Shown: piece by piece, positions 1 through 64,000 of the stretch
Layout: each line of letters opens with the position of its first letter
How positions within the stretch are numbered: position 1 is the first letter of the stretch
IMG/VR virus record: IMGVR_UViG_3300040801_004532
Coordinates: 1-64,000 of that record
Direction: 5' to 3' (one strand)
Length of the DNA: 64,000 nucleotides
The notes under the pieces: generated by a model
The model's input: only the letters and a program-made list of their open reading frames with translations
The model's database searches: none
What the model was told of the DNA's origin: nothing
Position numbers and translations under genes: made by a program

Positions 1-203
1 CCTGCTGTAACCTTGCATCCATTACTAACTCCTTCTACCGTAAATCCAGTTCCATCACCTCCAACAATTTGGCAGTCAAAAGGAGCTTGTCCCCCATCCA
101 CCTGTAAAATAGTTGATTCTCCATTATTAACTACCTCAGGTGAACCGCTATCAAACTCTGGTGGGAAGTATGTTCTTTTAAATGTTAGTGATATATTACC
201 CAT
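1..203 (-). CDS. Virion/tail-associated protein, 5' part only (paralog of 3687-4571)
   Basis: Minus-strand frame from ATG at 203 reads MGNISLTFKRTYFPPEFDSGSPEVV..., near-identical to the N-terminus of 3687-4571; runs off the window edge. Confidence 0.8.
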   Translation of the reverse strand, partial: MGNISLTFKRTYFPPEFDSGSPEVVNNGESTILQVDGGQAPFDCQIVGGDGTGFTVEGVSNGCKVTA

Positions 204-232
204 CTACAATATCTCTCCCTACAATCTGCTCA

Positions 233-1747
233 TTATGGACATCTCCACCTTTGGAAGTTGACAGAACAAAAATAACCAGAACTACAACCAACTTCTGTTG
301 CAGTTATACACCAATCTCCACAATATGAACAAATGCCTGGATTCAACCCACCTCCCTCTGCGCATGATTCTTGGAAACCGAAAGATCCACTTATACGACA
401 TGTGTATTGCACACGACAGCCAGGGTTATTATAATAGATCTGTTCTGCTCCAGGAGTGCAACCACCCGAGACACCACCATGACAACTACTCCACCCACCT
501 GAAGTACAACGAACAATTCCAAGAACAGTATTGCCACAAATATCTGTTACTGTAATCTGTGCTGCACCACAAGCAGATCCATTAGCATATAGAGTATTGG
601 TTTTTCCATAAGTTCTTAAATTTTCCAATGAAAAACCAGTTCCCGAAACAGACCAATCATAATATCCACAAGTACCTGTTGAATCAACTGCAACTGTTAC
701 ACCAATTTCATCATCACCTTGAGAAATTATATCAGCACTTATATCATTATCCCAATCTATAGCAATACATGAACTACAATCTACTCCGCCTACAGACCAA
801 CCAACAGATTGTCCCTGATCATCAGTACAAGTAACATCAACATAACCTGAAATACTCTCTCCTGCTGTTATGGAGAAACCATTTTCAGTATCATTAAATG
901 TAAAACCACCTCCATTTATTACTGCTTCACAATCAACTGGAGGCATTCCACCATCAACTGTATAATTAATAGTCTGCCCTGGTTCGATTGTTTCTGATTG
1001 TCCAGAAGGTATGGTTGGAGGAGAAAAAAGTGGGTACCCTGGATAATAATCATCTATATCATCAGGTCCCATTCCATAAGTTTTAACCATCCAATTTAAA
1101 AAATAACCATCCTGGTCAATCGGATCTGAAAATTGCACCCGAAAACCATCAAATCTTTTTTCAATTACCATTAGATCATAAGGAAAAGGACCACTTGAAT
1201 AATCTAATGAAAACTCTAAACTAGCTACAACTGCATATTTTAAAGTGGTCATTTCTTCAGAAAAAACAATATTAGCAGTTGTGTCTCCAGAAGCTATTTC
1301 CCATAGACCGTCTGTTACAATATATGCTGGGTTTAACTCTGAACCATCTATTCCAGATGATCCAGATGATCCAGATGTTCCACTTGTACCAATGACTCCA
1401 GATGATCCAGAAGTTCCTGATGTTTTTGATGTACCAGATGTACCAGATGTACCAGATGTACCAGATGTACCCCCACTTGTTCCAGATGTACCAGATGTAC
1501 CAGAAGACCCAGAATAGCCTGAAGAACCAGAAATTCCAGCCTCACATGATCCAGCTTTCTGTCTTACAGCGCATAAGGTTATGAATGTATCTGCTCGCGT
1601 ACTATCCAGACCATATGTTGGATCGCCAGAGATATTTAGATGTTGCCCATCATAATATATCTCCACTTCGTTGGAATTTTCGGTACGACCCATACGTACT
1701 CTTTTATTTGTTCCAACATATAGTTTTCCATTCTTAACCTTGGCCAT
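233..1747 (-). CDS. Tail fibre/adhesin-like protein: GTS triplet tract, shared beta domain, Cys-rich C-terminal tip
   Basis: 504 aa; (GTS/GSS)n tract; C-terminal half paralogous to 4594-6120 and 3687-4571; AGGAG SD. Confidence 0.7.
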   Translation of the reverse strand: MAKVKNGKLYVGTNKRVRMGRTENSNEVEIYYDGQHLNISGDPTYGLDSTRADTFITLCAVRQKAGSCEAGISGSSGYSGSSGTSGTSGTSGGTSGTSGTSGTSGTSKTSGTSGSSGVIGTSGTSGSSGSSGIDGSELNPAYIVTDGLWEIASGDTTANIVFSEEMTTLKYAVVASLEFSLDYSSGPFPYDLMVIEKRFDGFRVQFSDPIDQDGYFLNWMVKTYGMGPDDIDDYYPGYPLFSPPTIPSGQSETIEPGQTINYTVDGGMPPVDCEAVINGGGFTFNDTENGFSITAGESISGYVDVTCTDDQGQSVGWSVGGVDCSSCIAIDWDNDISADIISQGDDEIGVTVAVDSTGTCGYYDWSVSGTGFSLENLRTYGKTNTLYANGSACGAAQITVTDICGNTVLGIVRCTSGGWSSCHGGVSGGCTPGAEQIYYNNPGCRVQYTCRISGSFGFQESCAEGGGLNPGICSYCGDWCITATEVGCSSGYFCSVNFQRWRCP

Positions 1748-1756
1748 TAGTACTCC

Positions 1757-3676
1757 TTATGTATTTTCATTAAGGACAAAAACTCTACCTCTATATGGCA
1801 TTATATGACTACTCGGATCTCCTGGATAGCCAGTGCCTCGATATGAATTTGTAGTAACCCATAGATAAGAGTCAACTCCGTATCCTTCCTTTGGGTAAAC
1901 GGTTGCAGTTGCTATCCCAGTAAATAATCTATCAGGGTAATAATATGCAGCATCCCAGTCGGAAAAAAGATGTGCAGCAACTGGTGAATTTTTAACTCCA
2001 AACGTCATTGTTGAGAGATCATATACAAGAATTGTCGAACCTTGAGATCCTTGTACAGATCCACATACATATAACTTACCTTTATATGGTACTATTTTTT
2101 GTATATTACTGAAAGCAGGTTGTAAACTAATTGTAGGTTCAGCAACAATTTGCCAACTACCGACTCCATCATTCCACACACAGACCTTATCATATTGATC
2201 ATAACCAAGATAATCTCCAAACGCAACAAAAAGATACCCGTTAGCATTACATAGTGCTATTGGTCTCCATTTTGCAGACGCACTTCTGTCTGTATTAAAA
2301 TAAGGAGGAAGATAAGACCAACCGCCTCCGTCAGGATACCATGGTCCAAGAAAGTCACCTGCTGTTTCTGTGAATGAAAGTATAACATACAATGGTCCAT
2401 CCTCTGTAATTGGAGAATATTCCTGACCAGAAACAGTTTCTACCCCTGATAATGACGTATATATAGTTTCTCCTTGAGCATAACGTATCGCGTAGTTAGG
2501 ACCAATAACCCCATATGCATTTTCATCTGTATGAGTGACTATATATACACCTTCTCCAAATTGACGAAATCCACAAACAGTCCAATCTGGCTCTGCATAA
2601 TATGGTTGCCACATTCCAACCCAATATTGCATACTACCACCTAAAAATGGAGAAGTCATTAATGATCCATTAGCTTCATGTAAGTGAGTTCTAGCACCTG
2701 TACTGTGCATATCTCGATCTGTTGAAGTCAAAACACTAATTTCTCCACTTCCGGGATAAGTCCATATATCATGATCTGGGGATAAAACTGAGATAGCACT
2801 CCAGTCAGCGGCAAAATATAACGATCTTGGCGATCCTGCTGATTCACCTACTGCAGTAAATAATGGAGTATCCGCATAAAATGACCCAGATCCAAGCTGT
2901 TTAAATCCGGCTCCAGCTACAGCAGGCGGTGAAGAAAACTCAGGATAAGGTGGTGGAGGCGGAGGTGGAATAATATGGATATTCTCTGACTTTGCCACAT
3001 CTTCAACTAACCAATCAAAAACAAAAGCAGAGGAATCAATTGGTTGATTAAAAGCAACCTTAAAACCGTAGGATGTTTTATCAAATATTAAAAAGTTAAA
3101 TGTTGGGTATGGAACATTGGTCCCCCTGAAGTTTATCGATCCAGTTACAGAATAATATTCTACAATCCTTGGAGTTTCAAAAATAATCAACGATGTTGTA
3201 TCACCGGGATTGAGCTCCAACATTCCTGCTGTAACTATGTTTGTTGAATCGAATTGTGTTACTAATGCAGATGTGCCTGAGTTACCGCTACTACCTGAAG
3301 TACCCGAAGTTCCATCTGTAGCTGAAGTTCCGCTTGACCCTGAGGTTCCATCTATTCCACTAGTTCCTGATGAACCCGATGTCCCAGAAGAGCCACTTGT
3401 CCCACTTGTCCCACTAGATCCAGATGTTCCGCTTGTTCCACTAGTACCAGAAGAGCCAGATGTACCACTTGTCCCTGCACCGCCAGCCTTTACATACTCC
3501 TCAAAGACAGATCTAATAATAAAAGTGTTTTCATTAAGATCTTGTACTCCTGCTGTAGGCGCACCAGATATATTAATAGTTTCACCATCCCATTTAACGA
3601 TAACTTCATTGTTATCACCAAAAATAATGGCTTGGTTTGTTTTGATGTTTAGATTTCTATTTTTATATCTGGCCAT
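1757..3676 (-). CDS. Tail fibre/adhesin-like protein with GTS tract, poly-Pro linker and aromatic beta-rich C-terminus
   Basis: Start moved to ATG 3676 (MARYKNRNL) behind AGGAG; N-terminus resembles those of 233-1747 and 4594-6120. Confidence 0.7.
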   Translation of the reverse strand: MARYKNRNLNIKTNQAIIFGDNNEVIVKWDGETINISGAPTAGVQDLNENTFIIRSVFEEYVKAGGAGTSGTSGSSGTSGTSGTSGSSGTSGTSGSSGTSGSSGTSGIDGTSGSSGTSATDGTSGTSGSSGNSGTSALVTQFDSTNIVTAGMLELNPGDTTSLIIFETPRIVEYYSVTGSINFRGTNVPYPTFNFLIFDKTSYGFKVAFNQPIDSSAFVFDWLVEDVAKSENIHIIPPPPPPPYPEFSSPPAVAGAGFKQLGSGSFYADTPLFTAVGESAGSPRSLYFAADWSAISVLSPDHDIWTYPGSGEISVLTSTDRDMHSTGARTHLHEANGSLMTSPFLGGSMQYWVGMWQPYYAEPDWTVCGFRQFGEGVYIVTHTDENAYGVIGPNYAIRYAQGETIYTSLSGVETVSGQEYSPITEDGPLYVILSFTETAGDFLGPWYPDGGGWSYLPPYFNTDRSASAKWRPIALCNANGYLFVAFGDYLGYDQYDKVCVWNDGVGSWQIVAEPTISLQPAFSNIQKIVPYKGKLYVCGSVQGSQGSTILVYDLSTMTFGVKNSPVAAHLFSDWDAAYYYPDRLFTGIATATVYPKEGYGVDSYLWVTTNSYRGTGYPGDPSSHIMPYRGRVFVLNENT

Positions 3677-3686
3677 TAAATAACTC

Positions 3687-4571
3687 CTATTGTGGGCATC
3701 CCCACTTTTGCAATCCCGGATTAGCACCTGAAAAACCAGAATTATAATATCTACCAGTTTCACATCTTCCGCTTACTTGAGCAAATGGAGGATGACAATA
3801 AGATAGATAAGCTGTTGAACCATCTTCACATGAATATGCTGGATTGTTGCCTGCATTTTGACCACCACATCCCCCACAATATAAAGATCCACTATAGGCA
3901 TATCCGTACTTATATAACCCATCTGGAGAAGTTGCACTACGAGCTATCATACATGTATATACATATGATCTAGTATACGTCAAATTTGAGGTTGGAGTAC
4001 AAGTCAACCATGTACCAGAAGTACATTTAACTTCATGTATTACTTCATTACCACAGGCATCAGTTACAGTAACTTCCGCTGCGCCACAAGCGGATCCATT
4101 TGCATGAAGTGTATTAGTTGTCCCATATGTTCTTGTGTGTTCTAGTGAAAATCCAGTTCCTGAAACTGACCAATCATAATATCCACATGCTCCACCGTTA
4201 ATAGCAATTGTTGTTGAGTCATTTTGAGCAACAGAAGTTCCGCTTGTAATATCGTCCCATGTGATTTCTGTACATGAAGTACAATCTACACCTCCAACAG
4301 ACCATGTTCCAGTTGTATTTCCTTGGTTATCTGTGGCTTGAACTTTAATATAACCACTAATATTTTGTCCCGCAGTTACTCTACAACCAGTTTCTGTTGA
4401 CTTAACTGTAAAACCTGTACCCCCACCCCCAACATTTTGACAATTGAAAGGTGCCTGTCCTTCATTAATCAATAACTCTACGGATTCTCCAGATTCAACG
4501 GTTTGCGGCGATCCACCATCAAATTCTGGCGGAAAGTATGTTCTTTTAAATGTTAGTGATATATTTCCCAT
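3687..4571 (-). CDS. Virion protein with Ig-like repeats and Cys-rich variable tip
   Basis: 294 aa; shares CG(Y/F)YDWSVxGxGFSL...CTSG...WxCP with neighbours. Confidence 0.65.
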   Translation of the reverse strand: MGNISLTFKRTYFPPEFDGGSPQTVESGESVELLINEGQAPFNCQNVGGGGTGFTVKSTETGCRVTAGQNISGYIKVQATDNQGNTTGTWSVGGVDCTSCTEITWDDITSGTSVAQNDSTTIAINGGACGYYDWSVSGTGFSLEHTRTYGTTNTLHANGSACGAAEVTVTDACGNEVIHEVKCTSGTWLTCTPTSNLTYTRSYVYTCMIARSATSPDGLYKYGYAYSGSLYCGGCGGQNAGNNPAYSCEDGSTAYLSYCHPPFAQVSGRCETGRYYNSGFSGANPGLQKWGCPQ

Positions 4572-4593
4572 TTAACTCCTCTTAAATTTTAAA

Positions 4594-6120
4594 TTATGGA
4601 CAGCTCCATTTATAAATATCCATCCAATCAGGTCTTGCTGGCCAAGCACAATTATTCATTGAAACATCGCTATATCCATATTTTTCTAAGAATGGGGTTC
4701 TTCTATCAACTGTTTCACCATCTGGGCAAGTTAGAACATCTTGATCGAATATTCCAGGATCATCACACCCATTAACCTTAACAGATGTTAAGCTATACCA
4801 GCATGCCTGTGCTGTATTTCCACCTGTACAATTTGTACAACTTATAGCACAACCCGAAGGAGAACCGCAATTTATTTGATTTACAGTTCCACATTTAACC
4901 ATAGTACCTGATGTACATTTTATTTTTTCTGTAATAATATTTCCACATGCATCTTCTACAGTTACAGTTGCAATACCACAAGCACTACTACTTGAATATA
5001 GGGTGTTTGTGGTTCCGACTGTCCTTAAACTTCCTAATGAGAATCCCTCCCCTGTTACAGACCAATCATAAAATCCACAATTGGAGTTTGTTGAAGTTGA
5101 ATCAATCGCAATTGTTACTGAGTCATTTGTTCCAATGACAGAAGCACTTAAATCATGATCCCACTCCATAACAATACATGAACTACAATCAGTACCTCCT
5201 GCTCCCCAACTCCCAACATATCTTCCTGCATCGTCTGTTGCACCAACAGTTATATAACCAGATGCTCCCCCGGGGTCAGCAGTTAAGGTACAACCATTAG
5301 TATATGAACCAATTGTAAAACCACTTCCGCTACCAGATTCTTGATAGCAATTATATGGAGGAAGTCCACCATCAATTTCTAAATATATAGTCTCTCCTGG
5401 TTCAACTGAGTCAGGAGAGGTTTGTGAAAATTCTAAAGTTGGATTTCCAATTTGGTCATAGTCTTTTAAAAGAAAATCAATAATATATGTCTTATCAACT
5501 GGACCGTTTACCTTGATTTTAAAACCTGTTGTTGTCTTATCAAATACCAATGCCTTATAAAAAGTATATGGAGGATCCACTGCATAACATTGTGTTATAG
5601 ATACTGTATATTGATTATGAGGTCTTGGCGATGTAAAGGTTAGAGATGCGGTTGTATCTGATGAGGTTGTATCAAATACTAAAGCTCCAGCTAAAACTAT
5701 TAATGAACTTGAGTCTGAAGGAATAAACGATTCTCCGGATGTTCCTGATGTACCAGATGTTCCTGATGTTCCTGGATCTCCCGAAGTCCCACTCGTTCCA
5801 CTCGTTCCTGATGTTGACCCACTTGTTCCTGATGTGCCAGATGTTCCAGAAGATCCCGAAATTCCCGAAGATCCGCCAGTACCAGAAGTTCCTGATGATC
5901 CACTTGTACCCGATGTCCCCGATGTACCGGAAGGAGACCAATCATCCAAATCCTGTCTGGTTACAAACGTATTGCCTGCAGTTCCATCAATACCTGAAAC
6001 TGGAGTTTGATCTGTTCTTACGAAGTAATCATCATAATAAATTCTTCCTTGGTCATTATCACCAAGTTTAATATCTTCATCAGCTCCGAAGAACACATCG
6101 CCTTTTCTAAATTTTGGCAT
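4594..6120 (-). CDS. Tail fibre/adhesin-like protein (paralog of 233-1747)
   Basis: 508 aa; GTS tract; same domain order as 233-1747. Confidence 0.7.
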   Translation of the reverse strand: MPKFRKGDVFFGADEDIKLGDNDQGRIYYDDYFVRTDQTPVSGIDGTAGNTFVTRQDLDDWSPSGTSGTSGTSGSSGTSGTGGSSGISGSSGTSGTSGTSGSTSGTSGTSGTSGDPGTSGTSGTSGTSGESFIPSDSSSLIVLAGALVFDTTSSDTTASLTFTSPRPHNQYTVSITQCYAVDPPYTFYKALVFDKTTTGFKIKVNGPVDKTYIIDFLLKDYDQIGNPTLEFSQTSPDSVEPGETIYLEIDGGLPPYNCYQESGSGSGFTIGSYTNGCTLTADPGGASGYITVGATDDAGRYVGSWGAGGTDCSSCIVMEWDHDLSASVIGTNDSVTIAIDSTSTNSNCGFYDWSVTGEGFSLGSLRTVGTTNTLYSSSSACGIATVTVEDACGNIITEKIKCTSGTMVKCGTVNQINCGSPSGCAISCTNCTGGNTAQACWYSLTSVKVNGCDDPGIFDQDVLTCPDGETVDRRTPFLEKYGYSDVSMNNCAWPARPDWMDIYKWSCP

Positions 6121-6128
6121 TTATCTCC

Positions 6129-7427
6129 TTATCTTATAATAGACCATTCAAGAATATAATTTTCAGAATCAATTGGATTAGAAAATAGGACTGTAAATCC
6201 AGATGTTGTCTTTGATATAATTGCCATTGAATAGAACGAAATAGGATCATCAACTGTATTAACTAAAACTAAAGAATCAATGTTATAATTTTCATCTGCC
6301 TCTTCAGAATAAAATAAGATAGTTGCAGATGTTGAGTCAACTTCCAAAGGTCCTGCCCCAACTTTCTGATATCTAACTCTATTCCACCTTTCGCCAAGAT
6401 GTTTTATTTCAAGGACTCCAGTATGATCTCTTATTCCATAACCAGTAGCCCCAGCAGTATCTCCAAAATTTAAATATCCGTTTTCTTTAAAAAGAACTGA
6501 ATTTTCATTTGCTGAAGCAGAAGTTATTTTTATAGGTCTGTTTCCATTTATATCTACATACCAATCCGTATTTCCATAAAATGCCAATCCATAGTTAATA
6601 TGACCAAAGTTATTAGATGTAGCAAACGTATCTCCAAATTCAATTCCGTCGGTTGTTATTGATCCACCTGCGCCCCTTATTCCAGTTGAAACTTTATTAG
6701 CATCAATATCGCCACATCCAGTAACACTAGTTGTTCCATAGTTACATTGAATTCCAACAGTATTTGTATTTCCATTATCTCCAAATTTACAAGTACTTAC
6801 AGATAAAACATTTCCATAACTTAAAATACAAACACGGTTATCATTTTGGACTTTAACAGATAAATATGCAAATGCCACCCAGGAATTTTCTATAAAAAGT
6901 CCAACATCCCCCTCTGGTATTTCAATTAATACAGTATCTGGATCATAATTTTGACCAATTATGTAGATAGACCCCTCAGTTCTTCCTCTTATTTCAAATG
7001 TTTCTAAATATGTACCATCGGCTAAAAATATATATGCATAGTAACCATTAAGAAATCTTGGAACCTGTGTTAATGCATATGTTATTGTTGCCCAAGGAAG
7101 GGTTATAGTTCCTTCACCTGTTGAATCACTTCCTGTTGGAGAAACATAATAATATAAATCCTCTGATGCTCCAGCTTCAGTATCAATATATGTTTTAACG
7201 GCTTTTTCTGTTGGAACTGCAGTATCTGAGTTTCCTACTAATGTTCCATCAGTTGAAAATTCAGAAATGGCTGAACCAGAAATTAGAGAAAGACCTGATT
7301 GATCAAAGGTTCCAACAACGGACCCATCACTTTGTATTTCGATCTTTTTAGAATTATCGTCAACAATAACCTTTGTATCTAAGTCAAAAATCCTATTGAA
7401 GAAATTCCATCTGCGATCATAGGTCAT
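6129..7427 (-). CDS. Tail spike/fibre protein with probable beta-helix region
   Basis: One EFSTDGTL...AVKTYID repeat; YYVSPTGSDSTGEGT..PWATI..AL motif typical of beta-helix N-caps; C-terminal domain shared with the GTS proteins. Confidence 0.65.
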   Translation of the reverse strand: MTYDRRWNFFNRIFDLDTKVIVDDNSKKIEIQSDGSVVGTFDQSGLSLISGSAISEFSTDGTLVGNSDTAVPTEKAVKTYIDTEAGASEDLYYYVSPTGSDSTGEGTITLPWATITYALTQVPRFLNGYYAYIFLADGTYLETFEIRGRTEGSIYIIGQNYDPDTVLIEIPEGDVGLFIENSWVAFAYLSVKVQNDNRVCILSYGNVLSVSTCKFGDNGNTNTVGIQCNYGTTSVTGCGDIDANKVSTGIRGAGGSITTDGIEFGDTFATSNNFGHINYGLAFYGNTDWYVDINGNRPIKITSASANENSVLFKENGYLNFGDTAGATGYGIRDHTGVLEIKHLGERWNRVRYQKVGAGPLEVDSTSATILFYSEEADENYNIDSLVLVNTVDDPISFYSMAIISKTTSGFTVLFSNPIDSENYILEWSIIR

Positions 7428-7449
7428 TTAAAATTTTCTCCTAAAAAGA

Positions 7450-7476
7450 GGAGCAGTGAAAGATATTCACTGCTCC
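7450..7476 (-). terminator. Intrinsic terminator
   Basis: GGAGCAGTGAA/TTCACTGCTCC 11-bp stem, followed by a T-run on the minus strand. Confidence 0.7.
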
Positions 7477-7491
7477 AATTTTCTGTGCGTA

Positions 7492-10400
7492 TTAGATTAT
7501 GTAGAAATCACTTCCGTCGCTTACAAATGTATATGCTGAATTGTAAGCATCAATTGATTTAGAAGCAAGCCCATCAATTGTTCCCGGTGTTGTTGAAACA
7601 ATTACACTATTCGAATCAGAAGTAATTTTCTTAATTGTAATTTGCGCATCAACCCCTTCAAATAGATCAATATTAACGTCACCTGCTGTTGTATCAACAA
7701 GTAGAATTTCACCATTCACTGCTGTAGTATCTGAGCTAACATATTTAACTTCTCTAAGTGTGTCAATTGAGGTATCAACATATGTCTTAACTGCTTGCTC
7801 AGTCGGAACTGCAGAATCAGAGTTGTCAGTTAATGTTCCATCGGTTGAAAATTCATTTACAGTTGCTCCAGTTGATAAATATAAGCCAGTTGAATAGAGT
7901 GTAGCTGCTGCTTGAGTATCAACATAGAATCTGATATCTGGATTAGATTTTCCTCCTTCCCAAACGTTGATGAAGGTATTTGAGTCTGCTCTTACAAAAG
8001 TTCCGACTCCATCATTCTCAAATATAGTTGTACCCCCACGGAAAATTTTAAGGGATGGAGTTACTGAGTCATCTGCATCAAAATAAGTACTACCACTAAT
8101 TCCAAAAGTAGCACGAGATCCAGCATAAGCTGTTATATTAGTATCAGCTAATATATCTACATTTGCTCCTGTTTCAGTAGCATATAGATAAAGATATCCT
8201 GATGATCCTTCTAAATAAACATAAGTTTCATCCCCAGCTAATCCTAATCCAATCCAATCCTGTGAGTCAGTATCACAATAAATATAATTATTGCTTCCAG
8301 ATAGATTTGTATAATCACCAACATCAAAGAGAGAAACTCCATCACTTTGAACGAAAGATGTTGTAGCTGCTGCTCCAGTGGAGTCCACATAAAACATATA
8401 ATTAGGAGTTTGCCCTATTAAAATGTCTGGATTAGAAGCATCCACATATGCTTTAACAGCTTTTTCAGTTGGGATTGCACTATCTGAATTTCCAGACAAA
8501 GTCCCATCAGTTGAAAATTCATTTACAGTTGCTCCAGTTGTTAAAGTTAGACCAAACTCTGTAAATGTCGCAGCAACAACGCTTGATTCACTTACTGTAA
8601 TTATATTTGATGTTTGATCAATGGAAACATATGCTTCAGATTCATCACCAAGATTAATTCGTTCCTCATTTGCATCAAGAATTACTCTTGTATCAATATA
8701 ACCATATAGATATTCATCTGTAACTAATAATCTTCCTGCTGCTGATGCTTTTCCAATTCTTTGAGTTGAAGAATCAGGATCAAAATGAGCAACTTCAACT
8801 CCATCGGTTACAATTGTTACATAACCAGATGCTGTTCCATCATCTACAACTTCAACATATGAGTCACCTTCGTAAATTTTGTCTCTAGCAACTTGTCCTG
8901 TTGCTTGATCAACATAGGTTTTTACTGCTTTTTCAGTTGGAACTGCATCATCGGAGTTCCCTACTAATGTCCCATCAGTTGAAAATTCATTTATAGATGC
9001 CCCCGAGGCTAATGTCAGACCCTCAGAAGTGAATGTACCAACTGTAGATGCTGCAACATTCATAGTAATATATTCAGGGGCTACTTCAGCATCAGTTGCA
9101 CCAATTTCAATATAATTATTTGGATCATAAAAAACAGATGTAATTCCTCCAGCAATTTTCTCAAATGCTTTATCATTGCCTGAATAAAGGGAAATGCTTT
9201 CTGAAGCTGTAGAGTCCTGTCCAGTACTTATCTTTAAATAACTTCCTACATCTGTAGAACCAAAATAATTATAAGTATAATCTATATCCATGAAAACTTG
9301 CTCACTAAAACCGGTACCAACAGTGTAAGTAAGTTTTGCATTGTCTCCCGCAACAGAGGAATCAACTTTTATTTCTCCTCCGAGAGTTCCCAACCTAATA
9401 TTTGGATCACCACCTTCTGGATCATTTGCTTCAAAATAAGCACGACCTTCTAGAGCTGTACCCAAATAACCATAATCATACACCGTTAGGGTTATTCCGC
9501 CATAATTTGAATCCGCAGTAATAGAACCGTCAGCGGCTATATCTATCACAGCATCTGTTGCTGTAGCATAGATATAAGTATTACCATCCCCGTCTATATA
9601 ATAGTAAGACAAATCGTTTGCCGCTCCTATTCCTACCCATGTAGAACTTCTATAAAGATAAGGAACAGACCCTGTATTATTCGTATAATCCCCAGCATCA
9701 AAAATTGATGATCCATTAGTGATAATTGAACCTGATGTTACAGCCATCTCATTAGATGCACCAATGTTAAGTTGAATCTGTGTATCTGAAACTTCAATTC
9801 TTCCTGCTGCTGATGCTTTTCCAATTCTTTGAGTTGATGATGATGGATCAAAGTGTGCAACTTCAACTCCATCGGTTACAATAGTTACATAACCAGTAGA
9901 AGTTCCGTCATCTACAACTTCAACATAGGAGTCCCCTTCATAAATCTTATCTAAAGAAATCCCTGAAGTTGCATTATCTACATAGGTTTTTACTGCTTTT
10001 TCTGTAGGAATTACATTATCTGAATTTCCTAGTAATGTTCCGTCAATTGAAAACTCATTTACTGAAGTTCCAGATTGAAGTGAAACTCCAGAAGCAGCAA
10101 TTGTCATGACTCCGGTTGTAGCAATACTCATAGAAATTTGAGCGTCTGTTACTTCAATCCTTCCCGCACCGACTGCTTTACCAATTCTTTGTGTTGAAGC
10201 ATCTGGATCAAAATATGCAACTTGAACTCCATCAGTTACAATTTCAACATACCCAGTTGCAGTTCCATCATCACCAATTCTTACATATGAGTCACCACTG
10301 GCCATTGTAACTTCATCAAGAACGTTATCAATTGTAATATAAGCGTCACCAGCAGTGTCAAATCTCTTTTCAGTATCATTCCACCATGGAACTCTTAGAT

Positions 10401-11310
10401 TTACTGGAACATCTTCTCTAGTTGCAACCGCTTGTGTATCACCCACTTCCCCAATTCTGAATGTATCTGAGTCTTCCGAAAAGATAAATTGATAATTTGG
10501 TTCTGTGCCTCGATCTACTTCCATGCCAGCGGTTCCGGCTGTAACACCAGGACCTGTTTCGCCATCATTCACAACAATAATATTATCTGATGTAGTTACC
10601 TGTTGATTATGAATAACGAAGGTTGTTCCGTCAACAAACAGATCCCCGCTTATGGATACGTCTTGTGAGAAAACTGTTGATTCGCCATCTGTTCGTATAA
10701 CTTCTTCGCCATCAATTACTGTAGTTACATACCCTTCCCCAGTATCAACGACCTCAACATAAGAATCACCTTCTGAAATTTGATCTGTAGAAATATTGCC
10801 AATTTCTGTATCAACGTATGTTTTTACTGCTTGTTCTGTAGGAACTGCATCATCCGAGTCTCCAGATAAAGTTCCATCAGTTGAAAATTCATTGATTGAT
10901 GTTCCGCCCGCCAATGTTAATCCATCTGATGTCCATGTTCCAACTGTAGCTGTATTAATCACAACTTCAACATACGCAGTATTTGTACCGTCATCAACAA
11001 CCTGAACCCTTGAGTCATCTTGTGTAATTCTATCTGCCGCAAGAGAAGCAAATTTATTGTCAACGTATGTTTTTACTGCTTGTTCAGTAGGAACAGCATC
11101 ATCTGAATTTCCTATTAAAGTTCCATCAATTGTAAATTCATTAATAGAAGCACCATTTGCCAATGTTAAACCATCAGCATTAAATGTTGCAACTGTAGCG
11201 TTATCAATTTCGATTAAAGCTCGGCTATTTGATACATCGTCGATAACTCTGACTCTACTATCAGAGTCAAAAATTTGATCGAAAATGTTCCATCTTGGAC
11301 TATAAGCCAT
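7492..11310 (-). CDS. Long tail fibre-like structural protein
   Basis: 1272 aa; six copies of NEFxxDGTLxxxSDxx(V/I)PTExAVKxYVD; internal duplicated blocks. Confidence 0.75.
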   Translation of the reverse strand: MAYSPRWNIFDQIFDSDSRVRVIDDVSNSRALIEIDNATVATFNADGLTLANGASINEFTIDGTLIGNSDDAVPTEQAVKTYVDNKFASLAADRITQDDSRVQVVDDGTNTAYVEVVINTATVGTWTSDGLTLAGGTSINEFSTDGTLSGDSDDAVPTEQAVKTYVDTEIGNISTDQISEGDSYVEVVDTGEGYVTTVIDGEEVIRTDGESTVFSQDVSISGDLFVDGTTFVIHNQQVTTSDNIIVVNDGETGPGVTAGTAGMEVDRGTEPNYQFIFSEDSDTFRIGEVGDTQAVATREDVPVNLRVPWWNDTEKRFDTAGDAYITIDNVLDEVTMASGDSYVRIGDDGTATGYVEIVTDGVQVAYFDPDASTQRIGKAVGAGRIEVTDAQISMSIATTGVMTIAASGVSLQSGTSVNEFSIDGTLLGNSDNVIPTEKAVKTYVDNATSGISLDKIYEGDSYVEVVDDGTSTGYVTIVTDGVEVAHFDPSSSTQRIGKASAAGRIEVSDTQIQLNIGASNEMAVTSGSIITNGSSIFDAGDYTNNTGSVPYLYRSSTWVGIGAANDLSYYYIDGDGNTYIYATATDAVIDIAADGSITADSNYGGITLTVYDYGYLGTALEGRAYFEANDPEGGDPNIRLGTLGGEIKVDSSVAGDNAKLTYTVGTGFSEQVFMDIDYTYNYFGSTDVGSYLKISTGQDSTASESISLYSGNDKAFEKIAGGITSVFYDPNNYIEIGATDAEVAPEYITMNVAASTVGTFTSEGLTLASGASINEFSTDGTLVGNSDDAVPTEKAVKTYVDQATGQVARDKIYEGDSYVEVVDDGTASGYVTIVTDGVEVAHFDPDSSTQRIGKASAAGRLLVTDEYLYGYIDTRVILDANEERINLGDESEAYVSIDQTSNIITVSESSVVAATFTEFGLTLTTGATVNEFSTDGTLSGNSDSAIPTEKAVKAYVDASNPDILIGQTPNYMFYVDSTGAAATTSFVQSDGVSLFDVGDYTNLSGSNNYIYCDTDSQDWIGLGLAGDETYVYLEGSSGYLYLYATETGANVDILADTNITAYAGSRATFGISGSTYFDADDSVTPSLKIFRGGTTIFENDGVGTFVRADSNTFINVWEGGKSNPDIRFYVDTQAAATLYSTGLYLSTGATVNEFSTDGTLTDNSDSAVPTEQAVKTYVDTSIDTLREVKYVSSDTTAVNGEILLVDTTAGDVNIDLFEGVDAQITIKKITSDSNSVIVSTTPGTIDGLASKSIDAYNSAYTFVSDGSDFYII

Positions 11311-11370
11311 TTTAATAAACCCCCATTAGTAATTTATAATTTATTCTAAACTAAAAACAATTTATAATAA

Positions 11371-11958
11371 TTAGACTGCATAAAAATTCGATGCATCGCA
11401 TAAGAAAGTATAAGATTCATTCTCCTGACTAATTATAAATTGGCTATTCCCATCAACCAATCCTGAATTTCCTTGAACATAAACAACATTTGAATCTGAA
11501 GTTATTTTCTTTATAATATATCGTCCATTCCCTGTGTTTATAAGGGTAATGGTTACATCACCATTGGTAGTATCAACAAGGAGAGCTTCTGCGTCAACTG
11601 CGTTGTCATTTGAACTTACATGTCTTAAAGTATATCCGGCTGAAATCGACGCGATTTGGGTGTCAACATAAGTCTTAACCGCCCGTTCCGTAGGAACTGC
11701 AGTATCTGAGTTTCCTACTAATGTTCCGTCTGTTGAGAACTCAGCAATAGTAGATCCGGTTGGTAAAGAAAGGGTAGTAAACTTGCCACTACTTGGATTT
11801 GTTGCCCCGATTGGTCTTGGAGATGCAAACAAATCCTGAGTAGTGATGTTCATTGTTAGATCGGGGTCTTCGCTTACATCTACTATTGCTAACAGATCAG
11901 CATCATCAGCTTGAGTTAATGGATCAAGTTCTGAAATCCTTTTGTCATCATCTGCCAT
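11371..11958 (-). CDS. Short fibre-related structural protein
   Basis: One EFSTDGTL repeat; C-terminal LLVDTTxGDV...KKITSDSN domain shared with 7492-11310. Confidence 0.65.
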   Translation of the reverse strand: MADDDKRISELDPLTQADDADLLAIVDVSEDPDLTMNITTQDLFASPRPIGATNPSSGKFTTLSLPTGSTIAEFSTDGTLVGNSDTAVPTERAVKTYVDTQIASISAGYTLRHVSSNDNAVDAEALLVDTTNGDVTITLINTGNGRYIIKKITSDSNVVYVQGNSGLVDGNSQFIISQENESYTFLCDASNFYAV

Positions 11959-11977
11959 TGTATATACTCATCCTTTT

Positions 11978-12256
11978 TTAGTCGTCAACTAAAATTCCAT
12001 CATTTGAGTAAAGTGAATCTAGTTTGCTTCCTGTAAGGGTACCATAATCATTTGAGTATTTTCGCATAGCGGCCTGTAGCAGATTAAGTTTTTCCAGAAG
12101 CTGATATGCTGTACTTACAATCTCGATTTCAATTGGCTCTGGATCGTTCTTGTTTTCTAACTCATCAAGTAACGACGAGATCGAACCGAGAGCACTCTTC
12201 ATGGAGTCTGACTGTAGCTCATTAAGAATGTTGGCTACTTGATTGGGTTTTGACAT
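11978..12256 (-). CDS. Hypothetical protein
   Basis: 92-aa ORF with GGGAG SD, co-oriented with neighbours. Confidence 0.6.
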   Translation of the reverse strand: MSKPNQVANILNELQSDSMKSALGSISSLLDELENKNDPEPIEIEIVSTAYQLLEKLNLLQAAMRKYSNDYGTLTGSKLDSLYSNDGILVDD

Positions 12257-12338
12257 TAAATTGCTCTCCCTCTTAATAGATTAAAACTTTTATAATGCGA
12301 AATACTTTAAAATTTAATATCCTTACAGTTTTGTCTAG

Positions 12339-12677
12339 TTATTCTATTGATTTCTTTGGATCTGGTCCCGATACAATTTTTGTGATACTTCGTCTTAAAA
12401 GATTTTCTTGTTCTGGGTTTGCCATTTTAATATCGACCATGGTTTTTAAAGCTACAATATTTTTCATATCTCCAACTTCTTTTTGCATCATATAGGCTCG
12501 ATTATGAGATGCCTCAAGATTATCCGCAATAACATTTATTGCACACTCTTCGATTGGATATGTTTCTCCAGTTTTCTCGTTGTATCTCACACCTTTTCTA
12601 TATAGAACACAATTTTCATCACATGGTTTCAAATTTCTAAAAGGACACTTTCCTCTTTTATTCTTCTTTGATAGCAT
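12339..12677 (-). CDS. Hypothetical protein with CPF...C...C...C metal-binding motif
   Basis: 112-aa ORF with SD. Confidence 0.6.
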   Translation of the reverse strand: MLSKKNKRGKCPFRNLKPCDENCVLYRKGVRYNEKTGETYPIEECAINVIADNLEASHNRAYMMQKEVGDMKNIVALKTMVDIKMANPEQENLLRRSITKIVSGPDPKKSIE

Positions 12678-12689
12678 TAAGATTCTCCC

Positions 12690-14498
12690 TTATATTCTTG
12701 TTTGTTTCGTAAAGTTTACGCCCTTTGGACGCCATTCAACATTTCCCACAATTCCTTCTGTTTCCCCTCCATGCTCATGAGATCCAGCTGGTTCAGTTGT
12801 ATCATAATTATCAGGTGCTCGTTTAATTGTAAACCCTTGGCCGCTTGTTGCTTGTCTAAAATAATTAATATTTGTACTATCTACATTCTCCAATGTAACA
12901 GTCAAATCATGGTCATGGTTTCCAACCAAATCAATAACATGCTCATGGGCGGGGAATGTCCATGTGCTTCCAGTTGTATCCGACCCTCCAACCTGACCTC
13001 CAGCCGCAGAACCTTTGGTAATATATACAACCGTATCATCTACATCTGTATCAAGGGTATAACCAATTACTGCTGTGTCTTTATAGAATAGAATTGTTTC
13101 TCCGGAAGGAATGGCTGGTACTGCGTGGTCTGCATCTGTGTGTGGATTGGCTGAAAAACCAGTATGTCCAGATGAACCAAAATCCAGGTTATATAAAGCT
13201 GAGTGATCTGTGGCGCTTGCTTCAACTTTACTATAACCTGCTGAATTTCCTGACATTATCACATAGTTTAATGTGATAGTATTAGTTGACATTATAATTC
13301 TTAATGTGTTGCCACCATCTCTAACCTCAACTGCTGTTGGAACAATTTGTCTATTGTTTGAGTCATCATACCATTGACAAATATAAGCATTGCTTCCATC
13401 CAATTGTGAAACGTCAATATCCTCGTAATAACCAAGTGCATGAACATTGGATGGGGTAACCTGTCCTTCAACACCAAAACCTATAACTACTTTTGGATCA
13501 AAAATCATATCAATTCTGGTTGTTGAATTTCCAGATGAAAGTGCTCTACCAACAACTTGATAAAACGGTCTCGTTCTTACGTTTGTAACAGTTCCAGGAT
13601 CTGTATTTGAAAGGTATAGTAAATCTCCAGTTGAAACAATAGATCCGGTTTCAACAGGAACTTGTTCTACAAATCCAGAAACCGATGCTCGTCCGCTTCC
13701 CCCAACAGCAAGTCCAATTCCTAGGGTAACAATATCAGCTCCAGTATCAACACCGGTGGCAATGGCGAGTTGTGCTACACGGTTGTTGTCAACATAGCAA
13801 AGAGAACCAACTGTAACTCCAGTTGTATCAATTGTATTAATATCAATCGTAACACCGCCAGCGGTTAATTCTCTCCATTCGCTTAAATGACCAAAGAAAA
13901 ATTTATCGTTGGATGTCTCAAATATAATCCTTCCTTGGTCTCGCTCATCGTCAAATGTTGGTCTTGTTACTGCACCACCCGCATAATATCTTAAGTATTG
14001 TCTTTCGTTGGTTGGTGTATCAGGATCGTAATCATAGAGTGCGTCAATGACGTGGGGGGAAACAATATTTAATTCAACGACCTTTAATAGGATATAATTC
14101 GTACTTAGACTTAATAGATTTCGTTCTGTCGGTTTTAAAATCTTGATGCTTGCTTGTGGAGCAGGTCGTGATTTAGCGTATGCATAGTCTAAAACAACAT
14201 AATGATAACCGCCTTGTTGAGGTAAAACTGTAGATGGGTTAACATAATTCTCGGCTTTTGAAAAATCAACCTGATGTGGGCTAGTTATGTGAATTAAGAC
14301 GTCATCCTTAATTGCATATCCTTCGCTAACCACAACGGTATCAGTTGGAGATGTCGAGTCAATTGTAACTTGTAAAGACCCAACTGTCAGAAGCCCCTCA
14401 ACATCGTGGCTAACCATTTGAGTGATCTTATTAACCACATTGCTGTTATAGGATGCAAACGGATCAATCATCCTCTCTTGACTTGGGATACTCGCCAT
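12690..14498 (-). CDS. Virion structural protein (baseplate/fibre-like, HxH motifs near C-terminus)
   Basis: 602 aa; GDLLYLS..PG.V...VGRA segment; HEH/HDH/HEH motifs as in metal-binding fibre tips. Confidence 0.55.
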   Translation of the reverse strand: MASIPSQERMIDPFASYNSNVVNKITQMVSHDVEGLLTVGSLQVTIDSTSPTDTVVVSEGYAIKDDVLIHITSPHQVDFSKAENYVNPSTVLPQQGGYHYVVLDYAYAKSRPAPQASIKILKPTERNLLSLSTNYILLKVVELNIVSPHVIDALYDYDPDTPTNERQYLRYYAGGAVTRPTFDDERDQGRIIFETSNDKFFFGHLSEWRELTAGGVTIDINTIDTTGVTVGSLCYVDNNRVAQLAIATGVDTGADIVTLGIGLAVGGSGRASVSGFVEQVPVETGSIVSTGDLLYLSNTDPGTVTNVRTRPFYQVVGRALSSGNSTTRIDMIFDPKVVIGFGVEGQVTPSNVHALGYYEDIDVSQLDGSNAYICQWYDDSNNRQIVPTAVEVRDGGNTLRIIMSTNTITLNYVIMSGNSAGYSKVEASATDHSALYNLDFGSSGHTGFSANPHTDADHAVPAIPSGETILFYKDTAVIGYTLDTDVDDTVVYITKGSAAGGQVGGSDTTGSTWTFPAHEHVIDLVGNHDHDLTVTLENVDSTNINYFRQATSGQGFTIKRAPDNYDTTEPAGSHEHGGETEGIVGNVEWRPKGVNFTKQTRI

Positions 14499-14575
14499 TA
14501 GTTTAATATCTCCTTACTATTTATCACTCTAACAAATTAGAAAATTCTTGCTGTAGGATCATCACTTGCATTTTA

Positions 14576-14588
14576 TTTTTGTTCTAAA
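14576..14588 (-). promoter_or_regulatory. Putative late promoter TTTAGAACAAAAA
   Basis: Motif recurs upstream of many structural and replication genes (see findings). Confidence 0.6.
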
Positions 14589-14642
14589 TTTTTATTATTA
14601 TTAGATTTGTACCGAGAAGTATTTTTGGTAATGAGATGGCAT

Positions 14643-14662
14643 CTATATATATTAATAACCGA
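14643..14662 (+). promoter_or_regulatory. Putative early promoter CTATATATAT-WAATW-NNN-GA
   Basis: Five identically spaced copies in the window. Confidence 0.55.
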
Positions 14663-14699
14663 AGAGGTGAATTTGTCTTGCGGAATTTAGAAAAGGAAA

Positions 14700-14725
14700 G
14701 GGCGCTTCTACATATAGAAGCGCCC
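14700..14725 (-). terminator. Intrinsic terminator hairpin
   Basis: GGGCGCTTCTA/TAGAAGCGCCC stem, then TTTCCTTTT on the minus strand. Confidence 0.65.
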
Positions 14726-14802
14726 GTAACATGCTAATAACTATCAATGATAACTCATTGGTAATTTATCATATTTTTGTTCTAAAAACAGGAACACATT
14801 AG

Positions 14803-15444
14803 TTACAATCTTTCTAATGCAGAAGAGATATCTTGTATCCTAGGAGGGTTAGCAGTAATCTCAACGATTTTCCATCCATGTTGCTCAAGTTTTAAATTTT
14901 TATTTGGGTCAATATATGCTTCTTTATTATGCCAAAATGTTTTTGGAAATTGTATTACAATCTTCAAAACCGGGTCACAGAAGTCTGTAATGAACTCAAA
15001 CACGATTCTGCCAGCGACCTCCTGCCTTATCATGTAATCTTTTTTTACATTCGTGAAATAGGCTCTAAGAAGGTCAAGTACCTGATCCTTACTATTACAA
15101 CAAATATCATTGGACTTCTTTTCATTAAGCATTTTAGAAAAATCAATTTCTTCTTCAATTTCAGGTTCTACAACTTCAATCTCCTCTCCCATATCTTCAG
15201 GAAGCTCGTCGATCTTTTCAAGTTCTTCTTTTACAAATACTTGTTTTTCCTTCCCGTATTTTGATGAAGCATTAAATTCTTCTGATGAAAGAGGAGCATC
15301 GGGAAATCGTAATTTATATTCAGCATATTTTATTGAGTGGTTAGATGAAAGATGTCTAGGCGAAATCACCAAAAAGGGTTTACCACAAAGCTGACAAATT
15401 ACTCGTCCTTTTTCATCAAAAAATGGGTGCTCATATTCGCTCAT
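14803..15444 (-). CDS. C2H2-type zinc finger plus DUF559/Vsr-like nuclease-fold protein
   Basis: CQLC...HLSSNH; C-terminal TDF.DP.LKIVIQF..TFWH...GWK. Confidence 0.55.
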   Translation of the reverse strand: MSEYEHPFFDEKGRVICQLCGKPFLVISPRHLSSNHSIKYAEYKLRFPDAPLSSEEFNASSKYGKEKQVFVKEELEKIDELPEDMGEEIEVVEPEIEEEIDFSKMLNEKKSNDICCNSKDQVLDLLRAYFTNVKKDYMIRQEVAGRIVFEFITDFCDPVLKIVIQFPKTFWHNKEAYIDPNKNLKLEQHGWKIVEITANPPRIQDISSALERL

Positions 15445-15511
15445 TTCATTTCTCCTTATAAATTAATATTCAAACACAATTTAATATTTGTTCTAAAATG
15501 GAGGCAATCAG

Positions 15512-15985
15512 GTGGACCTACAAAAATTTATTTGGAGGAAAATTTTGAATGTAGAACAAAATCCACTTCTAGTATTAAACATTGATGAGAAGCTCCCATA
15601 TCATTTTATAATAGGAGTAGCGATACATACTATGAGATCTAAGGAACGTGGAAAAATGTTTCTTAAATATGGACCGCTAAGATTTACTAATGATGATATA
15701 AAAAGACTACAAAACGCAGCGTTATTATCAACCGATAAATTATTCAAAACATCACAGCTAGATTGTATCAAAATTGCAAATGTTGAAGAATTAGTTTCAA
15801 CCTTTAGTGCTATGAAATTATCATGTGCTGTAAATCAATGCAGCCTACATCATTTTTCTTCTGAGTATGATATAGAGGATGAATGGTTTGATACGCTTGT
15901 TAAGATGGCGAATACAGATAAGCACTCGGAGGAATTATTGGATAATGCACAAATCAACTATAAACCATTTCACTTCGGACAATGA
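15512..15985 (+). CDS. Hypothetical protein
   Basis: 157-aa ORF, GGAGG SD, GTG start. Confidence 0.6.
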   Translation: MDLQKFIWRKILNVEQNPLLVLNIDEKLPYHFIIGVAIHTMRSKERGKMFLKYGPLRFTNDDIKRLQNAALLSTDKLFKTSQLDCIKIANVEELVSTFSAMKLSCAVNQCSLHHFSSEYDIEDEWFDTLVKMANTDKHSEELLDNAQINYKPFHFGQ

Positions 15986-16454
15986 AGAATATAGTAATTT
16001 TTATCCTGTCGAAGTACAATTCGAAGGAATAGTATATCCTTCAGTTGAACATGCTTTTGTAGCAGCTAAAAGTCTAAATATAATGTTCAGAAAAGAGATT
16101 TCAGAGATGCCAGCTGATTCTGCTGGACTAGCAAAAAGAAAAGGAAGAAAAGTTAAACTACGCCCAGATTGGGATCTGATTAAGTTAAGAGTCATGAGAG
16201 AATTGTTAGATCAAAAATTTAGGCAACCTAAATTTAAAGAGAAACTATTAGCCAGCGGAGATGCTGAAATAATTGAAGGAAACTATTGGCATGATAACTA
16301 TTGGGGTGATTGCTATTGTAAAAAATGTATAAATATAAAAGGAAAAAATCACCTAGGAAGACTTATTATGAAAATAAGAGAGGAAATCAAAAATGAAGAT
16401 CTTAGTAACCGGAGATATACACAACGAGTTCGGACGATTAAACGAACTAATTAA
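15945..16454 (+). CDS. NADAR (YbiA-like) family protein
   Basis: SNFY...YPSVEHAFVAAK...AKRKGR...W...M...KF.Q...LL.SG...IEGN.W.D.YWG...G.N.LG..IM.IR. Confidence 0.9.
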   Translation: MHKSTINHFTSDNEEYSNFYPVEVQFEGIVYPSVEHAFVAAKSLNIMFRKEISEMPADSAGLAKRKGRKVKLRPDWDLIKLRVMRELLDQKFRQPKFKEKLLASGDAEIIEGNYWHDNYWGDCYCKKCINIKGKNHLGRLIMKIREEIKNEDLSNRRYTQRVRTIKRTN

Positions 16455-17070
16455 CAAGAAACAACCTGATATGATAATTTGTTGTGGGGATTTTGGTTAT
16501 TGGCCAAAAATTGAGTCGCTAGAAAAACTATCAAATATCAAACTTCAATCAGCAAAAAAATTGCTATGGTGTGATGGAAATCATGAAGATCATTGGTCTC
16601 TAAAAGAAAGAGAAACAGATGAACTAGCACCAAATATTTTTTATATGCCAAGAGGATCAACATATACTTTAGATGATGGGAGAGTAATCTTATTTATGGG
16701 CGGAGCAGATTCAATTGATAAAGAGTGGAGAAGACTGGGTGTTGATTGGTTTCCAGAAGAAATAATCTCACAAAAAGATTTTGAAAATCTGCCTGATTAT
16801 AATACTAGAATTGATATTATTATTTCACATACATGCCCCGAGTGCTTAGTTGATGAAATGCGAAAAACTTATCCTGAAAAGGGATATGAACCATCTAACA
16901 CAGCATTATCAAGGCTGTTAAATATCTACAAACCAGATTTATGGTTTTTCGGTCACTGGCACAGTTATAGAGAAGGTGTTGTTGAAAACACTAAATGGTA
17001 TGCTCTTTCAGCTCCTGGTTTTGAAACTAGATGGTGGATGTGGTTACCAGAAAGGAGGCGAGTTTTTTAA
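16393..17070 (+). CDS. Calcineurin-like metallophosphoesterase
   Basis: GDIH, GDFG, GNHE, SHT and GHWH motifs. Confidence 0.9.
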   Translation: MKILVTGDIHNEFGRLNELINKKQPDMIICCGDFGYWPKIESLEKLSNIKLQSAKKLLWCDGNHEDHWSLKERETDELAPNIFYMPRGSTYTLDDGRVILFMGGADSIDKEWRRLGVDWFPEEIISQKDFENLPDYNTRIDIIISHTCPECLVDEMRKTYPEKGYEPSNTALSRLLNIYKPDLWFFGHWHSYREGVVENTKWYALSAPGFETRWWMWLPERRRVF

Positions 17071-17119
17071 TTTAATTGCTAGTAAATCTTTTTACAACAA
17101 AACCAAAACGGAGGTCTAA

Positions 17120-18886
17120 ATGACGTTAATCATCATGTTCGTGATCTTTCTACTGGCAGCAATTTTTGTTCCGAAATTCATCCCGGACGTCAAATACAAT
17201 CGTGGATACGATGATGTCCAAACAAAAGATATGGGCTGGATTCGTAATACGGTGCGGGGAGCATGCGTCGTTTTGGCAATCCTATGCTTCCTCAGCATGA
17301 GCTGCTTCACCATTGATTCTGACAGCGTTGGCCATATGAAACGGGTATATTTTGGAGAATCCATGCCCTCTGGCCGGATCATTGCAGATCAAAATCAAAA
17401 GGGGCCGCAGGCAAACATTATCGCTCCTGGATTCCATCTGATGCCATTCATTAAGGTTACCCACGATATCGAAGAACTTCCTTTGATTGAAGTTCCCGAA
17501 GGACAGTATGGGTACCTTGTTGCAAAAGATGGTCGTCCCATGCCCGATGGACAATTCATTGCCTCAGCATGGGAGAATGTAAGTGATATGATCAATGCTG
17601 AAAAATTCATGGGCTACCTGGATGAGTCTGAAACCCCGTTGGGAATCAAAGGTCCCCAACTTACCGTTCTCCCGCCTGGCCAATACCGGGTCAATCGCTA
17701 TTTGTTTGATGTTTATGCCGACACCGCAACAGATGTTCCAATCGGTCATGTGGCCGTGGTCAAGTCCAACGTGGGAGATCATTACAATGGTGATCCGATC
17801 CTTCCGACTGGGGTTGACAAAACCACACTTTCCGTCCCGATTGTTCCGAAAGGACATAAAGGGGTTTGGAACGAAGTTCTTCGGCCGGATCGTTATTACC
17901 TAAACAAAAAAGCATATGATATTATTATCATTCCAACACAGGTTCAAACCTGGAAATATCTAGGAGGATACGAACGTCGTTTTATTGATCTAACCCTAAA
18001 TGACGATGGCAAAATTCAACAACATGTACGAAGCCTTCAGGTTGACATTCCAAAAGATGCAGCCGATGGTTCAGTTCTTCTTCGCGTTGAAAACTGGGAT
18101 GTCTTTCAGGATGCAAGAATCCAGGTTCAGGTCACCCCGGAAAATGCTCCATTTGTTGTTGCAGCAGCGGGAGGAATTTCCGCCATCGAAGACAAAATTA
18201 TGACTCCGACATTTAGGAGTGTTCTTCGTAATGAAGCTGCAAAAAATATTGTAGAAACTACAGAGGTAAAGGGTAAAGAAACAAAAATCAGTCGCCCAAG
18301 AAGAGTTCTTGATCTTCTTTATAAAAGAGAGGGCCTGGAAAGTGCAGTCGAGAGCAAGCTGATTCCAGAAGGCGAGAAATATGGTCTGACAGTTATGGAA
18401 GTCAGATTTGGGGATCCGGTTGTTCCTCCCGAACTATTGGTTCCTGGCAAAAGAAAACAGCTCGCCGAATCCTTGATGGCAACCTATAAACAGGAGCAAG
18501 AAGCGCAAATCAAGCGTGTTGAATCTGAACGAGAACGAGCCCGAGCAGATCAGCAACCTGTCCTGATGAAATCTGAGATTGGAATCAAGGTGGCTGACAA
18601 TGAAAAGAAAGCCCGAATCAAACGAGGTGAAGGTGAAGAAGCTTATTTGAAAGCTGTCGCCAACGGGCAAAGGGCTCAGGCTACTGTACTCGGGCAGGAT
18701 CGTGCCTTCGAACTGGCATATGTTGAAAAGATCCTTGAAGCAGCAGTTAAAAATCCGGAGATTATCAAATACCCCGGAACACTCGTCATGGGATCAACTG
18801 GCGGGTTTGAAGGTGCAGCAGCAATTCTCGGTCGAAGCAATCTCAATATGGGACTGGCAACCCCCGTGCCTGCTGTAACCAAGTAG
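17120..18886 (+). CDS. SPFH/band-7 (flotillin-like) membrane protein
   Basis: Two N-terminal TM segments, repeated PGxY/H beta units, SPFH-like core, C-terminal coiled coil. Confidence 0.8.
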   Translation: MTLIIMFVIFLLAAIFVPKFIPDVKYNRGYDDVQTKDMGWIRNTVRGACVVLAILCFLSMSCFTIDSDSVGHMKRVYFGESMPSGRIIADQNQKGPQANIIAPGFHLMPFIKVTHDIEELPLIEVPEGQYGYLVAKDGRPMPDGQFIASAWENVSDMINAEKFMGYLDESETPLGIKGPQLTVLPPGQYRVNRYLFDVYADTATDVPIGHVAVVKSNVGDHYNGDPILPTGVDKTTLSVPIVPKGHKGVWNEVLRPDRYYLNKKAYDIIIIPTQVQTWKYLGGYERRFIDLTLNDDGKIQQHVRSLQVDIPKDAADGSVLLRVENWDVFQDARIQVQVTPENAPFVVAAAGGISAIEDKIMTPTFRSVLRNEAAKNIVETTEVKGKETKISRPRRVLDLLYKREGLESAVESKLIPEGEKYGLTVMEVRFGDPVVPPELLVPGKRKQLAESLMATYKQEQEAQIKRVESERERARADQQPVLMKSEIGIKVADNEKKARIKRGEGEEAYLKAVANGQRAQATVLGQDRAFELAYVEKILEAAVKNPEIIKYPGTLVMGSTGGFEGAAAILGRSNLNMGLATPVPAVTK

Positions 18887-18937
18887 AATGAAAAGGTGGG
18901 AGGGGAGTATTCCTCCCACCTTTCCCAAGGAGCTAAA

Positions 18938-19324
18938 ATGTCAGATCAAATTTATATTGGAGCATTTGATGGGTCTGCAAAACCAAATCCTGGCGAAATA
19001 ACAATTGGCGGATGGATTGCAGATTCTGATAAAAAAACGCTTATTTCATTTACCGAAAAAATCGGCTATGGTACAAACAATGAAGCAGAATATCTAGCAT
19101 TTATAAGGCTCCTAAAGGAGGCAAAAGGATTAGGGATTAAAAAATTATCAATAAAGGGAGATTCCTCATTAGTTGTAAATCAAATAAACGGCACATGGAA
19201 AATAAAAGAACCAAGGATGAAGGAGTTAAACAATAAGGCCCATTCTATTATGGAAGGAATGGTTATAAAACTAACTCATGTAAAACGAAAATTTAACATC
19301 GTTGCAGACTCACTAACCAGGTAA
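18938..19324 (+). CDS. rnhA: Ribonuclease HI
   Basis: FDGSAKPNPG, TNNEAEY, GDSSLVVNQ, HVKR..N..AD motifs. Confidence 0.9.
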   Translation: MSDQIYIGAFDGSAKPNPGEITIGGWIADSDKKTLISFTEKIGYGTNNEAEYLAFIRLLKEAKGLGIKKLSIKGDSSLVVNQINGTWKIKEPRMKELNNKAHSIMEGMVIKLTHVKRKFNIVADSLTR

Positions 19325-19381
19325 CCTTGGAATACAACAGTTTCCTTGCATGGTTATCAATTTCAAAGAAAGGATTTCAAC

Positions 19382-20236
19382 ATGCGTATCGAATTGCTAA
19401 TTATTGATCCACAGAATGATTTTTGCTGGCCGGGACTTAACCCGATTGAAGTTTCAGATGAAGGCAAACGAGTCCTTCCTTCTGAAGTATTCAAACCGGG
19501 CGCCCTTTATGTTCCGGGGGCAGAAGAAGACATGACCAGGGTGGCTGCCATGGTTCGGCGCCTGAAGGACAAACTGGACGACATCCACATCACCTTGGAC
19601 AGCCATCACTACATCGACATCGCCCATCCTCCGTTTTGGATTTCTTCCAGCGGAAAGAATCCGGATCCGTTTACCATCATCACAAAAGATGATGTGGCGA
19701 ACGGAGTGTGGCGAGCAACCAACCCCCAATTCCAGGATCGTGTGATGGAATATGTCACACAACTGGAAGTGAACGCCCGTTACCCGTTATGCATCTGGCC
19801 GGTCCATTGTGTCATCGGGAGCTGGGGCTATGGGGTATTTCCGGACCTACTCAAAGCCATCTTGGAGTGGGAATCGGATTTTGCCATGGCAGACTATGTA
19901 ACAAAGGGATCGAATCTTTGGACGGAACATTACAGTGCGGTTCAAGCAGATGTCCCGGATCCCGAAGATCCCGACACCCAGCTCAACATGCGCCTCATCG
20001 AAACCCTCCAGGAGGCAGATGAAATCATCCTGGTCGGCGAGGCAAGATCACATTGCCTTGCCAATACGGTCATCGACATCGCAAACAATTTCGGGGAGGA
20101 AAACATCAAAAAGATGGTTCTCCTTGAAGATGGGTCAAGCGATGTCCCCGGCTTTGAAAACCTTGGGGAGGATTTCGTCAAAGAAATGAAGGGCCGAGGC
20201 ATGCGTATTTCGACCACCACGGAATATCTAAAATGA
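19382..20236 (+). CDS. Nicotinamidase/isochorismatase-family cysteine hydrolase
   Basis: IIDPQNDF, LDSH, WPVHC, KG, GEARSHC catalytic motifs. Confidence 0.85.
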   Translation: MRIELLIIDPQNDFCWPGLNPIEVSDEGKRVLPSEVFKPGALYVPGAEEDMTRVAAMVRRLKDKLDDIHITLDSHHYIDIAHPPFWISSSGKNPDPFTIITKDDVANGVWRATNPQFQDRVMEYVTQLEVNARYPLCIWPVHCVIGSWGYGVFPDLLKAILEWESDFAMADYVTKGSNLWTEHYSAVQADVPDPEDPDTQLNMRLIETLQEADEIILVGEARSHCLANTVIDIANNFGEENIKKMVLLEDGSSDVPGFENLGEDFVKEMKGRGMRISTTTEYLK

Positions 20237-20466
20237 AAGGGGGCGGGGAGATAGACTTCATCGCTTCCGATTTAGAAGATCTCCACAGAATCAAGTGGAT
20301 AGCAATTCATAACCCTCATCGAGGGTTGCCACTTGATCGCTCCCCCGAACTCACAGAAGACGACCGAGTTATTTTAGATTTTGAATGTAAAGTTATCAAT
20401 TGCTGCAAAAAAGGCAAGATACCAGCTCAAATAACCATCGAAGATGCTAAGCTGATACAGGGGTGA
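20233..20466 (+). CDS. Hypothetical protein
   Basis: 77-aa ORF whose start overlaps the upstream stop. Confidence 0.5.
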   Translation: MKGGGEIDFIASDLEDLHRIKWIAIHNPHRGLPLDRSPELTEDDRVILDFECKVINCCKKGKIPAQITIEDAKLIQG

Positions 20467-20469
20467 CAT

Positions 20470-20721
20470 ATGTACTTTGTTTGTCATTATTGGGATAATG
20501 GAAATGATTTTTGGATCTCGCCATGCAGTAAACCAGAAGACGTAATCAACTATATTGAATCGTTTGAGCTTGATCCCAAGGATTACTATATTATAAAGGG
20601 ACGAATGCTAAAAGGAATTGAAAATACTTCTTTTAACCTGGTAACTTTCAAGGAGAATGAATATGCCAAGACTGATGGCGACAACGGAGGATCAGGTAAT
20701 CAAGATACCGGGTCCGGGTAA
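20470..20721 (+). CDS. Hypothetical protein
   Basis: 83-aa ORF within the operon. Confidence 0.5.
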   Translation: MYFVCHYWDNGNDFWISPCSKPEDVINYIESFELDPKDYYIIKGRMLKGIENTSFNLVTFKENEYAKTDGDNGGSGNQDTGSG

Positions 20722-21421
20722 CTTCCAATTTTCGGCGATTCGAATCGAGGATCTCGGAGCAACAGAATACACCCTGGCCACCCTGGTGGTTGATATTTCA
20801 GGAAGTGTAACCACATTTGCCGATGAGCTACTCGACTGTATCAAAACAATCATCAAAGCATGTCAAAAGAATCCGCGAGCAGAAAATATGCTGGTTCGCC
20901 TCCTTCTGTTCAATGAAAAAATTTATGAAATACATGGTTTCAAAAATCTATCAGATATTGATGTAAACAACTATGAGGCTCTTCGCCCAGACGGATTTAC
21001 AGCTCTATATGATGCAACTTATGATGCAATCGGCGCAACCCTGGAATACTCCAAACGATTGGTTGACCAGGATTTCGATTGCAATGGCGCCGTTTATATT
21101 GTGACGGATGGTATGAACAACCGGGGTAAGATGACCCCAAGTGCAATCGCCCAAAAGATCGGCGAAGCGGTTCATAACGAAGAGATTGAATCGCTTATTT
21201 CAATCCTTGTTGGGCTGCATGATCCCAATAGTTCATGGGAACAGGAGGTTCGGGAATCCTTGGAGATGTTCCACGAGAAAGCAAACCTCACGGAATTTCT
21301 GGACATCGGCGAAGCAACACCACAAAAGCTGGCCAAGTTGGCCGGTTGGGTAAGCGAAAGCGTCAGCAGCCAAAGCCAGGCACTCGGCAGCGGCGCTCCA
21401 AGCCAAACCCTCCAGTTCTAA
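20657..21421 (+). CDS. vWA domain protein (TerY-like)
   Basis: MIDAS motif DISGS, G.TALYDA, VTDG. Confidence 0.85.
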   Translation: MNMPRLMATTEDQVIKIPGPGNFQFSAIRIEDLGATEYTLATLVVDISGSVTTFADELLDCIKTIIKACQKNPRAENMLVRLLLFNEKIYEIHGFKNLSDIDVNNYEALRPDGFTALYDATYDAIGATLEYSKRLVDQDFDCNGAVYIVTDGMNNRGKMTPSAIAQKIGEAVHNEEIESLISILVGLHDPNSSWEQEVRESLEMFHEKANLTEFLDIGEATPQKLAKLAGWVSESVSSQSQALGSGAPSQTLQF

Positions 21422-21524
21422 TGTTTAGAATAATGAACATTAAATAGGTTAATGATGTATATAATGAACATTAAACCGAAAACGGGGGGAGGCAACTCCC
21501 CCCATAAATCTTAGGGAGTAGAAA

Positions 21525-21905
21525 ATGAAAAAAAGTCAGTTGATTGAAACGATTTATCGAAGCAAATTGACCAAAACGAACAAGTCGACAAAGGTCAAAA
21601 AGGGCGTTATGGTGGCCCAACATACAGATGGATATACAGTCGGGATCGGTTTCTCCATGTGTCACAGGAGAGATCGATTTGATTATCATCCCGGAACAGG
21701 TCAAAGAACCCCCGGATGGGGAAAAACGGTAGCAGCCGAAAGGGCCGAAAAGTGGAAGGATCGACTATCAATTGAAATTCCCCAAAGCATTGAACCGGAA
21801 ATGAAAGACTTTATCGGTCGGTGCCGTCGTTATTTCAAAGACAAGGTACTTCCGCCATGGGCCGAAATCCTGATTAACCAGGAATGTGAAAACCCAAAAG
21901 AATAA
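21525..21905 (+). CDS. Hypothetical protein
   Basis: 126 aa; GFSMC...D.F....GK..A..RA motif. Confidence 0.6.
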   Translation: MKKSQLIETIYRSKLTKTNKSTKVKKGVMVAQHTDGYTVGIGFSMCHRRDRFDYHPGTGQRTPGWGKTVAAERAEKWKDRLSIEIPQSIEPEMKDFIGRCRRYFKDKVLPPWAEILINQECENPKE

Positions 21906-21915
21906 AGGAGATGTT

Positions 21916-23031
21916 ATGACCCAGCCCAAAATTGTTGCAAAATCGCTCAAGACCATTCTGGAGGATCCGGGGGTTCAATGTATTTTGGACCGGTCCTGCA
22001 ATCTTTCCGACGAACTAATTAACGAGGTTCAAGGCTGGTGGGGGTATGATCTGTTCAATAGAAAACCCAGCCCTGCATATGATGAATACGGGGTTTTCTC
22101 CGGCACCGACCTTGACCTGGCATGCTTCCTTTATTCCCTTTCGGGACGCGGTGCAGTTATCAACATCCCCACATACAAATCCCACACCCAAACCAAACTT
22201 CGGGAAGACCAAATGGTCACCTCCAAGGCAAATCGCCATGGCGAAGTTCTTGGTGTTGGTGCCAACAAAATTTTCTTTTCCTTCAACGTCACCATTATGG
22301 ATCAGAATGTTGTCGGGGAAGAAAAGGTTGGCGATTTTCGGACCTTCTCATTAACCGACAAACTCGGTGACTGGTATGATGGGTGGCAGCGAATCGAGTT
22401 CGTGCCAACCCTCAAAGAAAATCGGTTTATCACCGAAAACAAACTATGGACGGGAAGCAAGATCATTTTCAAAAATTTCATTCATCCGAATCGGTGGACA
22501 TCCATGTTCGGTCGGCATTACGTGATCACGAAAATGCTGATCGACCGCCTGGAGGATGAATGTAAATTCATTCAGGCCGAAATCAAGCGAATCCAGGCAG
22601 CCGGAATTGAATTTCCAGAGGGCGAAGGCCCCATAAAATATTCATATGATTATGGAAAGGGTGTTCAGAAAAAATTCCCGGCGTTTGAAACAATGATCTT
22701 TATTCCAGATACCGAAATCAAGGAAGATTATGATTTCTATCCCACCGACCAGGAAGGATTGGTCAATGCATACAACCGACGGAAGCGACTCCTCTATGGC
22801 GTCATTCCTTCACTTCGATTCATGACCAGGGCCTCAGAATTTGCCCATTACAAACATCCGGATCGTTTTCCGGCATGGATGCGTGGGACAAAATGGGAGG
22901 AAGATTTTACCATCCCCGGGAAACGAATCAAGTGGCAACGGCTGAAACTATTTCAACCCAAGGTCGGAACCCAATCAATATCAATCCTGAAACGATCGTT
23001 CGAAAAATCGGCGACAGTTTCAGGCGATTAA
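21916..23031 (+). CDS. Hypothetical protein (GC-richer codon usage)
   Basis: 371 aa from ATG behind AGGAG. Confidence 0.7.
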   Translation: MTQPKIVAKSLKTILEDPGVQCILDRSCNLSDELINEVQGWWGYDLFNRKPSPAYDEYGVFSGTDLDLACFLYSLSGRGAVINIPTYKSHTQTKLREDQMVTSKANRHGEVLGVGANKIFFSFNVTIMDQNVVGEEKVGDFRTFSLTDKLGDWYDGWQRIEFVPTLKENRFITENKLWTGSKIIFKNFIHPNRWTSMFGRHYVITKMLIDRLEDECKFIQAEIKRIQAAGIEFPEGEGPIKYSYDYGKGVQKKFPAFETMIFIPDTEIKEDYDFYPTDQEGLVNAYNRRKRLLYGVIPSLRFMTRASEFAHYKHPDRFPAWMRGTKWEEDFTIPGKRIKWQRLKLFQPKVGTQSISILKRSFEKSATVSGD

Positions 23032-23044
23032 TTTGATACTCGTA

Positions 23045-23077
23045 GGGAATGGGGAATATTATATATTCCCCATTCCC
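23045..23077. terminator. Strong hairpin (terminator or processing site)
   Basis: GGGAATGGGGAATAT/ATATTCCCCATTCCC inverted repeat; no clear T-tract. Confidence 0.5.
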
Positions 23078-23109
23078 ATACTAAACAGGCTTTTAAATAG
23101 GAGGTTGAG

Positions 23110-23325
23110 TTGCTTCCAAAAACAAAGATCGTAAACTATCCAATCAAAGTTCCGTTGAGTGATTATTGTTGGAGCCATGAGCCTCCGCATACTATATGCG
23201 AAAATTTTGACAACGAGGGCGGACATGCCAGATGTATTTTGTTTCGTAGAGAAACAATTCACAGAAATGATAAAGGGTATTTAAAACCAGAAATCTGTAA
23301 GAACCTTAAAACTAGTTGGGAATAA
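23110..23325 (+). CDS. Small Cys-rich hypothetical protein
   Basis: 71 aa, GGAGG SD, TTG start. Confidence 0.5.
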   Translation: MLPKTKIVNYPIKVPLSDYCWSHEPPHTICENFDNEGGHARCILFRRETIHRNDKGYLKPEICKNLKTSWE

Positions 23326-23343
23326 TACTACCAGGAAGGGAAA

Positions 23344-23778
23344 ATGATTAAAAATTTTTTCTGTCTGACTTTAATAATTGCGTCATTATTCATTTTTTCA
23401 TGTGGTCCAACAATTGACGTTAGAATACCTATAAAAGTAGAAAAGCTTCATATAGATTTTGAAGAAGAAACTGTCCATTTAAAATATCATATAAAGAAAA
23501 CTATATTTATTGATAGCGTTGATAATCTAGAAGAAAAACAAATGATTATATTGGAACGTGCAAAAACCGATTTAATTAATGCTGATTTTTCAGTGGTAAT
23601 AATAAGCGTTCCAGGCGGATCTACAGATATAACCTATTTCTGTGGTCCAGTTAAAATTGGTTTCTCAAATCTAGCAATATCAAGAGCCCTAGCATTGAAA
23701 TTATTTTCTCCATCAAAAGATGACCCATCAAAACCAATTATGTCAAATGAATTATCAACCCCAAAAAAACCACTTTGA
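23344..23778 (+). CDS. Putative lipoprotein
   Basis: Signal peptide ending in LFIFSC lipobox-like motif. Confidence 0.55.
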   Translation: MIKNFFCLTLIIASLFIFSCGPTIDVRIPIKVEKLHIDFEEETVHLKYHIKKTIFIDSVDNLEEKQMIILERAKTDLINADFSVVIISVPGGSTDITYFCGPVKIGFSNLAISRALALKLFSPSKDDPSKPIMSNELSTPKKPL

Positions 23779-23787
23779 GGAATTTAA

Positions 23788-24603
23788 ATGATTGAAATAG
23801 ATACCTTTCTTGAAATAGGAAGTCAACATCGAATGTGTGAGGATTATATCATTCAGGGAAACGATCCCACGCAATATATAATTTTGGCTGATGGTTGTAG
23901 TTCAGCCAACAATACAGAGATGGGCGCAAGAATTTTATGCCATCTTGCAAAACAATATCTTAAATACCGGGGCGAAGATAATCTATATTCTATTGGTTAT
24001 TCAGACCTTGGTAACTGGGTTATCTATAATGCAGAATTAATTGCAAGGCAGATGGGGTTATCATTATCTTCTTTAACTTCAACCTTGATTGTTTCATTTA
24101 TAAGAGATGGAATGGTTAAGGTTTTTATGTACGGAGATGGTTGTATTATAACAACATCCCCCAACCATGATAGTATAGAGATCACTAGAGTTGACTTTGA
24201 GGGGAATGCTCCATATTATTTGGTTTATCGGGTAGATAAAGAAAGAGGACAAATCTATCACGAAAATTGCCCAGAAAAAATTACATCTATAAATTTCTCA
24301 ACCAAAACAGATTTACCATATACCAATCGTTGTGCTTACGATTATCCCAGCGAATTTACATATTTAATGTCCACACATCCATTGATCATGATCGCATCAG
24401 ATGGGCTGTTTTCATTTTTGATGGGTAATGGTTCATCTGATTTAATAGACCCGATGGACCTTTTAAAAGGCGGATTTATTTCTTTTAAAAATACAAAAGG
24501 TTCTTTCCTCCAAAGAAGACTTAACAAATATATGAAACATCTATCAAAAGATGGAATCGCCCATTTTGATGATTTATCAGTAGGAGCATATTTAAAAAAG
24601 TAG
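23788..24603 (+). CDS. PP2C-family protein phosphatase
   Basis: G..H..CEDY, LADGCSS, YGDG, ASDG, DDLS motifs. Confidence 0.85.
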   Translation: MIEIDTFLEIGSQHRMCEDYIIQGNDPTQYIILADGCSSANNTEMGARILCHLAKQYLKYRGEDNLYSIGYSDLGNWVIYNAELIARQMGLSLSSLTSTLIVSFIRDGMVKVFMYGDGCIITTSPNHDSIEITRVDFEGNAPYYLVYRVDKERGQIYHENCPEKITSINFSTKTDLPYTNRCAYDYPSEFTYLMSTHPLIMIASDGLFSFLMGNGSSDLIDPMDLLKGGFISFKNTKGSFLQRRLNKYMKHLSKDGIAHFDDLSVGAYLKK

Positions 24604-24612
24604 GAGGGAGAA

Positions 24613-24921
24613 ATGACCGCCATTGATATAACACCTATAGCTGCTGACGTGCCAAAACTTCAAAAGAATTGGCCGACCTTTAAAGCAGTTAATGATTGTG
24701 ATCGAGATAAGATTGAACTGGATATGGAAGTAAGTATAAGAGTTAAAGGAGAAACTATAAGAGTTAAAATAGAAGCTATGAATGATTCCTTATTAATAGG
24801 AAAGGTTTTAACAAAAAAGTTTTATTTTGTTCAACCATTTATAGAAGGTGATATGATCCAATTTGAAAAGAAAAACGTCATAGATATTTTTGACATAAAC
24901 AGAACAGGAGTACTTTACTAA
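24613..24921 (+). CDS. Hypothetical protein
   Basis: 102 aa with strong SD. Confidence 0.55.
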   Translation: MTAIDITPIAADVPKLQKNWPTFKAVNDCDRDKIELDMEVSIRVKGETIRVKIEAMNDSLLIGKVLTKKFYFVQPFIEGDMIQFEKKNVIDIFDINRTGVLY

Positions 24922-25109
24922 TGCCCTATTATCATTGTAGAAAATGTCACCACGAATTTGAACGTATTCCATATGAAAAAGAAAATGTTATTTGTGATTG
25001 GTGTGGCGCCGACCGGCCAATGATATTAGAAGAAAAAACTCCGCTTGAAAAAATGGCTGAGAATGCTGATAAATTACTAGATAAATTGATCAAAGAAGGG
25101 AAAAAATAA
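24921..25109 (+). CDS. Zinc-ribbon protein (FmdB-like)
   Basis: MPYYHCRKCHHEFE...CDWCG; start and stop overlap both neighbours. Confidence 0.6.
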   Translation: MPYYHCRKCHHEFERIPYEKENVICDWCGADRPMILEEKTPLEKMAENADKLLDKLIKEGKK

Positions 25110-26797
25110 TGGAAATATTTGTGGGGGGTAAAAAGGTTACCTTAACACAAAAGAACTTCGTCGCAAAAGGAGGCGAAGGGCAAATATTTCATCGTAGTAA
25201 TGTTGCATATAAAATATATGAAGACCTTACAAAGATGATTCCGCCCGCAAAGATCGGCGAATTGAATCTCCTGGATGACCCATGTATTGTTAGACCCAAG
25301 GATCTTATTATGAATAATAAAAAGCAGCCAGTGGGTTTTACAATGGACTGGGTAGGGGACTCAAATCATCCATTATGTAAATTATTTACAACAAAATTTC
25401 AGCGGGATAATGGAATTATAATTGATCAAATTATAGCTTTAGTTGAAAAGATAAAAGAAGTAACAAATTTCATTCATAACCATAATTGCCTTATAGTAGA
25501 TGGTAATGAACTAAACTATTTAGTCAAGGGAGATTTTGTAACTCCCTTGTTTATTGATGTCAATTCATGGCAAACTCCATCATATCAAGCAACAGCAATA
25601 ATGCCTTCAATTAGAGATTGGTCAACTGATACATTTACACAATTGACTGACTGGTTTTCATTTGCTGTTGTTTCATTTCAACTTTTCGTTGGAATACATC
25701 CATATAAGGGCAAACATCCAAAGTATAGAAAAAATGATTTTGCAAGTCGAGTTAGAGATGGTATCTCAGTATTTAATCCCCAAGTAAACTTGCCTCCAAC
25801 TACAAGGGACTTTTCTTTGATCCCATCTTCATATAAAGATTGGTTTTATCAAATGTTCGAAAACAAAGATAGAAAACCGCCGCCAACTCTACCAGGAGAG
25901 GCAGGAGTTATACAAGTTACAATACAGGTCATTACAAGCACTGATGCTTTTGAGGTAACTCTTATTAAGGATTATGGTGAAGAAATTTTATTTCATAATC
26001 CAGAGTTTGATATAACAAAAACAAAATCAAAAATCTTTATAGGCAAAACCGATTACCGGGTTTCGAAGGGAGTTGAAATATTATTTGTATCGCCACAACA
26101 AATCCCCATACTTGTAAAAATACAAGATGGTATGGCCCAATTTAAATGCCTTCAAGCTGGTTATGTAATGAAGGGAAATAATATTGCCTGTACTGAAATG
26201 ATGATTGTTAATAATACGTTGTATCTAAAAAATGGAATGAAACTGATTGAAATGGACTTTAAAGAAATGTCCCAAAATATCATTCCAATGCCCAAAACAA
26301 CGTGGACAGTCGAACCTCTTTCAAGTCAAATACTAAGCAATGTTATTTATCAAAGTGTCCTTGGAAAAGCCTTCCTCTGTATACCGGAACCTTTGAGCGG
26401 AAAAAGTAGGTTCCATAACATTCGTATCCCCGAGATAGATTCTCATCGAGTAATTGAGGCAAAATATGAAAATCAGGTTTGTTGTCTTATTACTCACACA
26501 GGGAAAGAATATGAACGTGTTATCATTGTATTTGATAAATCTTTTCAGAAATATACATTGCGAATTATTCAGGGGATTGACTACATTCCATTGAACTTTA
26601 CAGTTCTTGATAATGGCGTATGTGTTATGATCCCCGAAGATAATGTTGTTGAGTTATTTCTGAATCGAATGGATAAACAAGAGGTGAAACGGATTGAAGA
26701 TCCACAAATTGATAGTTCCATGAGGGTATTAAAAGATGGAACAAGAATCAAATTCTTCAAAGATAATAGCTTATATACAATGAAGATGAAAAAATAG
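25109..26797 (+). CDS. Ser/Thr protein kinase with C-terminal beta-rich domain
   Basis: GGEG loop, AYKIY, DGNELN catalytic loop, FIDVNS, TDWFSF. Confidence 0.85.
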   Translation: MEIFVGGKKVTLTQKNFVAKGGEGQIFHRSNVAYKIYEDLTKMIPPAKIGELNLLDDPCIVRPKDLIMNNKKQPVGFTMDWVGDSNHPLCKLFTTKFQRDNGIIIDQIIALVEKIKEVTNFIHNHNCLIVDGNELNYLVKGDFVTPLFIDVNSWQTPSYQATAIMPSIRDWSTDTFTQLTDWFSFAVVSFQLFVGIHPYKGKHPKYRKNDFASRVRDGISVFNPQVNLPPTTRDFSLIPSSYKDWFYQMFENKDRKPPPTLPGEAGVIQVTIQVITSTDAFEVTLIKDYGEEILFHNPEFDITKTKSKIFIGKTDYRVSKGVEILFVSPQQIPILVKIQDGMAQFKCLQAGYVMKGNNIACTEMMIVNNTLYLKNGMKLIEMDFKEMSQNIIPMPKTTWTVEPLSSQILSNVIYQSVLGKAFLCIPEPLSGKSRFHNIRIPEIDSHRVIEAKYENQVCCLITHTGKEYERVIIVFDKSFQKYTLRIIQGIDYIPLNFTVLDNGVCVMIPEDNVVELFLNRMDKQEVKRIEDPQIDSSMRVLKDGTRIKFFKDNSLYTMKMKK

Positions 26798-26975
26798 GGG
26801 GATCTATGAATGAGGTAACATTAGTAATTTTAGTATTAATAATGATAATAGATTTTACGTTATACTATATAACAAGAAAGATTGATCCAACCCTCAAACC
26901 ATTTTCCTTTCGTTTTTTCGGGTCTGGAATTTACGCCTTTATATCATACCTAAAACGAATTAAAAAGCAATAGCA

Positions 26976-26995
26976 CTATATATATAAATATTTGA
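26976..26995 (+). promoter_or_regulatory. Putative early promoter
   Basis: CTATATATATAAATATTTGA. Confidence 0.55.
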
Positions 26996-27035
26996 AGAAG
27001 GATAATTTTTATCTTCAAACGAAAGGAGGAGATAG

Positions 27036-27485
27036 TTGGAAATCAAAGGATTGAAGGCGACCCAGAAAGAACTAACTTTTATGAAAGGGGGTGAAAGAGT
27101 GAAAAGAGAAGTAAGGTACAGGGGAATCAGCAACGCAGTTCGTCGGGCAATCGCCAGAAGTGAAATAAGCGGCGAAATCAAAATCCAGGATGTACGGGCA
27201 AAACTCGATGCCAGCAAATGCAGCGCCCCGGAAAAAGTGATCGAAAAATCTCTGTCGTATCTCGCCAACAACGGCGAAATCATTGCCGGGAAAAATGGTC
27301 GATTCTTTACCAAGGACAGTTTGAAGTCAGAGTCGACACCGTCTGCTGTCAATAAGGAATCCCGTTCGGGGATGCTTTTGGGAGCAGGAGATTCGGCCCT
27401 GGTGTCCGGCAAGATCACCTCCATGAGCTATGAAGAGGGGAAGGTGATCGCCACGGTTGAGGTTAAGTCGCTGGATTTGGCTTAA
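27036..27485 (+). CDS. Hypothetical protein, possibly winged-helix DNA-binding (start uncertain)
   Basis: GC-richer ORF between the promoter motif and a terminator. Confidence 0.55.
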   Translation: MEIKGLKATQKELTFMKGGERVKREVRYRGISNAVRRAIARSEISGEIKIQDVRAKLDASKCSAPEKVIEKSLSYLANNGEIIAGKNGRFFTKDSLKSESTPSAVNKESRSGMLLGAGDSALVSGKITSMSYEEGKVIATVEVKSLDLA

Positions 27486-27515
27486 CTCAACCAAACTAAG
27501 AGATTGAGAAAAGAA

Positions 27516-27546
27516 ATGCTCGGGAATCCCCCCGGGCATTTTTTTT
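27516..27546 (+). terminator. Intrinsic terminator
   Basis: ATGCTCGGG/CCCGGGCAT stem plus T-run. Confidence 0.7.
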
Positions 27547-27560
27547 GGAAGGAAAATGAA

Positions 27561-27899
27561 ATGAAGAAAAAATCTTATAAGGAAATGAATTTTGTTTGGG
27601 TTTCCAGTCATTGGGATATCCATTTGAAGGGACTATGTATTGAAGAAGGAAAACTACAGAGGTTCAAAACAGATTATGATACAGAGCTATGTACAATTTA
27701 TCCATTGACCACAAAAGAAAAATTTATATGGTTATTTAAGAAAAAAATGTTTGAATGGTGCGTTGGATACCATTGGACTTATCCTCATAGAAAAACTGGC
27801 AATTTATATCATAGAAGAAAACCAGTTTGGATTCATAAAGGTCTTGTGTGGTTATATTACACAATAACCCTCAAGGAGATACAACGATGGATTCCATAA
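27561..27899 (+). CDS. Hypothetical protein
   Basis: ORF from ATG 27561. Confidence 0.55.
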   Translation: MKKKSYKEMNFVWVSSHWDIHLKGLCIEEGKLQRFKTDYDTELCTIYPLTTKEKFIWLFKKKMFEWCVGYHWTYPHRKTGNLYHRRKPVWIHKGLVWLYYTITLKEIQRWIP

Positions 27900-28171
27900 A
27901 AAAATGTCCATGTGAGGATTGTTTGTTACGACCTCGATGTAAAGAAAGATTGATAGCCACATCAAAAAATGATAACTATAAGTATTTGATTATGGAACGA
28001 GCATCATCATGTCCATATATAATAGAATATTTTGGGTATAAGAATTATCTTGATAGGCACGGAGAAAAACTTTTAGATTTTTCATATGATAAAATTTACA
28101 GAATGTGTGATTTATTTGGGATAGATAACCATTACTTTGTTTGGCAAGCAGGTTGGGAATTTACCATTTAA
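27887..28171 (+). CDS. PCxxCLxxxxC family small protein
   Basis: CPCEDCLLRPRC; AAGGAG SD. Confidence 0.6.
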   Translation: MDSIKKCPCEDCLLRPRCKERLIATSKNDNYKYLIMERASSCPYIIEYFGYKNYLDRHGEKLLDFSYDKIYRMCDLFGIDNHYFVWQAGWEFTI

Positions 28172-28191
28172 CTATATATATAAATTAATGA
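28172..28191 (+). promoter_or_regulatory. Putative early promoter
   Basis: CTATATATATAAATTAATGA. Confidence 0.55.
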
Positions 28192-28229
28192 AAAGAAGTT
28201 ATTTAATTAATCTTTAAAAGGAGAATGTT

Positions 28230-28571
28230 ATGCTTTACTGTGACGGTTGTGCAAAGGCAAATGGGCATGAAATTACCAGCCAAAAACAGAAAGGTGAATG
28301 TGAATTGTGTCGCCGGCGTCTTGGAACCATGAATGTCATGCCAGACAATGTGGTTGATAGCCACATCAACAACGTCAAAAAGGAAGATTTCTCAGCGGCT
28401 GGGATCAAGGTTAAGCAGGTCCCCGGATTTGTTCCGGGAACAAATCTGGATGCAATTGAGCCGGGTGCACCCCACAGATTCCTCAGCGAAACCAAGGTAC
28501 TGTTTCATCAATCAAACCGGTTAATCATCGCGGATATGGAGTCCGGAAAAAGAGTTGAAATTAATTTCTAA
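28230..28571 (+). CDS. Hypothetical zinc-binding protein
   Basis: CDGC...CELC; AGGAG SD. Confidence 0.6.
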   Translation: MLYCDGCAKANGHEITSQKQKGECELCRRRLGTMNVMPDNVVDSHINNVKKEDFSAAGIKVKQVPGFVPGTNLDAIEPGAPHRFLSETKVLFHQSNRLIIADMESGKRVEINF

Positions 28572-28581
28572 TCTACTGACG

Positions 28582-28625
28582 AAAAAAGACCCGAGCCTGA
28601 TTTCTCAAGCCCGGGTCTTTTTTTT
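28582..28625. terminator. Bidirectional intrinsic terminator
   Basis: AAAAAAGACCCG...CGGGTCTTTTTTTT between convergent genes. Confidence 0.8.
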
Positions 28626-28645
28626 GGAAGGTAGTTTAATTTATC

Positions 28646-28996
28646 CTAGTTTTTTATTGATATTGATTCGTTCACTGGGTTTTGGTTTGTATTGGCTACT
28701 ACTTTATTAAAGGTTTTTCCTTCATCATTCATAATATATGCAACTGTATCAAATGCAATAGTATATTCGCTTCCGTTTTCCAATCTACAAACCAGCCTCT
28801 TATAACGAACACAACTTGAGCACCCTTCTTTTTCTGTTTGGCAAGTACATGCACTATTAATATCAAACAAAATAGCGTCAGTATATGCCTCACAGTCCGG
28901 TCGCCTTAAAAGATCAGTTGAAATACTAACCTTTCTAATACTATCCAACAACCACATTTCCTGGTTGTCTTTATACCGTTGGATTCCTATAATCAT
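28646..28996 (-). CDS. Small beta-rich protein with C-terminal AYIMNDEGKT motif
   Basis: 116 aa, GAGGAG SD, tandem-repeat leader. Confidence 0.65.
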   Translation of the reverse strand: MIIGIQRYKDNQEMWLLDSIRKVSISTDLLRRPDCEAYTDAILFDINSACTCQTEKEGCSSCVRYKRLVCRLENGSEYTIAFDTVAYIMNDEGKTFNKVVANTNQNPVNESISIKN

Positions 28997-29013
28997 GATT
29001 TTTTTCTCCTCTC

Positions 29014-29050
29014 TAATGTCTAATGTTTTAATGTCTTATGTCTTATGTCT
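29014..29050 (-). repeat. Five tandem ~7-nt repeats (GACATAA/GACATTA) in a 5' leader
   Basis: Minus strand reads AGACATAAGACATAAGACATTAAAACATTAGACATTA, then GAGAGGAG. Confidence 0.8.
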
Positions 29051-29060
29051 ACCTTCCTGT

Positions 29061-29876
29061 TTATTTGTTCTGAGAATTGGGAATGGGATCTATATTAAGA
29101 GGCAATGAATCCACAAATCGGAATACTTTCCACCCTAGTTTTCCAAGGATCGAATCTCTAATTGCATCTTTCTCGGGGTCGTGCCAGTAGGAACCGTCAT
29201 ATTCAAATGCAAGTTTTTCCTCTGGCACGGCCACATCTATACAGAAATCACCCAAAGGATATTCAAGAATTGCTGTCGGATATTTTTCTTTTACCATTTC
29301 ATAGAGTTGTAATTGGGGGGTTGAGATGCGGGGGGCGGCTAACCAACCTTTCTGACCATTAATAATTTGTTGCTTCCTTCTTTTTTTGGCTTTATCTTTT
29401 CCCATTATTTCTTCATAGGTTTTTCCTTTTAGTAAAGAAGGTCGCCCTTTTAAAGCATCTGAAACTTTTTTGGATATTTCTGGATCTTTTAATGGATTTA
29501 ATTCACCCAAAAAAAATTTTTTCCCATGATCAGTTTTCATAATATTTTTTTTACCAAATTTTCTTTTTGTAGTCTTTTCTGACTTTCCTAAAAGTTCTTC
29601 ACTAGAATATCCTATACCTCCATAGAGTTGGTTACATGTTTCTATAATTTGTGTTTCACATTTTTTCCTTCGTTTACTTCTTTTTTCAGAATCTTTTTTT
29701 GTCATTGTAGGAAGGTTGGGAAATTCTTCTCTAACATCACGAATTGTTTTTTTATGGAGTTTTAAGTGTTGCCAATGCAAAAATTGCATTTCTTTTCCGC
29801 AATAGGGACATACTACATATTTAACATCTACTACTAGGTGTATCCTATTTCTTTCTTTTCTTGTTAGCCGTTTCAT
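29061..29876 (-). CDS. Putative homing endonuclease (zinc finger, NUMOD-like region, DUF559/PD-(D/E)xK domain)
   Basis: CPYC...HLKLH; KGKTYEEIMG; ID.A......AFEYDGSYWH...RD..L...GWKVFR. Confidence 0.7.
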   Translation of the reverse strand: MKRLTRKERNRIHLVVDVKYVVCPYCGKEMQFLHWQHLKLHKKTIRDVREEFPNLPTMTKKDSEKRSKRRKKCETQIIETCNQLYGGIGYSSEELLGKSEKTTKRKFGKKNIMKTDHGKKFFLGELNPLKDPEISKKVSDALKGRPSLLKGKTYEEIMGKDKAKKRRKQQIINGQKGWLAAPRISTPQLQLYEMVKEKYPTAILEYPLGDFCIDVAVPEEKLAFEYDGSYWHDPEKDAIRDSILGKLGWKVFRFVDSLPLNIDPIPNSQNK

Positions 29877-29898
29877 ATTAATTTGTTCTGAACCGACG

Positions 29899-29939
29899 AA
29901 AAAAAGACCCAGAAGAGATTTCTCCCTTCTGGGTCTTTT
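29899..29939 (-). terminator. Terminator downstream of the major capsid gene
   Basis: AAAAGACCCAGAAG/CTTCTGGGTCTTTT stem with A/T runs. Confidence 0.8.
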
Positions 29940-29970
29940 AAAGTTAGGCTAATGTACCATACCCTATTGA

Positions 29971-31422
29971 TTATGCACCAATACTTAAAGTTGCAATCCC
30001 GGATGCCCTAACAAGAGCAGTTGCGTATCTACTTAGGATTGTCAAGCTTGGTGTATAGCCAAGTGGATACGGATGCAAAACTGCTGGCACATATGGGCTG
30101 TAAAAGTAAATAGCCTTTAGTTCTTCAACTGGTTTGTACACCATCAACATTGTTCCTTGTGTTACGACTGCTGATGTAAGAACTTTCCATTTTCCACCAG
30201 CAACTGTGGCTGAACGGTAACCTAGATCACCATCAACTGAGCTTGTTCCTGTATAGTTGAAGGTTTGTAGATCTTCAAGAATAGCAACATCTAGTGGGTT
30301 AGCTAGAATTGTATTTCCAGCTTCGATGTTGGTATCTGTATAGATCTGACCTGATAGTTCGTTCAATGGAACAATGATGTTCTCATGCCAATACTTGGTT
30401 CCCCATGTATATGTAACAGGTGGGGTACGGTTGAATGTCTTTTGATGTGTTGCAGAGTTCAAGCGAGTATTGGCTGTGATTAGAGCATTGATGATTTCTC
30501 TGTCAATGTCTAGCGCTACTTGCTGACCAAGAATGTTTACGATTTCAGCTTGCATTGAAACATCAAATAGAGCTCTCATGTCTTGCTCCATGTTGATTGT
30601 CCAATTTGCTGAGATCTGGCGGTCTCTTGCATATAGACGAATTTTGTCTACATTAAGAGTTACGCTTGGGTTAATTCTGTTTTCTTCTAGTGAAGTGGTT
30701 ACCTGGAAACGAGCATATAGAACTGTTCCAGTTGTACTAGAAATGTCTACAGTACCATTTAGGAAATCAACTTTACCAGAGATAACGTCAGCGGAACCAC
30801 CAACTGTTACACTTGATGAAAAGTGTCCTTCAACAGCAGGTACAATTGAAACGTCTGTCCATGCAGTACCGTCTGTAGAAACACCAGTAATTTCGAAGTC
30901 TCTTTCAAGGTGAGCCTGTGTGCTATTAAGACCAATTACACCAAGAACATCATATGACGAACTTGGAACAGCCATTGAAGCAGAAACAGGTGTACCTATT
31001 GCGGCACCTTGTGAAATATCTGTGCTTGTTACGGGTGCATCATACTGAGAAGGATTGTTTGATGGACTAAACTTGGCTTTAATAAACGCCTTAACTGTTT
31101 CAGGTTTGTCCATTGGTGAAACTGTTACGGCTTCTTTTGCAACTAGTTTCGGATAAAATACACGAAGAATGGGTAGAGTTAATGTTTCATATGGGTTGAT
31201 CTGAAACATTGAGTTCTCTAGAAGGTTAATTCTTGTGTTTTCCGCTAGCTGAACAAAAGCTGCCCGGTCTTTTTTGCTCTCGATTGATTCCGCTAGACCT
31301 TGTACATACGCATCAAAAGCAGCGTCATCAACAAGAACGGCTTTTAGATTACCTGGCTTTGATGGATCAATACCAGACATCTTTTTAGTGGTCGCATAGA
31401 CCTCTTGTAGCAACTCTTTCAT
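29971..31422 (-). CDS. Major capsid protein (T4 gp23-like)
   Basis: VSPM, R.ISA.WT..MEQD, EI...L...V...IDREII, FYSPYVP, SRYA motifs; head-gene context. Confidence 0.9.
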   Translation of the reverse strand: MKELLQEVYATTKKMSGIDPSKPGNLKAVLVDDAAFDAYVQGLAESIESKKDRAAFVQLAENTRINLLENSMFQINPYETLTLPILRVFYPKLVAKEAVTVSPMDKPETVKAFIKAKFSPSNNPSQYDAPVTSTDISQGAAIGTPVSASMAVPSSSYDVLGVIGLNSTQAHLERDFEITGVSTDGTAWTDVSIVPAVEGHFSSSVTVGGSADVISGKVDFLNGTVDISSTTGTVLYARFQVTTSLEENRINPSVTLNVDKIRLYARDRQISANWTINMEQDMRALFDVSMQAEIVNILGQQVALDIDREIINALITANTRLNSATHQKTFNRTPPVTYTWGTKYWHENIIVPLNELSGQIYTDTNIEAGNTILANPLDVAILEDLQTFNYTGTSSVDGDLGYRSATVAGGKWKVLTSAVVTQGTMLMVYKPVEELKAIYFYSPYVPAVLHPYPLGYTPSLTILSRYATALVRASGIATLSIGA

Positions 31423-31486
31423 AACCCTTTAACCTCCATAGTAAATTTTTTTTGGGTAAAGCATACATCTCACTCTAGCTTTTGGA

Positions 31487-31498
31487 TTATGTTCTAAA
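31487..31498 (-). promoter_or_regulatory. Putative late promoter upstream of the capsid gene
   Basis: TTTAGAACATAA on the minus strand. Confidence 0.6.
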
Positions 31499-31582
31499 CT
31501 TATGATAAGATTGGTTTTATGCTAAAAAGGAGGGATATTTGAGTTTTAAACTGAATTGATAAAATTGGCTTGAGAATTAAAC

Positions 31583-31996
31583 TTAACGAGAAAATCTTTT
31601 ACTAATTGTTGTGAGTGTATTTCTCAAATGGTAATCAAGTTTTTCATCTGATAACTTAGTAATAATTTTAAGTAACACAGTTGTTTCGTGTTTAAGTGTT
31701 CCATCATAAACTAACCCTGAAGAAATAAGTTTATCAATTCTATCAAGTAATTTTGAAATCTTTTTCTTTCTTTTGTAGTCTTCCATTAACCTTTCAAGGT
31801 CTTCCTTGTTTTTCTTAACGCTTATTTTTTTGTTTTCTATTTCTGTTTTAATATCTTCAATTTCGCCAATTCTTGTGGAATAAATTTCGCTAAACAATGG
31901 ATAAACATTTTGGATAATGTTATCTGCCAGAACTAGTTTGGATTCATCAATATTTTCTGGAACAACATTTGGAATAGAGGTTTCTTCTATGATCAT
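31583..31996 (-). CDS. Hypothetical coiled-coil protein
   Basis: 137-aa ORF in the head operon. Confidence 0.6.
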   Translation of the reverse strand: MIIEETSIPNVVPENIDESKLVLADNIIQNVYPLFSEIYSTRIGEIEDIKTEIENKKISVKKNKEDLERLMEDYKRKKKISKLLDRIDKLISSGLVYDGTLKHETTVLLKIITKLSDEKLDYHLRNTLTTISKRFSR

Positions 31997-32283
31997 AGTT
32001 CACTCCCGATAGATTCTAGAAGTTCCATTTGCTTTCTTGAGTTCTGGTCATCTAGAATCTCAATTCGTTGTATTATATCATTCTTTATAGTATCGGATTG
32101 TTCTAGTAGAGCATTTTGTTTTTCTCTTTTTTTCCTTAGCGACTCAATTCTATTTTCAACTATTTCTAGTTCATTCCTTAGTTGAAAATTGGGGTCATTT
32201 TTGCATATCAAAAATATTCGATCTACAATTGATGGTAGAAGGACTTGTGGATTTTCTTTTTTGTCTATATTCTCAACTTTCAC
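31993..32283 (-). CDS. Hypothetical coiled-coil protein
   Basis: 96-aa ORF with AGGAG SD. Confidence 0.55.
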   Translation of the reverse strand: MKVENIDKKENPQVLLPSIVDRIFLICKNDPNFQLRNELEIVENRIESLRKKREKQNALLEQSDTIKNDIIQRIEILDDQNSRKQMELLESIGSEL

Positions 32284-32293
32284 ATTAGACTCC

Positions 32294-32686
32294 TTACTGT
32301 TTTTGGTAGGCTTGTTTTTTTATTTCTTTGAATCTATTTGAAAAGAATTTAATCTGATCAGAAATTTTCATCATTCTACCAGAAACCTTTTCTTTACATT
32401 TCTCAGGATTTTTGGCTTTTTGACATTTTGCCATATTCTGTTTTAATTTTTGAAGTTGAAGATTTTTAGCCGTTATCCTTGCTTTTAACATACATAAGGC
32501 TTTTTCTTCGGGCGGCAACGTGCCACATTGTCTAGCTGCTTTTGTAAAATAGTCTTTATATATTTTAAATCCATGTTGTAAAATACTAACTGCAGATAAT
32601 CCAATCCCAACTGCTGCTAGAGGAACAACCTCATCAACATAATTCAAGTGATCAAGATACTCATCAACTAGAATATGTTTTTCCAT
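32294..32686 (-). CDS. Putative internal head protein (paralog of 33370-33912)
   Basis: YK.(Y/F)..KAA..C......K..CM...KC...K.P..CK.K motif shared with 33370-33912. Confidence 0.55.
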   Translation of the reverse strand: MEKHILVDEYLDHLNYVDEVVPLAAVGIGLSAVSILQHGFKIYKDYFTKAARQCGTLPPEEKALCMLKARITAKNLQLQKLKQNMAKCQKAKNPEKCKEKVSGRMMKISDQIKFFSNRFKEIKKQAYQKQ

Positions 32687-32687
32687 A

Positions 32688-33350
32688 TTACACCCATCTA
32701 TCAAAGAAAGTATATACCTTCTTTTCGATTAATTTATCAAAATAATCTGGCATAAAACATTGTCCATTTACACAAACAAGACCATTTCTATTTTCAAAAA
32801 GCATGCTTTGCTCAAATTTCATTTCGTTAAAATCAACAACTGCTGCTTGATGTGATGGAGAAGAAACACAATCAAAGGCAATAATTGTTAGAGGAGCTTT
32901 AACCTCATTATAATCAGTTCGTCTTTCTAATTCCGCCAGCCCTCTCATGCTAAATCCAACGCCGGTTTTATCTCTCAATAACCCAAGAAGAATCCCACCA
33001 TTTGGAGTGCTTGTTGTTTCCATTTCAGCATACAACATGTTATTTCTAAATTCATAATCACGAATAATATGAGAAACTTTTTCAAGAGAAACGGTAGTTT
33101 GCCTAATACCATCAACCTGGTTATTTCCAGTTGGTAGTGGATGATCAAGTTCTGAATAAAATGCTCTTCGTCTCATTCTTGACTCGCAATTAGTCATTCC
33201 TTCAGAAAGGACAGAAGAAGGATATAATCTATGGTTCTGATTTACTTCATCCACGGTTTGAATTGGGCATCTGAAGATGGCTTTTGCGGGGGTTTCCCTA
33301 ACCATCTGTGCCTCTGCCAATACAGTACCTTCAATAATTAGCTTACCCAT
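32688..33350 (-). CDS. Prohead protease (T4 gp21-like)
   Basis: N.N.R.YP, ELDHP, VSHII, GFSMRG, FDCVS.PS motifs. Confidence 0.9.
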   Translation of the reverse strand: MGKLIIEGTVLAEAQMVRETPAKAIFRCPIQTVDEVNQNHRLYPSSVLSEGMTNCESRMRRRAFYSELDHPLPTGNNQVDGIRQTTVSLEKVSHIIRDYEFRNNMLYAEMETTSTPNGGILLGLLRDKTGVGFSMRGLAELERRTDYNEVKAPLTIIAFDCVSSPSHQAAVVDFNEMKFEQSMLFENRNGLVCVNGQCFMPDYFDKLIEKKVYTFFDRWV

Positions 33351-33369
33351 CTTATTTATCTCCTGATGT

Positions 33370-33912
33370 TTATAGTTGGCCCATTTTTGCTTTTTCTTTA
33401 GAAATTTTTGCTTGTATTTTTTGTTTGCATGTAGTCGGATCTTTGGTGTTTCCGCATTTACTAAGTGCTGATTGCATAGCTTGAATTTTAGCTTTTTGAG
33501 CGTCTTGTTTGAATTTAGACATACAATTTGTTTTTTCGACTCCAGATTTTCCTTTACATGCTTTTGCTGCTTTAGACAAAAATCTTTTATATGCTTTATA
33601 TGCTAAAGCCCCTGCTAATGCAACAACTGCCGCTGCTTGCATACCGCTTGCTTGACCAGCCTTAAATGAAGCACCAATAGGGTCTTTATAGTTATTAATA
33701 GCGGAAACAGCAGCACCCCATCCTCCTTCTCTTAGAGAAGTTTTATCTTTCATAATTCCTTCTATTAAAAGACACTTCATTTGATCCATAGTCGCTTCAA
33801 TAACAAATTGATGAAGCTGCGATTTTTCATCATCTGAAAGATTATCATGTTCATCAATATAGAAACTTGTAAAAATTTTTATATCGTCTAGTTTGCCAAA
33901 ATTTAAGTTCAT
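33370..33912 (-). CDS. Putative internal head protein
   Basis: Paralog of 32294-32686. Confidence 0.55.
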   Translation of the reverse strand: MNLNFGKLDDIKIFTSFYIDEHDNLSDDEKSQLHQFVIEATMDQMKCLLIEGIMKDKTSLREGGWGAAVSAINNYKDPIGASFKAGQASGMQAAAVVALAGALAYKAYKRFLSKAAKACKGKSGVEKTNCMSKFKQDAQKAKIQAMQSALSKCGNTKDPTTCKQKIQAKISKEKAKMGQL

Positions 33913-33913
33913 C

Positions 33914-34807
33914 TTATTTATCTCCTGTTTTTGCCTGTTTTTTATAGTAATCTTTTATAGAATCATAAACCTCTTTTATGAACTTATAGTATATCACAAT
34001 AATTTCGTTGAGTTTTCCTTTATAAGAGTTAAAGTTAGCAGAGATTATTTCAAATAATTCGATGGCTTGCGATACATAATTTCTAACCTTCAATAACTCT
34101 TCACTTGACTCACTTCCCAAATAGGCTTCAATTGCAGTCATACGAGCATATACTTTTTTTAGTTCATAAATTCTACCTAATTCTGTGGGCGATTTTTCTT
34201 CTTCTTCTTGTCCCATTCCCATATCGCCGCCCATACCTGCTGTTTCATCGCCCATTCCAACATCACCACCAGTATCTCCCAAGTCGCCGCTAGCACCTGC
34301 TTCATCTCCAAGTCCAGCATCCGGGTCAGAACCAGCAGCATGTACTGCTGTCTCTGGATCTTCTCCAACTTCTCCACCCTCTATATCTTCTTCATCAACC
34401 TCTTCATCAGACTCGCCAGTTGCTTCTTCAGCAGATTCCTCACCTGCTGTTGCAGCCATAGCTGCTTCATCCTCTGGATCTAGTTCCTCTTCTCCTTCTG
34501 GTGGTTCAAACTCTTCTTCTTCTGGATCAATATCTTTTGATTTCTTTTTCTTATCCTTTTTTTCATCATCTTCCTGTTCAAGGATTCTTAACCAATCTTC
34601 TTGTTCTAAAGGATAATAGTTGCTTCCAGCTTTCTTTCCTTTTGGTAAAGCAAATGGCCGATGTGTAACATAAGGCGTATCGACGGCATCAGGAACATCA
34701 ATATGATCATCTTCTGGATCATCTGTATATGGAGGATATTGAAAATTAAAACCAGGCCCAAATACCTCATCCTGAAGAAGTTTATGTATCTTTTTTAGTC
34801 TAGACAT
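33914..34807 (-). CDS. Acidic prohead core/scaffold-like protein
   Basis: Long E/D/G-rich tract; lies between portal and protease. Confidence 0.55.
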   Translation of the reverse strand: MSRLKKIHKLLQDEVFGPGFNFQYPPYTDDPEDDHIDVPDAVDTPYVTHRPFALPKGKKAGSNYYPLEQEDWLRILEQEDDEKKDKKKKSKDIDPEEEEFEPPEGEEELDPEDEAAMAATAGEESAEEATGESDEEVDEEDIEGGEVGEDPETAVHAAGSDPDAGLGDEAGASGDLGDTGGDVGMGDETAGMGGDMGMGQEEEEKSPTELGRIYELKKVYARMTAIEAYLGSESSEELLKVRNYVSQAIELFEIISANFNSYKGKLNEIIVIYYKFIKEVYDSIKDYYKKQAKTGDK

Positions 34808-36730
34808 TTAGAATGCTGCTCCTCCAAAGCCTCCTCCTGCTCCACCTAAACCGCCCATATCATCTTCATCTTTTTTAGATGGATCAAGCGATTGCTCAAC
34901 ATTTTGGTCAATATTATACTTCTTGATTTCATCCCAATCAAAATGAGATAAGTATTTCTTTTTGGCATATTCTTTTGGAATTCCGATTCGATCAAGACTT
35001 TCAATTAGACCAACAAGCTCATTCATGTATCTTGCCTCTCGTTCATATTGTAGAGATTTTGGTGCAGGAAGATTAACTTCGACGTTATCAAATATTTGTA
35101 GTGCCTCGTCTGGATCTATAATCTCAAAAACCTTTTCTAATAGATCTCTAATCTGCATACTGATATATTTTTGATGTCCAATTACAGTTCTTGCAAATAG
35201 AATATTCTCTTCACTTAATGCTGCCTTATTTGAAAGGTTTTCTTCTATTCCAATAAAACTAGGCGGAATACCCCAAGAGGCTGTTAATTGATCTCGCATA
35301 AATTTTAACTCATCTGTTTTACTTCTAACATCAACATTGCCTTCATTAAATGTACTAATATCAACAAAAGGTTTTCCATCCTTTTGTGGAATGTAAACAT
35401 CTTCGAACGTTGTAATCATACTTGGAATTGTATCAACAGTTCCAAAGCTATCAAGACTAACCTTTCTTTTTCTAAACTCTTCTTTCATCTGTTCAATAGC
35501 TTTTCTTGCATCACGAGGCAAACCAATTTCAACAGCAATCTTTCTTTTCTCTGTTGATCTCGACAATCTTTGAACTGCTAATGCAGTTTCAAGAGCAATT
35601 AAAACTTTAGCCGAATACTGTGAAGAATCAAACACTGACTCCCCATATGGATAATATTTTGTAGATGGAATTTGAAAATGAGTCATCTTGTCCGGCGGAA
35701 CATATCTGATCTCTAGTGCTTGAGTTGGATCAGAATGTTGAATCATATAGACAATAATATCTTTAAGTTCCTGATTATCTTTAAACTCGCCCATCTGTGG
35801 AATTTTCTTTTCAAGATTCCTTAAAATCGACAGACAAATATTGTTTACAGCTTCGTCTTCCAAATTCGTTCCTACGATATTCATTCCCCTAAAAGTAGGG
35901 AATACTAAATATCCAAAACAAACTGGGAACAATGAACTCTGTAGTTTAACAATTGAACTGGGTTTATGAAAAACTAAATGTATATTTGAAACCTTTACCT
36001 TTTTACTTGTATCATTTTGTTCCGAAAAAGATGAATAGTCAATCTTTATATTTAATGATCTATCCTTTTTTCCTTCTTTAAATGTTTCATTCCAAACGGA
36101 CAGATCTCCATTATTTATTTTATTTTGAATGTGGTCACGATATGCGGTTGTTTCACTTAGCATTGATTTGCTTGTAAGAGCAATCTTTGGAGAGGCAATC
36201 TCGCAGAAGAAATCGCCATATAATAGCGTATTTCTAACAACTATATCTAGTCGCTTTTCAAGCCCAATTTCTTTTATTACTTCTTTGACTCGTTTAACTC
36301 TTGACTCGGCAGATTCTTCATCCTCAATATAGCTAGTTGGTTTAACATCAAGCGATACTTTTGTAATATCATCTGGTGAAAGAATATTATCAACAAGAAC
36401 TGCCAACGCTCTATGGGCATAGTTAATATTTGAAATGATGGCTTCATACGTCTTATAACGCATCAACCTAGCGGCTTGACCAAAAGCAGCAGGACCAGCT
36501 TGGGATTGTGAAAATATCCCGCCTGCTGAAAGACCAACGCCAGTTGTTGATTTCGAAATTACAGCTCTAACTAAATCAATATATCCATTTCTTCCACTGT
36601 GGGATTTGTATGTAACAATATCCTTGACAGCTTTATCTAGAGCTGTATCAATTTTCTGAGTTTTCGTTCCTACGACATTCGACTTAAGCTGTGTAAATAA
36701 ATCTGCTAGCTTTTTATTTTCTGGCATCAA
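34808..36730 (-). CDS. Portal protein (T4 gp20-like)
   Basis: LYGDFF, ETALAVQRLSRSTEKR, EDVYIP, L...WGIPPS, FAR motifs. Confidence 0.9.
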   Translation of the reverse strand: MMPENKKLADLFTQLKSNVVGTKTQKIDTALDKAVKDIVTYKSHSGRNGYIDLVRAVISKSTTGVGLSAGGIFSQSQAGPAAFGQAARLMRYKTYEAIISNINYAHRALAVLVDNILSPDDITKVSLDVKPTSYIEDEESAESRVKRVKEVIKEIGLEKRLDIVVRNTLLYGDFFCEIASPKIALTSKSMLSETTAYRDHIQNKINNGDLSVWNETFKEGKKDRSLNIKIDYSSFSEQNDTSKKVKVSNIHLVFHKPSSIVKLQSSLFPVCFGYLVFPTFRGMNIVGTNLEDEAVNNICLSILRNLEKKIPQMGEFKDNQELKDIIVYMIQHSDPTQALEIRYVPPDKMTHFQIPSTKYYPYGESVFDSSQYSAKVLIALETALAVQRLSRSTEKRKIAVEIGLPRDARKAIEQMKEEFRKRKVSLDSFGTVDTIPSMITTFEDVYIPQKDGKPFVDISTFNEGNVDVRSKTDELKFMRDQLTASWGIPPSFIGIEENLSNKAALSEENILFARTVIGHQKYISMQIRDLLEKVFEIIDPDEALQIFDNVEVNLPAPKSLQYEREARYMNELVGLIESLDRIGIPKEYAKKKYLSHFDWDEIKKYNIDQNVEQSLDPSKKDEDDMGGLGGAGGGFGGAAF

Positions 36731-36738
36731 TGGACTCC

Positions 36739-37002
36739 TTATCGTCTAGCTTGACTTCTAACCCTTGGTCCATATTTATCATGGATCATATTTCTGTATT
36801 TATGGTAGAGATCACGATACTTAACCATTCTTTTATATAAGGGGTCGTTTCTTTTTCTTGCTGCAATACTTGAAAGTTGCCCCGCAGCCCTTTTAATTTT
36901 TGATTGTCCTGTAATCGTGGCTTTTGAGGTTAGTTTCGATTCGTCAAGTGAGTTTAGATATTCTGTGACCTTATTATCAATATTGCCTTGACTCATTATC
37001 AA
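36739..37002 (-). CDS. Small basic hypothetical protein
   Basis: AR.RNDPLY motif; overlaps the upstream gene. Confidence 0.55.
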   Translation of the reverse strand: MIMSQGNIDNKVTEYLNSLDESKLTSKATITGQSKIKRAAGQLSSIAARKRNDPLYKRMVKYRDLYHKYRNMIHDKYGPRVRSQARR

Positions 37003-37426
37003 CTTGCCCCTCTTGTTTCTCCATCATGGTATCCATAGAAGATTTCCTGACTTCGTCCGCTTCATAGCGGGTATTGAAATATTCAATCATGTTGAATATC
37101 AGCGTATCTTCATCCCCATAGAGAAACACAAATTCTTTATATAAATTTGGTCCTATTAGCTTAATAACCAATCGAGCAAAATCCTGAGAAATTACATTAA
37201 AATCTTCGTCATTAACTCTTGAAGCATCTAATGAATAAACTAAAATCCTGTCCTTATGAATAATCTCATATGCTTTATTCATATGATATTCTAAAACTGA
37301 TGCGTAATCGGTAAATTTTGTAACTATGTTATTCCTTCGTTTGCTTTTTAAAGTTGCCAGTAAAAGATATACACACGATAGAATTGAGATCCCTAAAAAA
37401 GTTGTTAAAACATATATTATTGTCAT
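36977..37426 (-). CDS. Membrane-anchored hypothetical protein
   Basis: N-terminal TM helix. Confidence 0.6.
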   Translation of the reverse strand: MTIIYVLTTFLGISILSCVYLLLATLKSKRRNNIVTKFTDYASVLEYHMNKAYEIIHKDRILVYSLDASRVNDEDFNVISQDFARLVIKLIGPNLYKEFVFLYGDEDTLIFNMIEYFNTRYEADEVRKSSMDTMMEKQEGQVDNESRQY

Positions 37427-37427
37427 A

Positions 37428-37700
37428 TCAGTCAGAAATTATATCCTCTTGAATTTCTTCTTTCGCTGTCTCTTGTTGTTGCCCCAATTCAAAATTTTCT
37501 GTGTCTATATCTTCAACTGTAATGGCGGAAATTTTACTGGGTCGGATTATAGTCGAACATGTTGATGTATGCAAAATAGAAACGTTATTACTTTCTAGAA
37601 GACTTGATGTCTTTCTGGTATATTCCTCTATGGGTGTCTTATCATCATCTTTAATTAGAATTGGACTACCCCCGTCTTGATAAATTATGATTTGTTTCAT
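37428..37700 (-). CDS. Hypothetical protein
   Basis: 90 aa; start overlaps the upstream stop. Confidence 0.55.
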   Translation of the reverse strand: MKQIIIYQDGGSPILIKDDDKTPIEEYTRKTSSLLESNNVSILHTSTCSTIIRPSKISAITVEDIDTENFELGQQQETAKEEIQEDIISD

Positions 37701-38020
37701 TAGCCGCTCTCTTTCATAAATTTATCAAGTAAAGATTTAGGCTCCTCATTTGATTTATTATCCGAGGGTTTAGACTCTTCTATGATTAGAGGGGGTGTGT
37801 CTATCTTCTGTAACTCTACTTCATCTTGTTCAACCTTTCTTTCATTAGGATCTATTACCTCAAAATTTTCAATTTCAGCCATTTTTAGGGCGATTCGCAT
37901 TTGAATAAGCTCTTTTTCTGAAAGCTCTATTTCAACAGGAGTTCGCAATTTTCTATTTCTAAAACGAATCATCCTATTATTGTCTCTTATTATTAAGATT
38001 TTCATATCTTCCCTTTCCAA
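37700..38020 (-). CDS. Hypothetical protein
   Basis: ~100-aa ORF. Confidence 0.55.
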   Translation of the reverse strand: MEREDMKILIIRDNNRMIRFRNRKLRTPVEIELSEKELIQMRIALKMAEIENFEVIDPNERKVEQDEVELQKIDTPPLIIEESKPSDNKSNEEPKSLLDKFMKESG

Positions 38021-38029
38021 AACCGACCA

Positions 38030-38063
38030 AAGGTTAAGCAGGCATCATTACCTGCTTAACCTT
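38030..38063 (-). terminator. Hairpin after the acidic head gene
   Basis: AAGGTTAAGCAGG/CCTGCTTAACCTT 13-bp stem. Confidence 0.55.
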
Positions 38064-38088
38064 CAGGTCTATAAATATAGAGAAAATT

Positions 38089-39096
38089 TTACTCGTCGTC
38101 TTCGATGGCTTCTTTGAAGATTCTAAAGGCTTCTTCATATTCATCGCCTTGATCTTCATTATCCATCTTTCTTTGTAGAGATGGTGGGGGAGCATGACCC
38201 GCTCCCGAACCTTGTTCGTTCATCTCTTTATCGACGTCGAGGTCTTCCTCGTCTTCTTCCTCACCACCTTCCTCGTCTTTTTCTTCTTGCTCATTGTAGT
38301 TTTTGGCCTTTACCATTTTATCATGAATATCTTTTCGTGGAGGGATTTGGCCTTCTGCATCACCTGTACCTGCTTGCTCTGTACCAGCACCTTCCGTATC
38401 TTCTTCTGGGCCTGAAGCTTTCTTTTCTTTTGGAGCTTCCATTCCTGGTTTTGGTCCGTCACCAGTATAGGACATATCTCCCTCTTCTACTTCTTCCTCT
38501 CCTTCTTCTTCCTCTCCTTCTTCATCTTCCATTTCAGCAATCAGTTTTTCAATAACTGCATTTTCTAGACCTTCAGTCATATCTTCTTCTTCTTCGTCTT
38601 CCTCTTCTTCCTCTTCTTCGTCTTCCTGTTCCTTCACATATTTCTTACCTTTAGGAACTTTCTTTCCAGACCATTCGGCTTCTTCCATTTCTTCCTTTTC
38701 GTCTTCTTCGTCTTCTTCTTTCTCGCCTTTTTCCTCTTGTTCCTTGGCTATTTCTTTTGCGGCGTCTTTCTTTGAACCTGAAATATTGCCTGCATCAGAA
38801 GTTCCAGCTTGTTCTGTACCTGTTCCTTCACCATGTTTTTCTGAAGCTGTTTTCTTTTCAGTACCATCTTCATTATAGTCACCTTCTGATACCTCAACAC
38901 CAGCATCTTGTGACTCATTGAAGTAATACCGTTCTAAAATACTAGCTGCGTCCTTATAAACTGGCAACTCGCCTTGCCCGTCCCATTTCAGAATGGGATC
39001 TAGCATGGGTCCTTTAACATCGACAGATTTCGATGTATCAAATTCAGAAATTGCCTGTTTCAATAAGTTCTGGTATGAAACTCTTTTTCTACTCAT
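38089..39096 (-). CDS. Highly acidic scaffold/internal head-like protein
   Basis: 335 aa, E/D-rich; duplicated GTEQAGT motif; own late-type motif at 39155-39167. Confidence 0.55.
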   Translation of the reverse strand: MSRKRVSYQNLLKQAISEFDTSKSVDVKGPMLDPILKWDGQGELPVYKDAASILERYYFNESQDAGVEVSEGDYNEDGTEKKTASEKHGEGTGTEQAGTSDAGNISGSKKDAAKEIAKEQEEKGEKEEDEEDEKEEMEEAEWSGKKVPKGKKYVKEQEDEEEEEEEDEEEEDMTEGLENAVIEKLIAEMEDEEGEEEEGEEEVEEGDMSYTGDGPKPGMEAPKEKKASGPEEDTEGAGTEQAGTGDAEGQIPPRKDIHDKMVKAKNYNEQEEKDEEGGEEEDEEDLDVDKEMNEQGSGAGHAPPPSLQRKMDNEDQGDEYEEAFRIFKEAIEDDE

Positions 39097-39198
39097 TTTT
39101 AGTTATCCTCCTAGAATAATTAAGAAAGTAATAACCAGTTTCCTTGGCATTTGATTTTTGTTCTAAACTACATAACCTATAAAACCCCAGTTTAATTC

Positions 39199-40701
39199 TT
39201 AAAGCATTCCTCCCATTCCTGTGAATGTCATTAATTCACAATGACCATCACTATTCTTTTTATCACTTGAATCTCTATTACTTTTTCTTGTTGCACTAAT
39301 AAATTTAAACCTTTCAAAATCAACCTTAAAATCAATCGCTACATTACTTTGTCCTGATCTGTTTTTTCCAATCTTGCCATGAACAAGATTATCATCAACT
39401 GGATCCTTAGCTAAAAGACCAACAAAATCAGCATGTTCTACTTTTTTGATTGATTCTGAAATTTGATCAACTCCAAGCTCTTTAGAGTCATTAATTTTAT
39501 ATGCAGAACGACCCAATTGAGTTGCAGTTATAATTGGTATATTATATTGAACAGCAAGGGTTTTTAATGCTAATGCAATATGCCCAAGCTCTAATCTATA
39601 TATATCATATCTAGTATCTGTTTTTAATAAATCTAGATAATCAACATAAAGTCCTGCAATTTTAGAATTTGGATATTGATCAATGGTATCATCAATAACA
39701 CCCATAAGATCCAATGGACTCATTGAAGTGGGTGGGAAATATTTCATTATGATTGTTGCGCTATTTTCATCAAGACGATCAAAAATCCTCTTTTTAATAT
39801 CTACCTTTTGACTAATCTCTGTTAGAAATTGTTTAATTGTTACATCAAATAATGGTTGATATGTTCTCATTAAAGATTCTTCAATTGTATTTTCCATAGT
39901 TACATAAATGAAAACATTATGAACCTCGCCTTTAACTGGTTGCTTTGCTTCTGGGATTGCTCTCATAGCGGTCGATGTTGCAGAAAATATAATTGAGTTA
40001 TTTAAAATTGTTGATTTCCCTGCTCCAGACCCCCCACCCCAAACATACAACCTTGAAGGTTCATACCCCCCAAATAAAATTTCATCAAGAAGAGGAAATC
40101 CAGTTGGGGTTTTATTTACCCTGTCATATTTCCTAAGGATCATTTCTTTAACACTATCAAAATCATCTTTATATAAATCGAGTGATGCTGCAGCCTCTAT
40201 TGCCATCGCTCTGTTATTTTCCATCATATTTGAATAAAGCTGTTTTATTGTAACCTCATAGTCTTCAATCAAATCATCAATTGAGTCAAATGATCCATCT
40301 TTAATTGACTCCAAAACCTTATCTAGATCATCATAATTTTTAAACAGAGAATTAATTTTCTTTCTTAATCTAACCTGTTTTACAATGTCCTGAAATACTG
40401 ATTCTTTTAATTCCTCGTGAATTTTTGAATCTAGAAAATCTTTGTGTTGGTTAAATTTTTCACTAAAAGCAATACTGTCTAGAACATTCTCGATAGTCTT
40501 ATCCTCAAGAAGAAGTTGGCAAATTGTCTTGAGACAATCTAATTTTGATTTTATTGTGACAGGAATTTCAAATGCCTGTTTGGATTCACTAAATAGAAGA
40601 ATATCTAATAAATCTCGATATAAAGCTTTTGTCTTTTTGATTCTTGAATTTTTATTAAGAATTAATGTAAAACAAGAATTTAGAAACGACTCTGTTATCA
40701 T
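39199..40701 (-). CDS. Replicative DNA helicase (DnaB/gp41-like)
   Basis: PTGF..LD, Walker A GGSGAGKS, VDYLDL, TATQ, SES, KNR. Confidence 0.9.
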   Translation of the reverse strand: MITESFLNSCFTLILNKNSRIKKTKALYRDLLDILLFSESKQAFEIPVTIKSKLDCLKTICQLLLEDKTIENVLDSIAFSEKFNQHKDFLDSKIHEELKESVFQDIVKQVRLRKKINSLFKNYDDLDKVLESIKDGSFDSIDDLIEDYEVTIKQLYSNMMENNRAMAIEAAASLDLYKDDFDSVKEMILRKYDRVNKTPTGFPLLDEILFGGYEPSRLYVWGGGSGAGKSTILNNSIIFSATSTAMRAIPEAKQPVKGEVHNVFIYVTMENTIEESLMRTYQPLFDVTIKQFLTEISQKVDIKKRIFDRLDENSATIIMKYFPPTSMSPLDLMGVIDDTIDQYPNSKIAGLYVDYLDLLKTDTRYDIYRLELGHIALALKTLAVQYNIPIITATQLGRSAYKINDSKELGVDQISESIKKVEHADFVGLLAKDPVDDNLVHGKIGKNRSGQSNVAIDFKVDFERFKFISATRKSNRDSSDKKNSDGHCELMTFTGMGGML

Positions 40702-40709
40702 TAATGATT

Positions 40710-41093
40710 TTACCTCTTCTTTTTGATTTTTTGTTCCAATGTCGAATTAAACATTTCCATGATTTTCTTATCTACTTCCTCAGCAATCTTTTCTGACATA
40801 ATATCTATTATAGATTTTCCCTCTATATAAATATCACTAGCAGAGATAGTATTTGAAAATGCCATAGAATCATCCATAGAAAAAGAAACAAACCCCTCAT
40901 CTTTTTCTCCTGTGGCATTACTAATCCAATCAACCTTCCCTTTTCCTTGGCATTTTCTACAAAAAGGCGTGATGATATAATTAGAATTTTGATCTACATC
41001 TTTTTCTGTTCCTTTTCCGCCACAATGGTCACATATAAGTTCGCCTTCATTGATAACAACCTTTTGACCTTTTGCATTAACCAAATCTTCCAT
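40710..41093 (-). CDS. DnaJ-type zinc-finger protein (KxDWI family)
   Basis: CDHCGGKG...CRKCQGKGKVDWI. Confidence 0.65.
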   Translation of the reverse strand: MEDLVNAKGQKVVINEGELICDHCGGKGTEKDVDQNSNYIITPFCRKCQGKGKVDWISNATGEKDEGFVSFSMDDSMAFSNTISASDIYIEGKSIIDIMSEKIAEEVDKKIMEMFNSTLEQKIKKKR

Positions 41094-41318
41094 TTATTCC
41101 GCCTTTTTTCCCACTGCTTTTTCAATCCAATCAATTTTTCCTGACCCAAGACAATGGTGACAGACCAACATAGTATTGTTTGGTACCTTTGGAAATTTTG
41201 ATGTTTTAATAAATTTTGCCCTCCTCACCAAACCACTACCACCACACGTTCTACAAAACTCCTGCCCTTCTTCAAGGGCAATGTAAGTTTTGTTATAAGC
41301 ATTATATCTTTTATTCAT
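41094..41318 (-). CDS. DnaJ-type zinc-finger protein (KxDWI family)
   Basis: CRTCGGSG...CHHCLGSGKIDWI. Confidence 0.65.
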   Translation of the reverse strand: MNKRYNAYNKTYIALEEGQEFCRTCGGSGLVRRAKFIKTSKFPKVPNNTMLVCHHCLGSGKIDWIEKAVGKKAE

Positions 41319-42708
41319 GGAAAGGCAATACCCTCGATTTATCATCAAGATCTACAAACTCATCTTTGGATAAATATTTCTTTACCAAATAATGACAATA
41401 ATCCTCATCTAAACTAGCTAAGACATTAAGGGATCTTGGGATACTATGAGCTTTAACTTTTTGTTTTCTTGTTAATTTTCCTTGGTTTAAAATCCTTGTA
41501 GCTTCTAAACATTCTCTATAAAATTCTTCTTCGTCACCAGATTCATAAATTGGATAAACACGTTCTGCAAATTCTCTCATACCTTGTTGAATATCTGTAT
41601 ATAAATCCAATGTATATAATATTGAATAGACCTTAACATCTTCCCAAAATGTATTTCTACTTGGATCATAAATCCCATCAACATTAATCTTTGAAAACCC
41701 CCACTTATCGGATAGACGATCAAAAATTCTTTGTGTCATATCATGAACAGATAGATCCTTTAAAAATCTCAGATCAAGTCTATCGCTTTTGATACTCATT
41801 TTTCTAATGTAGCCATATTCATCTGCAACATGCATAAACCTTGCGTGCATTACCTGCTTATAAATACCCGATGAATCATAAGTAATGTTCAAATCAATTC
41901 CATGTTTCTTTTTAATAACGACACTAAACAATTCATAAAACAATACATCCCTGAAATTTGCACCACCAAGAATATGAAAATTTAAATGTTTGAATCCATG
42001 TCTTATGGCTTCATTTACAAGCGGAACAATAGGAAGGATATAAATCACACATGGGATTGACATATCACTAGACATATTCGCAACAATTCCGCCTGTACCA
42101 TGATACTTAAAATGTCTGAACATATCATGGTCTCTTAGGAGCTTCGTATAAATTTCCCAAAGTTTGGGGGTACGAAAATGATGAACATATATAATCTTAT
42201 CACGAACATGATCAGGAAGAGATTTGGCTTTTTCATATGACTCAAGATTTAATTTATAAACATCATCAAAATTATGAAAAATCTTGCAACCAGGTCCCGG
42301 AGGAATATCAAGAATAAATGCTTTATCATAAACATCTGCATACTCAACAAGCCACTCATAATATAATTTATAAAGCAAATCAGATTCTGCTCTTGTTAAT
42401 CTTCCAATTGAAATCTGAAAGCCACCACTATCTGCAATCAAATTACAATTATCAAAGAGTCCCCACTCTCGACACTTCCTATATAAATCACCTTCTCGTT
42501 GTTTATATTTATCAAATTTTTTCTTTCCGCCAAAATCCTGACCAAATGAATGAAGAAACCCGGCAGTTGTTTTAGAAAGAAAGTTTGATATGTCTTCTCT
42601 CGTAAAATTATTGTTAAATCTCCCTCTTCGTCCTTCGATAAAATTTTCAAGAATAGTTGCAAGCGTCTCAAATCCTGCTAGAACATATCCACTTCTTTTA
42701 ACATCCAT
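41311..42708 (-). CDS. TGT-fold guanine transglycosylase (DpdA-like; probable DNA 7-deazaguanine insertase)
   Basis: ADSGGFQ, LDIPP, FHILG, YDSS in the order of the TGT/DpdA catalytic elements; queE nearby. Confidence 0.7.
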   Translation of the reverse strand: MDVKRSGYVLAGFETLATILENFIEGRRGRFNNNFTREDISNFLSKTTAGFLHSFGQDFGGKKKFDKYKQREGDLYRKCREWGLFDNCNLIADSGGFQISIGRLTRAESDLLYKLYYEWLVEYADVYDKAFILDIPPGPGCKIFHNFDDVYKLNLESYEKAKSLPDHVRDKIIYVHHFRTPKLWEIYTKLLRDHDMFRHFKYHGTGGIVANMSSDMSIPCVIYILPIVPLVNEAIRHGFKHLNFHILGGANFRDVLFYELFSVVIKKKHGIDLNITYDSSGIYKQVMHARFMHVADEYGYIRKMSIKSDRLDLRFLKDLSVHDMTQRIFDRLSDKWGFSKINVDGIYDPSRNTFWEDVKVYSILYTLDLYTDIQQGMREFAERVYPIYESGDEEEFYRECLEATRILNQGKLTRKQKVKAHSIPRSLNVLASLDEDYCHYLVKKYLSKDEFVDLDDKSRVLPFHE

Positions 42709-43140
42709 TCAAATACCCCCCACCCTCCCCAATTCTGTCATTCCCTTTGAGTATGGACTTGTGGCAGCACCACTAGTTCCCGAAATCCCAGCAAATCCAA
42801 TTGATCCAGATACTCCCGATGGTCCAACACATCCACTTGTTCCAGATGTACCCATATAACCAGAAGACCCATTATAATCTGGAGGTTCAACTCCAGTAGC
42901 TTGTTCAATCCAATCTAATTTTCTTTTTCCCCAACATTTAGGGCAAATTGAAATATTCCTACATATTGATCCATCCTTCCTCGCTAATTCAATTGCTCCA
43001 CGCCCACCACAAATGGGGCACACAATTTCTCCCAAATCTTCATCTAGTTCAATTTCGCTTATTCCAGCACCATTGAAAGGGGTGCGTTTAGAAATAACTT
43101 CACCATTTAGATATTTTTTAAAATTATCTAATATTCCCAT
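42709..43140 (-). CDS. DnaJ-type zinc-finger protein with GTS-like tail
   Basis: CPICGGRG...CPKCWGKRKLDWI followed by Gly-X-Y triplets. Confidence 0.65.
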   Translation of the reverse strand: MGILDNFKKYLNGEVISKRTPFNGAGISEIELDEDLGEIVCPICGGRGAIELARKDGSICRNISICPKCWGKRKLDWIEQATGVEPPDYNGSSGYMGTSGTSGCVGPSGVSGSIGFAGISGTSGAATSPYSKGMTELGRVGGI

Positions 43141-43151
43141 TTATTCACCAC

Positions 43152-43676
43152 CTACAATTTTTCTATTACAATACTACCACCAGTGGACGAATCAAATTCC
43201 ATTGCACATTTTAACGCCAACTCAATTCGTTTTACTGGTTCCATATCATTGTTTAGTTCTTGTATTGCTTTCAAAGATCCCAAAGCATATGTACCGCCAG
43301 ATCCAATAGCAGTAAATTCATCCACGGTACTAATATGAAAATCAACCAAAATTTCATATAGCTGCTTTTTGTAACCAATAATAAGATTGGATACCCACGC
43401 TTCAGTTTGGTCGTCTGTAATAGCAAGACATCCCTTTTCTCGACAATGATTTCTCAGATAATCAGGGAAGTCAAGTATATCTTCTGGAGGGTCAAAAAAT
43501 TTAGAATGTAAAATTTGACACCCCCTTGCGCTGCCAACTGCACCCAGCAAATAATTTCCAACTCTAAATATTTTTTGGGCTTTAATGGGACGAATGTCAC
43601 CGCCTTCAGACGATCCTCTGGTATCTGCTCCTATATAAACATTTCCCTTATGTTTTATTCCTACAACACATGACAT
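43152..43676 (-). CDS. Ntn-hydrolase, HslV/proteasome-beta-like peptidase
   Basis: MSCVVG...IGAD...KIF...AIGSG..YALG. Confidence 0.8.
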   Translation of the reverse strand: MSCVVGIKHKGNVYIGADTRGSSEGGDIRPIKAQKIFRVGNYLLGAVGSARGCQILHSKFFDPPEDILDFPDYLRNHCREKGCLAITDDQTEAWVSNLIIGYKKQLYEILVDFHISTVDEFTAIGSGGTYALGSLKAIQELNNDMEPVKRIELALKCAMEFDSSTGGSIVIEKL

Positions 43677-43677
43677 T

Positions 43678-44478
43678 TTATTCCCCCTTTAATTTCATAT
43701 CATCTCTCATCCTAAGACATTTTGCTAGATCAAATGAGTAGTCGTATATATGTAACCCTTTACTTGAAGCAAATATTTCTCCATCTTCAATCCCAATCTC
43801 TTCTGTAATATATTCCTTTAATAATTGAATACCAGCAAGATTTGCAGGGAATCCTCCCCATAGGTCCCACGATCTGAAATATGGATAAAAGTGAAGTTTT
43901 CCATCTTGAATCCTTGTATCAATGTGTCTTAAACATGGAGGATCTTGTAAAAGCATATCAGTTGGATGTGCAACTTGTAAAACCATTTGATTATTTCTGT
44001 AACCTTTATTTTTATATGTCCAAATTAACAGTTCAATTTGATTTAAATGCCAATGACCGGTAGAATAAATAATGCCAAGATCAATTAATTCCTCAATTTC
44101 CTCTATGAGAATATTTGGCCAATGACCCTCCTTATATAAATGTAAGGGATAATTTATTGGATACGCAGTTAACCTTTGACCATATGTATATGATTCCCCA
44201 TCTTTTAATGCTCCAGTCATCAAATACGGAAGGTATTCATCTAGATAATCATCAGCTACAGGGTTTGGAATATTATGGTGTGCTTCTATCTGAGGTAAAA
44301 GAGGTTTTGACCAGGGATGTTTAATATGAACATTTACCCAATCAAATTCTAATCTTTTTTGCCCAGCATATGATCCCCGGTCAATTTTAAATACTGAACC
44401 TTCTTCAAGGATTCTAAAAAGAGTTTGAAACCAAGCATCTCCTAAATCTCTGGCTTCAATCGTTTGAACATTAAGCAT
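43678..44478 (-). CDS. thyA: Thymidylate synthase-family enzyme (archaeal-like ThyA, or dNMP hydroxymethylase)
   Basis: YTYGQR, DPPCL, FRSWD, FPAN, LHIY. Confidence 0.8.
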   Translation of the reverse strand: MLNVQTIEARDLGDAWFQTLFRILEEGSVFKIDRGSYAGQKRLEFDWVNVHIKHPWSKPLLPQIEAHHNIPNPVADDYLDEYLPYLMTGALKDGESYTYGQRLTAYPINYPLHLYKEGHWPNILIEEIEELIDLGIIYSTGHWHLNQIELLIWTYKNKGYRNNQMVLQVAHPTDMLLQDPPCLRHIDTRIQDGKLHFYPYFRSWDLWGGFPANLAGIQLLKEYITEEIGIEDGEIFASSKGLHIYDYSFDLAKCLRMRDDMKLKGE

Positions 44479-44490
44479 TATCTATTCCTT

Positions 44491-44817
44491 TCATGATATA
44501 ATTTTAGAATCTTCTTTTGGGGCTTCAAGGGTAAATTCATCAAGTGATTCTCGAGTTTTCTCATCTATAAGAAAACCATAAATTTCGTCAACCTTTAAAA
44601 CCTTCAAGAGGGATTTCCCAATTACCACATCCATTCCACCACGAGGATGCATAACAAGAATATCTCCTTTATTTATACCTTCAACTTTTAATCCAACAGA
44701 TAGAACCTTGCCATATGCTTGTGGATCCTGAACAGTTTCCGGAAGGATTATTCCTCCTGACGATTTACTTCTCTTCAGAACTTGTACTATAACTTTGTCT
44801 TCGATTGCTTCGATCAT
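44491..44817 (-). CDS. groES: Co-chaperonin GroES
   Basis: DKVIV...SSGGIILP...G.VLSVG...GD. Confidence 0.85.
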   Translation of the reverse strand: MIEAIEDKVIVQVLKRSKSSGGIILPETVQDPQAYGKVLSVGLKVEGINKGDILVMHPRGGMDVVIGKSLLKVLKVDEIYGFLIDEKTRESLDEFTLEAPKEDSKIIS

Positions 44818-45124
44818 TTTGTTTAGCTCCCTTCTTTTGCTTCTTTTTTTTACGAATGATTTTTTCTTTCAACTTCTCCAACTTTTCTTCTTCTTTTTGT
44901 ATTGCTCTTATAGATTGGACTTTTTTTCTTCTTTTCCTATCGCTAGGTTTCTCATAATACATCTTTTCTCTAAACTCTTTGGCAATACCACTCTTTGAAA
45001 ATTTCTTACGAAAGCGTTTTAAAAGTTCTTCATCACTCTCGTCTTTTCTACGAACTACACATATTCCTGTGTGTTCATCAGGATAATAATGTTTATGATA
45101 AGTCATAGCTTGAATATTTGCCAC
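44765..45124 (-). CDS. rpsU: Ribosomal protein bS21
   Basis: V.....ES.E..LKRFRKK..K.GI..E.R...YYEKPS..KRRK. Confidence 0.85.
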   Translation of the reverse strand: MANIQAMTYHKHYYPDEHTGICVVRRKDESDEELLKRFRKKFSKSGIAKEFREKMYYEKPSDRKRRKKVQSIRAIQKEEEKLEKLKEKIIRKKKKQKKGAKQNDRSNRRQSYSTSSEEK

Positions 45125-45133
45125 CTCCCTTCA

Positions 45134-45805
45134 TTATACAAATCCATAAATTATATGGTCTCTCGATGAAAAGCTGAAACCATATTTCTCGCAAATATCA
45201 AAAACAGCTGCAGAATTTTTAATGAGATCTACCCTGGTTGTTCCCTCAGGCATAACCCAAACTCTATGGTTCCAACTAAGGTTTTTATAATTAGCGGAAA
45301 TATTGGCCAAAAACTTTTCAATCAACGGACTATCATCATATACAACTTTTATATAAACTTCTGGAAAACTTTCTAGAAGTTTAACATTTTGTAGTGCTGA
45401 TGATAGATCACTATCATTAAAGATTTTTGGCGAATAAACATATCTAACATGTTTATCAGGAGAAACCTCTTGAATTAACTGGAACAATTTATACCCATTT
45501 GATTCAACATTTGCAATTGGATAGTCCAGCTCATTAAGTAATAAAGCGGCTTCATCAAAATGTTTTGGAACCGTTGGTTCTCCACCTGTAATCAAAAGTC
45601 CTGCATTTGTTCTATAAATTGTATCTTGAATATCTGAAAGAAGATGCGGAGCCTCTGCTGAGATTCTCATTTTTACAGAGGTATCACACCAAGGACATTT
45701 CAGATTACAAGTCTTAAATCTGAGAATGATCATTGGTCGCCCGCTATCAATTCCTTCGCCTTGCCATGAAATAAAATTTTCGATTAATTTAACACTTTTA
45801 CTCAT
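45134..45805 (-). CDS. queE: 7-carboxy-7-deazaguanine synthase (radical SAM)
   Basis: E.F.SWQGEG..G....LR...CNLKCPWCDT, ITGGEP, ESNG, SPK. Confidence 0.85.
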   Translation of the reverse strand: MSKSVKLIENFISWQGEGIDSGRPMIILRFKTCNLKCPWCDTSVKMRISAEAPHLLSDIQDTIYRTNAGLLITGGEPTVPKHFDEAALLLNELDYPIANVESNGYKLFQLIQEVSPDKHVRYVYSPKIFNDSDLSSALQNVKLLESFPEVYIKVVYDDSPLIEKFLANISANYKNLSWNHRVWVMPEGTTRVDLIKNSAAVFDICEKYGFSFSSRDHIIYGFV

Positions 45806-45840
45806 TTATAATTTCCCCTTTCGTTTATTGTTTGTTCTGA

Positions 45841-48800
45841 TTATATAGTTAATAGTTCCGACTTTTCTCTTATATCAGTCAGCGGCTTAAGCATTAGCTC
45901 ATGCCTATCCATAAATGAAAATCTCAATGCTGCGTTTAAATCAGGGACAAAAAATGCTGGTAGCCTCCTTTCTTCATCGGGAATAGCAATTACCTCAAGT
46001 TTATTACCACGCCCAATAAATTTATCATATTTAGCTCTTATTTTTTCTCTTTCTTTATCATCTTGTATTTTATCAAAATCAATTCCTCTAACCCAGAACA
46101 TGTATGCCTTATTTCCAGGTCTATGAATATCATACATTATATTATTCCAGGCTTCCATAGCTCTAACGCCTTGTGGAATTGTTTTATAATCGCTTAGTTC
46201 TTTTCCCCAAGTTACAGGTCGAGCAATAGTTTTATCGCCTTGAATAATAAGATCTTTAAATTCCTTTTCTTTTCTTGACACATATTTTATAACTTTTGAT
46301 AATTTAAATTTTTCATCTTTCAGGATCAGCTCTGAAAGCTCTGATAAAAATTCTTTTGATTTACTTGGATAATCTGATCTTTTAATTTCAACACCCATAT
46401 AATTAATCTTATCAACTTCTTTTCCTTCGTTATTTATAACACGAATTGCATATCTCTTTTTAGCCAAAAACAATCCTCGTGAAATAACAAGCTCATTTTT
46501 TAATTCAAGGCGATTAAATTCTAAATTAACATTGTGTCGTTTAACCATTTCAACAATTCGATGTTTATTTAAAAATTCTTCAACCTCTTTACACCATCCT
46601 TGAATTTTCTCGACTGATAGATCTTTATTTTTAAACCCTCCAAAATAACAGAAAATTGAATCTGTATCGCCTGTTATTATATATTCGTTATTTCTTTCGG
46701 GCATTTCATCTGAGTACATTTCTTTTTTGGTTAAGGGATTGGGGTGCTCGTATTTTTCATTCTTGTCTATGTGCCTCATAAAAGCATCACCTTCAATAAT
46801 TGATGTTTTTAATGCCTCTTGTCCGGATAATGTTACGGCCCCTGCTACATCAATATCAAAAAATCTAAATGCCTTATTAGCTACAACTCCATATAATGTA
46901 TTTGCAAGGACCTTATAAACTAACTGTCTTGTATAAAAGAAATTTTCGGAATCTTTATCTTTTTCTTCAATCGCTTGAAACATCTCTTTTTTATATCTTT
47001 TTCTTGTTTTCATTAACATATCAACGACCTCACCAAAAACAGAAAACTCTTTTTCGTGTGGTAAAAAGAAACATCCGTTGATTGTATAAACTAAATTATT
47101 TTCTTTAACTTTTTTCATTAACTGGTCAGGAGTAATAACCATCTCTTTCTTTTCAAACAATGGATCATATACAACCTCAATTTTCTCCGGAAGATTTTCT
47201 GGATGATATGCTAATTCATAACCAAGATGTGAGTCTTTAGTTTTCATTACATAACTATTCACGCCAATGTTATATGTAATCATAATACTTGGGTATAGAG
47301 ATGCAAAGTCAAAGTCTGTAATCCAATCATATGCGCCTGGAATTGGACTAAAAACAAATGCCCCCGGATATTTTCCTTTTTCAGTATGAGGGTCAGAATT
47401 TTTTGAACCGAAACCTTTATTTCTAAGATATGATACCATCAACGAATCAATTTGACCAAATGATGATACAGAATCAAATGAAGTATTACAAATTATTCTT
47501 AACTCATTAAGCAGGTTAATATGAGCTAATTTATCATCAAGTTGCTCAAGGAGATCTGTATCCCGAATGTTATATTCAATTGTCTTATTAAACATTTTCC
47601 AATACATTTCATTGAAAGGTAAGGGCAGATCTATTTTTGTAATCCCCAACTCATGTTGTGCAATAAAACCAAGTTTATAATTTTCCATTTTTGTAAATGT
47701 AAATGTCCTATATAAAAAGTCCTGATCAATTGCTACACAACCAGGAATATGGCAAACATATTTTGAACCGTCAACATAAAACTCGCCAAATCTATTGAAC
47801 ATTGATTGCTTTAATCCAATCTTTGGCATTCTGTTATATATATATTCAAGGTCGAATGAAATACAGTTCCATCCTGCAATAAAATCAGGATCTTCACTTT
47901 TAAAATCTTTGGAAAATTCCCTCAACAGTTCCTTTTCTGTATTAAAAATTTTAAAATCAACCCCATCAATTTTTTCAATCGGTTCTGTTTTATTGTCAAC
48001 TACATAATGTGTTTTGGTTTTATTGAATATTGTTGTAAGCATATTAATTGGAAATTTGGCCTCTAGAGGACGGGGGAAAACTCGCTCATCCCCTGTATCT
48101 ACCTCAATATCGAAAAACATAATATTTGATTTAACTTTTTTAGCTTCGCCTTTACTGTAATGATAATAATCCATTGCATGTTTCGCTGTTATTCTGACAT
48201 CACCTTCGTATGTTATATCAGGATCTAAATTATATCTATCTCGGTATTTCACCTTAATTTGATTTAAATGATCATAAGGAACAATCTTCTTTCCTTGATG
48301 TCCCTTTTTTATTTGATAACAAACATAATCGTCATTCTCCGTATGATATATTTTTCTATTGTCCTTATCACGAAATATATAAAGGATTTGACTTGTTTTG
48401 TTAAGAAACTGAACATCAATCAATCTATAATCATCTGAATAAAATTGCTTTGGAATCTTATATCTAAATATTCCAGCCCCCATAGATTCAATATCATGAT
48501 GCGAAACCTCTATGTCTTTTCCACTCAACATTGTAGAAATTTGCCCCATCGCTTCTTCAAATTTTGGTTCCCAAACTCCCAAATTTCTATTGACAAACGA
48601 AGGATGAACTATTATGACAGTTTTAAACCCATTCCATTCTGTAACCTTGCCATGAATTTTTGTTATGCCTGATTTTCCCATTCCAAATGCAGACATAGGA
48701 CTTCCGCCCATAATAACAACAAGTTTTGGATTACAAATCTTTGTTATATTTATACAATTGATTTTGCAGTTTTTAATAACATCATCATCTGGGTTGCCGG

Positions 48801-49080
48801 TTGTTCCATCATCATTTAAGGTTTGACAAAGGACAACATTTGTAAGAAGGTAATTGCATTTATTTAAACCAAATTTATTAAAGTATTTTCTAAATAATTT
48901 CCCAGCCTTCCCGACTAATGGATTACCTTTTTTAACTTCTTCTTTACCAGGATTTTCTGCGATAAAAACTACATCTACTTTTGATAAATCATCTTCACAA
49001 TTTGTTTCAAGAATACACGAAGGGAATTCTAAAAGTTTACACTCGGCACAATTTGCAAAAGACTTTTTTATTGAAAACAA
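45841..49080 (-). CDS. Family B DNA polymerase with N-terminal family-4-like uracil-DNA glycosylase domain
   Basis: UDG: CAEC, AENPG, P.VGKAG, TNVVLC, HPS. Exonuclease: DIE, N...FD, YN..D. Polymerase: DFASLYPS, K..AN..YG, GDTDS, KKRY. Confidence 0.9.
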   Translation of the reverse strand: MFSIKKSFANCAECKLLEFPSCILETNCEDDLSKVDVVFIAENPGKEEVKKGNPLVGKAGKLFRKYFNKFGLNKCNYLLTNVVLCQTLNDDGTTGNPDDDVIKNCKINCINITKICNPKLVVIMGGSPMSAFGMGKSGITKIHGKVTEWNGFKTVIIVHPSFVNRNLGVWEPKFEEAMGQISTMLSGKDIEVSHHDIESMGAGIFRYKIPKQFYSDDYRLIDVQFLNKTSQILYIFRDKDNRKIYHTENDDYVCYQIKKGHQGKKIVPYDHLNQIKVKYRDRYNLDPDITYEGDVRITAKHAMDYYHYSKGEAKKVKSNIMFFDIEVDTGDERVFPRPLEAKFPINMLTTIFNKTKTHYVVDNKTEPIEKIDGVDFKIFNTEKELLREFSKDFKSEDPDFIAGWNCISFDLEYIYNRMPKIGLKQSMFNRFGEFYVDGSKYVCHIPGCVAIDQDFLYRTFTFTKMENYKLGFIAQHELGITKIDLPLPFNEMYWKMFNKTIEYNIRDTDLLEQLDDKLAHINLLNELRIICNTSFDSVSSFGQIDSLMVSYLRNKGFGSKNSDPHTEKGKYPGAFVFSPIPGAYDWITDFDFASLYPSIMITYNIGVNSYVMKTKDSHLGYELAYHPENLPEKIEVVYDPLFEKKEMVITPDQLMKKVKENNLVYTINGCFFLPHEKEFSVFGEVVDMLMKTRKRYKKEMFQAIEEKDKDSENFFYTRQLVYKVLANTLYGVVANKAFRFFDIDVAGAVTLSGQEALKTSIIEGDAFMRHIDKNEKYEHPNPLTKKEMYSDEMPERNNEYIITGDTDSIFCYFGGFKNKDLSVEKIQGWCKEVEEFLNKHRIVEMVKRHNVNLEFNRLELKNELVISRGLFLAKKRYAIRVINNEGKEVDKINYMGVEIKRSDYPSKSKEFLSELSELILKDEKFKLSKVIKYVSRKEKEFKDLIIQGDKTIARPVTWGKELSDYKTIPQGVRAMEAWNNIMYDIHRPGNKAYMFWVRGIDFDKIQDDKEREKIRAKYDKFIGRGNKLEVIAIPDEERRLPAFFVPDLNAALRFSFMDRHELMLKPLTDIREKSELLTI

Positions 49081-49154
49081 ATAAATGCCTCCTCAGTTTA
49101 GTTTTGATTTTGTTCCGATTAAAAAAATAATTAACCATTTAAAAAAACATTCAT

Positions 49155-49174
49155 CTATATATATTAATAAGTGA
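49155..49174 (+). promoter_or_regulatory. Putative early promoter
   Basis: CTATATATATTAATAAGTGA. Confidence 0.55.
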
Positions 49175-49221
49175 AAGTAGGTTGGGCGCCTAATATTTAT
49201 TACCGAAGAAAGGAGAACAGC

Positions 49222-50043
49222 ATGACCGAACATGAAACGACAGCAATTACCAAGCAAGACGTGGAAAAGGTTGTGTCAGTGATTTCGATCAATGACGCAG
49301 AAAAAATCCTCGGAATCAAAAACGAGCCTCCGTACGACATCAAAAAGCTCCTCCATGAGTATCACATCGGTTTTGAAGTTCTCATGGAAAACCGCGAGTT
49401 CAAAAAGCTTCGCCCTTTGACGGATGCCAAGAATATCATTCTTCGGCACCTCATCGAGAACCAAGTCGAAGAGAACGGCCGGTTCGACATGGAAGGGGTT
49501 ATTCCGTTTGAAGATGCTTGCACGTCTTGCCACGGCACCGGGGAATTATATAAATTCTTCCGGCGAGTCGTCACCCTCGATTGCAAATTCTGCGAGGGCG
49601 AGGGTGAAGTTACTTTAGAGTGCCGGGCCTGCGGCGGATCCGGTCGCTATATACGAGAGTACGGCGACCTGAAGATCGATGTGGCTTGCAAAAAATGCGA
49701 CAAAGATCCCGAAACCGGCGACCCCCTTGGGGTTGTGACTTACAAATGCCGGCGGTGTCGGGGAAAAGGAACATTCCGGAAAACCGTGATTGACAGCAAG
49801 ATCAAATCCACGACCCATTGTAAGGTTTGCAAGGGCCGGGGGTTCATCGTTCCGGATGATCGGTTCCCTCCCCGAAGGGGTCAAACGATTCAAATTGCCA
49901 ACCCGGTCATCAAGGAAAGCGACCTTGAATCAATCGGAAGCGTCATCAAGGAAAGCAAGCCGGAAGCGGCCGAAATCTCCATCGAGGAAGACAACCTGGA
50001 ATCACTCGAAAGCGCCATCAAGGATTCCCCCGCAAGCGAATAA
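49222..50043 (+). CDS. Multi-CxxCxGxG (DnaJ central domain-like) zinc-finger protein without a J-domain
   Basis: Six CxxC units; AAGGAG SD; GC-richer. Confidence 0.7.
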   Translation: MTEHETTAITKQDVEKVVSVISINDAEKILGIKNEPPYDIKKLLHEYHIGFEVLMENREFKKLRPLTDAKNIILRHLIENQVEENGRFDMEGVIPFEDACTSCHGTGELYKFFRRVVTLDCKFCEGEGEVTLECRACGGSGRYIREYGDLKIDVACKKCDKDPETGDPLGVVTYKCRRCRGKGTFRKTVIDSKIKSTTHCKVCKGRGFIVPDDRFPPRRGQTIQIANPVIKESDLESIGSVIKESKPEAAEISIEEDNLESLESAIKDSPASE

Positions 50044-50091
50044 TTAATCTCTGGTGCCCAACCAGGCAATGAATGGAGGAGCATTTCAAAG

Positions 50092-50634
50092 CTATTGTAA
50101 CTCAATAGTCGAGAAATGCTCCTCCATTAGTTTTTTAACAGACATTTTTTCGCTTTTTATTTTTTTCTGTTTTTTTAACTTTTTCTTTTTTGGTTTCTCA
50201 ATTCCCAATGTATCGAAAACCATATCACGTTCATCTGACTTTTCAATTATATCACATAGTAAATATAAATCATCATTTTTCAAATAGGGAATTTTTTCCC
50301 TTAATTTTTCATATAAAATAACCCTTGGCTTTCTTGGATAAAATGTTATATCTCGCCTAGTTATCCGGAAATCACGAACACATCTTTTTATAAAATACAA
50401 TAACTCTTCTCTGCTTAAATATCTTAAATTAATATCATTAAAATATCTATCTAAATATTTATTCAACGGACCATTCTTTAAAAACATTGAAATAACAAAT
50501 GTGTGTGTAATCGGAGAATTATATTTTAAAATATCAGGAGTTATAACCTTACCATTCTCATCTGTTTTTTGTTTTGGTATCTTAGTTTCTCTTCTCCCGT
50601 CAAACAACCAGTTATTAAAAGTTTTGAATGGCAT
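50092..50634 (-). CDS. Hypothetical replication-region protein (possibly clamp-loader small subunit)
   Basis: 180 aa; functional guess from context only. Confidence 0.45.
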   Translation of the reverse strand: MPFKTFNNWLFDGRRETKIPKQKTDENGKVITPDILKYNSPITHTFVISMFLKNGPLNKYLDRYFNDINLRYLSREELLYFIKRCVRDFRITRRDITFYPRKPRVILYEKLREKIPYLKNDDLYLLCDIIEKSDERDMVFDTLGIEKPKKKKLKKQKKIKSEKMSVKKLMEEHFSTIELQ

Positions 50635-50636
50635 TA

Positions 50637-50909
50637 TTAATAATCCTTTAAAAATCTCAATAAAATTCCATCACGCAAACCTTTATTACCACAATTATGA
50701 TTAACTAAAAAAGTATCGTCTGATAAATCAACTTTGATCTTTATATTGTATATATCTAATTTGTTAGGTTCACTATTATCTTCTCCGGCTCCAATCTGAC
50801 TTCTTAAAAAATTTTCAACAATATTTGGGACTGCCTCTTTTTTCATATTTGTTGAAATATCAAAACTATCTTTGTTAATATCATATTTCAACTCAACAAA
50901 CAAATTCAT
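50637..50909 (-). CDS. Hypothetical protein
   Basis: 90 aa; start overlaps the glycosyltransferase stop. Confidence 0.55.
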   Translation of the reverse strand: MNLFVELKYDINKDSFDISTNMKKEAVPNIVENFLRSQIGAGEDNSEPNKLDIYNIKIKVDLSDDTFLVNHNCGNKGLRDGILLRFLKDY

Positions 50910-51904
50910 TAAATTGCCCCTTTCATTTCATTACAAATCACATCATAGAATTTATTCATTTGTTCCTCACATAACAGTTTTGGAACATCAACCTTTGGCA
51001 CCCAATCAACATTTGCATTTAGAATATAATCTATTTTTCTCATTAGTTCTCCGGAGGAGTTATACAAGTATTCATCAGGCAGTAGTTCTGGATATGCTAA
51101 ATCTCTCCTAGCCAAAGGGATACAATTATTCATTACAGCATCAACAATTTGATAACCAAATGTATCCTCATGAGCTGTAATCAATAATATTTTTGACGAT
51201 CTCAAATTATAAAAATAATCATACCATGTATATGAAATAGGTCTTTTAATTTCACAGAAAGTATCCTCAACCAATTTCTCAAGAGATTCATCAATCTTCT
51301 GTGGGTTTGATCTTGAGGCTGACATAATTTCAATTGTTTTTTCTATTTCAGGAAAATCAAATTCTAGTGGGGGAAATGGTAAATAAGATACCATTATATT
51401 CCTCCAGTGTGCATCATTTCCAAAGACACTATGGCCACCAACTCTTAGTTTATTTTTATGATAACAACTTCCAACAAAAATCTTATCAAACATTCTACAT
51501 ATGCTTGATTCAATTGGAAATTTATCAGACCTAACTTTTCCATAATAATCTAAAACATTCAATGATGTTGCATGACAAAAAGCATACATTTTCTTTGGGC
51601 GTTTGTGAAATAAAACATGACCAAAAATTCCTGGAAAGCTAATATCCGCCCAAAATAAAATATCATCATCCTTCAAATCTAAATTCATATACTCGTTGAT
51701 TTGAGCTGTTTCAAGTTCAATGGCTTGATTTATTGGAGAGAACATATCTAATCCGCTTCGTCTATGAACCATCTCCTTAATTTTATCTCTCCCAAGAGTT
51801 AGTACCTCAAACCCTCGTTTTTCAAATTCTTCTGGCAGTTTCCAGAACCACCATTCAGAATATCTTAAAGCTGATGGAAATTGTGGTACAAAGATTATTC
51901 TCAC
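50909..51904 (-). CDS. GT-B (GT4-like) glycosyltransferase
   Basis: C-terminal TAHEDTFGYQIVDAV...CIPL....LAYPE...EYLY donor-binding region. Confidence 0.75.
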   Translation of the reverse strand: MRIIFVPQFPSALRYSEWWFWKLPEEFEKRGFEVLTLGRDKIKEMVHRRSGLDMFSPINQAIELETAQINEYMNLDLKDDDILFWADISFPGIFGHVLFHKRPKKMYAFCHATSLNVLDYYGKVRSDKFPIESSICRMFDKIFVGSCYHKNKLRVGGHSVFGNDAHWRNIMVSYLPFPPLEFDFPEIEKTIEIMSASRSNPQKIDESLEKLVEDTFCEIKRPISYTWYDYFYNLRSSKILLITAHEDTFGYQIVDAVMNNCIPLARRDLAYPELLPDEYLYNSSGELMRKIDYILNANVDWVPKVDVPKLLCEEQMNKFYDVICNEMKGAI

Positions 51905-52107
51905 TTTCCCTTCCTTTCATTGATTAAATCTGGAATAGGTAAAGGCTTTCTATATTCACAATATAAACAAAGGTCTTGCATATTTACCACTTTTTCAGCA
52001 TTACACTTACCTTTAAAAGTACACCAATCATCCCTTGTTATCTGAAGTGAAACCCAACCTCCTAACCTTTTTACAGACCCCCCTGTACAAGTTGGACCAT
52101 TCGACAT
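51901..52107 (-). CDS. Small Cys-rich protein
   Basis: 68 aa, GGAGG SD. Confidence 0.5.
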   Translation of the reverse strand: MSNGPTCTGGSVKRLGGWVSLQITRDDWCTFKGKCNAEKVVNMQDLCLYCEYRKPLPIPDLINERKGK

Positions 52108-52339
52108 TTGAAAAACCTCCTACCCATTTAGAATAATTATATAGATTAAATAAAATTAAAACTGCCATTTGAATTAAGAGGAACCAATGAGTTTTTTGAT
52201 AAAAAATATATGCTTGGCACAAAAGACTAATATTAAACACCATGAAACCAGCAGGGCGCTTCTCTCCAATGAGATAAAGTCCAATTAATGTTGTGATAAG
52301 GGAAACTATTTCTAACCACCTTAGAAGATCCATTTGCAA
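52028..52339 (-). CDS. Small membrane protein, PnuC-like half transporter
   Basis: Three hydrophobic segments; G.YL...K...GF...Q......N.Y....W pattern. Confidence 0.5.
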   Translation of the reverse strand: MQMDLLRWLEIVSLITTLIGLYLIGEKRPAGFMVFNISLLCQAYIFYQKTHWFLLIQMAVLILFNLYNYSKWVGGFSNVEWSNLYRGVCKKVRRLGFTSDNKG

Positions 52340-52791
52340 TATCCTTCATAAAGTATATATTTCTTTTCATATTTCCAAAGGGATTTTTGACTGGGGTAAA
52401 TTTTATTGAGATAGTCTTCTTTTACTGTTGGGAAAGCTACCTTATGAACATAATGAGCAATCATATTAACCGAGTAAAAAATCACATCTTCTTTTGAGCG
52501 TCTGGCCAATGATTCTCCAATCGCTCCAAACTCTCTATGATCCGGTTGATATTCATAAACAGGATCTGGAAAATAAAAGGTATTGTTTTGACCTAGAAAT
52601 CGGTCTGGAATTTTGTCTTCAAAAATAGTGGTTACTTGAAAATTTTTGGCTAGATTTTCTGTTTCTCTTCTTCTTTCATCTGAAGTACTCTTTGGATAAA
52701 TAACAACAGTTGATCTACTTGAAGTTAAAACCTCAAAACAGCCAATTAATTCATCATCTGGATGTGGTGCAACAATGACAATTTCGCTCAT
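52321..52791 (-). CDS. PIG-L/LmbE-family N-acetyl-sugar deacetylase
   Basis: VAPHPDDE..G, R..E, PDH, Y.SQ. Confidence 0.8.
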   Translation of the reverse strand: MSEIVIVAPHPDDELIGCFEVLTSSRSTVVIYPKSTSDERRRETENLAKNFQVTTIFEDKIPDRFLGQNNTFYFPDPVYEYQPDHREFGAIGESLARRSKEDVIFYSVNMIAHYVHKVAFPTVKEDYLNKIYPSQKSLWKYEKKYILYEGYCKWIF

Positions 52792-52858
52792 ATAAATCTC
52801 CTTTCAATTATTTGTTACTCATTATTAAAAAAAGATCTCTCTCTATACATTCTCATAT

Positions 52859-52891
52859 TTTTATGTTCTAACTATATATATTAATAACTGA
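52859..52891. promoter_or_regulatory. Back-to-back late-type (minus) and early-type (plus) promoter motifs
   Basis: TTTTATGTTCTAA immediately followed by CTATATATATTAATAACTGA. Confidence 0.55.
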
Positions 52892-52907
52892 TACAGGACA
52901 TTTGGTT

Positions 52908-53260
52908 TGGATAGAAGGGGTTTTCCGGTTTGTAAGGATAGCGCAATCGGATCTTCGGTCTCCTGGTATGGCGGTGCAAAAACGGCGCCGGCACCGGCCC
53001 TACTTCGGATTCTCGAGAAGCGCAATAAGAAATCTCATGAAGCATAGAATATTGTGCTTCGGAGTAAGGACCACAGTTCCTTGGTATTCCGGAAACCAAA
53101 ACTGTAGATGGTATGCTGTGACCTACTCTTCGCCCTCCTGCCGTGTACACAGGCTACATCCCCGGCCTTGCGGATGACTGCCCACGGCCATTCTGGCGGA
53201 CCGTTTTTCACACCGCCGGCGGCGAGATCAAAGGAACAGAATCCATCCCCCTTCTTTCCA
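52908..53260 (+). ncRNA. Unassigned ~350-nt structured RNA
   Basis: Terminal stem TGGATAGAAGGGG/CCCCTTCTTTCCA, long nested stems, GC-rich, downstream of the promoter motif. Confidence 0.7.
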
Positions 53261-53285
53261 TTAACTATTCAAACGGAGGTATAAA

Positions 53286-53459
53286 ATGACCTTAAAAATA
53301 TGTTCCATTTGCAATGAACCGTTTGAAAGTAAAAGTAAGAAACCTTATAAGATATGTAAAAACTGTTGTATAACAAAGGTTGAAAATGGAAACGTAAAGA
53401 ATGCATTAGAAAAACACAAAAAGGTCATTGAGAATTTAAGTTTAAAAACAACTAACTAG
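53286..53459 (+). CDS. Small zinc-finger protein
   Basis: 57 aa MTLKICSIC...ICKNC; GGAGGT SD; below the ORF-track size cutoff. Confidence 0.55.
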   Translation: MTLKICSICNEPFESKSKKPYKICKNCCITKVENGNVKNALEKHKKVIENLSLKTTN

Positions 53460-53470
53460 AGGGGGATCAA

Positions 53471-53776
53471 GTGAGTTTGATAAATCCATTTTCTGAAATG
53501 AGCAGAGAGGAAATTATCACCGGCCAAATATTCTTTCGGGAGAAAGCACTAGCAAAAAAATTAGATTTGACAAACAGAAAGATCTTCCTTATCACAGGGA
53601 TTATTGCGATTCCTCCTTTCTTTCCATTCAAGAGCGAGCATATGTATGATTGTGGAGGGATGAATACTTCATCTGAAACCTTATTATCAATTAATCATTT
53701 AGGCAAAGATATACGAGATCTTTCTTTGGGAAGTACCCCTGATCAGTTAATTACAAAACCAATATGGAGAATTTGA
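53471..53776 (+). CDS. Hypothetical protein
   Basis: 101 aa with SD. Confidence 0.5.
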   Translation: MSLINPFSEMSREEIITGQIFFREKALAKKLDLTNRKIFLITGIIAIPPFFPFKSEHMYDCGGMNTSSETLLSINHLGKDIRDLSLGSTPDQLITKPIWRI

Positions 53777-53841
53777 GTTTAAAACTCATTAGTTTCATTT
53801 TTATTTTTTAGAACAAAATAGAGAATCATACTTCAAATTAT

Positions 53842-53918
53842 CGGGGCGTGGCGCAGCCTGGTAGCGCGCCTGCTTTGGGAGCAGGAAGCCGGAGGTTCAA
53901 ATCCTCTCGCCCCGACCA
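53842..53918 (+). tRNA. tRNA-Pro(UGG)
   Basis: Cloverleaf; CCTGC-TTTGGGA-GCAGG; CCA end. Confidence 0.95.
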
Positions 53919-53957
53919 CCCAATTTTAATTTTAAAAAACATAAAGGTCGAATAGTT

Positions 53958-54203
53958 ATGGTGAGGGTCATCCATAGGAATTGCAACAAACCAGCTTTTT
54001 ATTTTAAAAGCCGATTGGATATTGGGGATATTATATATGCCTCAAATATAATTTTCCTGGATGGATCAACTCCAGAACCGGACACCCCTATGATTTGTGG
54101 TTCATGCAACCAAATGATTTTATCAGGCGAATTAGAACAAGAAGGTTGGACCGACTGGTTTATGGTCGAAGAATTTCACACATTTGAAAACAAGAAAGGA
54201 TGA
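53958..54203 (+). CDS. Hypothetical protein
   Basis: 81 aa with HxxC/CxxC. Confidence 0.55.
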
Positions 54204-54207
54204 GAAA

Positions 54208-54474
54208 ATGTCGTTGTTTGCAAAGAAGAAAATGACCCATGCTGAAATCGTTGCTCCATTAAAAACCATGGCTGAAACTCTATCAAGCTATATAAAAGAT
54301 CAAGCAGAAACCATTGGGGAATTGAATGTAAAAAAGAGAGAGATCGACAATCAGATTGAATTTTCAAATGAAGAAATTGAAAAATCAAACCATACAGTTG
54401 AGCAGATTAAGAAAATGGTTAACCTTCCCAAAATCAAGAAAATGCCGGCTGATTCGGTTCCTTCGGATGAATAA
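54208..54474 (+). CDS. Coiled-coil hypothetical protein
   Basis: ORF from ATG 54208. Confidence 0.55.
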   Translation: MSLFAKKKMTHAEIVAPLKTMAETLSSYIKDQAETIGELNVKKREIDNQIEFSNEEIEKSNHTVEQIKKMVNLPKIKKMPADSVPSDE

Positions 54475-54501
54475 CAATATGCCTGCGTGGCGATTAAATT
54501 C

Positions 54502-54558
54502 TTATATTCGAACCCTAAATTATTTTAGAACAAAAAAATAAAAGGGGTTCGACTATAA
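54502..54558 (+). promoter_or_regulatory. RBS-sequestering hairpin with late promoter motif in its loop
   Basis: TTATA-T-TCGAACCCT pairs with GGGGTTCGA-C-TATAA; loop contains TTTAGAACAAAA. Confidence 0.65.
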
Positions 54559-55328
54559 TGATTTGTGAATATTGTAAAAATAAACACGATGGATCATATG
54601 GATCGGGGAGATTTTGTTCTTCAAAATGTGCCAGGGGGTTTTCTACATCAAAGAAAAGAAAAGACATTAACAAAAAAGTGTCGGAAACTCTTAAAGGATA
54701 TAAAACAATTCCTGGCGGAAAAGTTAAATTATGCGATTATGGTTGTTGTAAAGAAGCAAAATTTCAATTGAAAAACAAAAAATGGTGTTGCTCAGAAAGC
54801 CATAATAAATGCTCAGCTGTTAGAAAGAAAAATTCTAAAGGTTTGACAAAATCGCATAAAAATGGGCGTCCTGCTTTTCCAGAAGGAGCTTATTTAAAGG
54901 GGCATGAGTCATTCAAAAAAAATCTTAAAGAAAAATATAAAAAGTTAAATTTTATTGATAAACCTATAGCAGAAAAACGAAAAATTATATTAAAGGATCA
55001 AAACAATAAATGTGCCATTTGTAATATTGAACAAGAATGGAATGATAAACCTTTAATTTTCCATCTTGATCATATAGATGGCAACAGAAAAAATTGGAGT
55101 AGAGATAATCTAAGATTTATCTGTCCCAACTGTCATAGCCAAACAGAAACATATTGTAGGGGAGGTAATAAGAACATATCAAATAAGCAGCTTAAAAAAT
55201 TACTAATAGAAACAAACTTTAATTTTACAAAAACTTTAGAATTAGCAAACTTATTTCCTGGTGGTTATAACTGGAACCGTGTTAAAAAAATAGCAAGTAA
55301 AATGTGCCAGGGTGATGGAATTTGGTAG
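54558..55328 (+). CDS. HNH homing endonuclease
   Basis: MICEYC...GSGRFCS..CA N-terminus; CAIC...HLDHIDG...N...NLRFICPNCHSQT. Confidence 0.9.
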   Translation: MICEYCKNKHDGSYGSGRFCSSKCARGFSTSKKRKDINKKVSETLKGYKTIPGGKVKLCDYGCCKEAKFQLKNKKWCCSESHNKCSAVRKKNSKGLTKSHKNGRPAFPEGAYLKGHESFKKNLKEKYKKLNFIDKPIAEKRKIILKDQNNKCAICNIEQEWNDKPLIFHLDHIDGNRKNWSRDNLRFICPNCHSQTETYCRGGNKNISNKQLKKLLIETNFNFTKTLELANLFPGGYNWNRVKKIASKMCQGDGIW

Positions 55329-55392
55329 ACATGTATGTTTTAGAAGCATATGCCGTAATGGCGTGGGAGTTCAAGTCTCCCTCCTGGCACCA
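55306..55392 (+). tRNA. tRNA-Leu(UAG)
   Basis: Long variable arm; TAG anticodon; CCA; overlaps the HNH 3' end. Confidence 0.9.
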
Positions 55393-55416
55393 AATCAAAT
55401 GAAAGTGAAAACAAAA

Positions 55417-55872
55417 ATGAGCGATCATTTCCTTGAAGCGAGAATTCCATGTTATAAATGCCTTGTTATTTCAGCATGTAAAGAATTTAGTTGTCTTGAT
55501 GAATACCAAAAGGAAGCATTGAAAAATAATTATAGACAAATATGCCTAATGATTCCACAACCTGATTCACAAAATAAAAACTATAAGAAAAGTCTTTTAG
55601 AATGTTGGGCGAATTTAGGACATAGAATTTCTTCAAGTGTACAAAATAGTGAATCAGGCGATGTCAAGGAAGGAGATAGTGTTAAAATAAATCCTTCTTT
55701 ATCTTTTCTTATAAATGATCTATCTGCATTAACACAATGGATTATAAACTCCTCTAGTTGGAGAGAATCAGAATTCTACGAATTTGATCGTTTTGAAATA
55801 TCAAGGCGATTGGAAATTCTATTAAGAATTGTAAATTCAAGCCCGAGTAGCTCAGCTGGCCAGAGCGACTGA
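55417..55872 (+). CDS. PCxxCLxxxxC family protein
   Basis: IPCYKCLVISAC; 3' end runs into tRNA-Thr. Confidence 0.55.
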   Translation: MSDHFLEARIPCYKCLVISACKEFSCLDEYQKEALKNNYRQICLMIPQPDSQNKNYKKSLLECWANLGHRISSSVQNSESGDVKEGDSVKINPSLSFLINDLSALTQWIINSSSWRESEFYEFDRFEISRRLEILLRIVNSSPSSSAGQSD

Positions 55873-55917
55873 TTTGTAATCAGTAAGTCGGGGGTTCGAC
55901 TCCCTCCTCGGGCTCCA
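55841..55917 (+). tRNA. tRNA-Thr(UGU)
   Basis: ACTGA-TTTGTAA-TCAGT; CCA. Confidence 0.95.
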
Positions 55918-56116
55918 AAAAAAAGAAAGGATTGAATTATGAATCCAGATGGGTATCATTTGGCATCAACTATATTCCTTCTGGTAAATGGGATTTGGTG
56001 GGGTAAAAATACTCCAATAAATCTTTTAATAAAAACTATATTCTGGAGTCTTGGTATATGGGGGGTAATTATTTGCCTTATTGATTTTGGATTGCTAACT
56101 CCTTAATTTAGATAAA

Positions 56117-56193
56117 GCCCCCGTAGCTCAGCGGAATAGAGCATCTGACTTCTAATCAGAGGGTCGCAGGTTCGAATCCTGCCGGGGGTACCA
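56117..56193 (+). tRNA. tRNA-Arg(UCU)
   Basis: TCTGA-CTTCTAA-TCAGA; CCA. Confidence 0.95.
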
Positions 56194-56206
56194 CCAAAAC
56201 AAGGAA

Positions 56207-56509
56207 TTGCTAATGCTTGGAATGAGAGAAGAAATTTCAGAAATGATAGAAAATATCACATGTATAATCATAGGGCCACTTATTGTATTTATAGTTTTAG
56301 CAATAACCTCTATTGCTTTTATATTTTATAAAAATCCTTGTAACAAATGTATATTAAAAGTAAGGTGCTCAGAAGTATGTCATCAATCTAAAAAGTGGGA
56401 TTCAGCTCATGACATTTTTAACGACGCTAAAGAAATGCCAATATTGGCGGCAGCGGGTGCCTGTTATATTTTAGCAGTTGGAATAGCATTATATAATCTA
56501 CTCGTATAA
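56207..56509 (+). CDS. Membrane protein of the PCxxC(I/L)xxxxC family
   Basis: TM-NPCNKCILKVRCSEVC-TM. Confidence 0.55.
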   Translation: MLMLGMREEISEMIENITCIIIGPLIVFIVLAITSIAFIFYKNPCNKCILKVRCSEVCHQSKKWDSAHDIFNDAKEMPILAAAGACYILAVGIALYNLLV

Positions 56510-56540
56510 TTTGGTTAACCTGAAACAAGGCAGGAATTAA

Positions 56541-56798
56541 ATGGGAATTGAAAATCTTGAAGAGTTCAGAATAATTAAAGAAATTATCAGAAGGGACGGG
56601 GTCGGGATTCCTGATAGAAATGGATGGAAACCAAAAAGAGGTATGATAGTTGAGTTAAAAGACGGAAGACATGAAGTCTTTCGAACTACAGTTAAATCGT
56701 CTCTTGAGGAAACTATTATTCCACTCCTACCGCAAATCGAAAGAATAACATTCATTCTAGATGATGAAGAATATGAATTGGCTATATGTGATTGGTGA
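56541..56798 (+). CDS. Hypothetical protein
   Basis: 85 aa. Confidence 0.5.
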   Translation: MGIENLEEFRIIKEIIRRDGVGIPDRNGWKPKRGMIVELKDGRHEVFRTTVKSSLEETIIPLLPQIERITFILDDEEYELAICDW

Positions 56799-57063
56799 AA
56801 ACGCTGCTTATGTTTATACACAAATTATATGGTTGCTTGTACGACTATGGGTATATATAACAGTAAAAGATCCATGTAAAAATTGTTTAATTAAATCATG
56901 CTGTACAGAAAAATGTGAAGAAAAAATTCAAATATTAAATTTCATATATCCTGAAGAAAAAGAAGGCGATGCAAAATTTATCGGGGTGCTTTGTCTATTT
57001 GCATTGGTCGTTCCTTCTTTTCTTTTGATATACTTTACAATTATGATAATTGCAGACCTGTAG
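56761..57063 (+). CDS. Membrane protein of the PCxxCLxxxxC family
   Basis: TM-DPCKNCLIKSCCTEKC-TM. Confidence 0.55.
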   Translation: MMKNMNWLYVIGENAAYVYTQIIWLLVRLWVYITVKDPCKNCLIKSCCTEKCEEKIQILNFIYPEEKEGDAKFIGVLCLFALVVPSFLLIYFTIMIIADL

Positions 57064-57127
57064 CCAAGCGGTAAGGCACGAGGTTTTGGTCCTCGCATCC
57101 CAGGTTCGAATCCTGGCAGGTCTGCCA
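57054..57127 (+). tRNA. tRNA-Gln(UUG)
   Basis: CGAGG-TTTTGGT-CCTCG; CCA. Confidence 0.93.
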
Positions 57128-57144
57128 ACTCGAAAGGAAAATAA

Positions 57145-57309
57145 ATGAAAGAAATTCAATTTCATCAAGTCAAAATTGATTTCTATTGTGATCGTTGTGA
57201 AGCAAGGGAAAAGGGTGTAAGCGTTCAGGAATGTATTTTCAATGGTCCGCCCATGTGTCAAAAATGTGACGAAGAAATGTCACCGGTCAAAATCTTTCTC
57301 GACAAGTGA
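57145..57309 (+). CDS. Small zinc-ribbon protein
   Basis: 54 aa with CDRC...CQKC; AAGGA SD. Confidence 0.5.
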   Translation: MKEIQFHQVKIDFYCDRCEAREKGVSVQECIFNGPPMCQKCDEEMSPVKIFLDK

Positions 57310-57319
57310 AAGGAACGTC

Positions 57320-57685
57320 ATGACCGAAGAGCAAAGGTTTGAGCAGTTAATCGAAGATGAACGTATCAAAAATGTTACAACACTATTAAAAAAGATTGAC
57401 GAAAACGAAGTTCATTTTCAGGATCCAAATATTCAAGCGATTTTAGAAGAACTTTCTTCTTCCGAGAAGAAATTTTACAAATGGGTTTCATTGGCTGATT
57501 CCCTTCCGCGCGGATCCAAACTATTCAAATTATTAGTAAAGGTTCATAAACTCGGTATGATGGGGCATGAGAACTATCAAAAAATCTATGGTGACACGGT
57601 AGATAAGGACACGGAAGTCAGAGATAAATTATACGAAGATACTCCATTTGATAAGTTGGATGTCGATCAGGCATTTTTTGATTAA
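57320..57685 (+). CDS. Hypothetical protein
   Basis: ORF from ATG 57320. Confidence 0.55.
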   Translation: MTEEQRFEQLIEDERIKNVTTLLKKIDENEVHFQDPNIQAILEELSSSEKKFYKWVSLADSLPRGSKLFKLLVKVHKLGMMGHENYQKIYGDTVDKDTEVRDKLYEDTPFDKLDVDQAFFD

Positions 57686-57691
57686 AACAAT

Positions 57692-57781
57692 GCCTGGGTG
57701 GTGGAACCTCGGTAGACACAAGGGACTTAAAATCCCTCGGGAATTATTCCTGTGCGGGTTCGATTCCCGCCCCAGGCACCA
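57692..57781 (+). tRNA. tRNA-Leu(UAA)
   Basis: AGGGA-CTTAAAA-TCCCT; long variable arm; CCA. Confidence 0.95.
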
Positions 57782-58069
57782 ACATTAAGAAAGGAACAGA
57801 ATTTGTATAAGCTGACCTACTGTTTAAATAACCTTGGTGAATATGAAACATTTGCAGAGGCATTCTCTGTACTATATAAAAAATTAAGAGAAGATTCTAA
57901 AGATGGATTTTCATTACAGCTTCTCGAGACAGCAATATGGATCGACCATGATGGATATGGAAGTCCAATCTTCTTTTATGATATAGTAGATAGAGCTAAT
58001 AAACAAAACTTGCTTAAAGATGGCCAACTTGATGAAAAAGTCGTAAAAGAAGCAATAAATAAAGGGTGA

Positions 58070-58155
58070 GGCCCGATGGTGGAACTGGTAGACACGCTGG
58101 ATTCAAAATCCAGTGCCATAATGGCGTGTGGGTTCAACTCCCTCTCGGGCTACCA
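58070..58155 (+). tRNA. tRNA-Leu(CAA)
   Basis: CTGGA-TTCAAAA-TCCAG; long variable arm; CCA. Confidence 0.92.
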
Positions 58156-58353
58156 ACTATTTTAGGAGGGAAGTAATGGGTCTTCGAATTAAAAGTGGTC
58201 CTAAATGGGAAGACGATTCTTTAAATGAAATCAGTTTAAGTGCACTTGAAAGAGAGGCCAGAAAGTTTTATGAAAAAACAAGGCCTTGGGAAAAGAATTA
58301 TTGGAAAATAAATCAACGGAAAAAAAGAGATTGGGAAGAAGAATAAATTAAAT

Positions 58354-58431
58354 GGACCCATAGCTCAGTTGGCTTAGAGCCGCCGGCTCATAACCGGAAG
58401 GTCGAAGGTTCGAATCCTTCTGGGTCCACCA
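58354..58431 (+). tRNA. tRNA with CAU anticodon (Ile2-like, or elongator Met)
   Basis: CCGG-CTCATAA-CCGG; G1-C72 paired; body resembles Ile2; CCA. Confidence 0.9.
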
Positions 58432-58454
58432 TACTAAATACGAAAGGAATTACT

Positions 58455-59093
58455 GTGATACCAAGTGTCTTTTTCAAAGATTTCGAACAAGCTATAGATT
58501 CAATTATCAAAAAGAAAAACCAACGAAAAGTTACAGAAGAAATTATTGAAAAATTAAAAAGCCACGGATTCCCCCCATCATTGAATAAGGGAATTATAGT
58601 TGATGGACTTTCAAAAATTATTAATGAAGAACTTCCTTTCGATTCTTCTCGAGTTTTAACAGAAATGATTACATTTTCAAAAGCTGTACCCATTAAATTG
58701 ACAAACCATCAGAGATCAAATTTAAAAAAGATTATGGAGTGTATTCTTGAAACTCCAACAGACACAAGTTGCAACCATGACTCATTGGTAATTTCAATAT
58801 CAATTCATGGAGGCGGCTTTACACCAGTAATTAGATTGCCCGAAGTGATCTGTTTATATTGTGGTTTAAATGTCACTCTTTATTCAAAAGAAACAGAAAA
58901 ATATGGTATTGAAATCTCCGATAAAAAAATGAAAGAATTATTCAAATGGGCTATGGAAAACAGAGGTAAATTTGCAGAAGATTTTGTAAAAGATCCGATT
59001 GGATCATATAATAGCTGTGAATCAAAATGGGAGGGAGATATTCCTTTTAGAATAACAAATATGAAAGCATTCGAATCGCGTAGTGGTCAATAA
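58455..59093 (+). CDS. Hypothetical protein
   Basis: 212 aa with CxH...CLYC. Confidence 0.6.
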   Translation: MIPSVFFKDFEQAIDSIIKKKNQRKVTEEIIEKLKSHGFPPSLNKGIIVDGLSKIINEELPFDSSRVLTEMITFSKAVPIKLTNHQRSNLKKIMECILETPTDTSCNHDSLVISISIHGGGFTPVIRLPEVICLYCGLNVTLYSKETEKYGIEISDKKMKELFKWAMENRGKFAEDFVKDPIGSYNSCESKWEGDIPFRITNMKAFESRSGQ

Positions 59094-59134
59094 CCAACAA
59101 CTTTCAAGAGTCAAGACTAAGGAGAAAGAACAAA

Positions 59135-59680
59135 ATGGAAATGACAATAACGGAAGGTTTGAAAAGACTGAAACTCCTTGAAAAAAGGATGGCCAGAAAC
59201 TGTGGGGAAATCGAAAGATATTCCTCAATTCTATCAAATGAAAAACCTGCTTTCGATACAGAAGAAAAGCAGAAGCAAGAAGTGAAAAGTCTTATCCAGG
59301 CAAATATGGACCTGGTACAAGAATATGAAAAACTCAAAGCATCAATCGACTATACCAATCTTGTTATCAAGGTTAAGATTGGTGATCAAACCAGGACAAT
59401 CCATGGGTGGTTGACCATTCTGAGAAAGACTGGTCAGTTGCTCATTCAAACCTACAATTCCTTGAGCACGAGGGATGCAACATCAAGACAGCCCCGTTAT
59501 CGGGACCAGAACACAGGACAAAGCCCAACAGTTGTTCGTCTCTATGATGAAAATCAAAAACGGGATGGCCAAAGACTTTGGGAAGACCTTACCAAAGGAA
59601 AAGAGGTTGAAGGTCGTCTTGAAGTTATCAACGCAACAACCCAACTGCTGGATCCGCCCGAACCAGTTGAAAGGAGTTAA
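59135..59680 (+). CDS. DIP1984/DUF6847-like helical protein
   Basis: MTITEGL..LK.L.KR N-terminus, L...I..TN....V centre and L...NA.T.L C-terminus fit the family pattern as recalled; TAAGGAG SD. Confidence 0.55.
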   Translation: MEMTITEGLKRLKLLEKRMARNCGEIERYSSILSNEKPAFDTEEKQKQEVKSLIQANMDLVQEYEKLKASIDYTNLVIKVKIGDQTRTIHGWLTILRKTGQLLIQTYNSLSTRDATSRQPRYRDQNTGQSPTVVRLYDENQKRDGQRLWEDLTKGKEVEGRLEVINATTQLLDPPEPVERS

Positions 59681-59684
59681 CTCT

Positions 59685-60017
59685 ATGAAGAAGTTTGGAG
59701 CATTCCTATTAGTAATTGGTTTCGTTCTGCTCCTTTGTGCTTCTGCAAGTGCTGATGGATTCTATAGGTGTGGCGGATATATGGTCAAGATTGGAGATCT
59801 GAAGTTTCAGGTCCTTCAAAAATGTGGACCGCCAGAAATGAGAGAGTTTGTCGGAAACTCGGCAGAAAGACAAACATATAGAAGGGGCAGAACAAGAAGT
59901 TATAATTACGACATGCCGGTCGAACAATGGATATATGGACCTGACCGTGATCTATGGCATGTTATCACCTTTAAAGGTGGTAAAGTATATAATATCGAAA
60001 GTATCATTCAACGATAA
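59685..60017 (+). CDS. DUF2845-like exported protein
   Basis: Signal peptide, RCG...V.IGD....V..KCG.P...E.W.Y......F.GG.V..I. Confidence 0.75.
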   Translation: MKKFGAFLLVIGFVLLLCASASADGFYRCGGYMVKIGDLKFQVLQKCGPPEMREFVGNSAERQTYRRGRTRSYNYDMPVEQWIYGPDRDLWHVITFKGGKVYNIESIIQR

Positions 60018-60104
60018 AGTTTGGGTTCGCTGGTCCTCACTGCTGCTTTTGTGCGGTGGGTTGGTATTAAGACCAGAGGGCTACGAGAAGCGGACCCAAT
60101 ACTT
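60017..60104 (+). ncRNA. Small structured RNA element
   Basis: TTGGGTTCGC/GCGGACCCAA, TGGTC/GACCA and CTCACTGC/GCGGTGGG nested stems. Confidence 0.55.
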
Positions 60105-60107
60105 CTT

Positions 60108-60399
60108 TTGGATTCTGTAGTGTAAACAAGTGAAACCGGGGAGCCCTTTCATATTGGGATAAATATGAGACTACAATGGATATAGGTTGATTACCTATAA
60201 AACTATTTCAAGTTTCAAGTATAAATTCTCAAGTCTCACTCGTGACCGCGGCGAGGGTAAATAACCATTTGCGGGTTTCAAGTTTAAAGGGGTAAAGAAT
60301 CAAGTTTAGGGCTTGGAATGATTCCATGCGAGAAAAACCCAGGTTTGGTGGTGCATCTCTCCAGCAACATTGCCACTACTGGCTGCTACACGGATCCAA
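60108..60399 (+). ncRNA. ~290-nt structured RNA with five TCAAGT repeats
   Basis: Closing stem TTGGATTC-TGTAGT / GCTACA-C-GGATCCAA; internal hairpins; no credible ORF. Confidence 0.65.
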
Positions 60400-60408
60400 T
60401 CAATTTAA

Positions 60409-60493
60409 TGCGGCGTAGAGAAGCGGTCAATCTCAGAGGGCTCATATCCCTCCGGCGTAAGCCTCACGGGTTCGAATCCCGTCGCCGCTACCA
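60409..60493 (+). tRNA. Initiator-type tRNA-Met(CAU) with a long variable arm
   Basis: U1xU72 mismatch, A11-U24, GGG/CCC anticodon stem, 13-nt variable region, CCA. Confidence 0.85.
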
Positions 60494-60497
60494 AAAT

Positions 60498-60575
60498 GGG
60501 GGCTTGGATTAATGCTTGATCGCCCTGACTCAAGAAGCAGGGAGGAGTAGAGTAGCGACCTACTAGCCCCCACCA
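60498..60575 (+). ncRNA. Aberrant tRNA-like RNA
   Basis: GGGGGCT/AGCCCCC-A-CCA acceptor, D-like stem, CCCTG/CAGGG with 10-nt loop, AGTAG/CTACT with 9-nt loop lacking TTC. Confidence 0.7.
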
Positions 60576-60592
60576 TTAAAAAAGGAATAACC

Positions 60593-61168
60593 ATGATAAA
60601 AGAAGATACAACGAATGAAGAACTAGAGAAGGAAAAACAAAAATTAGAAAAAGACCTTGAGTCTTTAAGAAAAAATTATAAAACATTAATGACCAAATTG
60701 ACAAAAACAACTAATCGAATAAGTGAAATCGACAGCGAATTGGATAAAAGAAATTTAAAAGGAAATGATATTGAAAAATTATTAGAAACATTTCCTGAAA
60801 CCGAGACAAAAGAAAAATTGCTGCGCGATCTATTGAGCAAGTTTGATCTTTCAGCAGAAGGATATTTTCCCGATACTGGTCAAAGATGTATCCAAATTTC
60901 CTTGGAAAAGGACAGTAAAGAATCTCTCCAAAAAACATATTATGGTCTTAAATTACTTTTACCATATCTCAAACCAGTAAAAGATGGTAATATCTATGTA
61001 GATATTTTTGAAAGCACTTTATCAAGATTTGGAATCTATACTCTTATTATCAAAAAAGAGAAATTTGAAGTTGAGAAAACAACATGTGGACATCCCGAAA
61101 CAATCTACTCAAATAAAGATTTGAAAAAAGTTTTAGAATATATTCAAAAACATCATTATTACGAATAA
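60593..61168 (+). CDS. Hypothetical protein with N-terminal coiled coil
   Basis: 191 aa with SD. Confidence 0.65.
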   Translation: MIKEDTTNEELEKEKQKLEKDLESLRKNYKTLMTKLTKTTNRISEIDSELDKRNLKGNDIEKLLETFPETETKEKLLRDLLSKFDLSAEGYFPDTGQRCIQISLEKDSKESLQKTYYGLKLLLPYLKPVKDGNIYVDIFESTLSRFGIYTLIIKKEKFEVEKTTCGHPETIYSNKDLKKVLEYIQKHHYYE

Positions 61169-61179
61169 GGAGATAAAAA

Positions 61180-61548
61180 GTGACAAGTTTTAGAGCAATG
61201 AAGGTTTTTGATTTTAAAGATGGGAATTTTTATAGAATCGCGTGTGCATGTGGAAGCTCTGATTGCGATTTAACACTTGAGTTAGAATATGATCCTCAGA
61301 TCAATCATGTTTATTTAAACATGTATAAAACCCTTAGATGGTCTTCATATTATAATGATGGAGATAAATGGTATAAAAATATTTGGTATCGTTTTAAAGC
61401 AGCTTTCAAATGTCTTTTCTTTGGTTATGTAGAAGTTGAAGAATCCTTTATTATAAGTGGTTCAGAACATATGAATGAATATATTAAGGTCCTTCAAGCA
61501 TGCCAAAAACATGTTGATAAAAGAGAAAAAGAAAGTCTGAACAAATGA
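61180..61548 (+). CDS. Hypothetical protein
   Basis: 122 aa with CAC motif; AAGGAG SD. Confidence 0.6.
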   Translation: MTSFRAMKVFDFKDGNFYRIACACGSSDCDLTLELEYDPQINHVYLNMYKTLRWSSYYNDGDKWYKNIWYRFKAAFKCLFFGYVEVEESFIISGSEHMNEYIKVLQACQKHVDKREKESLNK

Positions 61549-61883
61549 AAAAGGTTCATATAACAATAATTTACTTCACGCCAGAAAATGATGGGAATGT
61601 AAACTTATTAAAATTTACAAAAACAATTGAAATTGAACTCCCCGTTTTCATGTGTGGAGTATTTATAAAAAATGACGCAATTGAACAACTTGATCTAAAA
61701 GATGGTTATGTTAATTTTGATCCTTATATTAGAGAATACTTTGTTACAAATAGATGCTGTGATGGATTACCTAGGTATGGTTATTACTTTGGTCGTGACG
61801 GATATGATGACCCAAGAATAATTGATATTATCAATAAATTTGAAACTCATGGTTGGAAAACAGAACGATTGAAAAAAGGGTGA
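61545..61883 (+). CDS. Hypothetical protein
   Basis: 112 aa; ATGA overlap with the upstream stop. Confidence 0.55.
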   Translation: MKKVHITIIYFTPENDGNVNLLKFTKTIEIELPVFMCGVFIKNDAIEQLDLKDGYVNFDPYIREYFVTNRCCDGLPRYGYYFGRDGYDDPRIIDIINKFETHGWKTERLKKG

Positions 61884-61966
61884 GTTGCCCGAGTCAGGTA
61901 AGGGAGCGGTTTGCTAAACCGTCGAGTGTAAAAGCTCCACAGGTTCGAATCCTGTACTCACCGCCA
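61879..61966 (+). tRNA. tRNA-Ser(GCU)
   Basis: GCGGT-TTGCTAA-ACCGT; long variable arm; G73-CCA. Confidence 0.93.
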
Positions 61967-62374
61967 ACAACTTCTAGAAAGGATTAAAAAATGAATGATG
62001 GAAATTTGGCCCTTTTGATGATATTACTTCTGGCTTGGGGAATCTTTGGTTTAGCATGTAGCCTATCATGTGCTGTTTATTCGATTAAAAATTCCTCAAC
62101 AACCTGGTATAAAATTGCAGGATGGGTCGTTATTGCAAATACAGTCATTACTTTTCTAGCTGGAATACTCACACACTGAAAGGGGTTGAGATGACCGGTC
62201 GATATGTAGTAACTGGGGTCCAACTTGGTATGCTACAAGTTTTTTTTAAGGAGGGAAAATCTTCTGATGGACTAACTCTTCTTGAAAAAATTCTAGATAA
62301 ACAATTTGTTGGAAATTCATCCCGTGATATTGGGATTGACATAAAACTAATAGAACATTCGAAAACATTTACCA

Positions 62375-62704
62375 ATGAAACTTCTACCTAAAGATCTTCT
62401 ATATAATCTATTAACTAAATATGGGGAAGACGAACAGCTAAGACAAGCTATGGGTGAATGTGGGGAACTAATAGCTGCTTGTCAAAATTATCATCGAGCA
62501 CAAACATACGGGCATCGAACAGAAACTCTTTCTGTTGTAATAGAGGAAGCAGTTGATGTTTTTTTCATGACTCAACAAATTCGGATTTTAAACCCGGAGT
62601 ATTTTGATGAACTTTGTGATAAAAAGCTTAAAAAAGTTTTGGCAAAATTTAAGAATGAAGTTCCTATTAAGACAAAAACCGATATACATAGTAACAACAA
62701 TTAG
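62375..62704 (+). CDS. MazG-like NTP pyrophosphohydrolase
   Basis: Q...AMGECGELI....EEAVDV all-alpha NTP-PPase motif. Confidence 0.7.
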   Translation: MKLLPKDLLYNLLTKYGEDEQLRQAMGECGELIAACQNYHRAQTYGHRTETLSVVIEEAVDVFFMTQQIRILNPEYFDELCDKKLKKVLAKFKNEVPIKTKTDIHSNNN

Positions 62705-62969
62705 AATATCAAAACCTGAATCTAGGTGCATGAGTTTCTATTATAGTTTAAAGAAAGCAAAAAGAGTAGTTGAATCAAATCAAGGTGACATAAATGAGAA
62801 TGGGCATTATTCATATTGTGTGATTGAAGAAACACTGCCAGGAATGTATTCATATCTCTTAAAAACCAGAAAAGAATGGTGGTTTCGTTTCAACCATGAC
62901 ATAAATAAATATGTGCCATGTGAAAAACCAGAGGAAAAAAGAAACACCATCGCCTTTGGAATGGGATAA
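62604..62969 (+). CDS. Hypothetical protein (start uncertain)
   Basis: N.GDI.E...Y.Y.VIEE...G.Y motif. Confidence 0.55.
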   Translation: MMNFVIKSLKKFWQNLRMKFLLRQKPIYIVTTIRISKPESRCMSFYYSLKKAKRVVESNQGDINENGHYSYCVIEETLPGMYSYLLKTRKEWWFRFNHDINKYVPCEKPEEKRNTIAFGMG

Positions 62970-62996
62970 TGAAACAAGATTAAAGAAAGGTATAAA

Positions 62997-63359
62997 ATGA
63001 AATACGAGGAATGTCCTAATTGCGAAAGTTCATATCTTGGAGATATATGGCAGAAAGAAAGAAAGTTACAACAAATCTGTCATGATTGCGGGTGGAAAGG
63101 CGAGGTTAGAACACCGGAGAAAAAACGAATCAACTATACAAAATCGGTTCGGGTGGGCCAATTCTATGGCTACCATTATGAAATTTTTGATAAGTATGGA
63201 CACACGGCAGTAATATCCAGGTATTATGATTCATGGGAGTCTGCGGATGCTGCAATAAAAAAAGAAATTGAAAACGGGAAAACCAACGTCCACGCTGGTC
63301 CCTATACTGGCATCCTATGGCCCCCAACTGTAACGGTAAAAGGAACTCGTTATAAATAA
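62997..63359 (+). CDS. Zinc-ribbon hypothetical protein
   Basis: CPNC...CHDC. Confidence 0.6.
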   Translation: MKYEECPNCESSYLGDIWQKERKLQQICHDCGWKGEVRTPEKKRINYTKSVRVGQFYGYHYEIFDKYGHTAVISRYYDSWESADAAIKKEIENGKTNVHAGPYTGILWPPTVTVKGTRYK

Positions 63360-63366
63360 GATCTAC

Positions 63367-63455
63367 GGAGGGGTGGTCAAGTATGGCGTGACAGCGGTCT
63401 TGAAAACCGTCGGGTGTAAAAAGCCTTGCAGGTTCGAATCCTGTCCCCTCCGCCA
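63367..63455 (+). tRNA. tRNA-Ser(UGA)
   Basis: GCGGT-CTTGAAA-ACCGT; long variable arm; G73-CCA. Confidence 0.93.
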
Positions 63456-63474
63456 TTAAAAAGAAAGGTTCAAA

Positions 63475-63804
63475 ATGGAACTTCAAATTATACTAGCAAT
63501 TATATGGCTTCATTTCATAGCAGATTTTCTATTACAAACTGATTACATGGCTTTAAATAAGTGTAAAAGCATTTCTGCTCTATCTTTTCATTGTATTGTA
63601 TATTCAATTCCATTTTTAGCATTTGGCCCAGAATACGCTTTGTTAGCTGGAATGTTTCATTTTCCAGTTGATTTTGTAACATCAAAAATAACAGCAAAAT
63701 TATATGAACAACAACGAATAGGTTTATTTTTCAAAGTAATTGGTTTAGATCAAGCAATACACATGACCGTTTTAGTTTTAACTTTTGAGTACTTTTTCTC
63801 ATAG
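63475..63804 (+). CDS. DUF3307 family membrane protein
   Basis: HFIADFLLQ...K...H..VY...HF.VD....DQAIH. Confidence 0.8.
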   Translation: MELQIILAIIWLHFIADFLLQTDYMALNKCKSISALSFHCIVYSIPFLAFGPEYALLAGMFHFPVDFVTSKITAKLYEQQRIGLFFKVIGLDQAIHMTVLVLTFEYFFS

Positions 63805-64000
63805 AAAGGACCCCTCAATGAAGTGTGTAAAAAAGCATGGAGAGATCAAACGAGTAAATGATAATCTAGCAAAGCAGCTTGTTGAAGAGCATAATTGGTC
63901 TTATTGCCCAAAATCAGAATGGAAAGAAAAAATTAGAAATAAAAAGAACTGATAGGAAAAACTAATGGGTATAAGAATAATGATATACTGGGAATTTATG

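What the first reader, a model, noticed from the sequence alone, without database searches (positions are those of the whole stretch)
41311..52791. Candidate pathway for sugar-modified 7-deazaguanine in phage DNA
Seen in the replication region: a TGT/DpdA-fold enzyme (41311-42708), QueE (45134-45805), a GT-B glycosyltransferase (50909-51904) and a PIG-L deacetylase (52321-52791). Established: QueE plus DpdA-type enzymes place preQ0-derived bases in phage DNA, and GT plus PIG-L pairs add GlcNAc and then deacetylate it (mycothiol, bacillithiol, GPI). From memory, the GT C-terminus (TAHEDTFG...DAV...CIPL...DLAYPE..P.EYLY) closely resembles GTDC1/QTMAN, the queuosine-tRNA mannosyltransferase; this needs confirming. 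No GUN-anticodon tRNA lies in the window. Inference: a deazaguanine (or another base) carrying an amino-sugar, which I do not know as a described DNA modification. folE, queD and queC are not in this window.
Basis: partly seen in the sequence, partly recalled or inferred. Interest (0 to 1): 0.85.

Follow-up and report, generated by a model that had tools for sequence, protein, structure and literature searches.

The report
Sugar-adding enzymes in phage deazaguanine pathway
A large uncultured phage carries, next to its genes for putting 7-deazaguanine into DNA, a glycosyltransferase and a sugar deacetylase that sit in 7-deazaguanine gene clusters in about ten other, mostly unrelated, phage lineages, which points to a sugar-bearing modified G that has not been described in DNA.

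Summary
All four genes are real and lie at the stated coordinates. They are a DpdA-like base-exchange enzyme, QueE, a GT-B/GT4-like glycosyltransferase and a small PIG-L deacetylase.

The rest of the preQ0 pathway lies elsewhere in the 248-kb genome: FolE2, QueD and QueC.

The key new evidence is comparative. A profile of this glycosyltransferase (GT) finds none of the phage's four other GT-like genes. It does find homologues inside 7-deazaguanine clusters of six cultured phage lineages (BUDD/X1, BCSR5, ACP17, Phosso, BUCT-ZZ01, PA5oct group) and three metagenomic ones.

The PIG-L partner recurs directly beside the GT in four further lineages. In one contig it is fused to DpdL, a deazaguanine T-fold enzyme.

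So the link between GT, PIG-L and the deazaguanine pathway is well supported. The chemistry, the sugar, the acceptor atom and the target (DNA or tRNA) remain inferred.

The recalled closeness to GTDC1/QTMAN is not specific. The nearest solved structures are BshA and MshA, the GlcNAc transferases that work with PIG-L deacetylases.

GUN-anticodon tRNAs lie just outside the window, so a tRNA target is not excluded.

I found no paper describing a glycosylated deazaguanine in DNA.

The parts
41311..42708 (-). DpdA-like member of the TGT superfamily (465 aa); proposed to exchange guanine for a 7-deazaguanine base
45134..45805 (-). QueE, radical-SAM 7-carboxy-7-deazaguanine synthase (223 aa)
   Evidence: phrog_2076 at 1.3e-31. 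NCBIfam QueE models are the top hits, though below their cut-offs. QGEG and C33-x3-C37-x2-C40 motifs are present, and the only PDB sequence hits are QueE 5tgs and 6nhl. It clusters with the QueE of all six cultured comparison phages.
50909..51904 (-). GT-B/GT4-like glycosyltransferase (331 aa) of a family tied to 7-deazaguanine clusters
52321..52791 (-). PIG-L/LmbE-family metal-dependent deacetylase (156 aa), partner of the glycosyltransferase
   Evidence: VAPHPDDE at residues 8-15 and PDH at 83-85. Pfam PIG-L at 1e-4, below the cut-off. The Atlas structure has TM 0.79-0.82 to clusters that are 100% PF02585. Homologues beside the GT occur in BUDD and BCSR5 (tblastn 1e-15), L019 (Pfam 31.1 bits, above the cut-off), L039 and L044.

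Best explanation
The four genes are part of one phage pathway for modifying guanine in DNA.

**Shown by homology.** The phage encodes FolE2, QueD, QueE and QueC, which together make preQ0. Only QueE is in the window. It also encodes a divergent DpdA-like transglycosylase.

**Inferred from established DpdA biology.** The DpdA-like enzyme swaps guanine in phage DNA for the 7-deazaguanine base after replication.

**Inferred from conserved gene neighbourhood and a gene fusion.** The GT4-like enzyme is a tailoring enzyme of this pathway. It transfers an N-acetylhexosamine, most likely from UDP-GlcNAc or a related UDP-HexNAc, onto the deazaguanine moiety. The PIG-L enzyme then removes the acetyl group and leaves a free, positively charged amino-sugar. 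This is the BshA/BshB and MshA/MshB logic.

**Open questions.**
- The attachment site is unknown. The exocyclic N2, as in the natural product huimycin, is one precedent. The C7 substituent or C7 itself is the alternative.
- It is also unknown whether the sugar is added to the free base or to DNA.

**Expected role.** Protection of phage DNA from restriction and other nucleases.
For: **1. Gene identities.**

**2. Pathway completeness.**
- QueC lies at C1:90579-91151, with the SGGADS PP-loop and a C-terminal Cys cluster.
- QueD lies at 178228-178635, with the CxxxHGH motif.
- FolE2 lies at 200148-200951, scoring 219 bits.

**3. Specific association of the GT family with deazaguanine clusters.**
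- tblastn of the BUDD homologue finds only 18 of 50,697 phage records, which fall into 6 lineages.
- In each lineage inspected, the GT lies within a few kb of QueE, together with FolE, QueD, DpdL, a TGT-like gene or a subset of these.
- The family profile links all of these GTs to the window GT, at E 1e-33 to 2e-4.
- The same profile ignores the four other GT-like genes of this genome.
- Distant metagenomic members show the same neighbourhoods:
  - L039: QueD-QueE-QueC-PIG-L-GT-FolE.
  - L044: FolE-[PIG-L+DpdL fusion]-GT-...-TGT.
  - L042: DpdL-GT.

**4. The PIG-L-GT pair recurs** in the window clade, BUDD/X1, BCSR5, L018/L019, L039 and L044.

**5. Nearest solved structures.** The GT's closest matches are BshA and MshA, which are UDP-GlcNAc transferases that work with PIG-L deacetylases.

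**6. Experimental hint in a relative.** PA5oct carries the GT family beside a relative of the window's DpdA-like protein. Its virion DNA resists restriction enzymes with G in their sites, and it is sensed as G-modified, chemistry unknown (PMC12191111).

**7. Chemical precedent.** Huimycin is GlcNAc on N2 of a preQ0-derived base, added by a GT4-family enzyme encoded with FolE/QueD/QueE/QueC (PMC7439116; bioRxiv 10.64898/2026.04.15.718813).

**8. Possible donor supply.** The genome encodes a UDP-GlcNAc 2-epimerase scoring 317 bits.
Against: - No chemical or sequencing-signal data exist for this uncultured phage. Donor, acceptor and target are all inferred.
- In the window clade the GT and PIG-L genes lie 8-10 kb from the DpdA-like gene, inside a syntenic replication module. 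Within-clade co-occurrence is therefore weak evidence.
- The cultured comparison phages mostly pair the GT with DpdL and lack QueC. This phage has QueC and no DpdL. The acceptor may therefore differ between lineages, or the site may be common to all deazaguanines.
- preQ0 has no obvious O-nucleophile.
- Two distant GT contexts showed no recognisable deazaguanine genes: L019 (a fragment estimated at 17% complete) and L043 (5 kb).
- The window GT and PIG-L fall below Pfam gathering scores.
- The complex prediction for DpdA plus GT gave no answer.
Confidence: 0.55

Rival explanations
1. The target is tRNA rather than DNA. The TGT-like enzyme inserts the deazaguanine base at position 34 of GUN-anticodon tRNAs, phage-encoded or host. 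The GT and PIG-L enzymes then decorate it, giving a phage counterpart of the glycosylated queuosines of animals.
For: The genome encodes 29 tRNAs and a tmRNA, in an array starting 1 kb from the PIG-L gene. These include Asp-GUC (71975), Asn-GUU (73407 and 73797) and His-GUG (79235). QTMAN orthologues are among the structural matches of the GT. The phage also invests in translation genes: S21, tmRNA and a suppressor tRNA.
Against: - The best solved match of the TGT-like protein is the DNA enzyme DpdA, not a tRNA TGT. There is no Pfam TGT hit and no PUA or tRNA-binding domain was detected.
- Relatives of the cluster (DpdA3 phages) have fully G-substituted DNA (PMC10516641), and PA5oct DNA is G-modified.
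- The QTMAN similarity is generic GT4.
- I did not search for the queA/queG genes needed to build the queuosine cyclopentenediol that QTMAN glycosylates.
Confidence: 0.12
2. The GT and PIG-L enzymes make a free, huimycin-like glycosylated 7-deazapurine metabolite that acts as an inhibitor or signal during infection and is never installed in nucleic acid.
For: Huimycin and dapiramicin show that FolE/QueD/QueE/QueC plus a GT4 enzyme make N2-glycosylated preQ0 derivatives. Two GT-bearing phage clusters also carry a phosphoribosyltransferase, as toyocamycin-type nucleoside pathways do.
Against: A TGT/DpdA-type gene accompanies the GT in most lineages: BUDD, BCSR5, ACP17, BUCT-ZZ01, PA5oct, L044 and the window clade. 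The 2026 genome-mining study finds that validated secondary-metabolite clusters lack DpdA. The genes sit in replication modules next to the polymerase and helicase.
Confidence: 0.1
3. The GT and PIG-L enzymes act on something unrelated to deazaguanine. Candidates are a 5-hydroxymethyl-pyrimidine made by the thymidylate-synthase-like enzyme, a protein, or the host envelope. On this view their neighbourhood to QueE and DpdA only reflects the layout of replication modules.
For: The window holds a TS-like gene (43678-44478) with the catalytic Cys and the uracil-type Asn, and a B-family polymerase fused to a UDG domain. UDG-polymerase fusions are linked to glycosylated-T genomes (PMC13697223). The phage has a separate glycan gene cluster at 92-107 kb. 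A dCMP deaminase and MazG are present.
Against: - The association of this particular GT family with FolE/QueD/QueE/DpdL/TGT genes recurs in about ten lineages with different polymerases and gene orders. It is often immediate, with overlapping or abutting ORFs.
- PIG-L is fused to DpdL in L044.
- BUDD-type QueE occurs in only 131 of 50,697 phage records, so repeated chance adjacency is very unlikely. This is an inference, not a formal test.
- No TS-like gene lies in the inspected stretches (6-8 kb on each side of the GT) of the cultured phages.
Confidence: 0.08

Closest known systems
Phage 7-deazaguanine DNA modification systems (DpdA1-4 with FolE/QueD/QueE/QueC, DpdL, DpdM, DpdN; Hutinet 2019, Cui 2023)
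   Same: The base biosynthesis genes are the same and a TGT-superfamily insertion enzyme is present. The cultured comparison clusters carry DpdA3 (phrog_10773) and DpdL with the LxxxHRHxF motif.
   Different: None of the eight described derivatives carries a sugar, and the Cui 2023 main text does not mention a glycosyltransferase. The window's DpdA-like protein has no tblastn match in 50,697 phage records. It may therefore be a further subfamily. This phage has no DpdL or QueF.
BshA/BshB and MshA/MshB (bacillithiol and mycothiol): a GT4 GlcNAc transferase followed by a PIG-L/LmbE deacetylase
   Different: Sequence identity is only 11-13% and the margin over other GT4 enzymes is small. The acceptor here is presumably a deazapurine or DNA, not malate or inositol phosphate. 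The PIG-L protein is unusually short (156 aa).
Huimycin/dapiramicin biosynthesis (HuiG, a GT4-family enzyme that puts GlcNAc on N2 of a preQ0-derived base)
   Same: The cluster combines FolE/QueD/QueE/QueC with a GT4-type enzyme, and the product is a glycosylated 7-deazaguanine.
   Different: It makes a free actinomycete metabolite, with no DpdA, no deacetylase, and O6-methylation first. Homology between HuiG and the phage GT was not tested.
GTDC1/QTMAN, the queuosine-tRNA mannosyltransferase
   Same: It has the GT-B/GT4 fold and acts on a 7-deazaguanine derivative in nucleic acid. Orthologues appear among the Foldseek hits (E 4e-6 to 4e-5).
   Different: It is no closer than generic bacterial GT4 enzymes. 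No DUF3524 domain was detected. QTMAN glycosylates the cyclopentenediol of queuosine, and I did not check whether this phage can make that group.
T4 alpha/beta-glucosyltransferases and other phage DNA glycosyltransferases (5hmC, 5hmU, 5-hydroxycytosine glycans)
   Same: These are phage-encoded GT-B enzymes that decorate a modified base to evade restriction.
   Different: They act on pyrimidine hydroxyl groups. None is known to act on a purine analogue, and no sequence relationship was detected.

Membership tests
TGT/DpdA superfamily | TIM-barrel TGT fold | tested here: met
TGT/DpdA superfamily | Catalytic Asp in a DSGGFQ-type motif | tested here: met
   D93-S94-G95-G96-F97-Q98 is invariant or nearly so across 30 homologues. 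That this is the TGT active-site motif is from my own knowledge.
TGT/DpdA superfamily | Match to the curated Pfam TGT model (PF01702) | tested here: not met
   No hit at E<=0.01 for the protein or the genome. The only hit is phrog_887 at 3.5e-5.
Described DpdA subfamilies (bDpdA, DpdA1-4) | Detectable sequence relationship to a member | tested here: inconclusive
   There is no tblastn hit in 50,697 phage records. hhalign to the BUDD TGT-like protein gave probability 10%, aligning only the HxLG and YDS motifs. The profile hits only the PA5oct-type 540-aa protein, at 2.4e-5.
Described DpdA subfamilies (bDpdA, DpdA1-4) | Guanine exchange in DNA | not testable with these tools
   This needs an enzyme assay or nucleoside MS.
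QueE (CDG synthase) | Radical-SAM cluster motif and QueE-specific N-terminal motif | tested here: met
   QGEG at residues 15-18 and C33xxxC37xxC40. PDB sequence hits are QueE only. phrog_2076 at 1e-31.
QueE (CDG synthase) | NCBIfam equivalog cut-off | tested here: not met
   The best is TIGR03963 at 55.9 bits against a cut-off of 260. This is a divergent phage form.
GT-B / GT4 glycosyltransferases | Two-Rossmann-domain GT-B fold | tested here: met
GT-B / GT4 glycosyltransferases | C-terminal EX7E-type motif | tested here: inconclusive
   The HMMER alignment to 5i45 places D247 and D255 under the two Glu residues. E246, D247 (nearly invariant) and D255 are conserved in the family.
GT-B / GT4 glycosyltransferases | Pfam Glycos_transf_1 match | tested here: inconclusive
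   The window protein has none. 11 of 30 clade members match weakly, with a best E of 0.0013. The BUDD and BCSR5 homologues pass the cut-off at 45.7 and 42 bits.
GTDC1/QTMAN | N-terminal DUF3524 domain and specific closeness to GTDC1 | tested here: not met
   No DUF3524 match in the Pfam scans. QTMAN orthologues rank 5-26 with TM 0.50-0.65 and 12-14% identity, no better than YqgM, WaaS or WbnH.
PIG-L/LmbE deacetylases | Fold and the AHPDDE zinc/catalytic motif | tested here: met
   VAPHPDDE at residues 8-15. TM 0.79-0.82 over 153-155 of 156 residues to PF02585 clusters.
PIG-L/LmbE deacetylases | Second His motif (HxDH) and the Pfam cut-off | tested here: inconclusive
   The sequence has QPDH at residues 82-85, so the first His is replaced. 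Pfam scores 23.2 bits against a cut-off of 28.2. The L019 homologue passes at 31.1 bits.
GlcNAc transferase + deacetylase pairs (BshA/BshB type) | UDP-GlcNAc donor and de-N-acetylation of the product | not testable with these tools
   Support is indirect only: the GT-PIG-L adjacency and BshA/MshA as the top structural neighbours.
DpdL-type clusters (proposed dDG pathway) | DpdL T-fold protein with the LxxxHRHxF motif | tested here: not met
   A DpdL profile and a motif scan find nothing in the 248-kb genome. DpdL is present in all six cultured comparison phages and in L042 and L044.

The most novel reading that the evidence does not exclude
A previously undescribed class of DNA hypermodification: a 7-deazaguanine carrying a hexosamine (or, where PIG-L is absent, a hexose or HexNAc). 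It would be made by a dedicated GT4-like family (about 2,200 sequence clusters) that has spread through the deazaguanine clusters of many jumbo and T4-like phages. These include the cultured phages PA5oct, ACP17, BUDD/X1, BCSR5, Phosso and BUCT-ZZ01. It would also explain the unidentified modified G of PA5oct, and possibly why ACP17 DpdL plus DpdA alone gave no product in E. coli.
Probability: 0.5. Interest if true: 0.9.

Novelty: new variant of a known kind. Interest (0 to 1): 0.8.

Why it matters
**What would be new.** Eight 7-deazaguanine derivatives are known in phage DNA, and none is glycosylated. All known glycosylated DNA bases are pyrimidines. A sugar-bearing deazaguanine would be the first glycosylated purine analogue in DNA.

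**What it would connect or explain.**
- It would link the tRNA (mannosyl- and galactosyl-queuosine), natural-product (huimycin) and phage-DNA branches of deazapurine chemistry.
- It would give a concrete candidate for the unknown G modification of the therapeutic-interest jumbo phage PA5oct.
- It would probably affect restriction, CRISPR and modification-sensing defences, and how well such genomes can be sequenced.

**Why it is testable now.** The GT family occurs in several cultured phages.

Tried and rejected
- **Nucleotide and protein searches against cultured phages.** Megablast of the region against 50,697 phage records found nothing. tblastn of the DpdA-like protein also found nothing.
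- **Family scans of the GT and the DpdA-like protein.** Pfam and NCBIfam gave nothing for either, and PHROGs gave nothing for the GT. PDB sequence searches gave only a marginal GT1-family hit.
- **ORF at 50092-50634.** I considered it as a pathway member because it always flanks the GT. Its nearest named Atlas clusters carry the phage clamp-loader family, so it is probably a replication gene. I rejected it as a pathway member.
- **N-terminal extension of QueC.** I considered a roughly 100-aa extension. It is probably an artefact of taking the first start codon, because the QueC domain begins near Met92.
- **TS-like gene as a dCMP hydroxymethylase.** I rejected this because it keeps the uracil-type Asn. 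Whether it is a TS or a dUMP hydroxymethylase remains open.
- **Genes absent from the genome.** DpdL, QueF and FolE type I are absent. FolE2 is present.
- **Complex prediction.** DpdA plus GT gave no answer and is evidence neither way.
- **Supplementary tables of Cui 2023.** They were not available.
- **Phage X1 paper.** It says nothing about DNA modification.
- **Literature.** Six searches found no report of a glycosylated deazaguanine in DNA. The library lacks most subscription-journal papers, so this does not prove that no report exists.

Full report
**Setting.** The window is the first 64 kb of a 248,136-bp IMG/VR virus record. The record is linear and CheckV estimates it at 79% complete. 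The only sequencing run found to hold the region is a freshwater-sediment metagenome. The phage is a T4-like jumbo type:
- It has a T4-type portal, a DnaB helicase and a B-family polymerase.
- It has no nucleotide-level relative among 50,697 deposited phage genomes.

*DpdA-like protein (41311-42708, 465 aa).*
- It escapes Pfam TGT but hits phrog_887 'queuine tRNA-ribosyltransferase'.
- It has 611 metagenomic homologues; the 120 listed are 61-93% identical.
- DSGGFQ, HILGG and YDSS are invariant or nearly so in an alignment of 30 homologues.
- An AlphaFold model built on that alignment has pLDDT 83.8.
- Its best solved match is the DNA preQ0 insertase DpdA, 7ui4. Foldseek gives E 8e-5, the only hit below 1e-3.
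- Phage TGT/DpdA proteins are its best viral matches.

*QueE (45134-45805).* It is a divergent but clear QueE.

*Glycosyltransferase (50909-51904).*
- It has no family hit in any HMM library.
- It models confidently (pLDDT 88.6) as a GT-B enzyme.

*PIG-L protein (52321-52791).*
- It has the VAPHPDDE motif.
- Its Atlas structure superposes on PIG-L clusters at TM 0.79-0.82 over its whole length.

**Rest of the pathway.** The phage encodes all four enzymes for preQ0.
- QueC at 90.6 kb.
- QueD at 178 kb.
- A FolE2-type GTP cyclohydrolase at 200 kb.
- No QueF, FolE type I or DpdL was found.

**GTDC1.**
- QTMAN orthologues do appear among the Swiss-Prot structure hits, but only at ranks 5-26.
- Their scores are the same as those of ordinary bacterial GT4 enzymes.
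- No DUF3524 match was found.

**The decisive evidence is comparative.**

*Within the phage's own clade.* In the 16 IMG/VR loci the order is conserved: PIG-L, GT, clamp-loader-like gene, PolB, QueE, S21, GroES, TS-like, HslV, DpdA-like, DnaB. That is ordinary synteny and proves little.

*In cultured phages.*
- tblastn of the GT against cultured phages hit Xanthomonas phages BUDD and X1 and Burkholderia phage BCSR5.
- Using the BUDD protein as a bridge added Acidovorax ACP17, Sinorhizobium Phosso, Synechococcus BUCT-ZZ01 and the PA5oct group. That makes 18 records in 50,697.
- In every lineage the GT lies inside a 7-deazaguanine cluster:
  - BUDD: FolE, a PP-loop protein, PIG-L-like, hyp, GT, TGT-like, DpdL, QueE.
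  - BCSR5: PIG-L-like, hyp, GT, TGT-like, hyp, QueE, with FolE and DpdL nearby.
  - ACP17: QueD, FolE, hyp, DpdA3, GT, DpdL, QueE.
  - Phosso: DpdL, GT, hyp, FolE ... QueE.
  - BUCT-ZZ01: QueE, PRTase, QueD, FolE, hyp, DpdA3-like, DpdL, GT.
  - PA5oct type: a 540-aa DpdA-like protein, GT, DpdL, ..., PRTase, QueE.
- A profile of the window clade's GT hits all six directly and full-length (E 1e-33 to 8e-10; BUCT-ZZ01 at 2e-4 in two segments).
- All-against-all clustering gives GT and QueE in 7 of 7 lineages.
- It also gives a roughly 125-aa family in all six cultured lineages. This family carries the LxxxHRHxF motif that Cui et al. 2023 use to define DpdL.

*Specificity control.* The same GT profile, run with all filters off, hits no other ORF in this 248-kb genome. 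The genome nevertheless has four other GT-like genes.

*Base rate.* BUDD-type QueE is present in only 131 of 50,697 phage records. The GT is therefore an accessory of a subset of such clusters. This is how a tailoring enzyme behaves.

**Distant metagenomic members.** An exhaustive HMMER search found 2201 cluster representatives at E<=1e-3. I sampled divergent ones:
- L039: QueD, QueE, hyp, radical SAM, QueC, PIG-L-like, GT, hyp, FolE.
- L044: FolE, then a 257-aa protein, then GT, hyp, radical SAM/SPASM and a TGT-like protein. The 257-aa protein is PIG-L at residues 3-146 and DpdL at residues 150-254. This fusion ties PIG-L physically to a deazaguanine-pathway enzyme.
- L042: DpdL directly upstream of the GT.
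- L043 (5 kb) and L018/L019 (a fragment estimated at 17% complete) show no recognisable deazaguanine genes. In L019 the PIG-L and GT ORFs overlap.
- The contig carrying P0369 has a radical-SAM gene nearby, and its GT is fused to an endonuclease VII domain.

**Interpretation.**
- I regard the functional link between this GT family, its PIG-L partner and the 7-deazaguanine pathway as well supported, at about 0.85.
- That the product is a sugar-bearing deazaguanine in virion DNA is an inference, at about 0.55.
- DpdA-family enzymes insert these bases into DNA, and DpdA3 phages replace all G (PMC10516641).
- PA5oct carries the GT next to the closest cultured relative of the window's DpdA-like protein. 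Its DNA resists restriction enzymes with G in their sites, and it is sensed as G-modified, with the chemistry unresolved (PMC12191111).
- GT plus PIG-L argues for transfer of a HexNAc followed by deacetylation to a cationic amino-sugar. The genome's UDP-GlcNAc 2-epimerase shows that the phage handles UDP-HexNAc.

**The attachment site is open.**
- The GT family serves both DpdL-type clusters, which lack QueC, and QueC-type clusters such as this phage and L039. A site common to all deazaguanines is therefore attractive.
- The exocyclic N2 is such a site. Huimycin has GlcNAc on N2 of a preQ0-derived base, installed by the GT4-family enzyme HuiG.
- Glycosylation at the C7 substituent or at C7 itself is the alternative.
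- Cui et al. report that ACP17 DpdL plus DpdA gave no dDG in E. coli, and they suggest that other enzymes may be needed. The adjacent GT is an obvious candidate. This last point is my inference.

**Rivals.**
- *tRNA target.* The genome encodes 29 tRNAs and a tmRNA from 53.8 to 82.8 kb, plus one further tRNA at 164 kb. They include Asp-GUC, two Asn-GUU and His-GUG. The DpdA-like fold and the DNA evidence from relatives argue against this rival.
- *Free metabolite.* A huimycin-like compound is possible, but it fits poorly with the constant presence of a base-exchange enzyme.
- *Pyrimidine or unrelated acceptor.* The window has a TS-like gene with a uracil-type active site and a UDG-fused polymerase. 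Such fusions are linked elsewhere to glycosylated thymine. This phage may modify T as well, but that does not explain why this GT family tracks deazaguanine genes.

**Novelty.** Six searches of the held library found no report of a glycosylated 7-deazaguanine in DNA. The library lacks most subscription-journal papers. I rate the finding a new variant of a known kind. It is directly testable in cultured phages.

Noticed in passing
window 53842-63455, continuing to about 82.8 kb of the genome (G000:C1): A dense tRNA array starts 1 kb from the PIG-L gene. There are 11 tRNAs in the window and 29 in the genome. The array includes a tmRNA at 68211-68561 and a CUA-anticodon (amber suppressor) tRNA at 66784-66860. 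The suppressor hints at stop-codon reassignment or read-through late in infection.
   Followed up: partly
window 45841-49080 (-): The B-family DNA polymerase carries an N-terminal uracil-DNA-glycosylase domain (PF03167, 5e-17). UDG-polymerase fusions have been tied to phages with glycosylated thymine. Contigs L039 and L042, which carry the same GT family, have A-family polymerases that also match UDG.
   Followed up: partly
window 43678-44478 (-): A thymidylate-synthase-like protein resembles archaeal-type TS most closely (TIGR03283, 2e-31, below the cut-off). It keeps the catalytic Cys and the uracil-type Asn. It could be a TS or a dUMP hydroxymethylase. It is 62-81% conserved across the clade.
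   Followed up: partly
window 43152-45124 (-): Cellular-type translation and chaperone genes sit between the QueE and DpdA-like genes: HslV-like peptidase (43152-43676), GroES-like (44491-44817) and ribosomal protein S21 (44765-45124).
   Followed up: no
window 40710-41348, 42709-43140 (-) and 49171-50043 (+): Four small proteins have DnaJ-type CXXCXGXG zinc-finger repeats. One of them (42709-43140) also has a collagen-like repeat. Their function is unknown.
   Followed up: no
G000:C1:92143-107036 (L045): A separate glycan gene cluster holds two GT1-family enzymes, a Glyco_trans_1_2 protein, a GT-D-like protein, a UDP-GlcNAc 2-epimerase (317 bits), a Gfo/Idh/MocA oxidoreductase and a sulfotransferase. 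A papain-like protease and an ATP-dependent DNA ligase are also there. The cluster lies just upstream of QueC, MazG and a dCMP deaminase (89.6-91.2 kb).
   Followed up: partly
L044:1161-1934: A single 257-aa protein fuses a PIG-L domain (residues 3-146) to a DpdL domain (residues 150-254). It lies directly upstream of the GT and next to FolE.
   Followed up: yes
L033:1090-1551 and L034:8324-8758: The GT-bearing deazaguanine clusters of Synechococcus phage BUCT-ZZ01 and PA5oct-like phages include a phosphoribosyltransferase. This suggests that in some lineages the deazaguanine base may be converted to a nucleotide, which would be a pre-replicative route.
   Followed up: no
G003 (312,420 bp, complete, terminal repeats; L017, L022, L038): A complete relative has the GT, PIG-L, QueE and DpdA-like genes but no detectable QueC or QueD. 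The clade therefore varies in how much of the base pathway it carries itself.
   Followed up: partly
window 52028-52339 (-): A 103-aa ORF between the GT and PIG-L genes weakly resembles the N-terminus of PnuC-type nucleoside/NMN transporters (PF04973, 1.4e-5, below the cut-off). It is conserved in some clade members.
   Followed up: no
protein P0369 (contig of run ERR10503104): A 587-aa member of the GT family carries an N-terminal endonuclease VII domain. It lies near radical-SAM, methyltransferase and short-chain dehydrogenase genes.
   Followed up: no

What the first reader, a model, noticed from the sequence alone, without database searches (positions are those of the whole stretch)
45841..49080. 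Uracil-DNA-glycosylase domain fused to a family B polymerase with motif C TGDTDS
Seen: the first ~190 aa are family-4 UDG-like, with four potential Fe-S cysteines but altered pocket residues (AENPG and PLVG instead of GE.PG and PFVG), in frame with a complete PolB whose YGDTDS reads TGDTDS. Established: UDG-like fusions are known on SPO1-type family A polymerases, and poxvirus UDG is a processivity factor. Inference: a scanning or processivity domain, possibly adapted to modified DNA.
Basis: partly seen in the sequence, partly recalled or inferred. Interest (0 to 1): 0.6.

Follow-up and report, generated by a model that had tools for sequence, protein, structure and literature searches.

The report
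Uracil glycosylase fused to phage polymerase
A large uncultured T4-like phage makes its replicative DNA polymerase with a probably active uracil-removing enzyme built onto its front end. This design was known for another polymerase family but not described for this one, and it turns out to be widespread in metagenomes.

Summary
Window 45841-49080 (-) is one 1079-aa ORF with a TTG start and a GAGGAGG ribosome-binding site. It joins a family-4-type UDG domain (aa ~1-190), a variable linker, and a complete RB69/T4 gp43-like family B polymerase.

The fusion is not an artefact. More than 300 clusters at 90% identity carry it, on contigs up to 277 kb. About 60 clusters at 50% identity carry it down to ~28% identity. 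None of 50,697 deposited phage genomes has it, and no paper I could search describes it.

The UDG domain looks active:
- The four Fe-S cysteines are invariant (66/66).
- Glu42, Asn81 and His159 are kept in 62-65 of 66.
- The domain is as conserved as the exonuclease and palm domains.
- AENPG is specific to the query's clade. PLVG is the majority state among fused domains.
- TGDTDS is ordinary variation.

The best reading is a UDG tethered in cis that checks the template for uracil ahead of the polymerase. This has been shown for UDG-PolA and for mpox E4/F8. A clamp loader in the genome argues against a processivity role.

The gene sits in a conserved block with a QueE-like radical-SAM gene and a new TGT-fold, DpdA-like protein. 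QueC and QueD lie elsewhere in the genome. 7-deazaguanine DNA is therefore plausible, but no link to the UDG domain is shown.

The parts
45841..49080 (-). Whole gene: UDG-PolB fusion, 1079 aa (P0001), stop codon included
   Evidence: ORF and translation. Pfam UDG + DNA_pol_B_exo1 + DNA_pol_B. phrog_262 DNA polymerase, 3.9e-127.
49088..49094 (-). Shine-Dalgarno-like GAGGAGG, 7 nt upstream of the TTG start
   Evidence: Read directly from the sequence. The start position agrees with the N-termini of homologues.
48511..49080 (-). Family-4-type UDG domain, aa 1-190. Fe-S ligands C11, C14, C85 and C105; motif A AENPG; PLVG; N81; motif B HPSFVNRN.
   Evidence: Pfam 5e-17. NCBIfam Arch_udg, UDG_fam4 and UdgX models all hit below their cut-offs. 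PDB 1ui0 2e-18 with a residue alignment. Conservation over 66 fused domains.
48946..48960 (-). Motif A, AENPG (aa 41-45). Glu42 is the family-4 catalytic Glu. Asn43 is specific to the query's clade.
   Evidence: E in 62/66, P in 65/66. N in 20/66, all in clade 1; A in 41/66.
48910..48921 (-). PLVG (aa 54-57), with Leu where free family-4 UDGs have the base-stacking Phe
   Evidence: L in 53/66 and F in 13/66 fused domains. Aligned to PFVG of 1ui0, 1l9g and 4zbx.
48583..48606 (-). Motif B, HPSFVNRN (aa 159-166), with catalytic His159
   Evidence: H in 64/66 and P in 65/66. Aligned to HPAYLLRN of 1ui0.
48475..48570 (-). Helix plus variable linker (aa 171-202) between UDG and the polymerase N-terminal domain
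   Evidence: Mean identity is 39% here, against 66-70% in every domain. pLDDT dips to 63 at aa 191-200. Unfused relatives start aligning at query aa ~199-207.
45844..48474 (-). RB69/T4 gp43-like family B polymerase (aa 203-1079): N-terminal, 3'-5' exonuclease, palm/fingers and thumb domains
   Evidence: Foldseek against RB69 gp43: E ~5e-43, TM (target) 0.73-0.76. Exo I D324/E326, Exo II N405/D410, Exo III Y503/D507, motif A D591, and motif B K723..N727..Y730G731 are invariant.
46657..46674 (-). Polymerase motif C, TGDTDS (aa 803-808)
   Evidence: GDTDS is invariant and T803 is kept in at least 90% of the clade. Other clades read Y, A, G or L at this position, in fused and unfused PolBs alike.
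45134..45805 (-). Context: QueE-like radical-SAM gene immediately downstream
   Evidence: phrog_2076 'QueE-like radical SAM' 1.3e-31. NCBIfam QueE models hit below their cut-offs. Present next to the fused PolB in 28 of 31 loci.
41311..42708 (-). Context: 465-aa TGT-fold, DpdA-like protein (P0287) between the polymerase and DnaB
   Evidence: Invariant DSGGFQ. AF2 pLDDT 88.6. Foldseek top hits are TGT and DpdA 7ui4. VIA Z 18-19 over ~310-330 residues. phrog_887 3.5e-5. No Pfam TGT or DpdA hit.
39199..40701 (-). Context: DnaB-type replicative helicase closing the conserved block
   Evidence: Pfam DnaB_C. The same gene order is seen in relatives at 69%, 46% and 35% polymerase identity.

Best explanation
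The gene encodes the replicative polymerase of an uncultured T4-like jumbo phage. A catalytically competent, Fe-S-containing family-4-type uracil-DNA glycosylase is tethered in cis to its N-terminus.

Proposed mechanism:
1. The UDG module rides on the polymerase at the side where the single-stranded template enters. The N-terminal domain of family B polymerases lies there.
2. It flips out and removes uracil ahead of the active site. That uracil comes from dUTP misincorporation or cytosine deamination.
3. The resulting abasic site is bypassed or repaired, so progeny DNA is uracil-free.

Shown here:
- The architecture.
- The intact polymerase and exonuclease motifs.
- The conserved UDG catalytic residues and Fe-S ligands.
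- The wide distribution of the fusion.

Inferred:
- That the glycosylase is active.
- Which base it removes.
- Where the domain sits on the polymerase.
- What happens to the abasic site.
For: Architecture and integrity.

Constraint on the UDG domain:
- Across 66 fused UDG domains spanning ~28-100% full-length identity, C11/C14/C85/C105 are kept in 66/66, E42 in 62/66, N81 in 65/66 and H159 in 64/66.
- The UDG core is as conserved (70%) as the exonuclease (69%) and palm/fingers (69%) domains, while the linker is free to vary (39%).

Age and spread of the fusion:
- 76 of the 151 sequences scanned (the query plus the top 150 50%-identity cluster representatives) carry UDG.
- These sit mainly in one 87-row clade of the polymerase tree.

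Precedent: UDG-PolA of phiLo and YerA41 excise template dU ahead of the fork and bypass the abasic site with dA. Mpox E4 UDG occupies the same position on a family B polymerase (PMC13697223).

Processivity is provided otherwise: a gp44-like clamp loader scores 2e-57.
Against: - No activity data exist for any member.
- The separate-chain docking job gave no verdict.
- The stacking Phe is Leu, the first Gly of motif A is Ala, and clade 1 has Asn43 plus a 'NxDGTTGNP' loop in place of the usual RPPxNR. The protein scores below NCBIfam's family-4 cut-offs. Specificity may therefore not be plain uracil.
- No ATP-dependent ligase was found in the 248-kb record. An AP endonuclease and a family X polymerase, the partners that accompany UDG-PolA, were not searched for. 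The record is about 79% complete.
Confidence: 0.55

Rival explanations
1. The UDG domain has a changed specificity or a different point of action. It might recognise a modified or damaged pyrimidine such as 5-hydroxymethyluracil, or act as a second editor on the nascent strand, rather than doing plain uracil surveillance of the template.
For: - Clade-specific Asn43 gives AENPG. From my own knowledge, the Asn at this motif position is the catalytic residue of MUG/TDG (GINPG) and SMUG1 (GMNPG), enzymes with wider pyrimidine ranges.
- Leu replaces the stacking Phe, and a clade-specific loop follows C85.
- A divergent ThyA-like gene that keeps the dUMP-specifying Asn lies three genes downstream.
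- A second editing mode was proposed for UDG-PolA (PMC10201439).
Against: - Leu55 is also the majority state in clades with the ordinary Ala at position 43, so it is not tied to the Asn.
- The ThyA-like gene is the only thymidylate synthase homologue in the record (no ThyX). It is closest to a genuine archaeal-type TS model, so it is probably just TS.
- No pyrimidine hypermodification gene was seen in the window; the rest of the record was searched only for selected families.
- phiLo and YerA41 UDG domains do not excise a C5-substituted dU.
Confidence: 0.2
2. The UDG domain is a non-catalytic DNA-binding module, acting in processivity, strand displacement or template guidance. This has been proposed for N4-like UDG-PolA and is partly true of poxvirus D4.
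For: - Some lineages inside the fused clade carry only remnants of the domain (P0163, P0165, P0178) or lack it altogether (P0169, checked on its contig). The polymerase can therefore do without it.
- Motif A and the stacking residue depart from the canon.
Against: - The catalytic Glu, Asn and His and all four Fe-S cysteines are almost invariant over a deep radiation. A mere DNA-binding module would not need this.
- A clamp loader is encoded.
- N4-like domains, the model for this reading, have lost these residues.
Confidence: 0.12
3. The fusion works together with the neighbouring 7-deazaguanine genes. The polymerase-borne glycosylase would be part of a replication-coupled modification or quality-control unit for deazaguanine-containing DNA.
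For: - The order UDG-PolB, QueE-like gene, ~455-aa TGT-fold protein, DnaB is kept at 69%, 46% and 35% polymerase identity.
- QueC lies directly upstream of a clade-3 fusion and near a split clade-2 fusion.
- 28 and 27 of 31 fused loci have the QueE-like and the DpdA-like neighbour respectively, against 24 and 12 of 157 unfused loci.
Against: - In the IMG/VR set the fused loci form one clade, giving one independent contrast. The association cannot be told apart from shared ancestry.
- Ordinary T4-like PolB loci without UDG also sometimes have QueE and DpdA-like neighbours.
- A UDG pocket is built for pyrimidines, whereas deazaguanine replaces G.
- DpdA insertion is held to be post-replicative (PMC10516641).
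Confidence: 0.1
4. The fusion is an assembly or gene-calling artefact that joins two separate genes.
For: None found. One distant contig (L202) has the UDG part in a different frame from the polymerase.
Against: - The reading frame is continuous here and in hundreds of independently assembled contigs from four sources.
- The junction position is conserved.
Confidence: 0.01

Closest known systems
UDG-PolA fusions of phages (SPO1-like, SP15-like such as phiLo and YerA41, and N4-like; PMC10201439, PMC13697223; PDB 9QHS)
   Same: - An N-terminal UDG-superfamily domain sits in one chain with a proofreading replicative polymerase.
- In SPO1- and SP15-like enzymes the catalytic Glu and His are kept, and dU is excised from the template ahead of the fork.
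- The phiLo UDG domain is detectably similar to this one (phmmer 1e-9 to 9qhs_A; tblastn hit H74).
   Different: - The polymerase here is family B (gp43-like), not family A.
- It has no large inserts.
- The known hosts of the PolA versions carry thymine hypermodifications, whereas this genome carries guanine (deazaguanine) pathway genes.
- No activity or structure is known for any PolB fusion.
UDG bound in trans to viral family B polymerases (poxvirus D4/E4 with A20/A22 and E9/F8; herpesvirus UNG)
   Same: [quoted passage not shown]
   Different: - Those are family-1 UDGs without Fe-S, encoded separately and held by a bridging protein. In poxviruses they double as part of the processivity factor.
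- Here a family-4-type Fe-S UDG is joined covalently, and a clamp loader is present.
Free-standing family-4 UDG (UDGa) of thermophilic bacteria and archaea (1ui0, 1l9g/1vk2, 4zbx)
   Same: The fold, the CxxC...C...C Fe-S ligands, the Glu of motif A, the Asn before the third Cys, and the HPS..RN motif B.
   Different: - AENPG replaces GE(A/G)PG, PLVG replaces PFVG, and there is an altered loop after C85.
- It scores below the TIGR00758 and NF040953 cut-offs.
- It is never free-standing in this clade.
Read-ahead uracil recognition by archaeal family B polymerases
   Same: Template uracil is sensed upstream of the active site by the N-terminal region of a family B polymerase. The N-terminal domain's part in uracil recognition is cited in PMC7544198; the rest is from my own knowledge.
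   Different: The archaeal pocket is part of the polymerase N-terminal domain. It stalls synthesis without excision. Here a whole glycosylase domain is appended.
RB69/T4 gp43
   Same: The overall fold (TM 0.73-0.76) and all exonuclease and polymerase motifs. The genome also has a T4-type portal, prohead protease, Gp23 capsid protein and clamp loader.
   Different: About 20-26% sequence identity; Thr instead of Tyr before GDTDS; an N-terminal UDG domain.

Membership tests
UDG superfamily, family 4 (UDGa) | UDG fold and profile (Pfam PF03167) | tested here: met
   62.7 bits against a cut-off of 24.3, aa 34-167. 2e-18 to 1ui0.
UDG superfamily, family 4 (UDGa) | Four cysteines ligating a 4Fe-4S cluster (CxxC ... 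C ... C) | tested here: met
   C11 and C14 align to the CxxC of 1ui0. C85 and C105 are assigned as the third and fourth ligands. All four are 66/66 invariant in fused domains. Cluster binding itself is untested.
UDG superfamily, family 4 (UDGa) | Motif A, GE(A/G)PG, with catalytic Glu | tested here: inconclusive
   It reads AENPG. Glu42 and Pro44 are kept, but the first Gly is Ala and the third position is Asn.
UDG superfamily, family 4 (UDGa) | Base-stacking Phe in PFVG | tested here: not met
   Leu55 (PLVG). L in 53/66 and F in 13/66 fused domains.
UDG superfamily, family 4 (UDGa) | Motif B, HP(S/A)xxxR(N), with catalytic His | tested here: met
   HPSFVNRN at aa 159-166. His in 64/66.
UDG superfamily, family 4 (UDGa) | Curated family cut-off (TIGR00758 125.3 bits; NF040953 250 bits) | tested here: not met
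   70.9 and 77.4 bits for aa 1-200.
UDG superfamily, family 4 (UDGa) | Excision of uracil from single- and double-stranded DNA | not testable with these tools
   Needs an enzyme assay.
UdgX (covalent uracil-DNA binder) | GEQPG motif and KRRIH loop, with the His that cross-links to the abasic site | tested here: not met
   Motif A is AENPG. The segment after C85 reads QTLNDDGTTGNPDDD, acidic and without His. TIGR03914 scores 65-70 bits against a cut-off of 190. The UdgX motifs themselves are from my own knowledge.
UDG-polymerase fusion (as defined for UDG-PolA) | N-terminal UDG domain in one polypeptide with a proofreading replicative polymerase | tested here: met
UDG-polymerase fusion (as defined for UDG-PolA) | Polymerase of family A | tested here: not met
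   Family B by Pfam, PHROG and fold.
UDG-polymerase fusion (as defined for UDG-PolA) | UDG pocket placed on the path of the 5' template strand | tested here: inconclusive
   The full-length AF2 model has pTM 0.74, but no coordinates or PAE were available. The two-chain docking job gave no verdict.
T4/RB69-type family B replicative polymerase | Exo I-III and polymerase motifs A, B and C with catalytic carboxylates | tested here: met
   D324/E326, D410, D507, D591, K723, D805/D807 are invariant.
T4/RB69-type family B replicative polymerase | gp43 fold | tested here: met
   Foldseek E 5e-43, TM (target) 0.73-0.76 to RB69 gp43.
DpdA / TGT superfamily (neighbour gene 41311-42708) | TGT TIM-barrel fold | tested here: met
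   VIA Z 18-19, 310-330 residues aligned, rmsd ~4 Å. Foldseek top hits are TGT and DpdA 7ui4.
DpdA / TGT superfamily (neighbour gene 41311-42708) | Catalytic Asp in the DSGG(F/Y)Q motif | tested here: met
   D93-S-G-G-F-Q98 is conserved in 53 homologues: D93, S94 and Q98 invariant, G95, G96 and F97 kept in at least 90%. The motif's identity with TGT is from my own knowledge.
DpdA / TGT superfamily (neighbour gene 41311-42708) | Match to the Pfam TGT (PF01702) or DpdA (PF23859) profile | tested here: not met
   No hit in the genome or the protein. No PDB sequence hit with a family profile. No tblastn hit in 50,697 phage records.
DpdA / TGT superfamily (neighbour gene 41311-42708) | 7-deazaguanine present in the phage DNA | not testable with these tools
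   Needs LC-MS of virion DNA.

The most novel reading that the evidence does not exclude
A large, uncultured lineage of T4-like jumbo phages replicates with a family B polymerase that has its own glycosylase. In the query's clade that glycosylase has evolved a hybrid active site: the family-4 Glu plus the MUG/SMUG1-type Asn, and Leu in place of the stacking Phe. Its substrate range would then differ from plain uracil.

On this reading the polymerase works as one unit with the adjacent QueE-like gene and a previously unrecognised DpdA-like transglycosylase subfamily. Base surveillance, deazaguanine modification and replication would be coupled at the fork.
Probability: 0.15. Interest if true: 0.8.

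Novelty: new variant of a known kind. Interest (0 to 1): 0.55.

Why it matters
Replication-coupled uracil removal has just been shown, structurally and biochemically, for phage family A polymerases. For family B polymerases it has only been seen with a UDG bound in trans, in poxviruses and herpesviruses.

A natural cis fusion on a gp43-type enzyme would be the simplest system in which to study how a glycosylase and a family B replicase share a template. RB69 gp43 is among the best-understood replicases. A single polypeptide would do, with no bridging proteins.

The fusion is widespread: hundreds of clusters, absent from cultured phages. A major branch of environmental T4-like phages therefore replicates differently from the textbook models.

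The conserved neighbourhood also points to an unrecognised TGT-fold, DpdA-like family. That would extend the known range of deazaguanine DNA modification.

As an enzyme, a proofreading PolB with built-in uracil removal could be useful for carry-over control or for work on damaged DNA.

Tried and rejected
- Docking: complex prediction of UDG (aa 1-195) against the polymerase core (aa 200-1000) gave no verdict. It counts neither for nor against.
- Interdomain geometry: model coordinates and PAE are not exposed, so the distance from the UDG pocket to the template path could not be measured.
- Literature: searches for a described UDG-PolB fusion found none. They found only UDG-PolA and UDG bound in trans.
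- Deposited phages: tblastn against 50,697 genomes found no fusion. UDG-like hits there lie on family A polymerases and on one DnaE-type annotation.
- GTDB genomes: only three hits, on MAG contigs labelled Thermoplasmatales, Mycoplasmatota and Heimdallarchaeota. I read these as mis-binned phage contigs, so they give no host clue.
- DpdA-like protein by sequence: no hit with Pfam TGT or DpdA, with a family profile against the PDB, or with tblastn against phages. Only fold, motif, a weak PHROG hit and Atlas features support it.
- Negative family searches of the 248-kb record, which is about 79% complete: NrdD, FolE, dUTPase, ATP-dependent ligase and ThyX. The gp45 clamp profile gave only a sub-threshold hit inside a long ORF.
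- Test of coupling between fusion and deazaguanine neighbours: one independent contrast only, so it is uninformative.
- L202 as an example of a separate UDG gene: rejected as evidence. The UDG ORF stops before motif B and the remainder is out of frame, so this is either a frameshift or decay.
- N-terminal 150-230-aa extension of clade 3: no Pfam match.
- UdgX-like covalent binder: rejected, because the KRRIH/His loop is absent.
- TGDTDS as a meaningful change: rejected. The residue before GDTDS varies freely (Y, T, A, G, L) among fused and unfused phage PolBs.


Full report
**1. The observation**

Window 45841-49080 on the minus strand is a single ORF of 1079 codons. It starts at a TTG that follows GAGGAGG by 7 nt.

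- Pfam finds UDG (aa 34-167, 5e-17), the family B exonuclease domain (310-470) and the family B polymerase domain (548-947).
- PHROGs gives DNA polymerase phrog_262 at 3.9e-127.
- NCBIfam's family-4 UDG, archaeal UDG and UdgX models all hit aa 3-167, but below their curated cut-offs.
- phmmer against PDB sequences aligns aa 7-166 to Thermus thermophilus family-4 UDG 1ui0 (2e-18), and to Thermotoga maritima (1l9g/1vk2) and 4zbx UDGs.

That alignment places C11/C14 on the CxxC, AENPG on GEGPG, PLVG on PFVG, TNVVLC on TNIVKC and HPSFVNRN on HPAYLLRN. Motif C of the polymerase reads TGDTDS.

**2. The fusion is real and widespread**

- A word-indexed search found 413 cluster representatives of similar length. 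The best 120 are all 1053-1106 aa (one has an intein) with UDG+PolB at 64-75% identity. They lie on contigs up to 255 kb from JGI, ENA, NCBI and Logan.
- Restricting the search to aa 1-200 gave 310 long proteins, again all fusions.
- An exhaustive HMMER search of 1.84 billion 50%-identity representatives showed that the architecture reaches much further. Full-length alignments (query 1-1079) continue down to about 28-32% identity.
- 76 of the 151 sequences scanned (the query plus the best 150 representatives) carry a UDG domain by a family HMM.

Three forms can be told apart:

| Form | Identity to query | UDG motifs | Motif C | Other features |
|---|---|---|---|---|
| Query's clade | ≥42% | AENPG / PL[VI]G / HPS[FY]VNRN | TGDTDS | – |
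| Second clade | 33-37% | [AG]EAPA / PLVG | YxDTDS | Many members are split about 20 residues after motif C |
| Third group | 28-32% | Mostly canonical: [GA]EAP[GA] / PFVG or PL[IV]G | YGDTDS | Unassigned 150-230-aa N-terminal extension |

On a tree of the polymerase core (113 representatives), the fused proteins lie mainly in one 87-row clade (SH-aLRT 95). Unfused or remnant-bearing members are scattered inside it. A separate 18-row clade of ordinary T4-like polymerases has none.

P0169 is a true unfused member: non-coding sequence lies upstream of its start.

No deposited phage genome has the fusion. None of 50,697 records covers at least 80% of the query. The UDG domain alone hits only family A polymerases of SPO1-like Bacillus phages and phiLo, free UDGs, and one DnaE-type annotation.

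GTDB species representatives hold only three copies, on MAG contigs of mutually inconsistent taxa.

**3. What the phage is**

The window is the first 64 kb of a 248,136-bp IMG/VR record estimated at 79% complete.

- It encodes a T4-type portal, prohead protease and Gp23 capsid protein.
- It encodes a DnaB helicase and a gp44-like clamp loader (2e-57).
- It carries 11 tRNAs, bS21 and a GroES-like protein.
- bS21 points to a bacterial host (from my own knowledge).
- Related contigs reach 224-277 kb. This is a lineage of T4-like jumbo phages.

**4. Is the UDG domain likely to work?**

- Over 66 fused UDG domains from the whole radiation, the four Fe-S cysteines are invariant. Glu42 is kept in 62, Pro44 in 65, Asn81 in 65, His159 in 64 and Pro160 in 65.
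- Within the query's clade the UDG core is 70% identical on average. That matches the exonuclease (69%) and palm/fingers (69%) domains. The 30-residue linker is only 39%.
- This is the pattern of an enzyme under selection. [quoted passage not shown]
- Leu at the stacking position is the majority state among fused domains (53 L, 13 F). Asn43 is confined to the query's clade (20 of 66).
- From my own knowledge, an Asn at this motif position is the catalytic residue of MUG/TDG (GINPG) and SMUG1 (GMNPG). The clade may therefore have a modified chemistry or substrate range. This is a lead, not a result.
- The UdgX signature (KRRIH loop) is absent.
- TGDTDS is unremarkable. The residue before GDTDS is Y, T, A, G or L in various fused and unfused phage polymerases.

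**5. How it most likely works**

The full-length AF2 model is good (pLDDT 87, pTM 0.74). Its polymerase part superposes on RB69 gp43 (TM 0.73-0.76).

I could not read coordinates, and a two-chain docking job gave no verdict. The placement of the UDG domain is therefore inferred.

The inference rests on two things:
- The N-terminal attachment, next to the polymerase N-terminal domain.
- Direct precedent. phiLo and YerA41 UDG-PolA guide the 5' template strand to the UDG site, excise dU ahead of the fork, and bypass the abasic site mainly with dA. Mpox E4 UDG sits at the equivalent place on a family B polymerase (PMC13697223).

That paper treats family B only in trans. I found no description of a cis UDG-PolB.

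A processivity role is less likely because a clamp loader is present and the catalytic residues are intact.

**6. The modified-DNA question**

The gene immediately downstream (45134-45805) is a QueE-like radical-SAM protein (phrog_2076, 1.3e-31).

Between it and DnaB lies a 465-aa protein with no Pfam match. The evidence for its identity is:
- An invariant DSGGFQ motif.
- A confident model: pLDDT 88.6, pTM 0.89.
- The fold of tRNA-guanine transglycosylases and the DNA preQ0 insertase DpdA (Foldseek; VIA Z 18-19 over 310-330 residues).
- A weak PHROG hit and Atlas features that agree.

QueC and QueD lie elsewhere in the record. FolE, NrdD and the canonical TGT and DpdA profiles were not found.

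DpdA-family proteins are regarded as the signature of 7-deazaguanine DNA (PMC10516641). Such a modification is therefore plausible here, through what looks like an unrecognised subfamily. That family has 611 homologues, all annotated 'hypothetical', and no hit in deposited phages.

The order UDG-PolB, QueE-like gene, ~455-aa protein, DnaB is kept at 69%, 46% and 35% polymerase identity. QueC abuts a clade-3 fusion.

Among 188 deduplicated IMG/VR loci with at least 8 kb of flank:

| Loci | QueE-like neighbour | DpdA-like neighbour |
|---|---|---|
| Fused (31) | 28 | 27 |
| Unfused (157) | 24 | 12 |

The fused loci form a single clade in that set, so there is one independent contrast only. This is conserved synteny, not demonstrated functional coupling. 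A pyrimidine pocket also has no obvious business with a guanine analogue.

The nearby ThyA-like gene keeps the catalytic Cys and the dUMP-specifying Asn. It is the only thymidylate synthase homologue in the record, so it is probably an ordinary, divergent thymidylate synthase.

**7. Verdict**

- The thing is a new variant of a known kind: a UDG-polymerase fusion on a family B instead of a family A scaffold.
- It is common in metagenomes, absent from cultured phages and, as far as I could search, undescribed.

Noticed in passing
window 41311-42708 (-): A 465-aa protein with no Pfam match, an invariant DSGGFQ motif and a TGT/DpdA fold (Z 18-19). Its family has 611 members, all annotated 'hypothetical', and none in deposited phages. 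It is probably an unrecognised DpdA-like subfamily.
   Followed up: yes
window 45134-45805 (-); G000:90558-91499 (-); G000:178186-178638 (+): QueE-like radical-SAM, QueC (a 314-aa ORF) and QueD genes are scattered over the genome. FolE was not found. Together with the DpdA-like gene they suggest 7-deazaguanine in the phage DNA.
   Followed up: partly
window 44765-45124 (-), 44491-44817 (-), 43152-43676 (-), 49171-50043 (+): Phage-encoded ribosomal protein bS21, a GroES-like co-chaperone, an HslV-like peptidase, and a DnaJ-type zinc-finger (CXXCXGXG) protein surround the polymerase gene.
   Followed up: no
window 43678-44478 (-): A very divergent ThyA-like protein. It is closest to the methanogen-type thymidylate synthase model (109 bits, below the cut-off). 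The catalytic Cys and the dUMP-specifying Asn are kept. Thymidylate synthase and dUMP hydroxymethylase cannot be told apart from sequence.
   Followed up: partly
window 53842-63455 (+): An array of 11 tRNA genes: Pro, Leu x3, Thr, Arg, Gln, Met x2, Ser x2.
   Followed up: no
window 29061-29876 (-): A 271-aa protein with DUF559/REase-like and ROS/MucR-like regions, directly beside the Gp23 capsid gene. It may be a homing endonuclease.
   Followed up: no
P0045, P0143, P0154 (relatives): Some UDG-PolB genes carry an intein, with LAGLIDADG in P0143, inside the polymerase. This brings them to 1529-1571 aa.
   Followed up: partly
P0174, P0177, P0179-P0186, P0193, P0194; L008:9190-11676: In a second clade the fusion is split about 20 residues after motif C. 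The UDG, exonuclease and palm parts lie on one ~830-aa protein. The thumb is presumably on a separate gene.
   Followed up: partly
P0187, P0189, P0199, P0203 and others; L007:126-1541: A third group has an unassigned 150-230-aa extension in front of the UDG domain. In L007 a 471-aa QueC-domain gene overlaps the start of the polymerase gene.
   Followed up: partly
L286:388-3129: P0169 is an unfused polymerase nested among fused ones. It lies on a contig whose gene translates only with TAG read as Gln, so this is a stop-codon-recoded relative.
   Followed up: partly
hit H59, MK994522.1 59992-60456: A UDG-like stretch (28% identity to aa 4-170) lies under a 'DNA polymerase III DnaE superfamily' annotation in Methanobacterium virus PhiF1. 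This may be a UDG fusion on a third polymerase family.
   Followed up: no
L202:10001-13735: The extension-plus-UDG ORF stops before motif B, and the polymerase follows in another frame. This is a frameshift, decay or fission of the fusion; which one is unresolved.
   Followed up: partly
P0034, P0083; L283-L285: Contigs of this phage lineage are deposited in MAGs labelled Thorarchaeota, Thermoplasmata, Heimdallarchaeota and Mycoplasmatota. This is most likely mis-binning.
   Followed up: no

What the first reader, a model, noticed from the sequence alone, without database searches (positions are those of the whole stretch)
52908..53260. Unassigned ~350-nt highly structured RNA behind an early-type promoter
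Seen: a GC-rich island in AT-rich DNA. 52908-52920 pairs with 53248-53260 (12/13). GATCT(T)CG pairs with CGAGATC. GGCGGTG-C-AAAAACGG-CGCCGG pairs with CTGGCG-GA-CCGTTTTT-CA-CACCGCC. The apical region holds several hairpins (GAAGCATA/TGTGCTTC, ACAGTT..TTGGT/ACCAA..AACTGT, CATCC/GGATG). I see no tmRNA, RNase P or SRP hallmarks, and the overlapping ORFs lack an SD. Inference: a new phage ncRNA shaped as a long rod with a multibranch head, possibly a 6S-like polymerase decoy or an anti-defence sponge.
Basis: partly seen in the sequence, partly recalled or inferred. Interest (0 to 1): 0.75.

Follow-up and report, generated by a model that had tools for sequence, protein, structure and literature searches.

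The report
New structured RNA in jumbo phages
A 350-base GC-rich stretch at the head of a giant phage's tRNA gene island is a real, previously undescribed folded RNA, kept in shape by compensating mutations in related phages and carrying a loop that could let copies pair with each other; its job is still unknown.

Summary
Window 52908-53260 is a GC island (0.53-0.62 against about 0.30) lying 23 nt behind a phage promoter motif, CTATATATATTAAT, found six times in the genome. It matches none of 4227 Rfam families.

Homologues sit at the same locus in four other phage lineages: G005, metagenome contig L085, and two Logan phages known only in part. There is also a diverged 5' fragment (L168) and a decayed remnant (L126). 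Most relatives lack it.

Comparison supports nine helices:
- 22 of 58 pair columns show changes on both sides, and 94% of cells are paired.
- No column shuffle out of 2000 reached these values.
- There are 16 G-U pairs against 2 A-C, so the RNA is on the + strand.
- There is no coding signal.

A P1-P5-P6 stack carries a 5' domain (P2, P3, P4) and a 3' domain.

The P3c hairpin loop ends in a perfect 8-nt palindrome in all five sequences, kept by symmetric changes, which suggests self-association. The closest analogues are ROOL and GOLLD, ornate RNAs beside phage tRNA islands.

It is a new RNA family. Nothing supports a 6S-like decoy or a sponge.

The parts
52872..52885 (+). Phage promoter-like motif CTATATATATTAAT, 23 nt upstream of the RNA's terminal helix
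   Evidence: Six exact copies in the 248-kb genome, all on the + strand, each ahead of an SD plus ORF or of this RNA. The same motif sits at the same place in more than 15 related phages.
52908..52920 (+). P1, 5' strand (terminal helix; extends outward to 52903)
   Evidence: Pairs with 53248-53260 at 12 of 13 positions. Six of the ten inner pair columns changed on both sides among G000, G005, L085 and S. RNAalifold recovers it.
52924..52951 (+). P2 hairpin (UCCGGUU / AAUCGGA; loop starts UGUAA)
   Evidence: G-C becomes A-U and G-U becomes G-C in G005 and L085. The stem is fully replaced by GUUCGCU/AGCGAAC in the diverged copy L168.
52952..53020 (+). P3 arm. The base pairs the conserved blocks AUCUUC and GAGAAG; the distal hairpin is P3c.
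   Evidence: The base is supported by two both-sided changes between G005 and L085. It is weaker in the G000 lineage, with one C-A and a 2x2 U-rich internal loop. Tentative.
52973..52995 (+). P3c hairpin: stem GGUGC/GCACC and a 13-nt loop AAAAACGGCGCCG
   Evidence: The stem differs yet pairs in all five sequences: GGUGC/GCACC, GUGC/GCAC, GCGU/GCGC, CUGGC/GCCGG, CCGGU/GCCGG.
52983..52990 (+). Perfect 8-nt palindrome CGGCGCCG filling the 3' side of the P3c loop; candidate self-pairing (kissing) site
   Evidence: The same loop position holds a perfect 8-nt palindrome in all five sequences: CGGCGCCG twice, UGGCGCCA, GGCGCGCC and GGAGCUCC. Differences are symmetric. Per-loop shuffle frequency is 0.001-0.033. 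Self-duplex energies are -15 to -17.5 kcal/mol.
53038..53061 (+). P3.1 hairpin, an insertion found only in the G000 lineage
   Evidence: Absent from G005 and L085. Three both-sided changes against L124: GAAGCAUA/UGUGCUUC versus CUAACAUA/UGUGUUAG.
53073..53105 (+). P4 hairpin (ACAGUU..UUGGU / ACCAA..AACUGU)
   Evidence: The outer helix ACAG/CUGU is invariant and the fifth pair is U-A or C-G. The inner helix is different but paired in each lineage.
53107..53111 (+). P5, 5' strand GAUGG
   Evidence: Pairs with 53243-53247 CCAUC. G005 and L085 have AACGG/CCGUU, which is two both-sided changes between invariant flanks.
53116..53119 (+). P6, 5' strand CUGU
   Evidence: Pairs with 53236-53239 ACAG. 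S has CUAU/AUAG, G005 has GUUCA/UGAAC and L085 has GUCUU/AAGAC, so one column shows four different Watson-Crick pairs.
53120..53235 (+). 3' domain enclosed by P6, with local hairpins (for example CAUCC/GGAUG at 53157-53176) and P8
   Evidence: Folds of G000, G005 and L085 and the constrained fold. The internal helices are only partly conserved.
53193..53219 (+). P8 hairpin CUGGCGG[ACCGUUUUUCACA]CCGCCGG. Its loop (53201-53208 CCGUUUUU) is complementary to the 5' part of the P3c loop (52978-52985 AAAAACGG).
   Evidence: 8 bp in G000 (shuffled-domain frequency 0.024). Phage S has the same stems but the loops GAUUGGC / GCCGAUC. In G005 and L085 only 4-6 nt are complementary, which is not significant.
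53236..53239 (+). P6, 3' strand ACAG
   Evidence: See P6, 5' strand.
53243..53247 (+). P5, 3' strand CCAUC, directly abutting P1
   Evidence: See P5, 5' strand.
53248..53260 (+). P1, 3' strand
   Evidence: See P1, 5' strand.
53286..53776 (+). Downstream co-oriented small ORFs: a 57-aa zinc-ribbon-like ORF at 53286-53459 and a 101-aa ORF at 53471-53776. tRNA-Pro at 53842 follows.
   Evidence: The 101-aa ORF follows the RNA in G005 and L085, and follows the bare promoter in G006. No terminator lies between the RNA and these ORFs.

Best explanation
Window 52908-53260 (+) encodes a member of a previously undescribed family of large structured non-coding RNAs, 325-353 nt long, found in a clade of uncultivated jumbo phages.

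Shown:
- It is transcribed rightward from a phage-specific promoter motif, as the first element of the transcription unit that runs into the 29-tRNA plus tmRNA island.
- A long terminal helix P1 (12-18 bp) stacks on P5 and P6.
- From that stack spring a 5' domain (hairpin P2, arm P3 with distal hairpin P3c, hairpin P4) and a 3' domain (inside P6, with hairpin P8).

Inferred:
- The long P1 duplex lets the RNA be cut out of the polycistronic transcript by a double-strand-specific nuclease such as RNase III. It then accumulates as a stable, trans-acting RNA.
- The invariant single-stranded blocks and the P3c loop are its working surfaces.
- The P3c loop presents a perfect 8-nt palindrome. This most simply serves loop-loop pairing between two copies (a dimer or higher assembly). 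Its 5' part can also pair with the P8 loop.
- In kind it therefore resembles ROOL and GOLLD, ornate RNAs encoded next to tRNA islands in phages that assemble without protein. Its cellular role is unknown, but it is accessory, because most relatives lack it.
For: - GC island and stability.
- No known family for any of the three full copies.
- Same locus in G005, L085, L124, L125, L122 and L123, and L168.
- Curated helices: 58 pair columns, 22 changed on both sides, 94.3% of cells paired. Sliding the partner by 1-3 nt gives 35-52% paired and 1-5 both-sided columns. 0 of 2000 column shuffles reach either value.
- RNAalifold independently recovers P1, P2, P3 and P5, and also P4 and P6.
- 16 G-U cells against 2 A-C cells fix the strand.
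- Stops in every frame in all copies, substitutions spread evenly over codon positions (45/39/47 and 15/15/15), and no Pfam hit.
- The comparative fold costs only 4 kcal/mol more than the MFE, before any loop-loop term is counted.
- Palindromic P3c loop in 5 of 5 sequences, with symmetric changes.
- Promoter motif in six copies, one orientation, conserved in relatives.
- ROOL and GOLLD are phage-encoded, lie near tRNA islands, and have covarying kissing loops that proved to be intermolecular (paper 10.1101/2024.12.08.627333).
Against: - There are only three full and three partial sequences, falling into two sublineages, so the covariation counts are not independent events. I also chose the helices with the sequences in view.
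- No terminator follows the RNA in any copy. Formally it is a 5' leader, and processing is only inferred.
- No transcript data exist.
- P3b and the interior of the 3' domain are poorly conserved.
- Nothing links the RNA functionally to the tRNAs beyond position.
Confidence: 0.5

Rival explanations
1. It is a cis-acting 5' leader. The fold senses a ligand, a protein, a tRNA or temperature, or sets the processing and stability of the transcript. In that way it tunes expression of the downstream small ORFs and the tRNA island.
For: It lies between the promoter and the first SD in every copy, and no intrinsic terminator separates it from the ORFs.
Against: - P1 closes the element. Neither it nor any other helix overlaps the SD, which begins 14 nt after P1.
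- Close relatives keep the same promoter and the same first ORF with no RNA at all (G006).
- At 325-353 nt, with two domains, it is larger than known riboswitches and leaders.
- There is no match to the T-box or any cis-regulatory Rfam family.
Confidence: 0.25
2. It is a 6S-like RNA polymerase decoy or an RNA sponge against a host defence.
For: It is an accessory element, phage-encoded, patchily distributed as counter-defence genes often are, and sits behind a phage promoter.
Against: - The comparative fold is not a rod with a central bubble.
- Rfam 6S models give nothing even at E<=10.
- There are no repeated binding motifs of the kind seen in sponges (no internal or genomic repeats).
- No defence-related partner was identified.
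Confidence: 0.08
3. It is a catalytic RNA serving the tRNA island, for example a functional analogue of RNase P or another processing ribozyme.
For: It stands at the head of a 29-tRNA plus tmRNA island. It has a complex two-domain fold with invariant single-stranded blocks and a possible long-range contact.
Against: - There is no match to any RNase P, self-cleaving ribozyme or intron model.
- The 'ACAGAA' that recalls RNase P CR-V is simply the covarying 3' strand of P6: ACAG, AUAG, GAAC, AGAC.
- Relatives with the same tRNA island do without the RNA.
Confidence: 0.07
4. It is a DNA-level element, such as a miniature inverted-repeat transposon, a protein-binding palindrome or a replication or packaging site, rather than an RNA.
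For: It has terminal inverted repeats (P1), clean presence or absence between close relatives (G005 against G006), and GC-rich 8-bp palindromes.
Against: - There is one copy per genome, always at the same locus and in the same orientation.
- There is no target-site duplication.
- 16 G-U pairs against 2 A-C show that pairing is selected on one strand only, which DNA symmetry would not give.
- Internal helices covary far from the ends.
Confidence: 0.03
5. It is a protein-coding gene, possibly read through the two in-frame TAG codons of frame 52907-53284 by the phage's CUA-anticodon tRNA.
For: ORFs of 89-91 aa exist on both strands. One frame is open from 52907 to 53284 apart from two TAGs. The phage carries a suppressor-type tRNA.
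Against: - None of these frames is open in G005 or L085.
- Substitutions show no 3-base periodicity.
- There are no Pfam hits and no SD.
- ORF statistics indicate the standard code.
- GC-rich sequence is expected to throw up spurious ORFs.
Confidence: 0.01

Closest known systems
ROOL (Rfam RF03087) and GOLLD (RF01998) RNAs
   Same: They are large, ornate, GC-rich structured RNAs of unknown function, encoded by phages and prophages, typically beside tRNA islands. Their covarying loop-loop contacts turned out to be intermolecular and build RNA-only assemblies (paper 10.1101/2024.12.08.627333). Here the RNA heads a tRNA island and carries a conserved palindromic loop.
   Different: There is no sequence or structure match. 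This RNA is about half the size of ROOL (about 580 nt) and well under half that of GOLLD (about 800 nt). The architecture differs (a P1-P5-P6 stack with two domains). It is known only from a narrow clade of jumbo phages. Self-assembly is not demonstrated.
phi29-family packaging RNA (pRNA)
   Same: It is phage-encoded, transcribed from a phage promoter, and has a paired 5'/3' end helix. This compares with the P3c/P8 loop complementarity in G000 and S.
   Different: pRNA is 120-174 nt, belongs to small podophages with a protein-primed genome, and has its own Rfam model, which does not match. Nothing links this RNA to packaging.
Phage T4 stable RNAs C and D (species 1 and 2) in the T4 tRNA cluster
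   Same: They are small stable RNAs of unknown function, co-transcribed with and processed from a phage tRNA gene cluster (my own knowledge, not tested here).
   Different: They are much smaller (about 120-140 nt), and no similarity was tested or is expected.
6S RNA
   Same: Both are abundant non-coding RNAs with paired ends.
   Different: 6S is a rod of about 180 nt with a central bubble. This RNA is a branched two-domain fold, and there is no Rfam match.

Membership tests
tmRNA | tRNA-like acceptor and T-arm, a tag reading frame, and a match to ARAGORN or Rfam tmRNA models | tested here: not met
   ARAGORN and Rfam find nothing at 52908-53260. They do find the phage's genuine tmRNA at G000:68211-68561.
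RNase P RNA | The P4 pseudoknot with conserved regions CR-I and CR-V, and a match to an Rfam RNase P model | tested here: not met
   No hit at E<=10 in any of three copies. The CR-V-like 'ACAGAA' is a covarying helix strand, not a conserved motif.
6S RNA | A rod-shaped RNA of about 180 nt with a large central bubble, and a match to the Rfam 6S models | tested here: not met
   No Rfam hit. The comparative structure is branched, with two domains.
SRP RNA | The helix 8 motifs, and a match to the Rfam SRP models | tested here: not met
   No Rfam hit.
ROOL / GOLLD | A match to covariance models RF03087 or RF01998 | tested here: not met
   No hit at gathering score or at E<=10 (window) and E<=1 (G005, L085).
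ROOL / GOLLD | Phage-encoded and located next to a tRNA island | tested here: met
   The record is a 248-kb phage. The RNA lies 580 nt upstream of the first of 29 tRNA genes and in the same orientation.
ROOL / GOLLD | Protein-free homo-oligomeric assembly through intermolecular kissing loops and A-minor contacts | not testable with these tools
   Only indirect: a perfect 8-nt palindrome in the P3c loop of all five sequences.
phi29-type pRNA | A match to the Rfam pRNA model | tested here: not met
   No Rfam hit.
Group II intron (domain V) | A 34-nt D5 hairpin with the AGC triad and a 2-nt bulge, together with domains I-VI | tested here: not met
   The only hit is a sub-threshold plastid D5 model match (22 bits against a gathering score of 61, E 0.029) at 53010-53066. 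It spans the lineage-specific insertion and has a 22-nt loop.
Riboswitch / T-box leader | A match to a known aptamer or T-box model, plus an expression platform overlapping a terminator or the SD | tested here: not met
   No Rfam hit, no terminator, and the SD lies outside every helix.

The most novel reading that the evidence does not exclude
This is a new class of phage-encoded RNA that assembles with itself, with no protein needed. An 8-nt palindromic kissing loop (P3c) and a second complementary loop pair (P3c-P8) would drive the assembly. It would be a compact relative, in kind, of the ROOL and GOLLD nanocages, made by jumbo phages at the head of their tRNA islands. It would offer a far smaller model for studying what such RNA assemblies do during infection.
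Probability: 0.3. Interest if true: 0.8.

Novelty: new variant of a known kind. Interest (0 to 1): 0.62.

Why it matters
Large structured RNAs with covariation support and no known function are rare. Each has so far led to new biology: ribozymes, OLE, and the ROOL and GOLLD nanocages.

This one adds a compact example of about 340 nt from jumbo phages, in the same genomic setting as ROOL and GOLLD, namely a phage tRNA island. That strengthens the idea that phage translation-takeover islands routinely carry architectural RNAs.

Its palindromic loop gives a direct and cheap test: does the transcript dimerise, and do compensatory palindrome mutants restore dimerisation? Its small size would suit structure determination.

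Its patchy presence at one fixed locus also gives natural plus and minus pairs of phages for functional comparison.

Tried and rejected
- **Known RNA families.** Rfam at gathering score and at E-value thresholds on the window and on two homologues, plus ARAGORN: nothing.
- **DNA similarity searches.**
  - The isolate-phage collection and the two 185-245 kb relatives G001 and G002 gave no match. I fetched both whole genomes and scanned them for GC islands, tRNAs and Rfam families. They have tRNA islands and a tmRNA but no homologue.
  - An exact 22-mer in IMG/VR gave nothing.
- **Protein-anchored searches.**
  - Portal and 101-aa ORF searches of IMG/VR gave no close relatives.
  - The searches that worked used the 1079-aa neighbour, the conserved 19-mer in metagenomes, and protein look-ups of the PIG-L and 101-aa neighbours.
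- **Chance or unrelated matches.**
  - The two-block pattern in IMG/VR and in the GTDB species genomes gave only chance matches, apart from the known G005 copy in IMG/VR.
  - Most metagenome hits of the 19-mer belong to an unrelated multi-copy element.
- **Profile search of 42 IMG/VR PIG-L loci.** Only G005 and a decayed copy (L126) carry the RNA.
- **RNase P idea.** I raised it because of 'ACAGAAUCC' and 'AGGAUAG'. I dropped it when ACAG proved to be a covarying helix strand.
- **MITE, coding and TAG read-through readings.** Rejected.
- **Terminator after L085's copy.** The hairpin there does not meet the terminator scan.
- **Steps not run.**
  - I did not build a covariance model. The full RNA exceeds the practical model size, and no collection can be searched with a model.
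  - I did not use the count of structure pairs, to avoid typing a 380-character structure string. Equivalent counts, slides and shuffles were run in a script instead.

Full report
**Setting.** The window is the first 64 kb of a 248-kb linear IMG/VR phage record, called G000 here (35% GC, CheckV completeness 79%). ORF statistics say it uses the standard genetic code. Its portal protein is only 26% identical to those of Bacillus jumbo phages PBS1 and AR9, so it is an uncultivated jumbo phage with no close isolate.

The finding lies in a divergent intergenic region.
- To the left, on the minus strand, are a PIG-L-like gene (52321-52791), a PnuC-like fragment and a conserved block of genes.
- To the right, on the plus strand, are a 57-aa and a 101-aa ORF.
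- After these, from 53842 to about 82.8 kb, comes an island of 29 tRNA genes. It includes a CUA-anticodon tRNA, and a tmRNA at 68211-68561.

**The observation.**
- The GC island is real: 0.53-0.62 against 0.23-0.33 in the flanks.
- The plus strand folds at -132.8 kcal/mol, z -3.3. The minus strand gives z -1.9.
- Rfam finds only tRNAs in the window. Even at E<=10 it finds nothing credible in 52600-53600; the best is a 22-bit plastid group II D5 hit against a gathering score of 61.
- 23 nt upstream of the terminal helix lies CTATATATATTAAT. This 14-mer occurs six times in the genome, always on the plus strand and always ahead of a gene start. It is conserved at this position in many relatives. 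It does not fit the sigma-70 consensus scan, so it is a phage-type promoter motif. Whether it is 'early' cannot be told.

**Finding homologues.**
- Direct DNA searches failed.
- The conserved 1079-aa neighbour gave closer relatives (63-71% identity) with the same gene order. The order runs from the conserved minus-strand block ending in PIG-L, through the promoter, then the 101-aa ORF, then tRNA-Pro, Leu, Thr, Arg, Gln and so on.
- One of these relatives, G005, has a 325-nt GC-rich element exactly where G000 has its RNA. It shares the blocks GGGGUUUUCCRGUUUGUAA, CAAYYGGAUYUUC, UCGAGAAG, CUGUARAYGGUAUG, GCRGACC and AAUCCNUYCCCC.
- Its sisters G006, G007 and G008 have the promoter but no such element.
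- A metagenome scan with the 19-mer added a third full copy, L085.
- Protein look-ups of the neighbours added partial copies from Logan assemblies:
  - L124, with the 5' 230 nt; its PIG-L is 92% identical to G000's.
  - L125, with the 5' 99 nt, and L122 and L123, with the 3' 185 nt. These are probably one phage, called 'S' here.
  - L168, a diverged 5' 100 nt.
- Of 42 IMG/VR loci with a PIG-L relative, only G005 carries the RNA. L126 carries a roughly 175-nt decayed copy that keeps only P1 and the 3' end.
- There is no second copy in G000 or in any fetched locus.
- The element is therefore single-copy, fixed in place and orientation, and patchy. This pattern is best explained by repeated loss.

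**Structure from comparison.** The G005 and L085 minimum-energy folds share an architecture that differs from the G000 minimum-energy fold. Anchoring on the invariant blocks gives these helices.

| Helix | Evidence |
|---|---|
| P1 | Six of ten inner columns changed on both sides |
| P2 | G-C to A-U and G-U to G-C; fully replaced in L168 |
| P3 base | The conserved blocks AUYUUC and GAGAAG pair; two both-sided changes between G005 and L085; weak in the G000 lineage |
| P4 | Outer stem invariant; inner stem different but paired in each lineage |
| P5 | GAUGG/CCAUC in G000 and S, AACGG/CCGUU in G005 and L085; abuts P1 |
| P6 | CUGU/ACAG, CUAU/AUAG, GUUCA/UGAAC, GUCUU/AAGAC |
| P3.1 | Insertion specific to the G000 lineage; three both-sided changes against L124 |

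- Overall, 22 of 58 pair columns changed on both sides, 5 on one side, and 31 are invariant. 94.3% of cells are paired.
- Sliding the 3' partner by 1-3 nt drops this to 35-52% paired and 1-5 both-sided columns.
- None of 2000 within-column shuffles reaches either observed value.
- RNAalifold on plain MAFFT alignments independently recovers P1, P2, P3 and P5 for three sequences. It recovers P1-P6 for G005 against L085, with 14 both-sided pairs.
- 16 G-U cells against 2 A-C cells place the RNA on the plus strand.
- Caveat: the sequences are few and fall into two sublineages, and I chose the helices with the sequences in view. The statistics therefore overstate independence.

**Not coding.** All six frames carry stops in all three full copies, and G000's 89-91-aa ORFs are not preserved. 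Substitutions are spread evenly over the three codon positions. The ORF pieces hit no Pfam family.

The strands GGCGGUG-C-AAAAACGG-CGCCGG and CUGGCG-GA-CCGUUUUU-CA-CACCGCC do pair on paper. However, one lies in the P3 arm and the other inside P6, so the helix crosses P5 and P6.
- Each strand also folds locally:
  - P3c is GGUGC[AAAAACGGCGCCG]GCACC.
  - P8 is CUGGCGG[ACCGUUUUUCACA]CCGCCGG.
- The P3c stem is different but paired in all five sequences.
- Enforcing P1, P2, P3c, P4, P5, P6 and P8 costs only 4 kcal/mol relative to the unconstrained optimum, before any loop-loop term is counted.
- What is left of the rod is an 8-bp complementarity between the two loops, AAAAACGG with CCGUUUUU. In phage S the stems are the same but the loops read GAUUGGC and GCCGAUC. 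This is a concerted change. It is seen in only two sequences, and in G005 and L085 the loop complementarity is short and not significant.

**The palindrome.** In all five sequences the last eight bases of the P3c loop are a perfect palindrome:
- CGGCGCCG in G000 and L124
- UGGCGCCA in S
- GGCGCGCC in G005
- GGAGCUCC in L085

The differences are symmetric, which keeps the self-complementarity. Per-loop shuffles reach such a palindrome at frequencies of 0.001-0.033. Self-duplexes are worth -15 to -17.5 kcal/mol. An uninterrupted palindrome cannot pair within one loop, so the simplest reading is pairing between two molecules.

This is the logic by which covarying loops of OLE, ROOL and GOLLD were shown to be intermolecular bridges. 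ROOL and GOLLD are phage RNAs typically found near tRNA islands (paper 10.1101/2024.12.08.627333).

**How it most likely works.**
- Shown:
  - It is a conserved, structured plus-strand RNA behind a phage promoter motif.
  - It stands at the head of the tRNA island.
  - It is accessory.
- Inferred:
  - Release from the polycistronic transcript through the long P1 duplex. No terminator follows it in any copy.
  - Action in trans.
  - Self-association through the P3c palindrome.
- The cellular role remains unknown. A cis-regulatory leader is the main rival. It is disfavoured because no helix touches the SD, and because relatives keep the same promoter and first ORF without the RNA.

**Verdict.** This is a real and new RNA family, in kind closest to the ornate phage RNAs of tRNA islands but not a member of any of them. 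The proposed shape is only partly right, and the proposed functions are unsupported.

Noticed in passing
G000:C1:66784-66860 (outside the window); also G001 178809-178883 and L055:17227-17304: A tRNA with anticodon CUA (amber-suppressor type; ARAGORN labels it tRNA-Pyl) is conserved in the tRNA islands of three related jumbo phages. ORF length statistics nevertheless indicate the standard code, because treating TAG as sense hardly lengthens the ORFs.
   Followed up: partly
G000:C1:68211-68561 (outside the window): A phage-encoded tmRNA with tag ADDYYTEVALAA lies inside the tRNA island. Relative G001 has one too (Rfam 132 bits).
   Followed up: partly
window 14643, 49155, 52872; G000 120584, 153044, 229872: The 14-nt motif CTATATATATTAAT occurs six times, all on the + strand, each 40-70 nt ahead of a ribosome-binding site or of the RNA. 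It is probably the promoter of one phage transcription class, and it does not fit the sigma-70 consensus scan.
   Followed up: partly
L055:4840-5015 (phage G008): At the equivalent place, just before tRNA-Pro, this relative has a different GC-rich element made of two long hairpins (z -5.1). It has no Rfam match and may be another unassigned RNA.
   Followed up: partly
L061, L063, L064, L067-L069, L071-L074, L080-L083, L086, L089, L090, L096, L100, L104, L106 and others: The 19-mer GGGGTTTTCCCGTTTGTAA also ends a multi-copy element in many high-GC metagenome contigs. About 45 nt upstream are conserved and the sequence downstream is variable. It looks like the terminus of a mobile element and is unrelated to the phage RNA.
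   Followed up: no
L126:1140-1315 (- strand), a 223-kb IMG/VR phage: A roughly 175-nt remnant sits behind the same promoter. It keeps the terminal helix and the 3' end (GGAAUAGAAUCCAU) but lacks the 5' domain, and it folds weakly (z -1.3). It looks like a decaying copy.
   Followed up: partly
window 54558-55328: An HNH endonuclease ORF of 256 aa ends 23 nt inside tRNA-Leu (55306-55392). HNH relatives are scattered through the tRNA islands of related phages, as expected of homing endonucleases.
   Followed up: no
window 233-7427: There is a run of tail-fibre genes with collagen-like repeats. These explain several other GC-rich islands in this genome and in G002.
   Followed up: partly
L168:100-165 (- strand): In the diverged copy, a hairpin followed by a U-run (GAGUCCAUU...AAAUGGACUC ACCCUUUUUU) lies between the promoter and the RNA. 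Read-through or a second promoter would be needed there.
   Followed up: no
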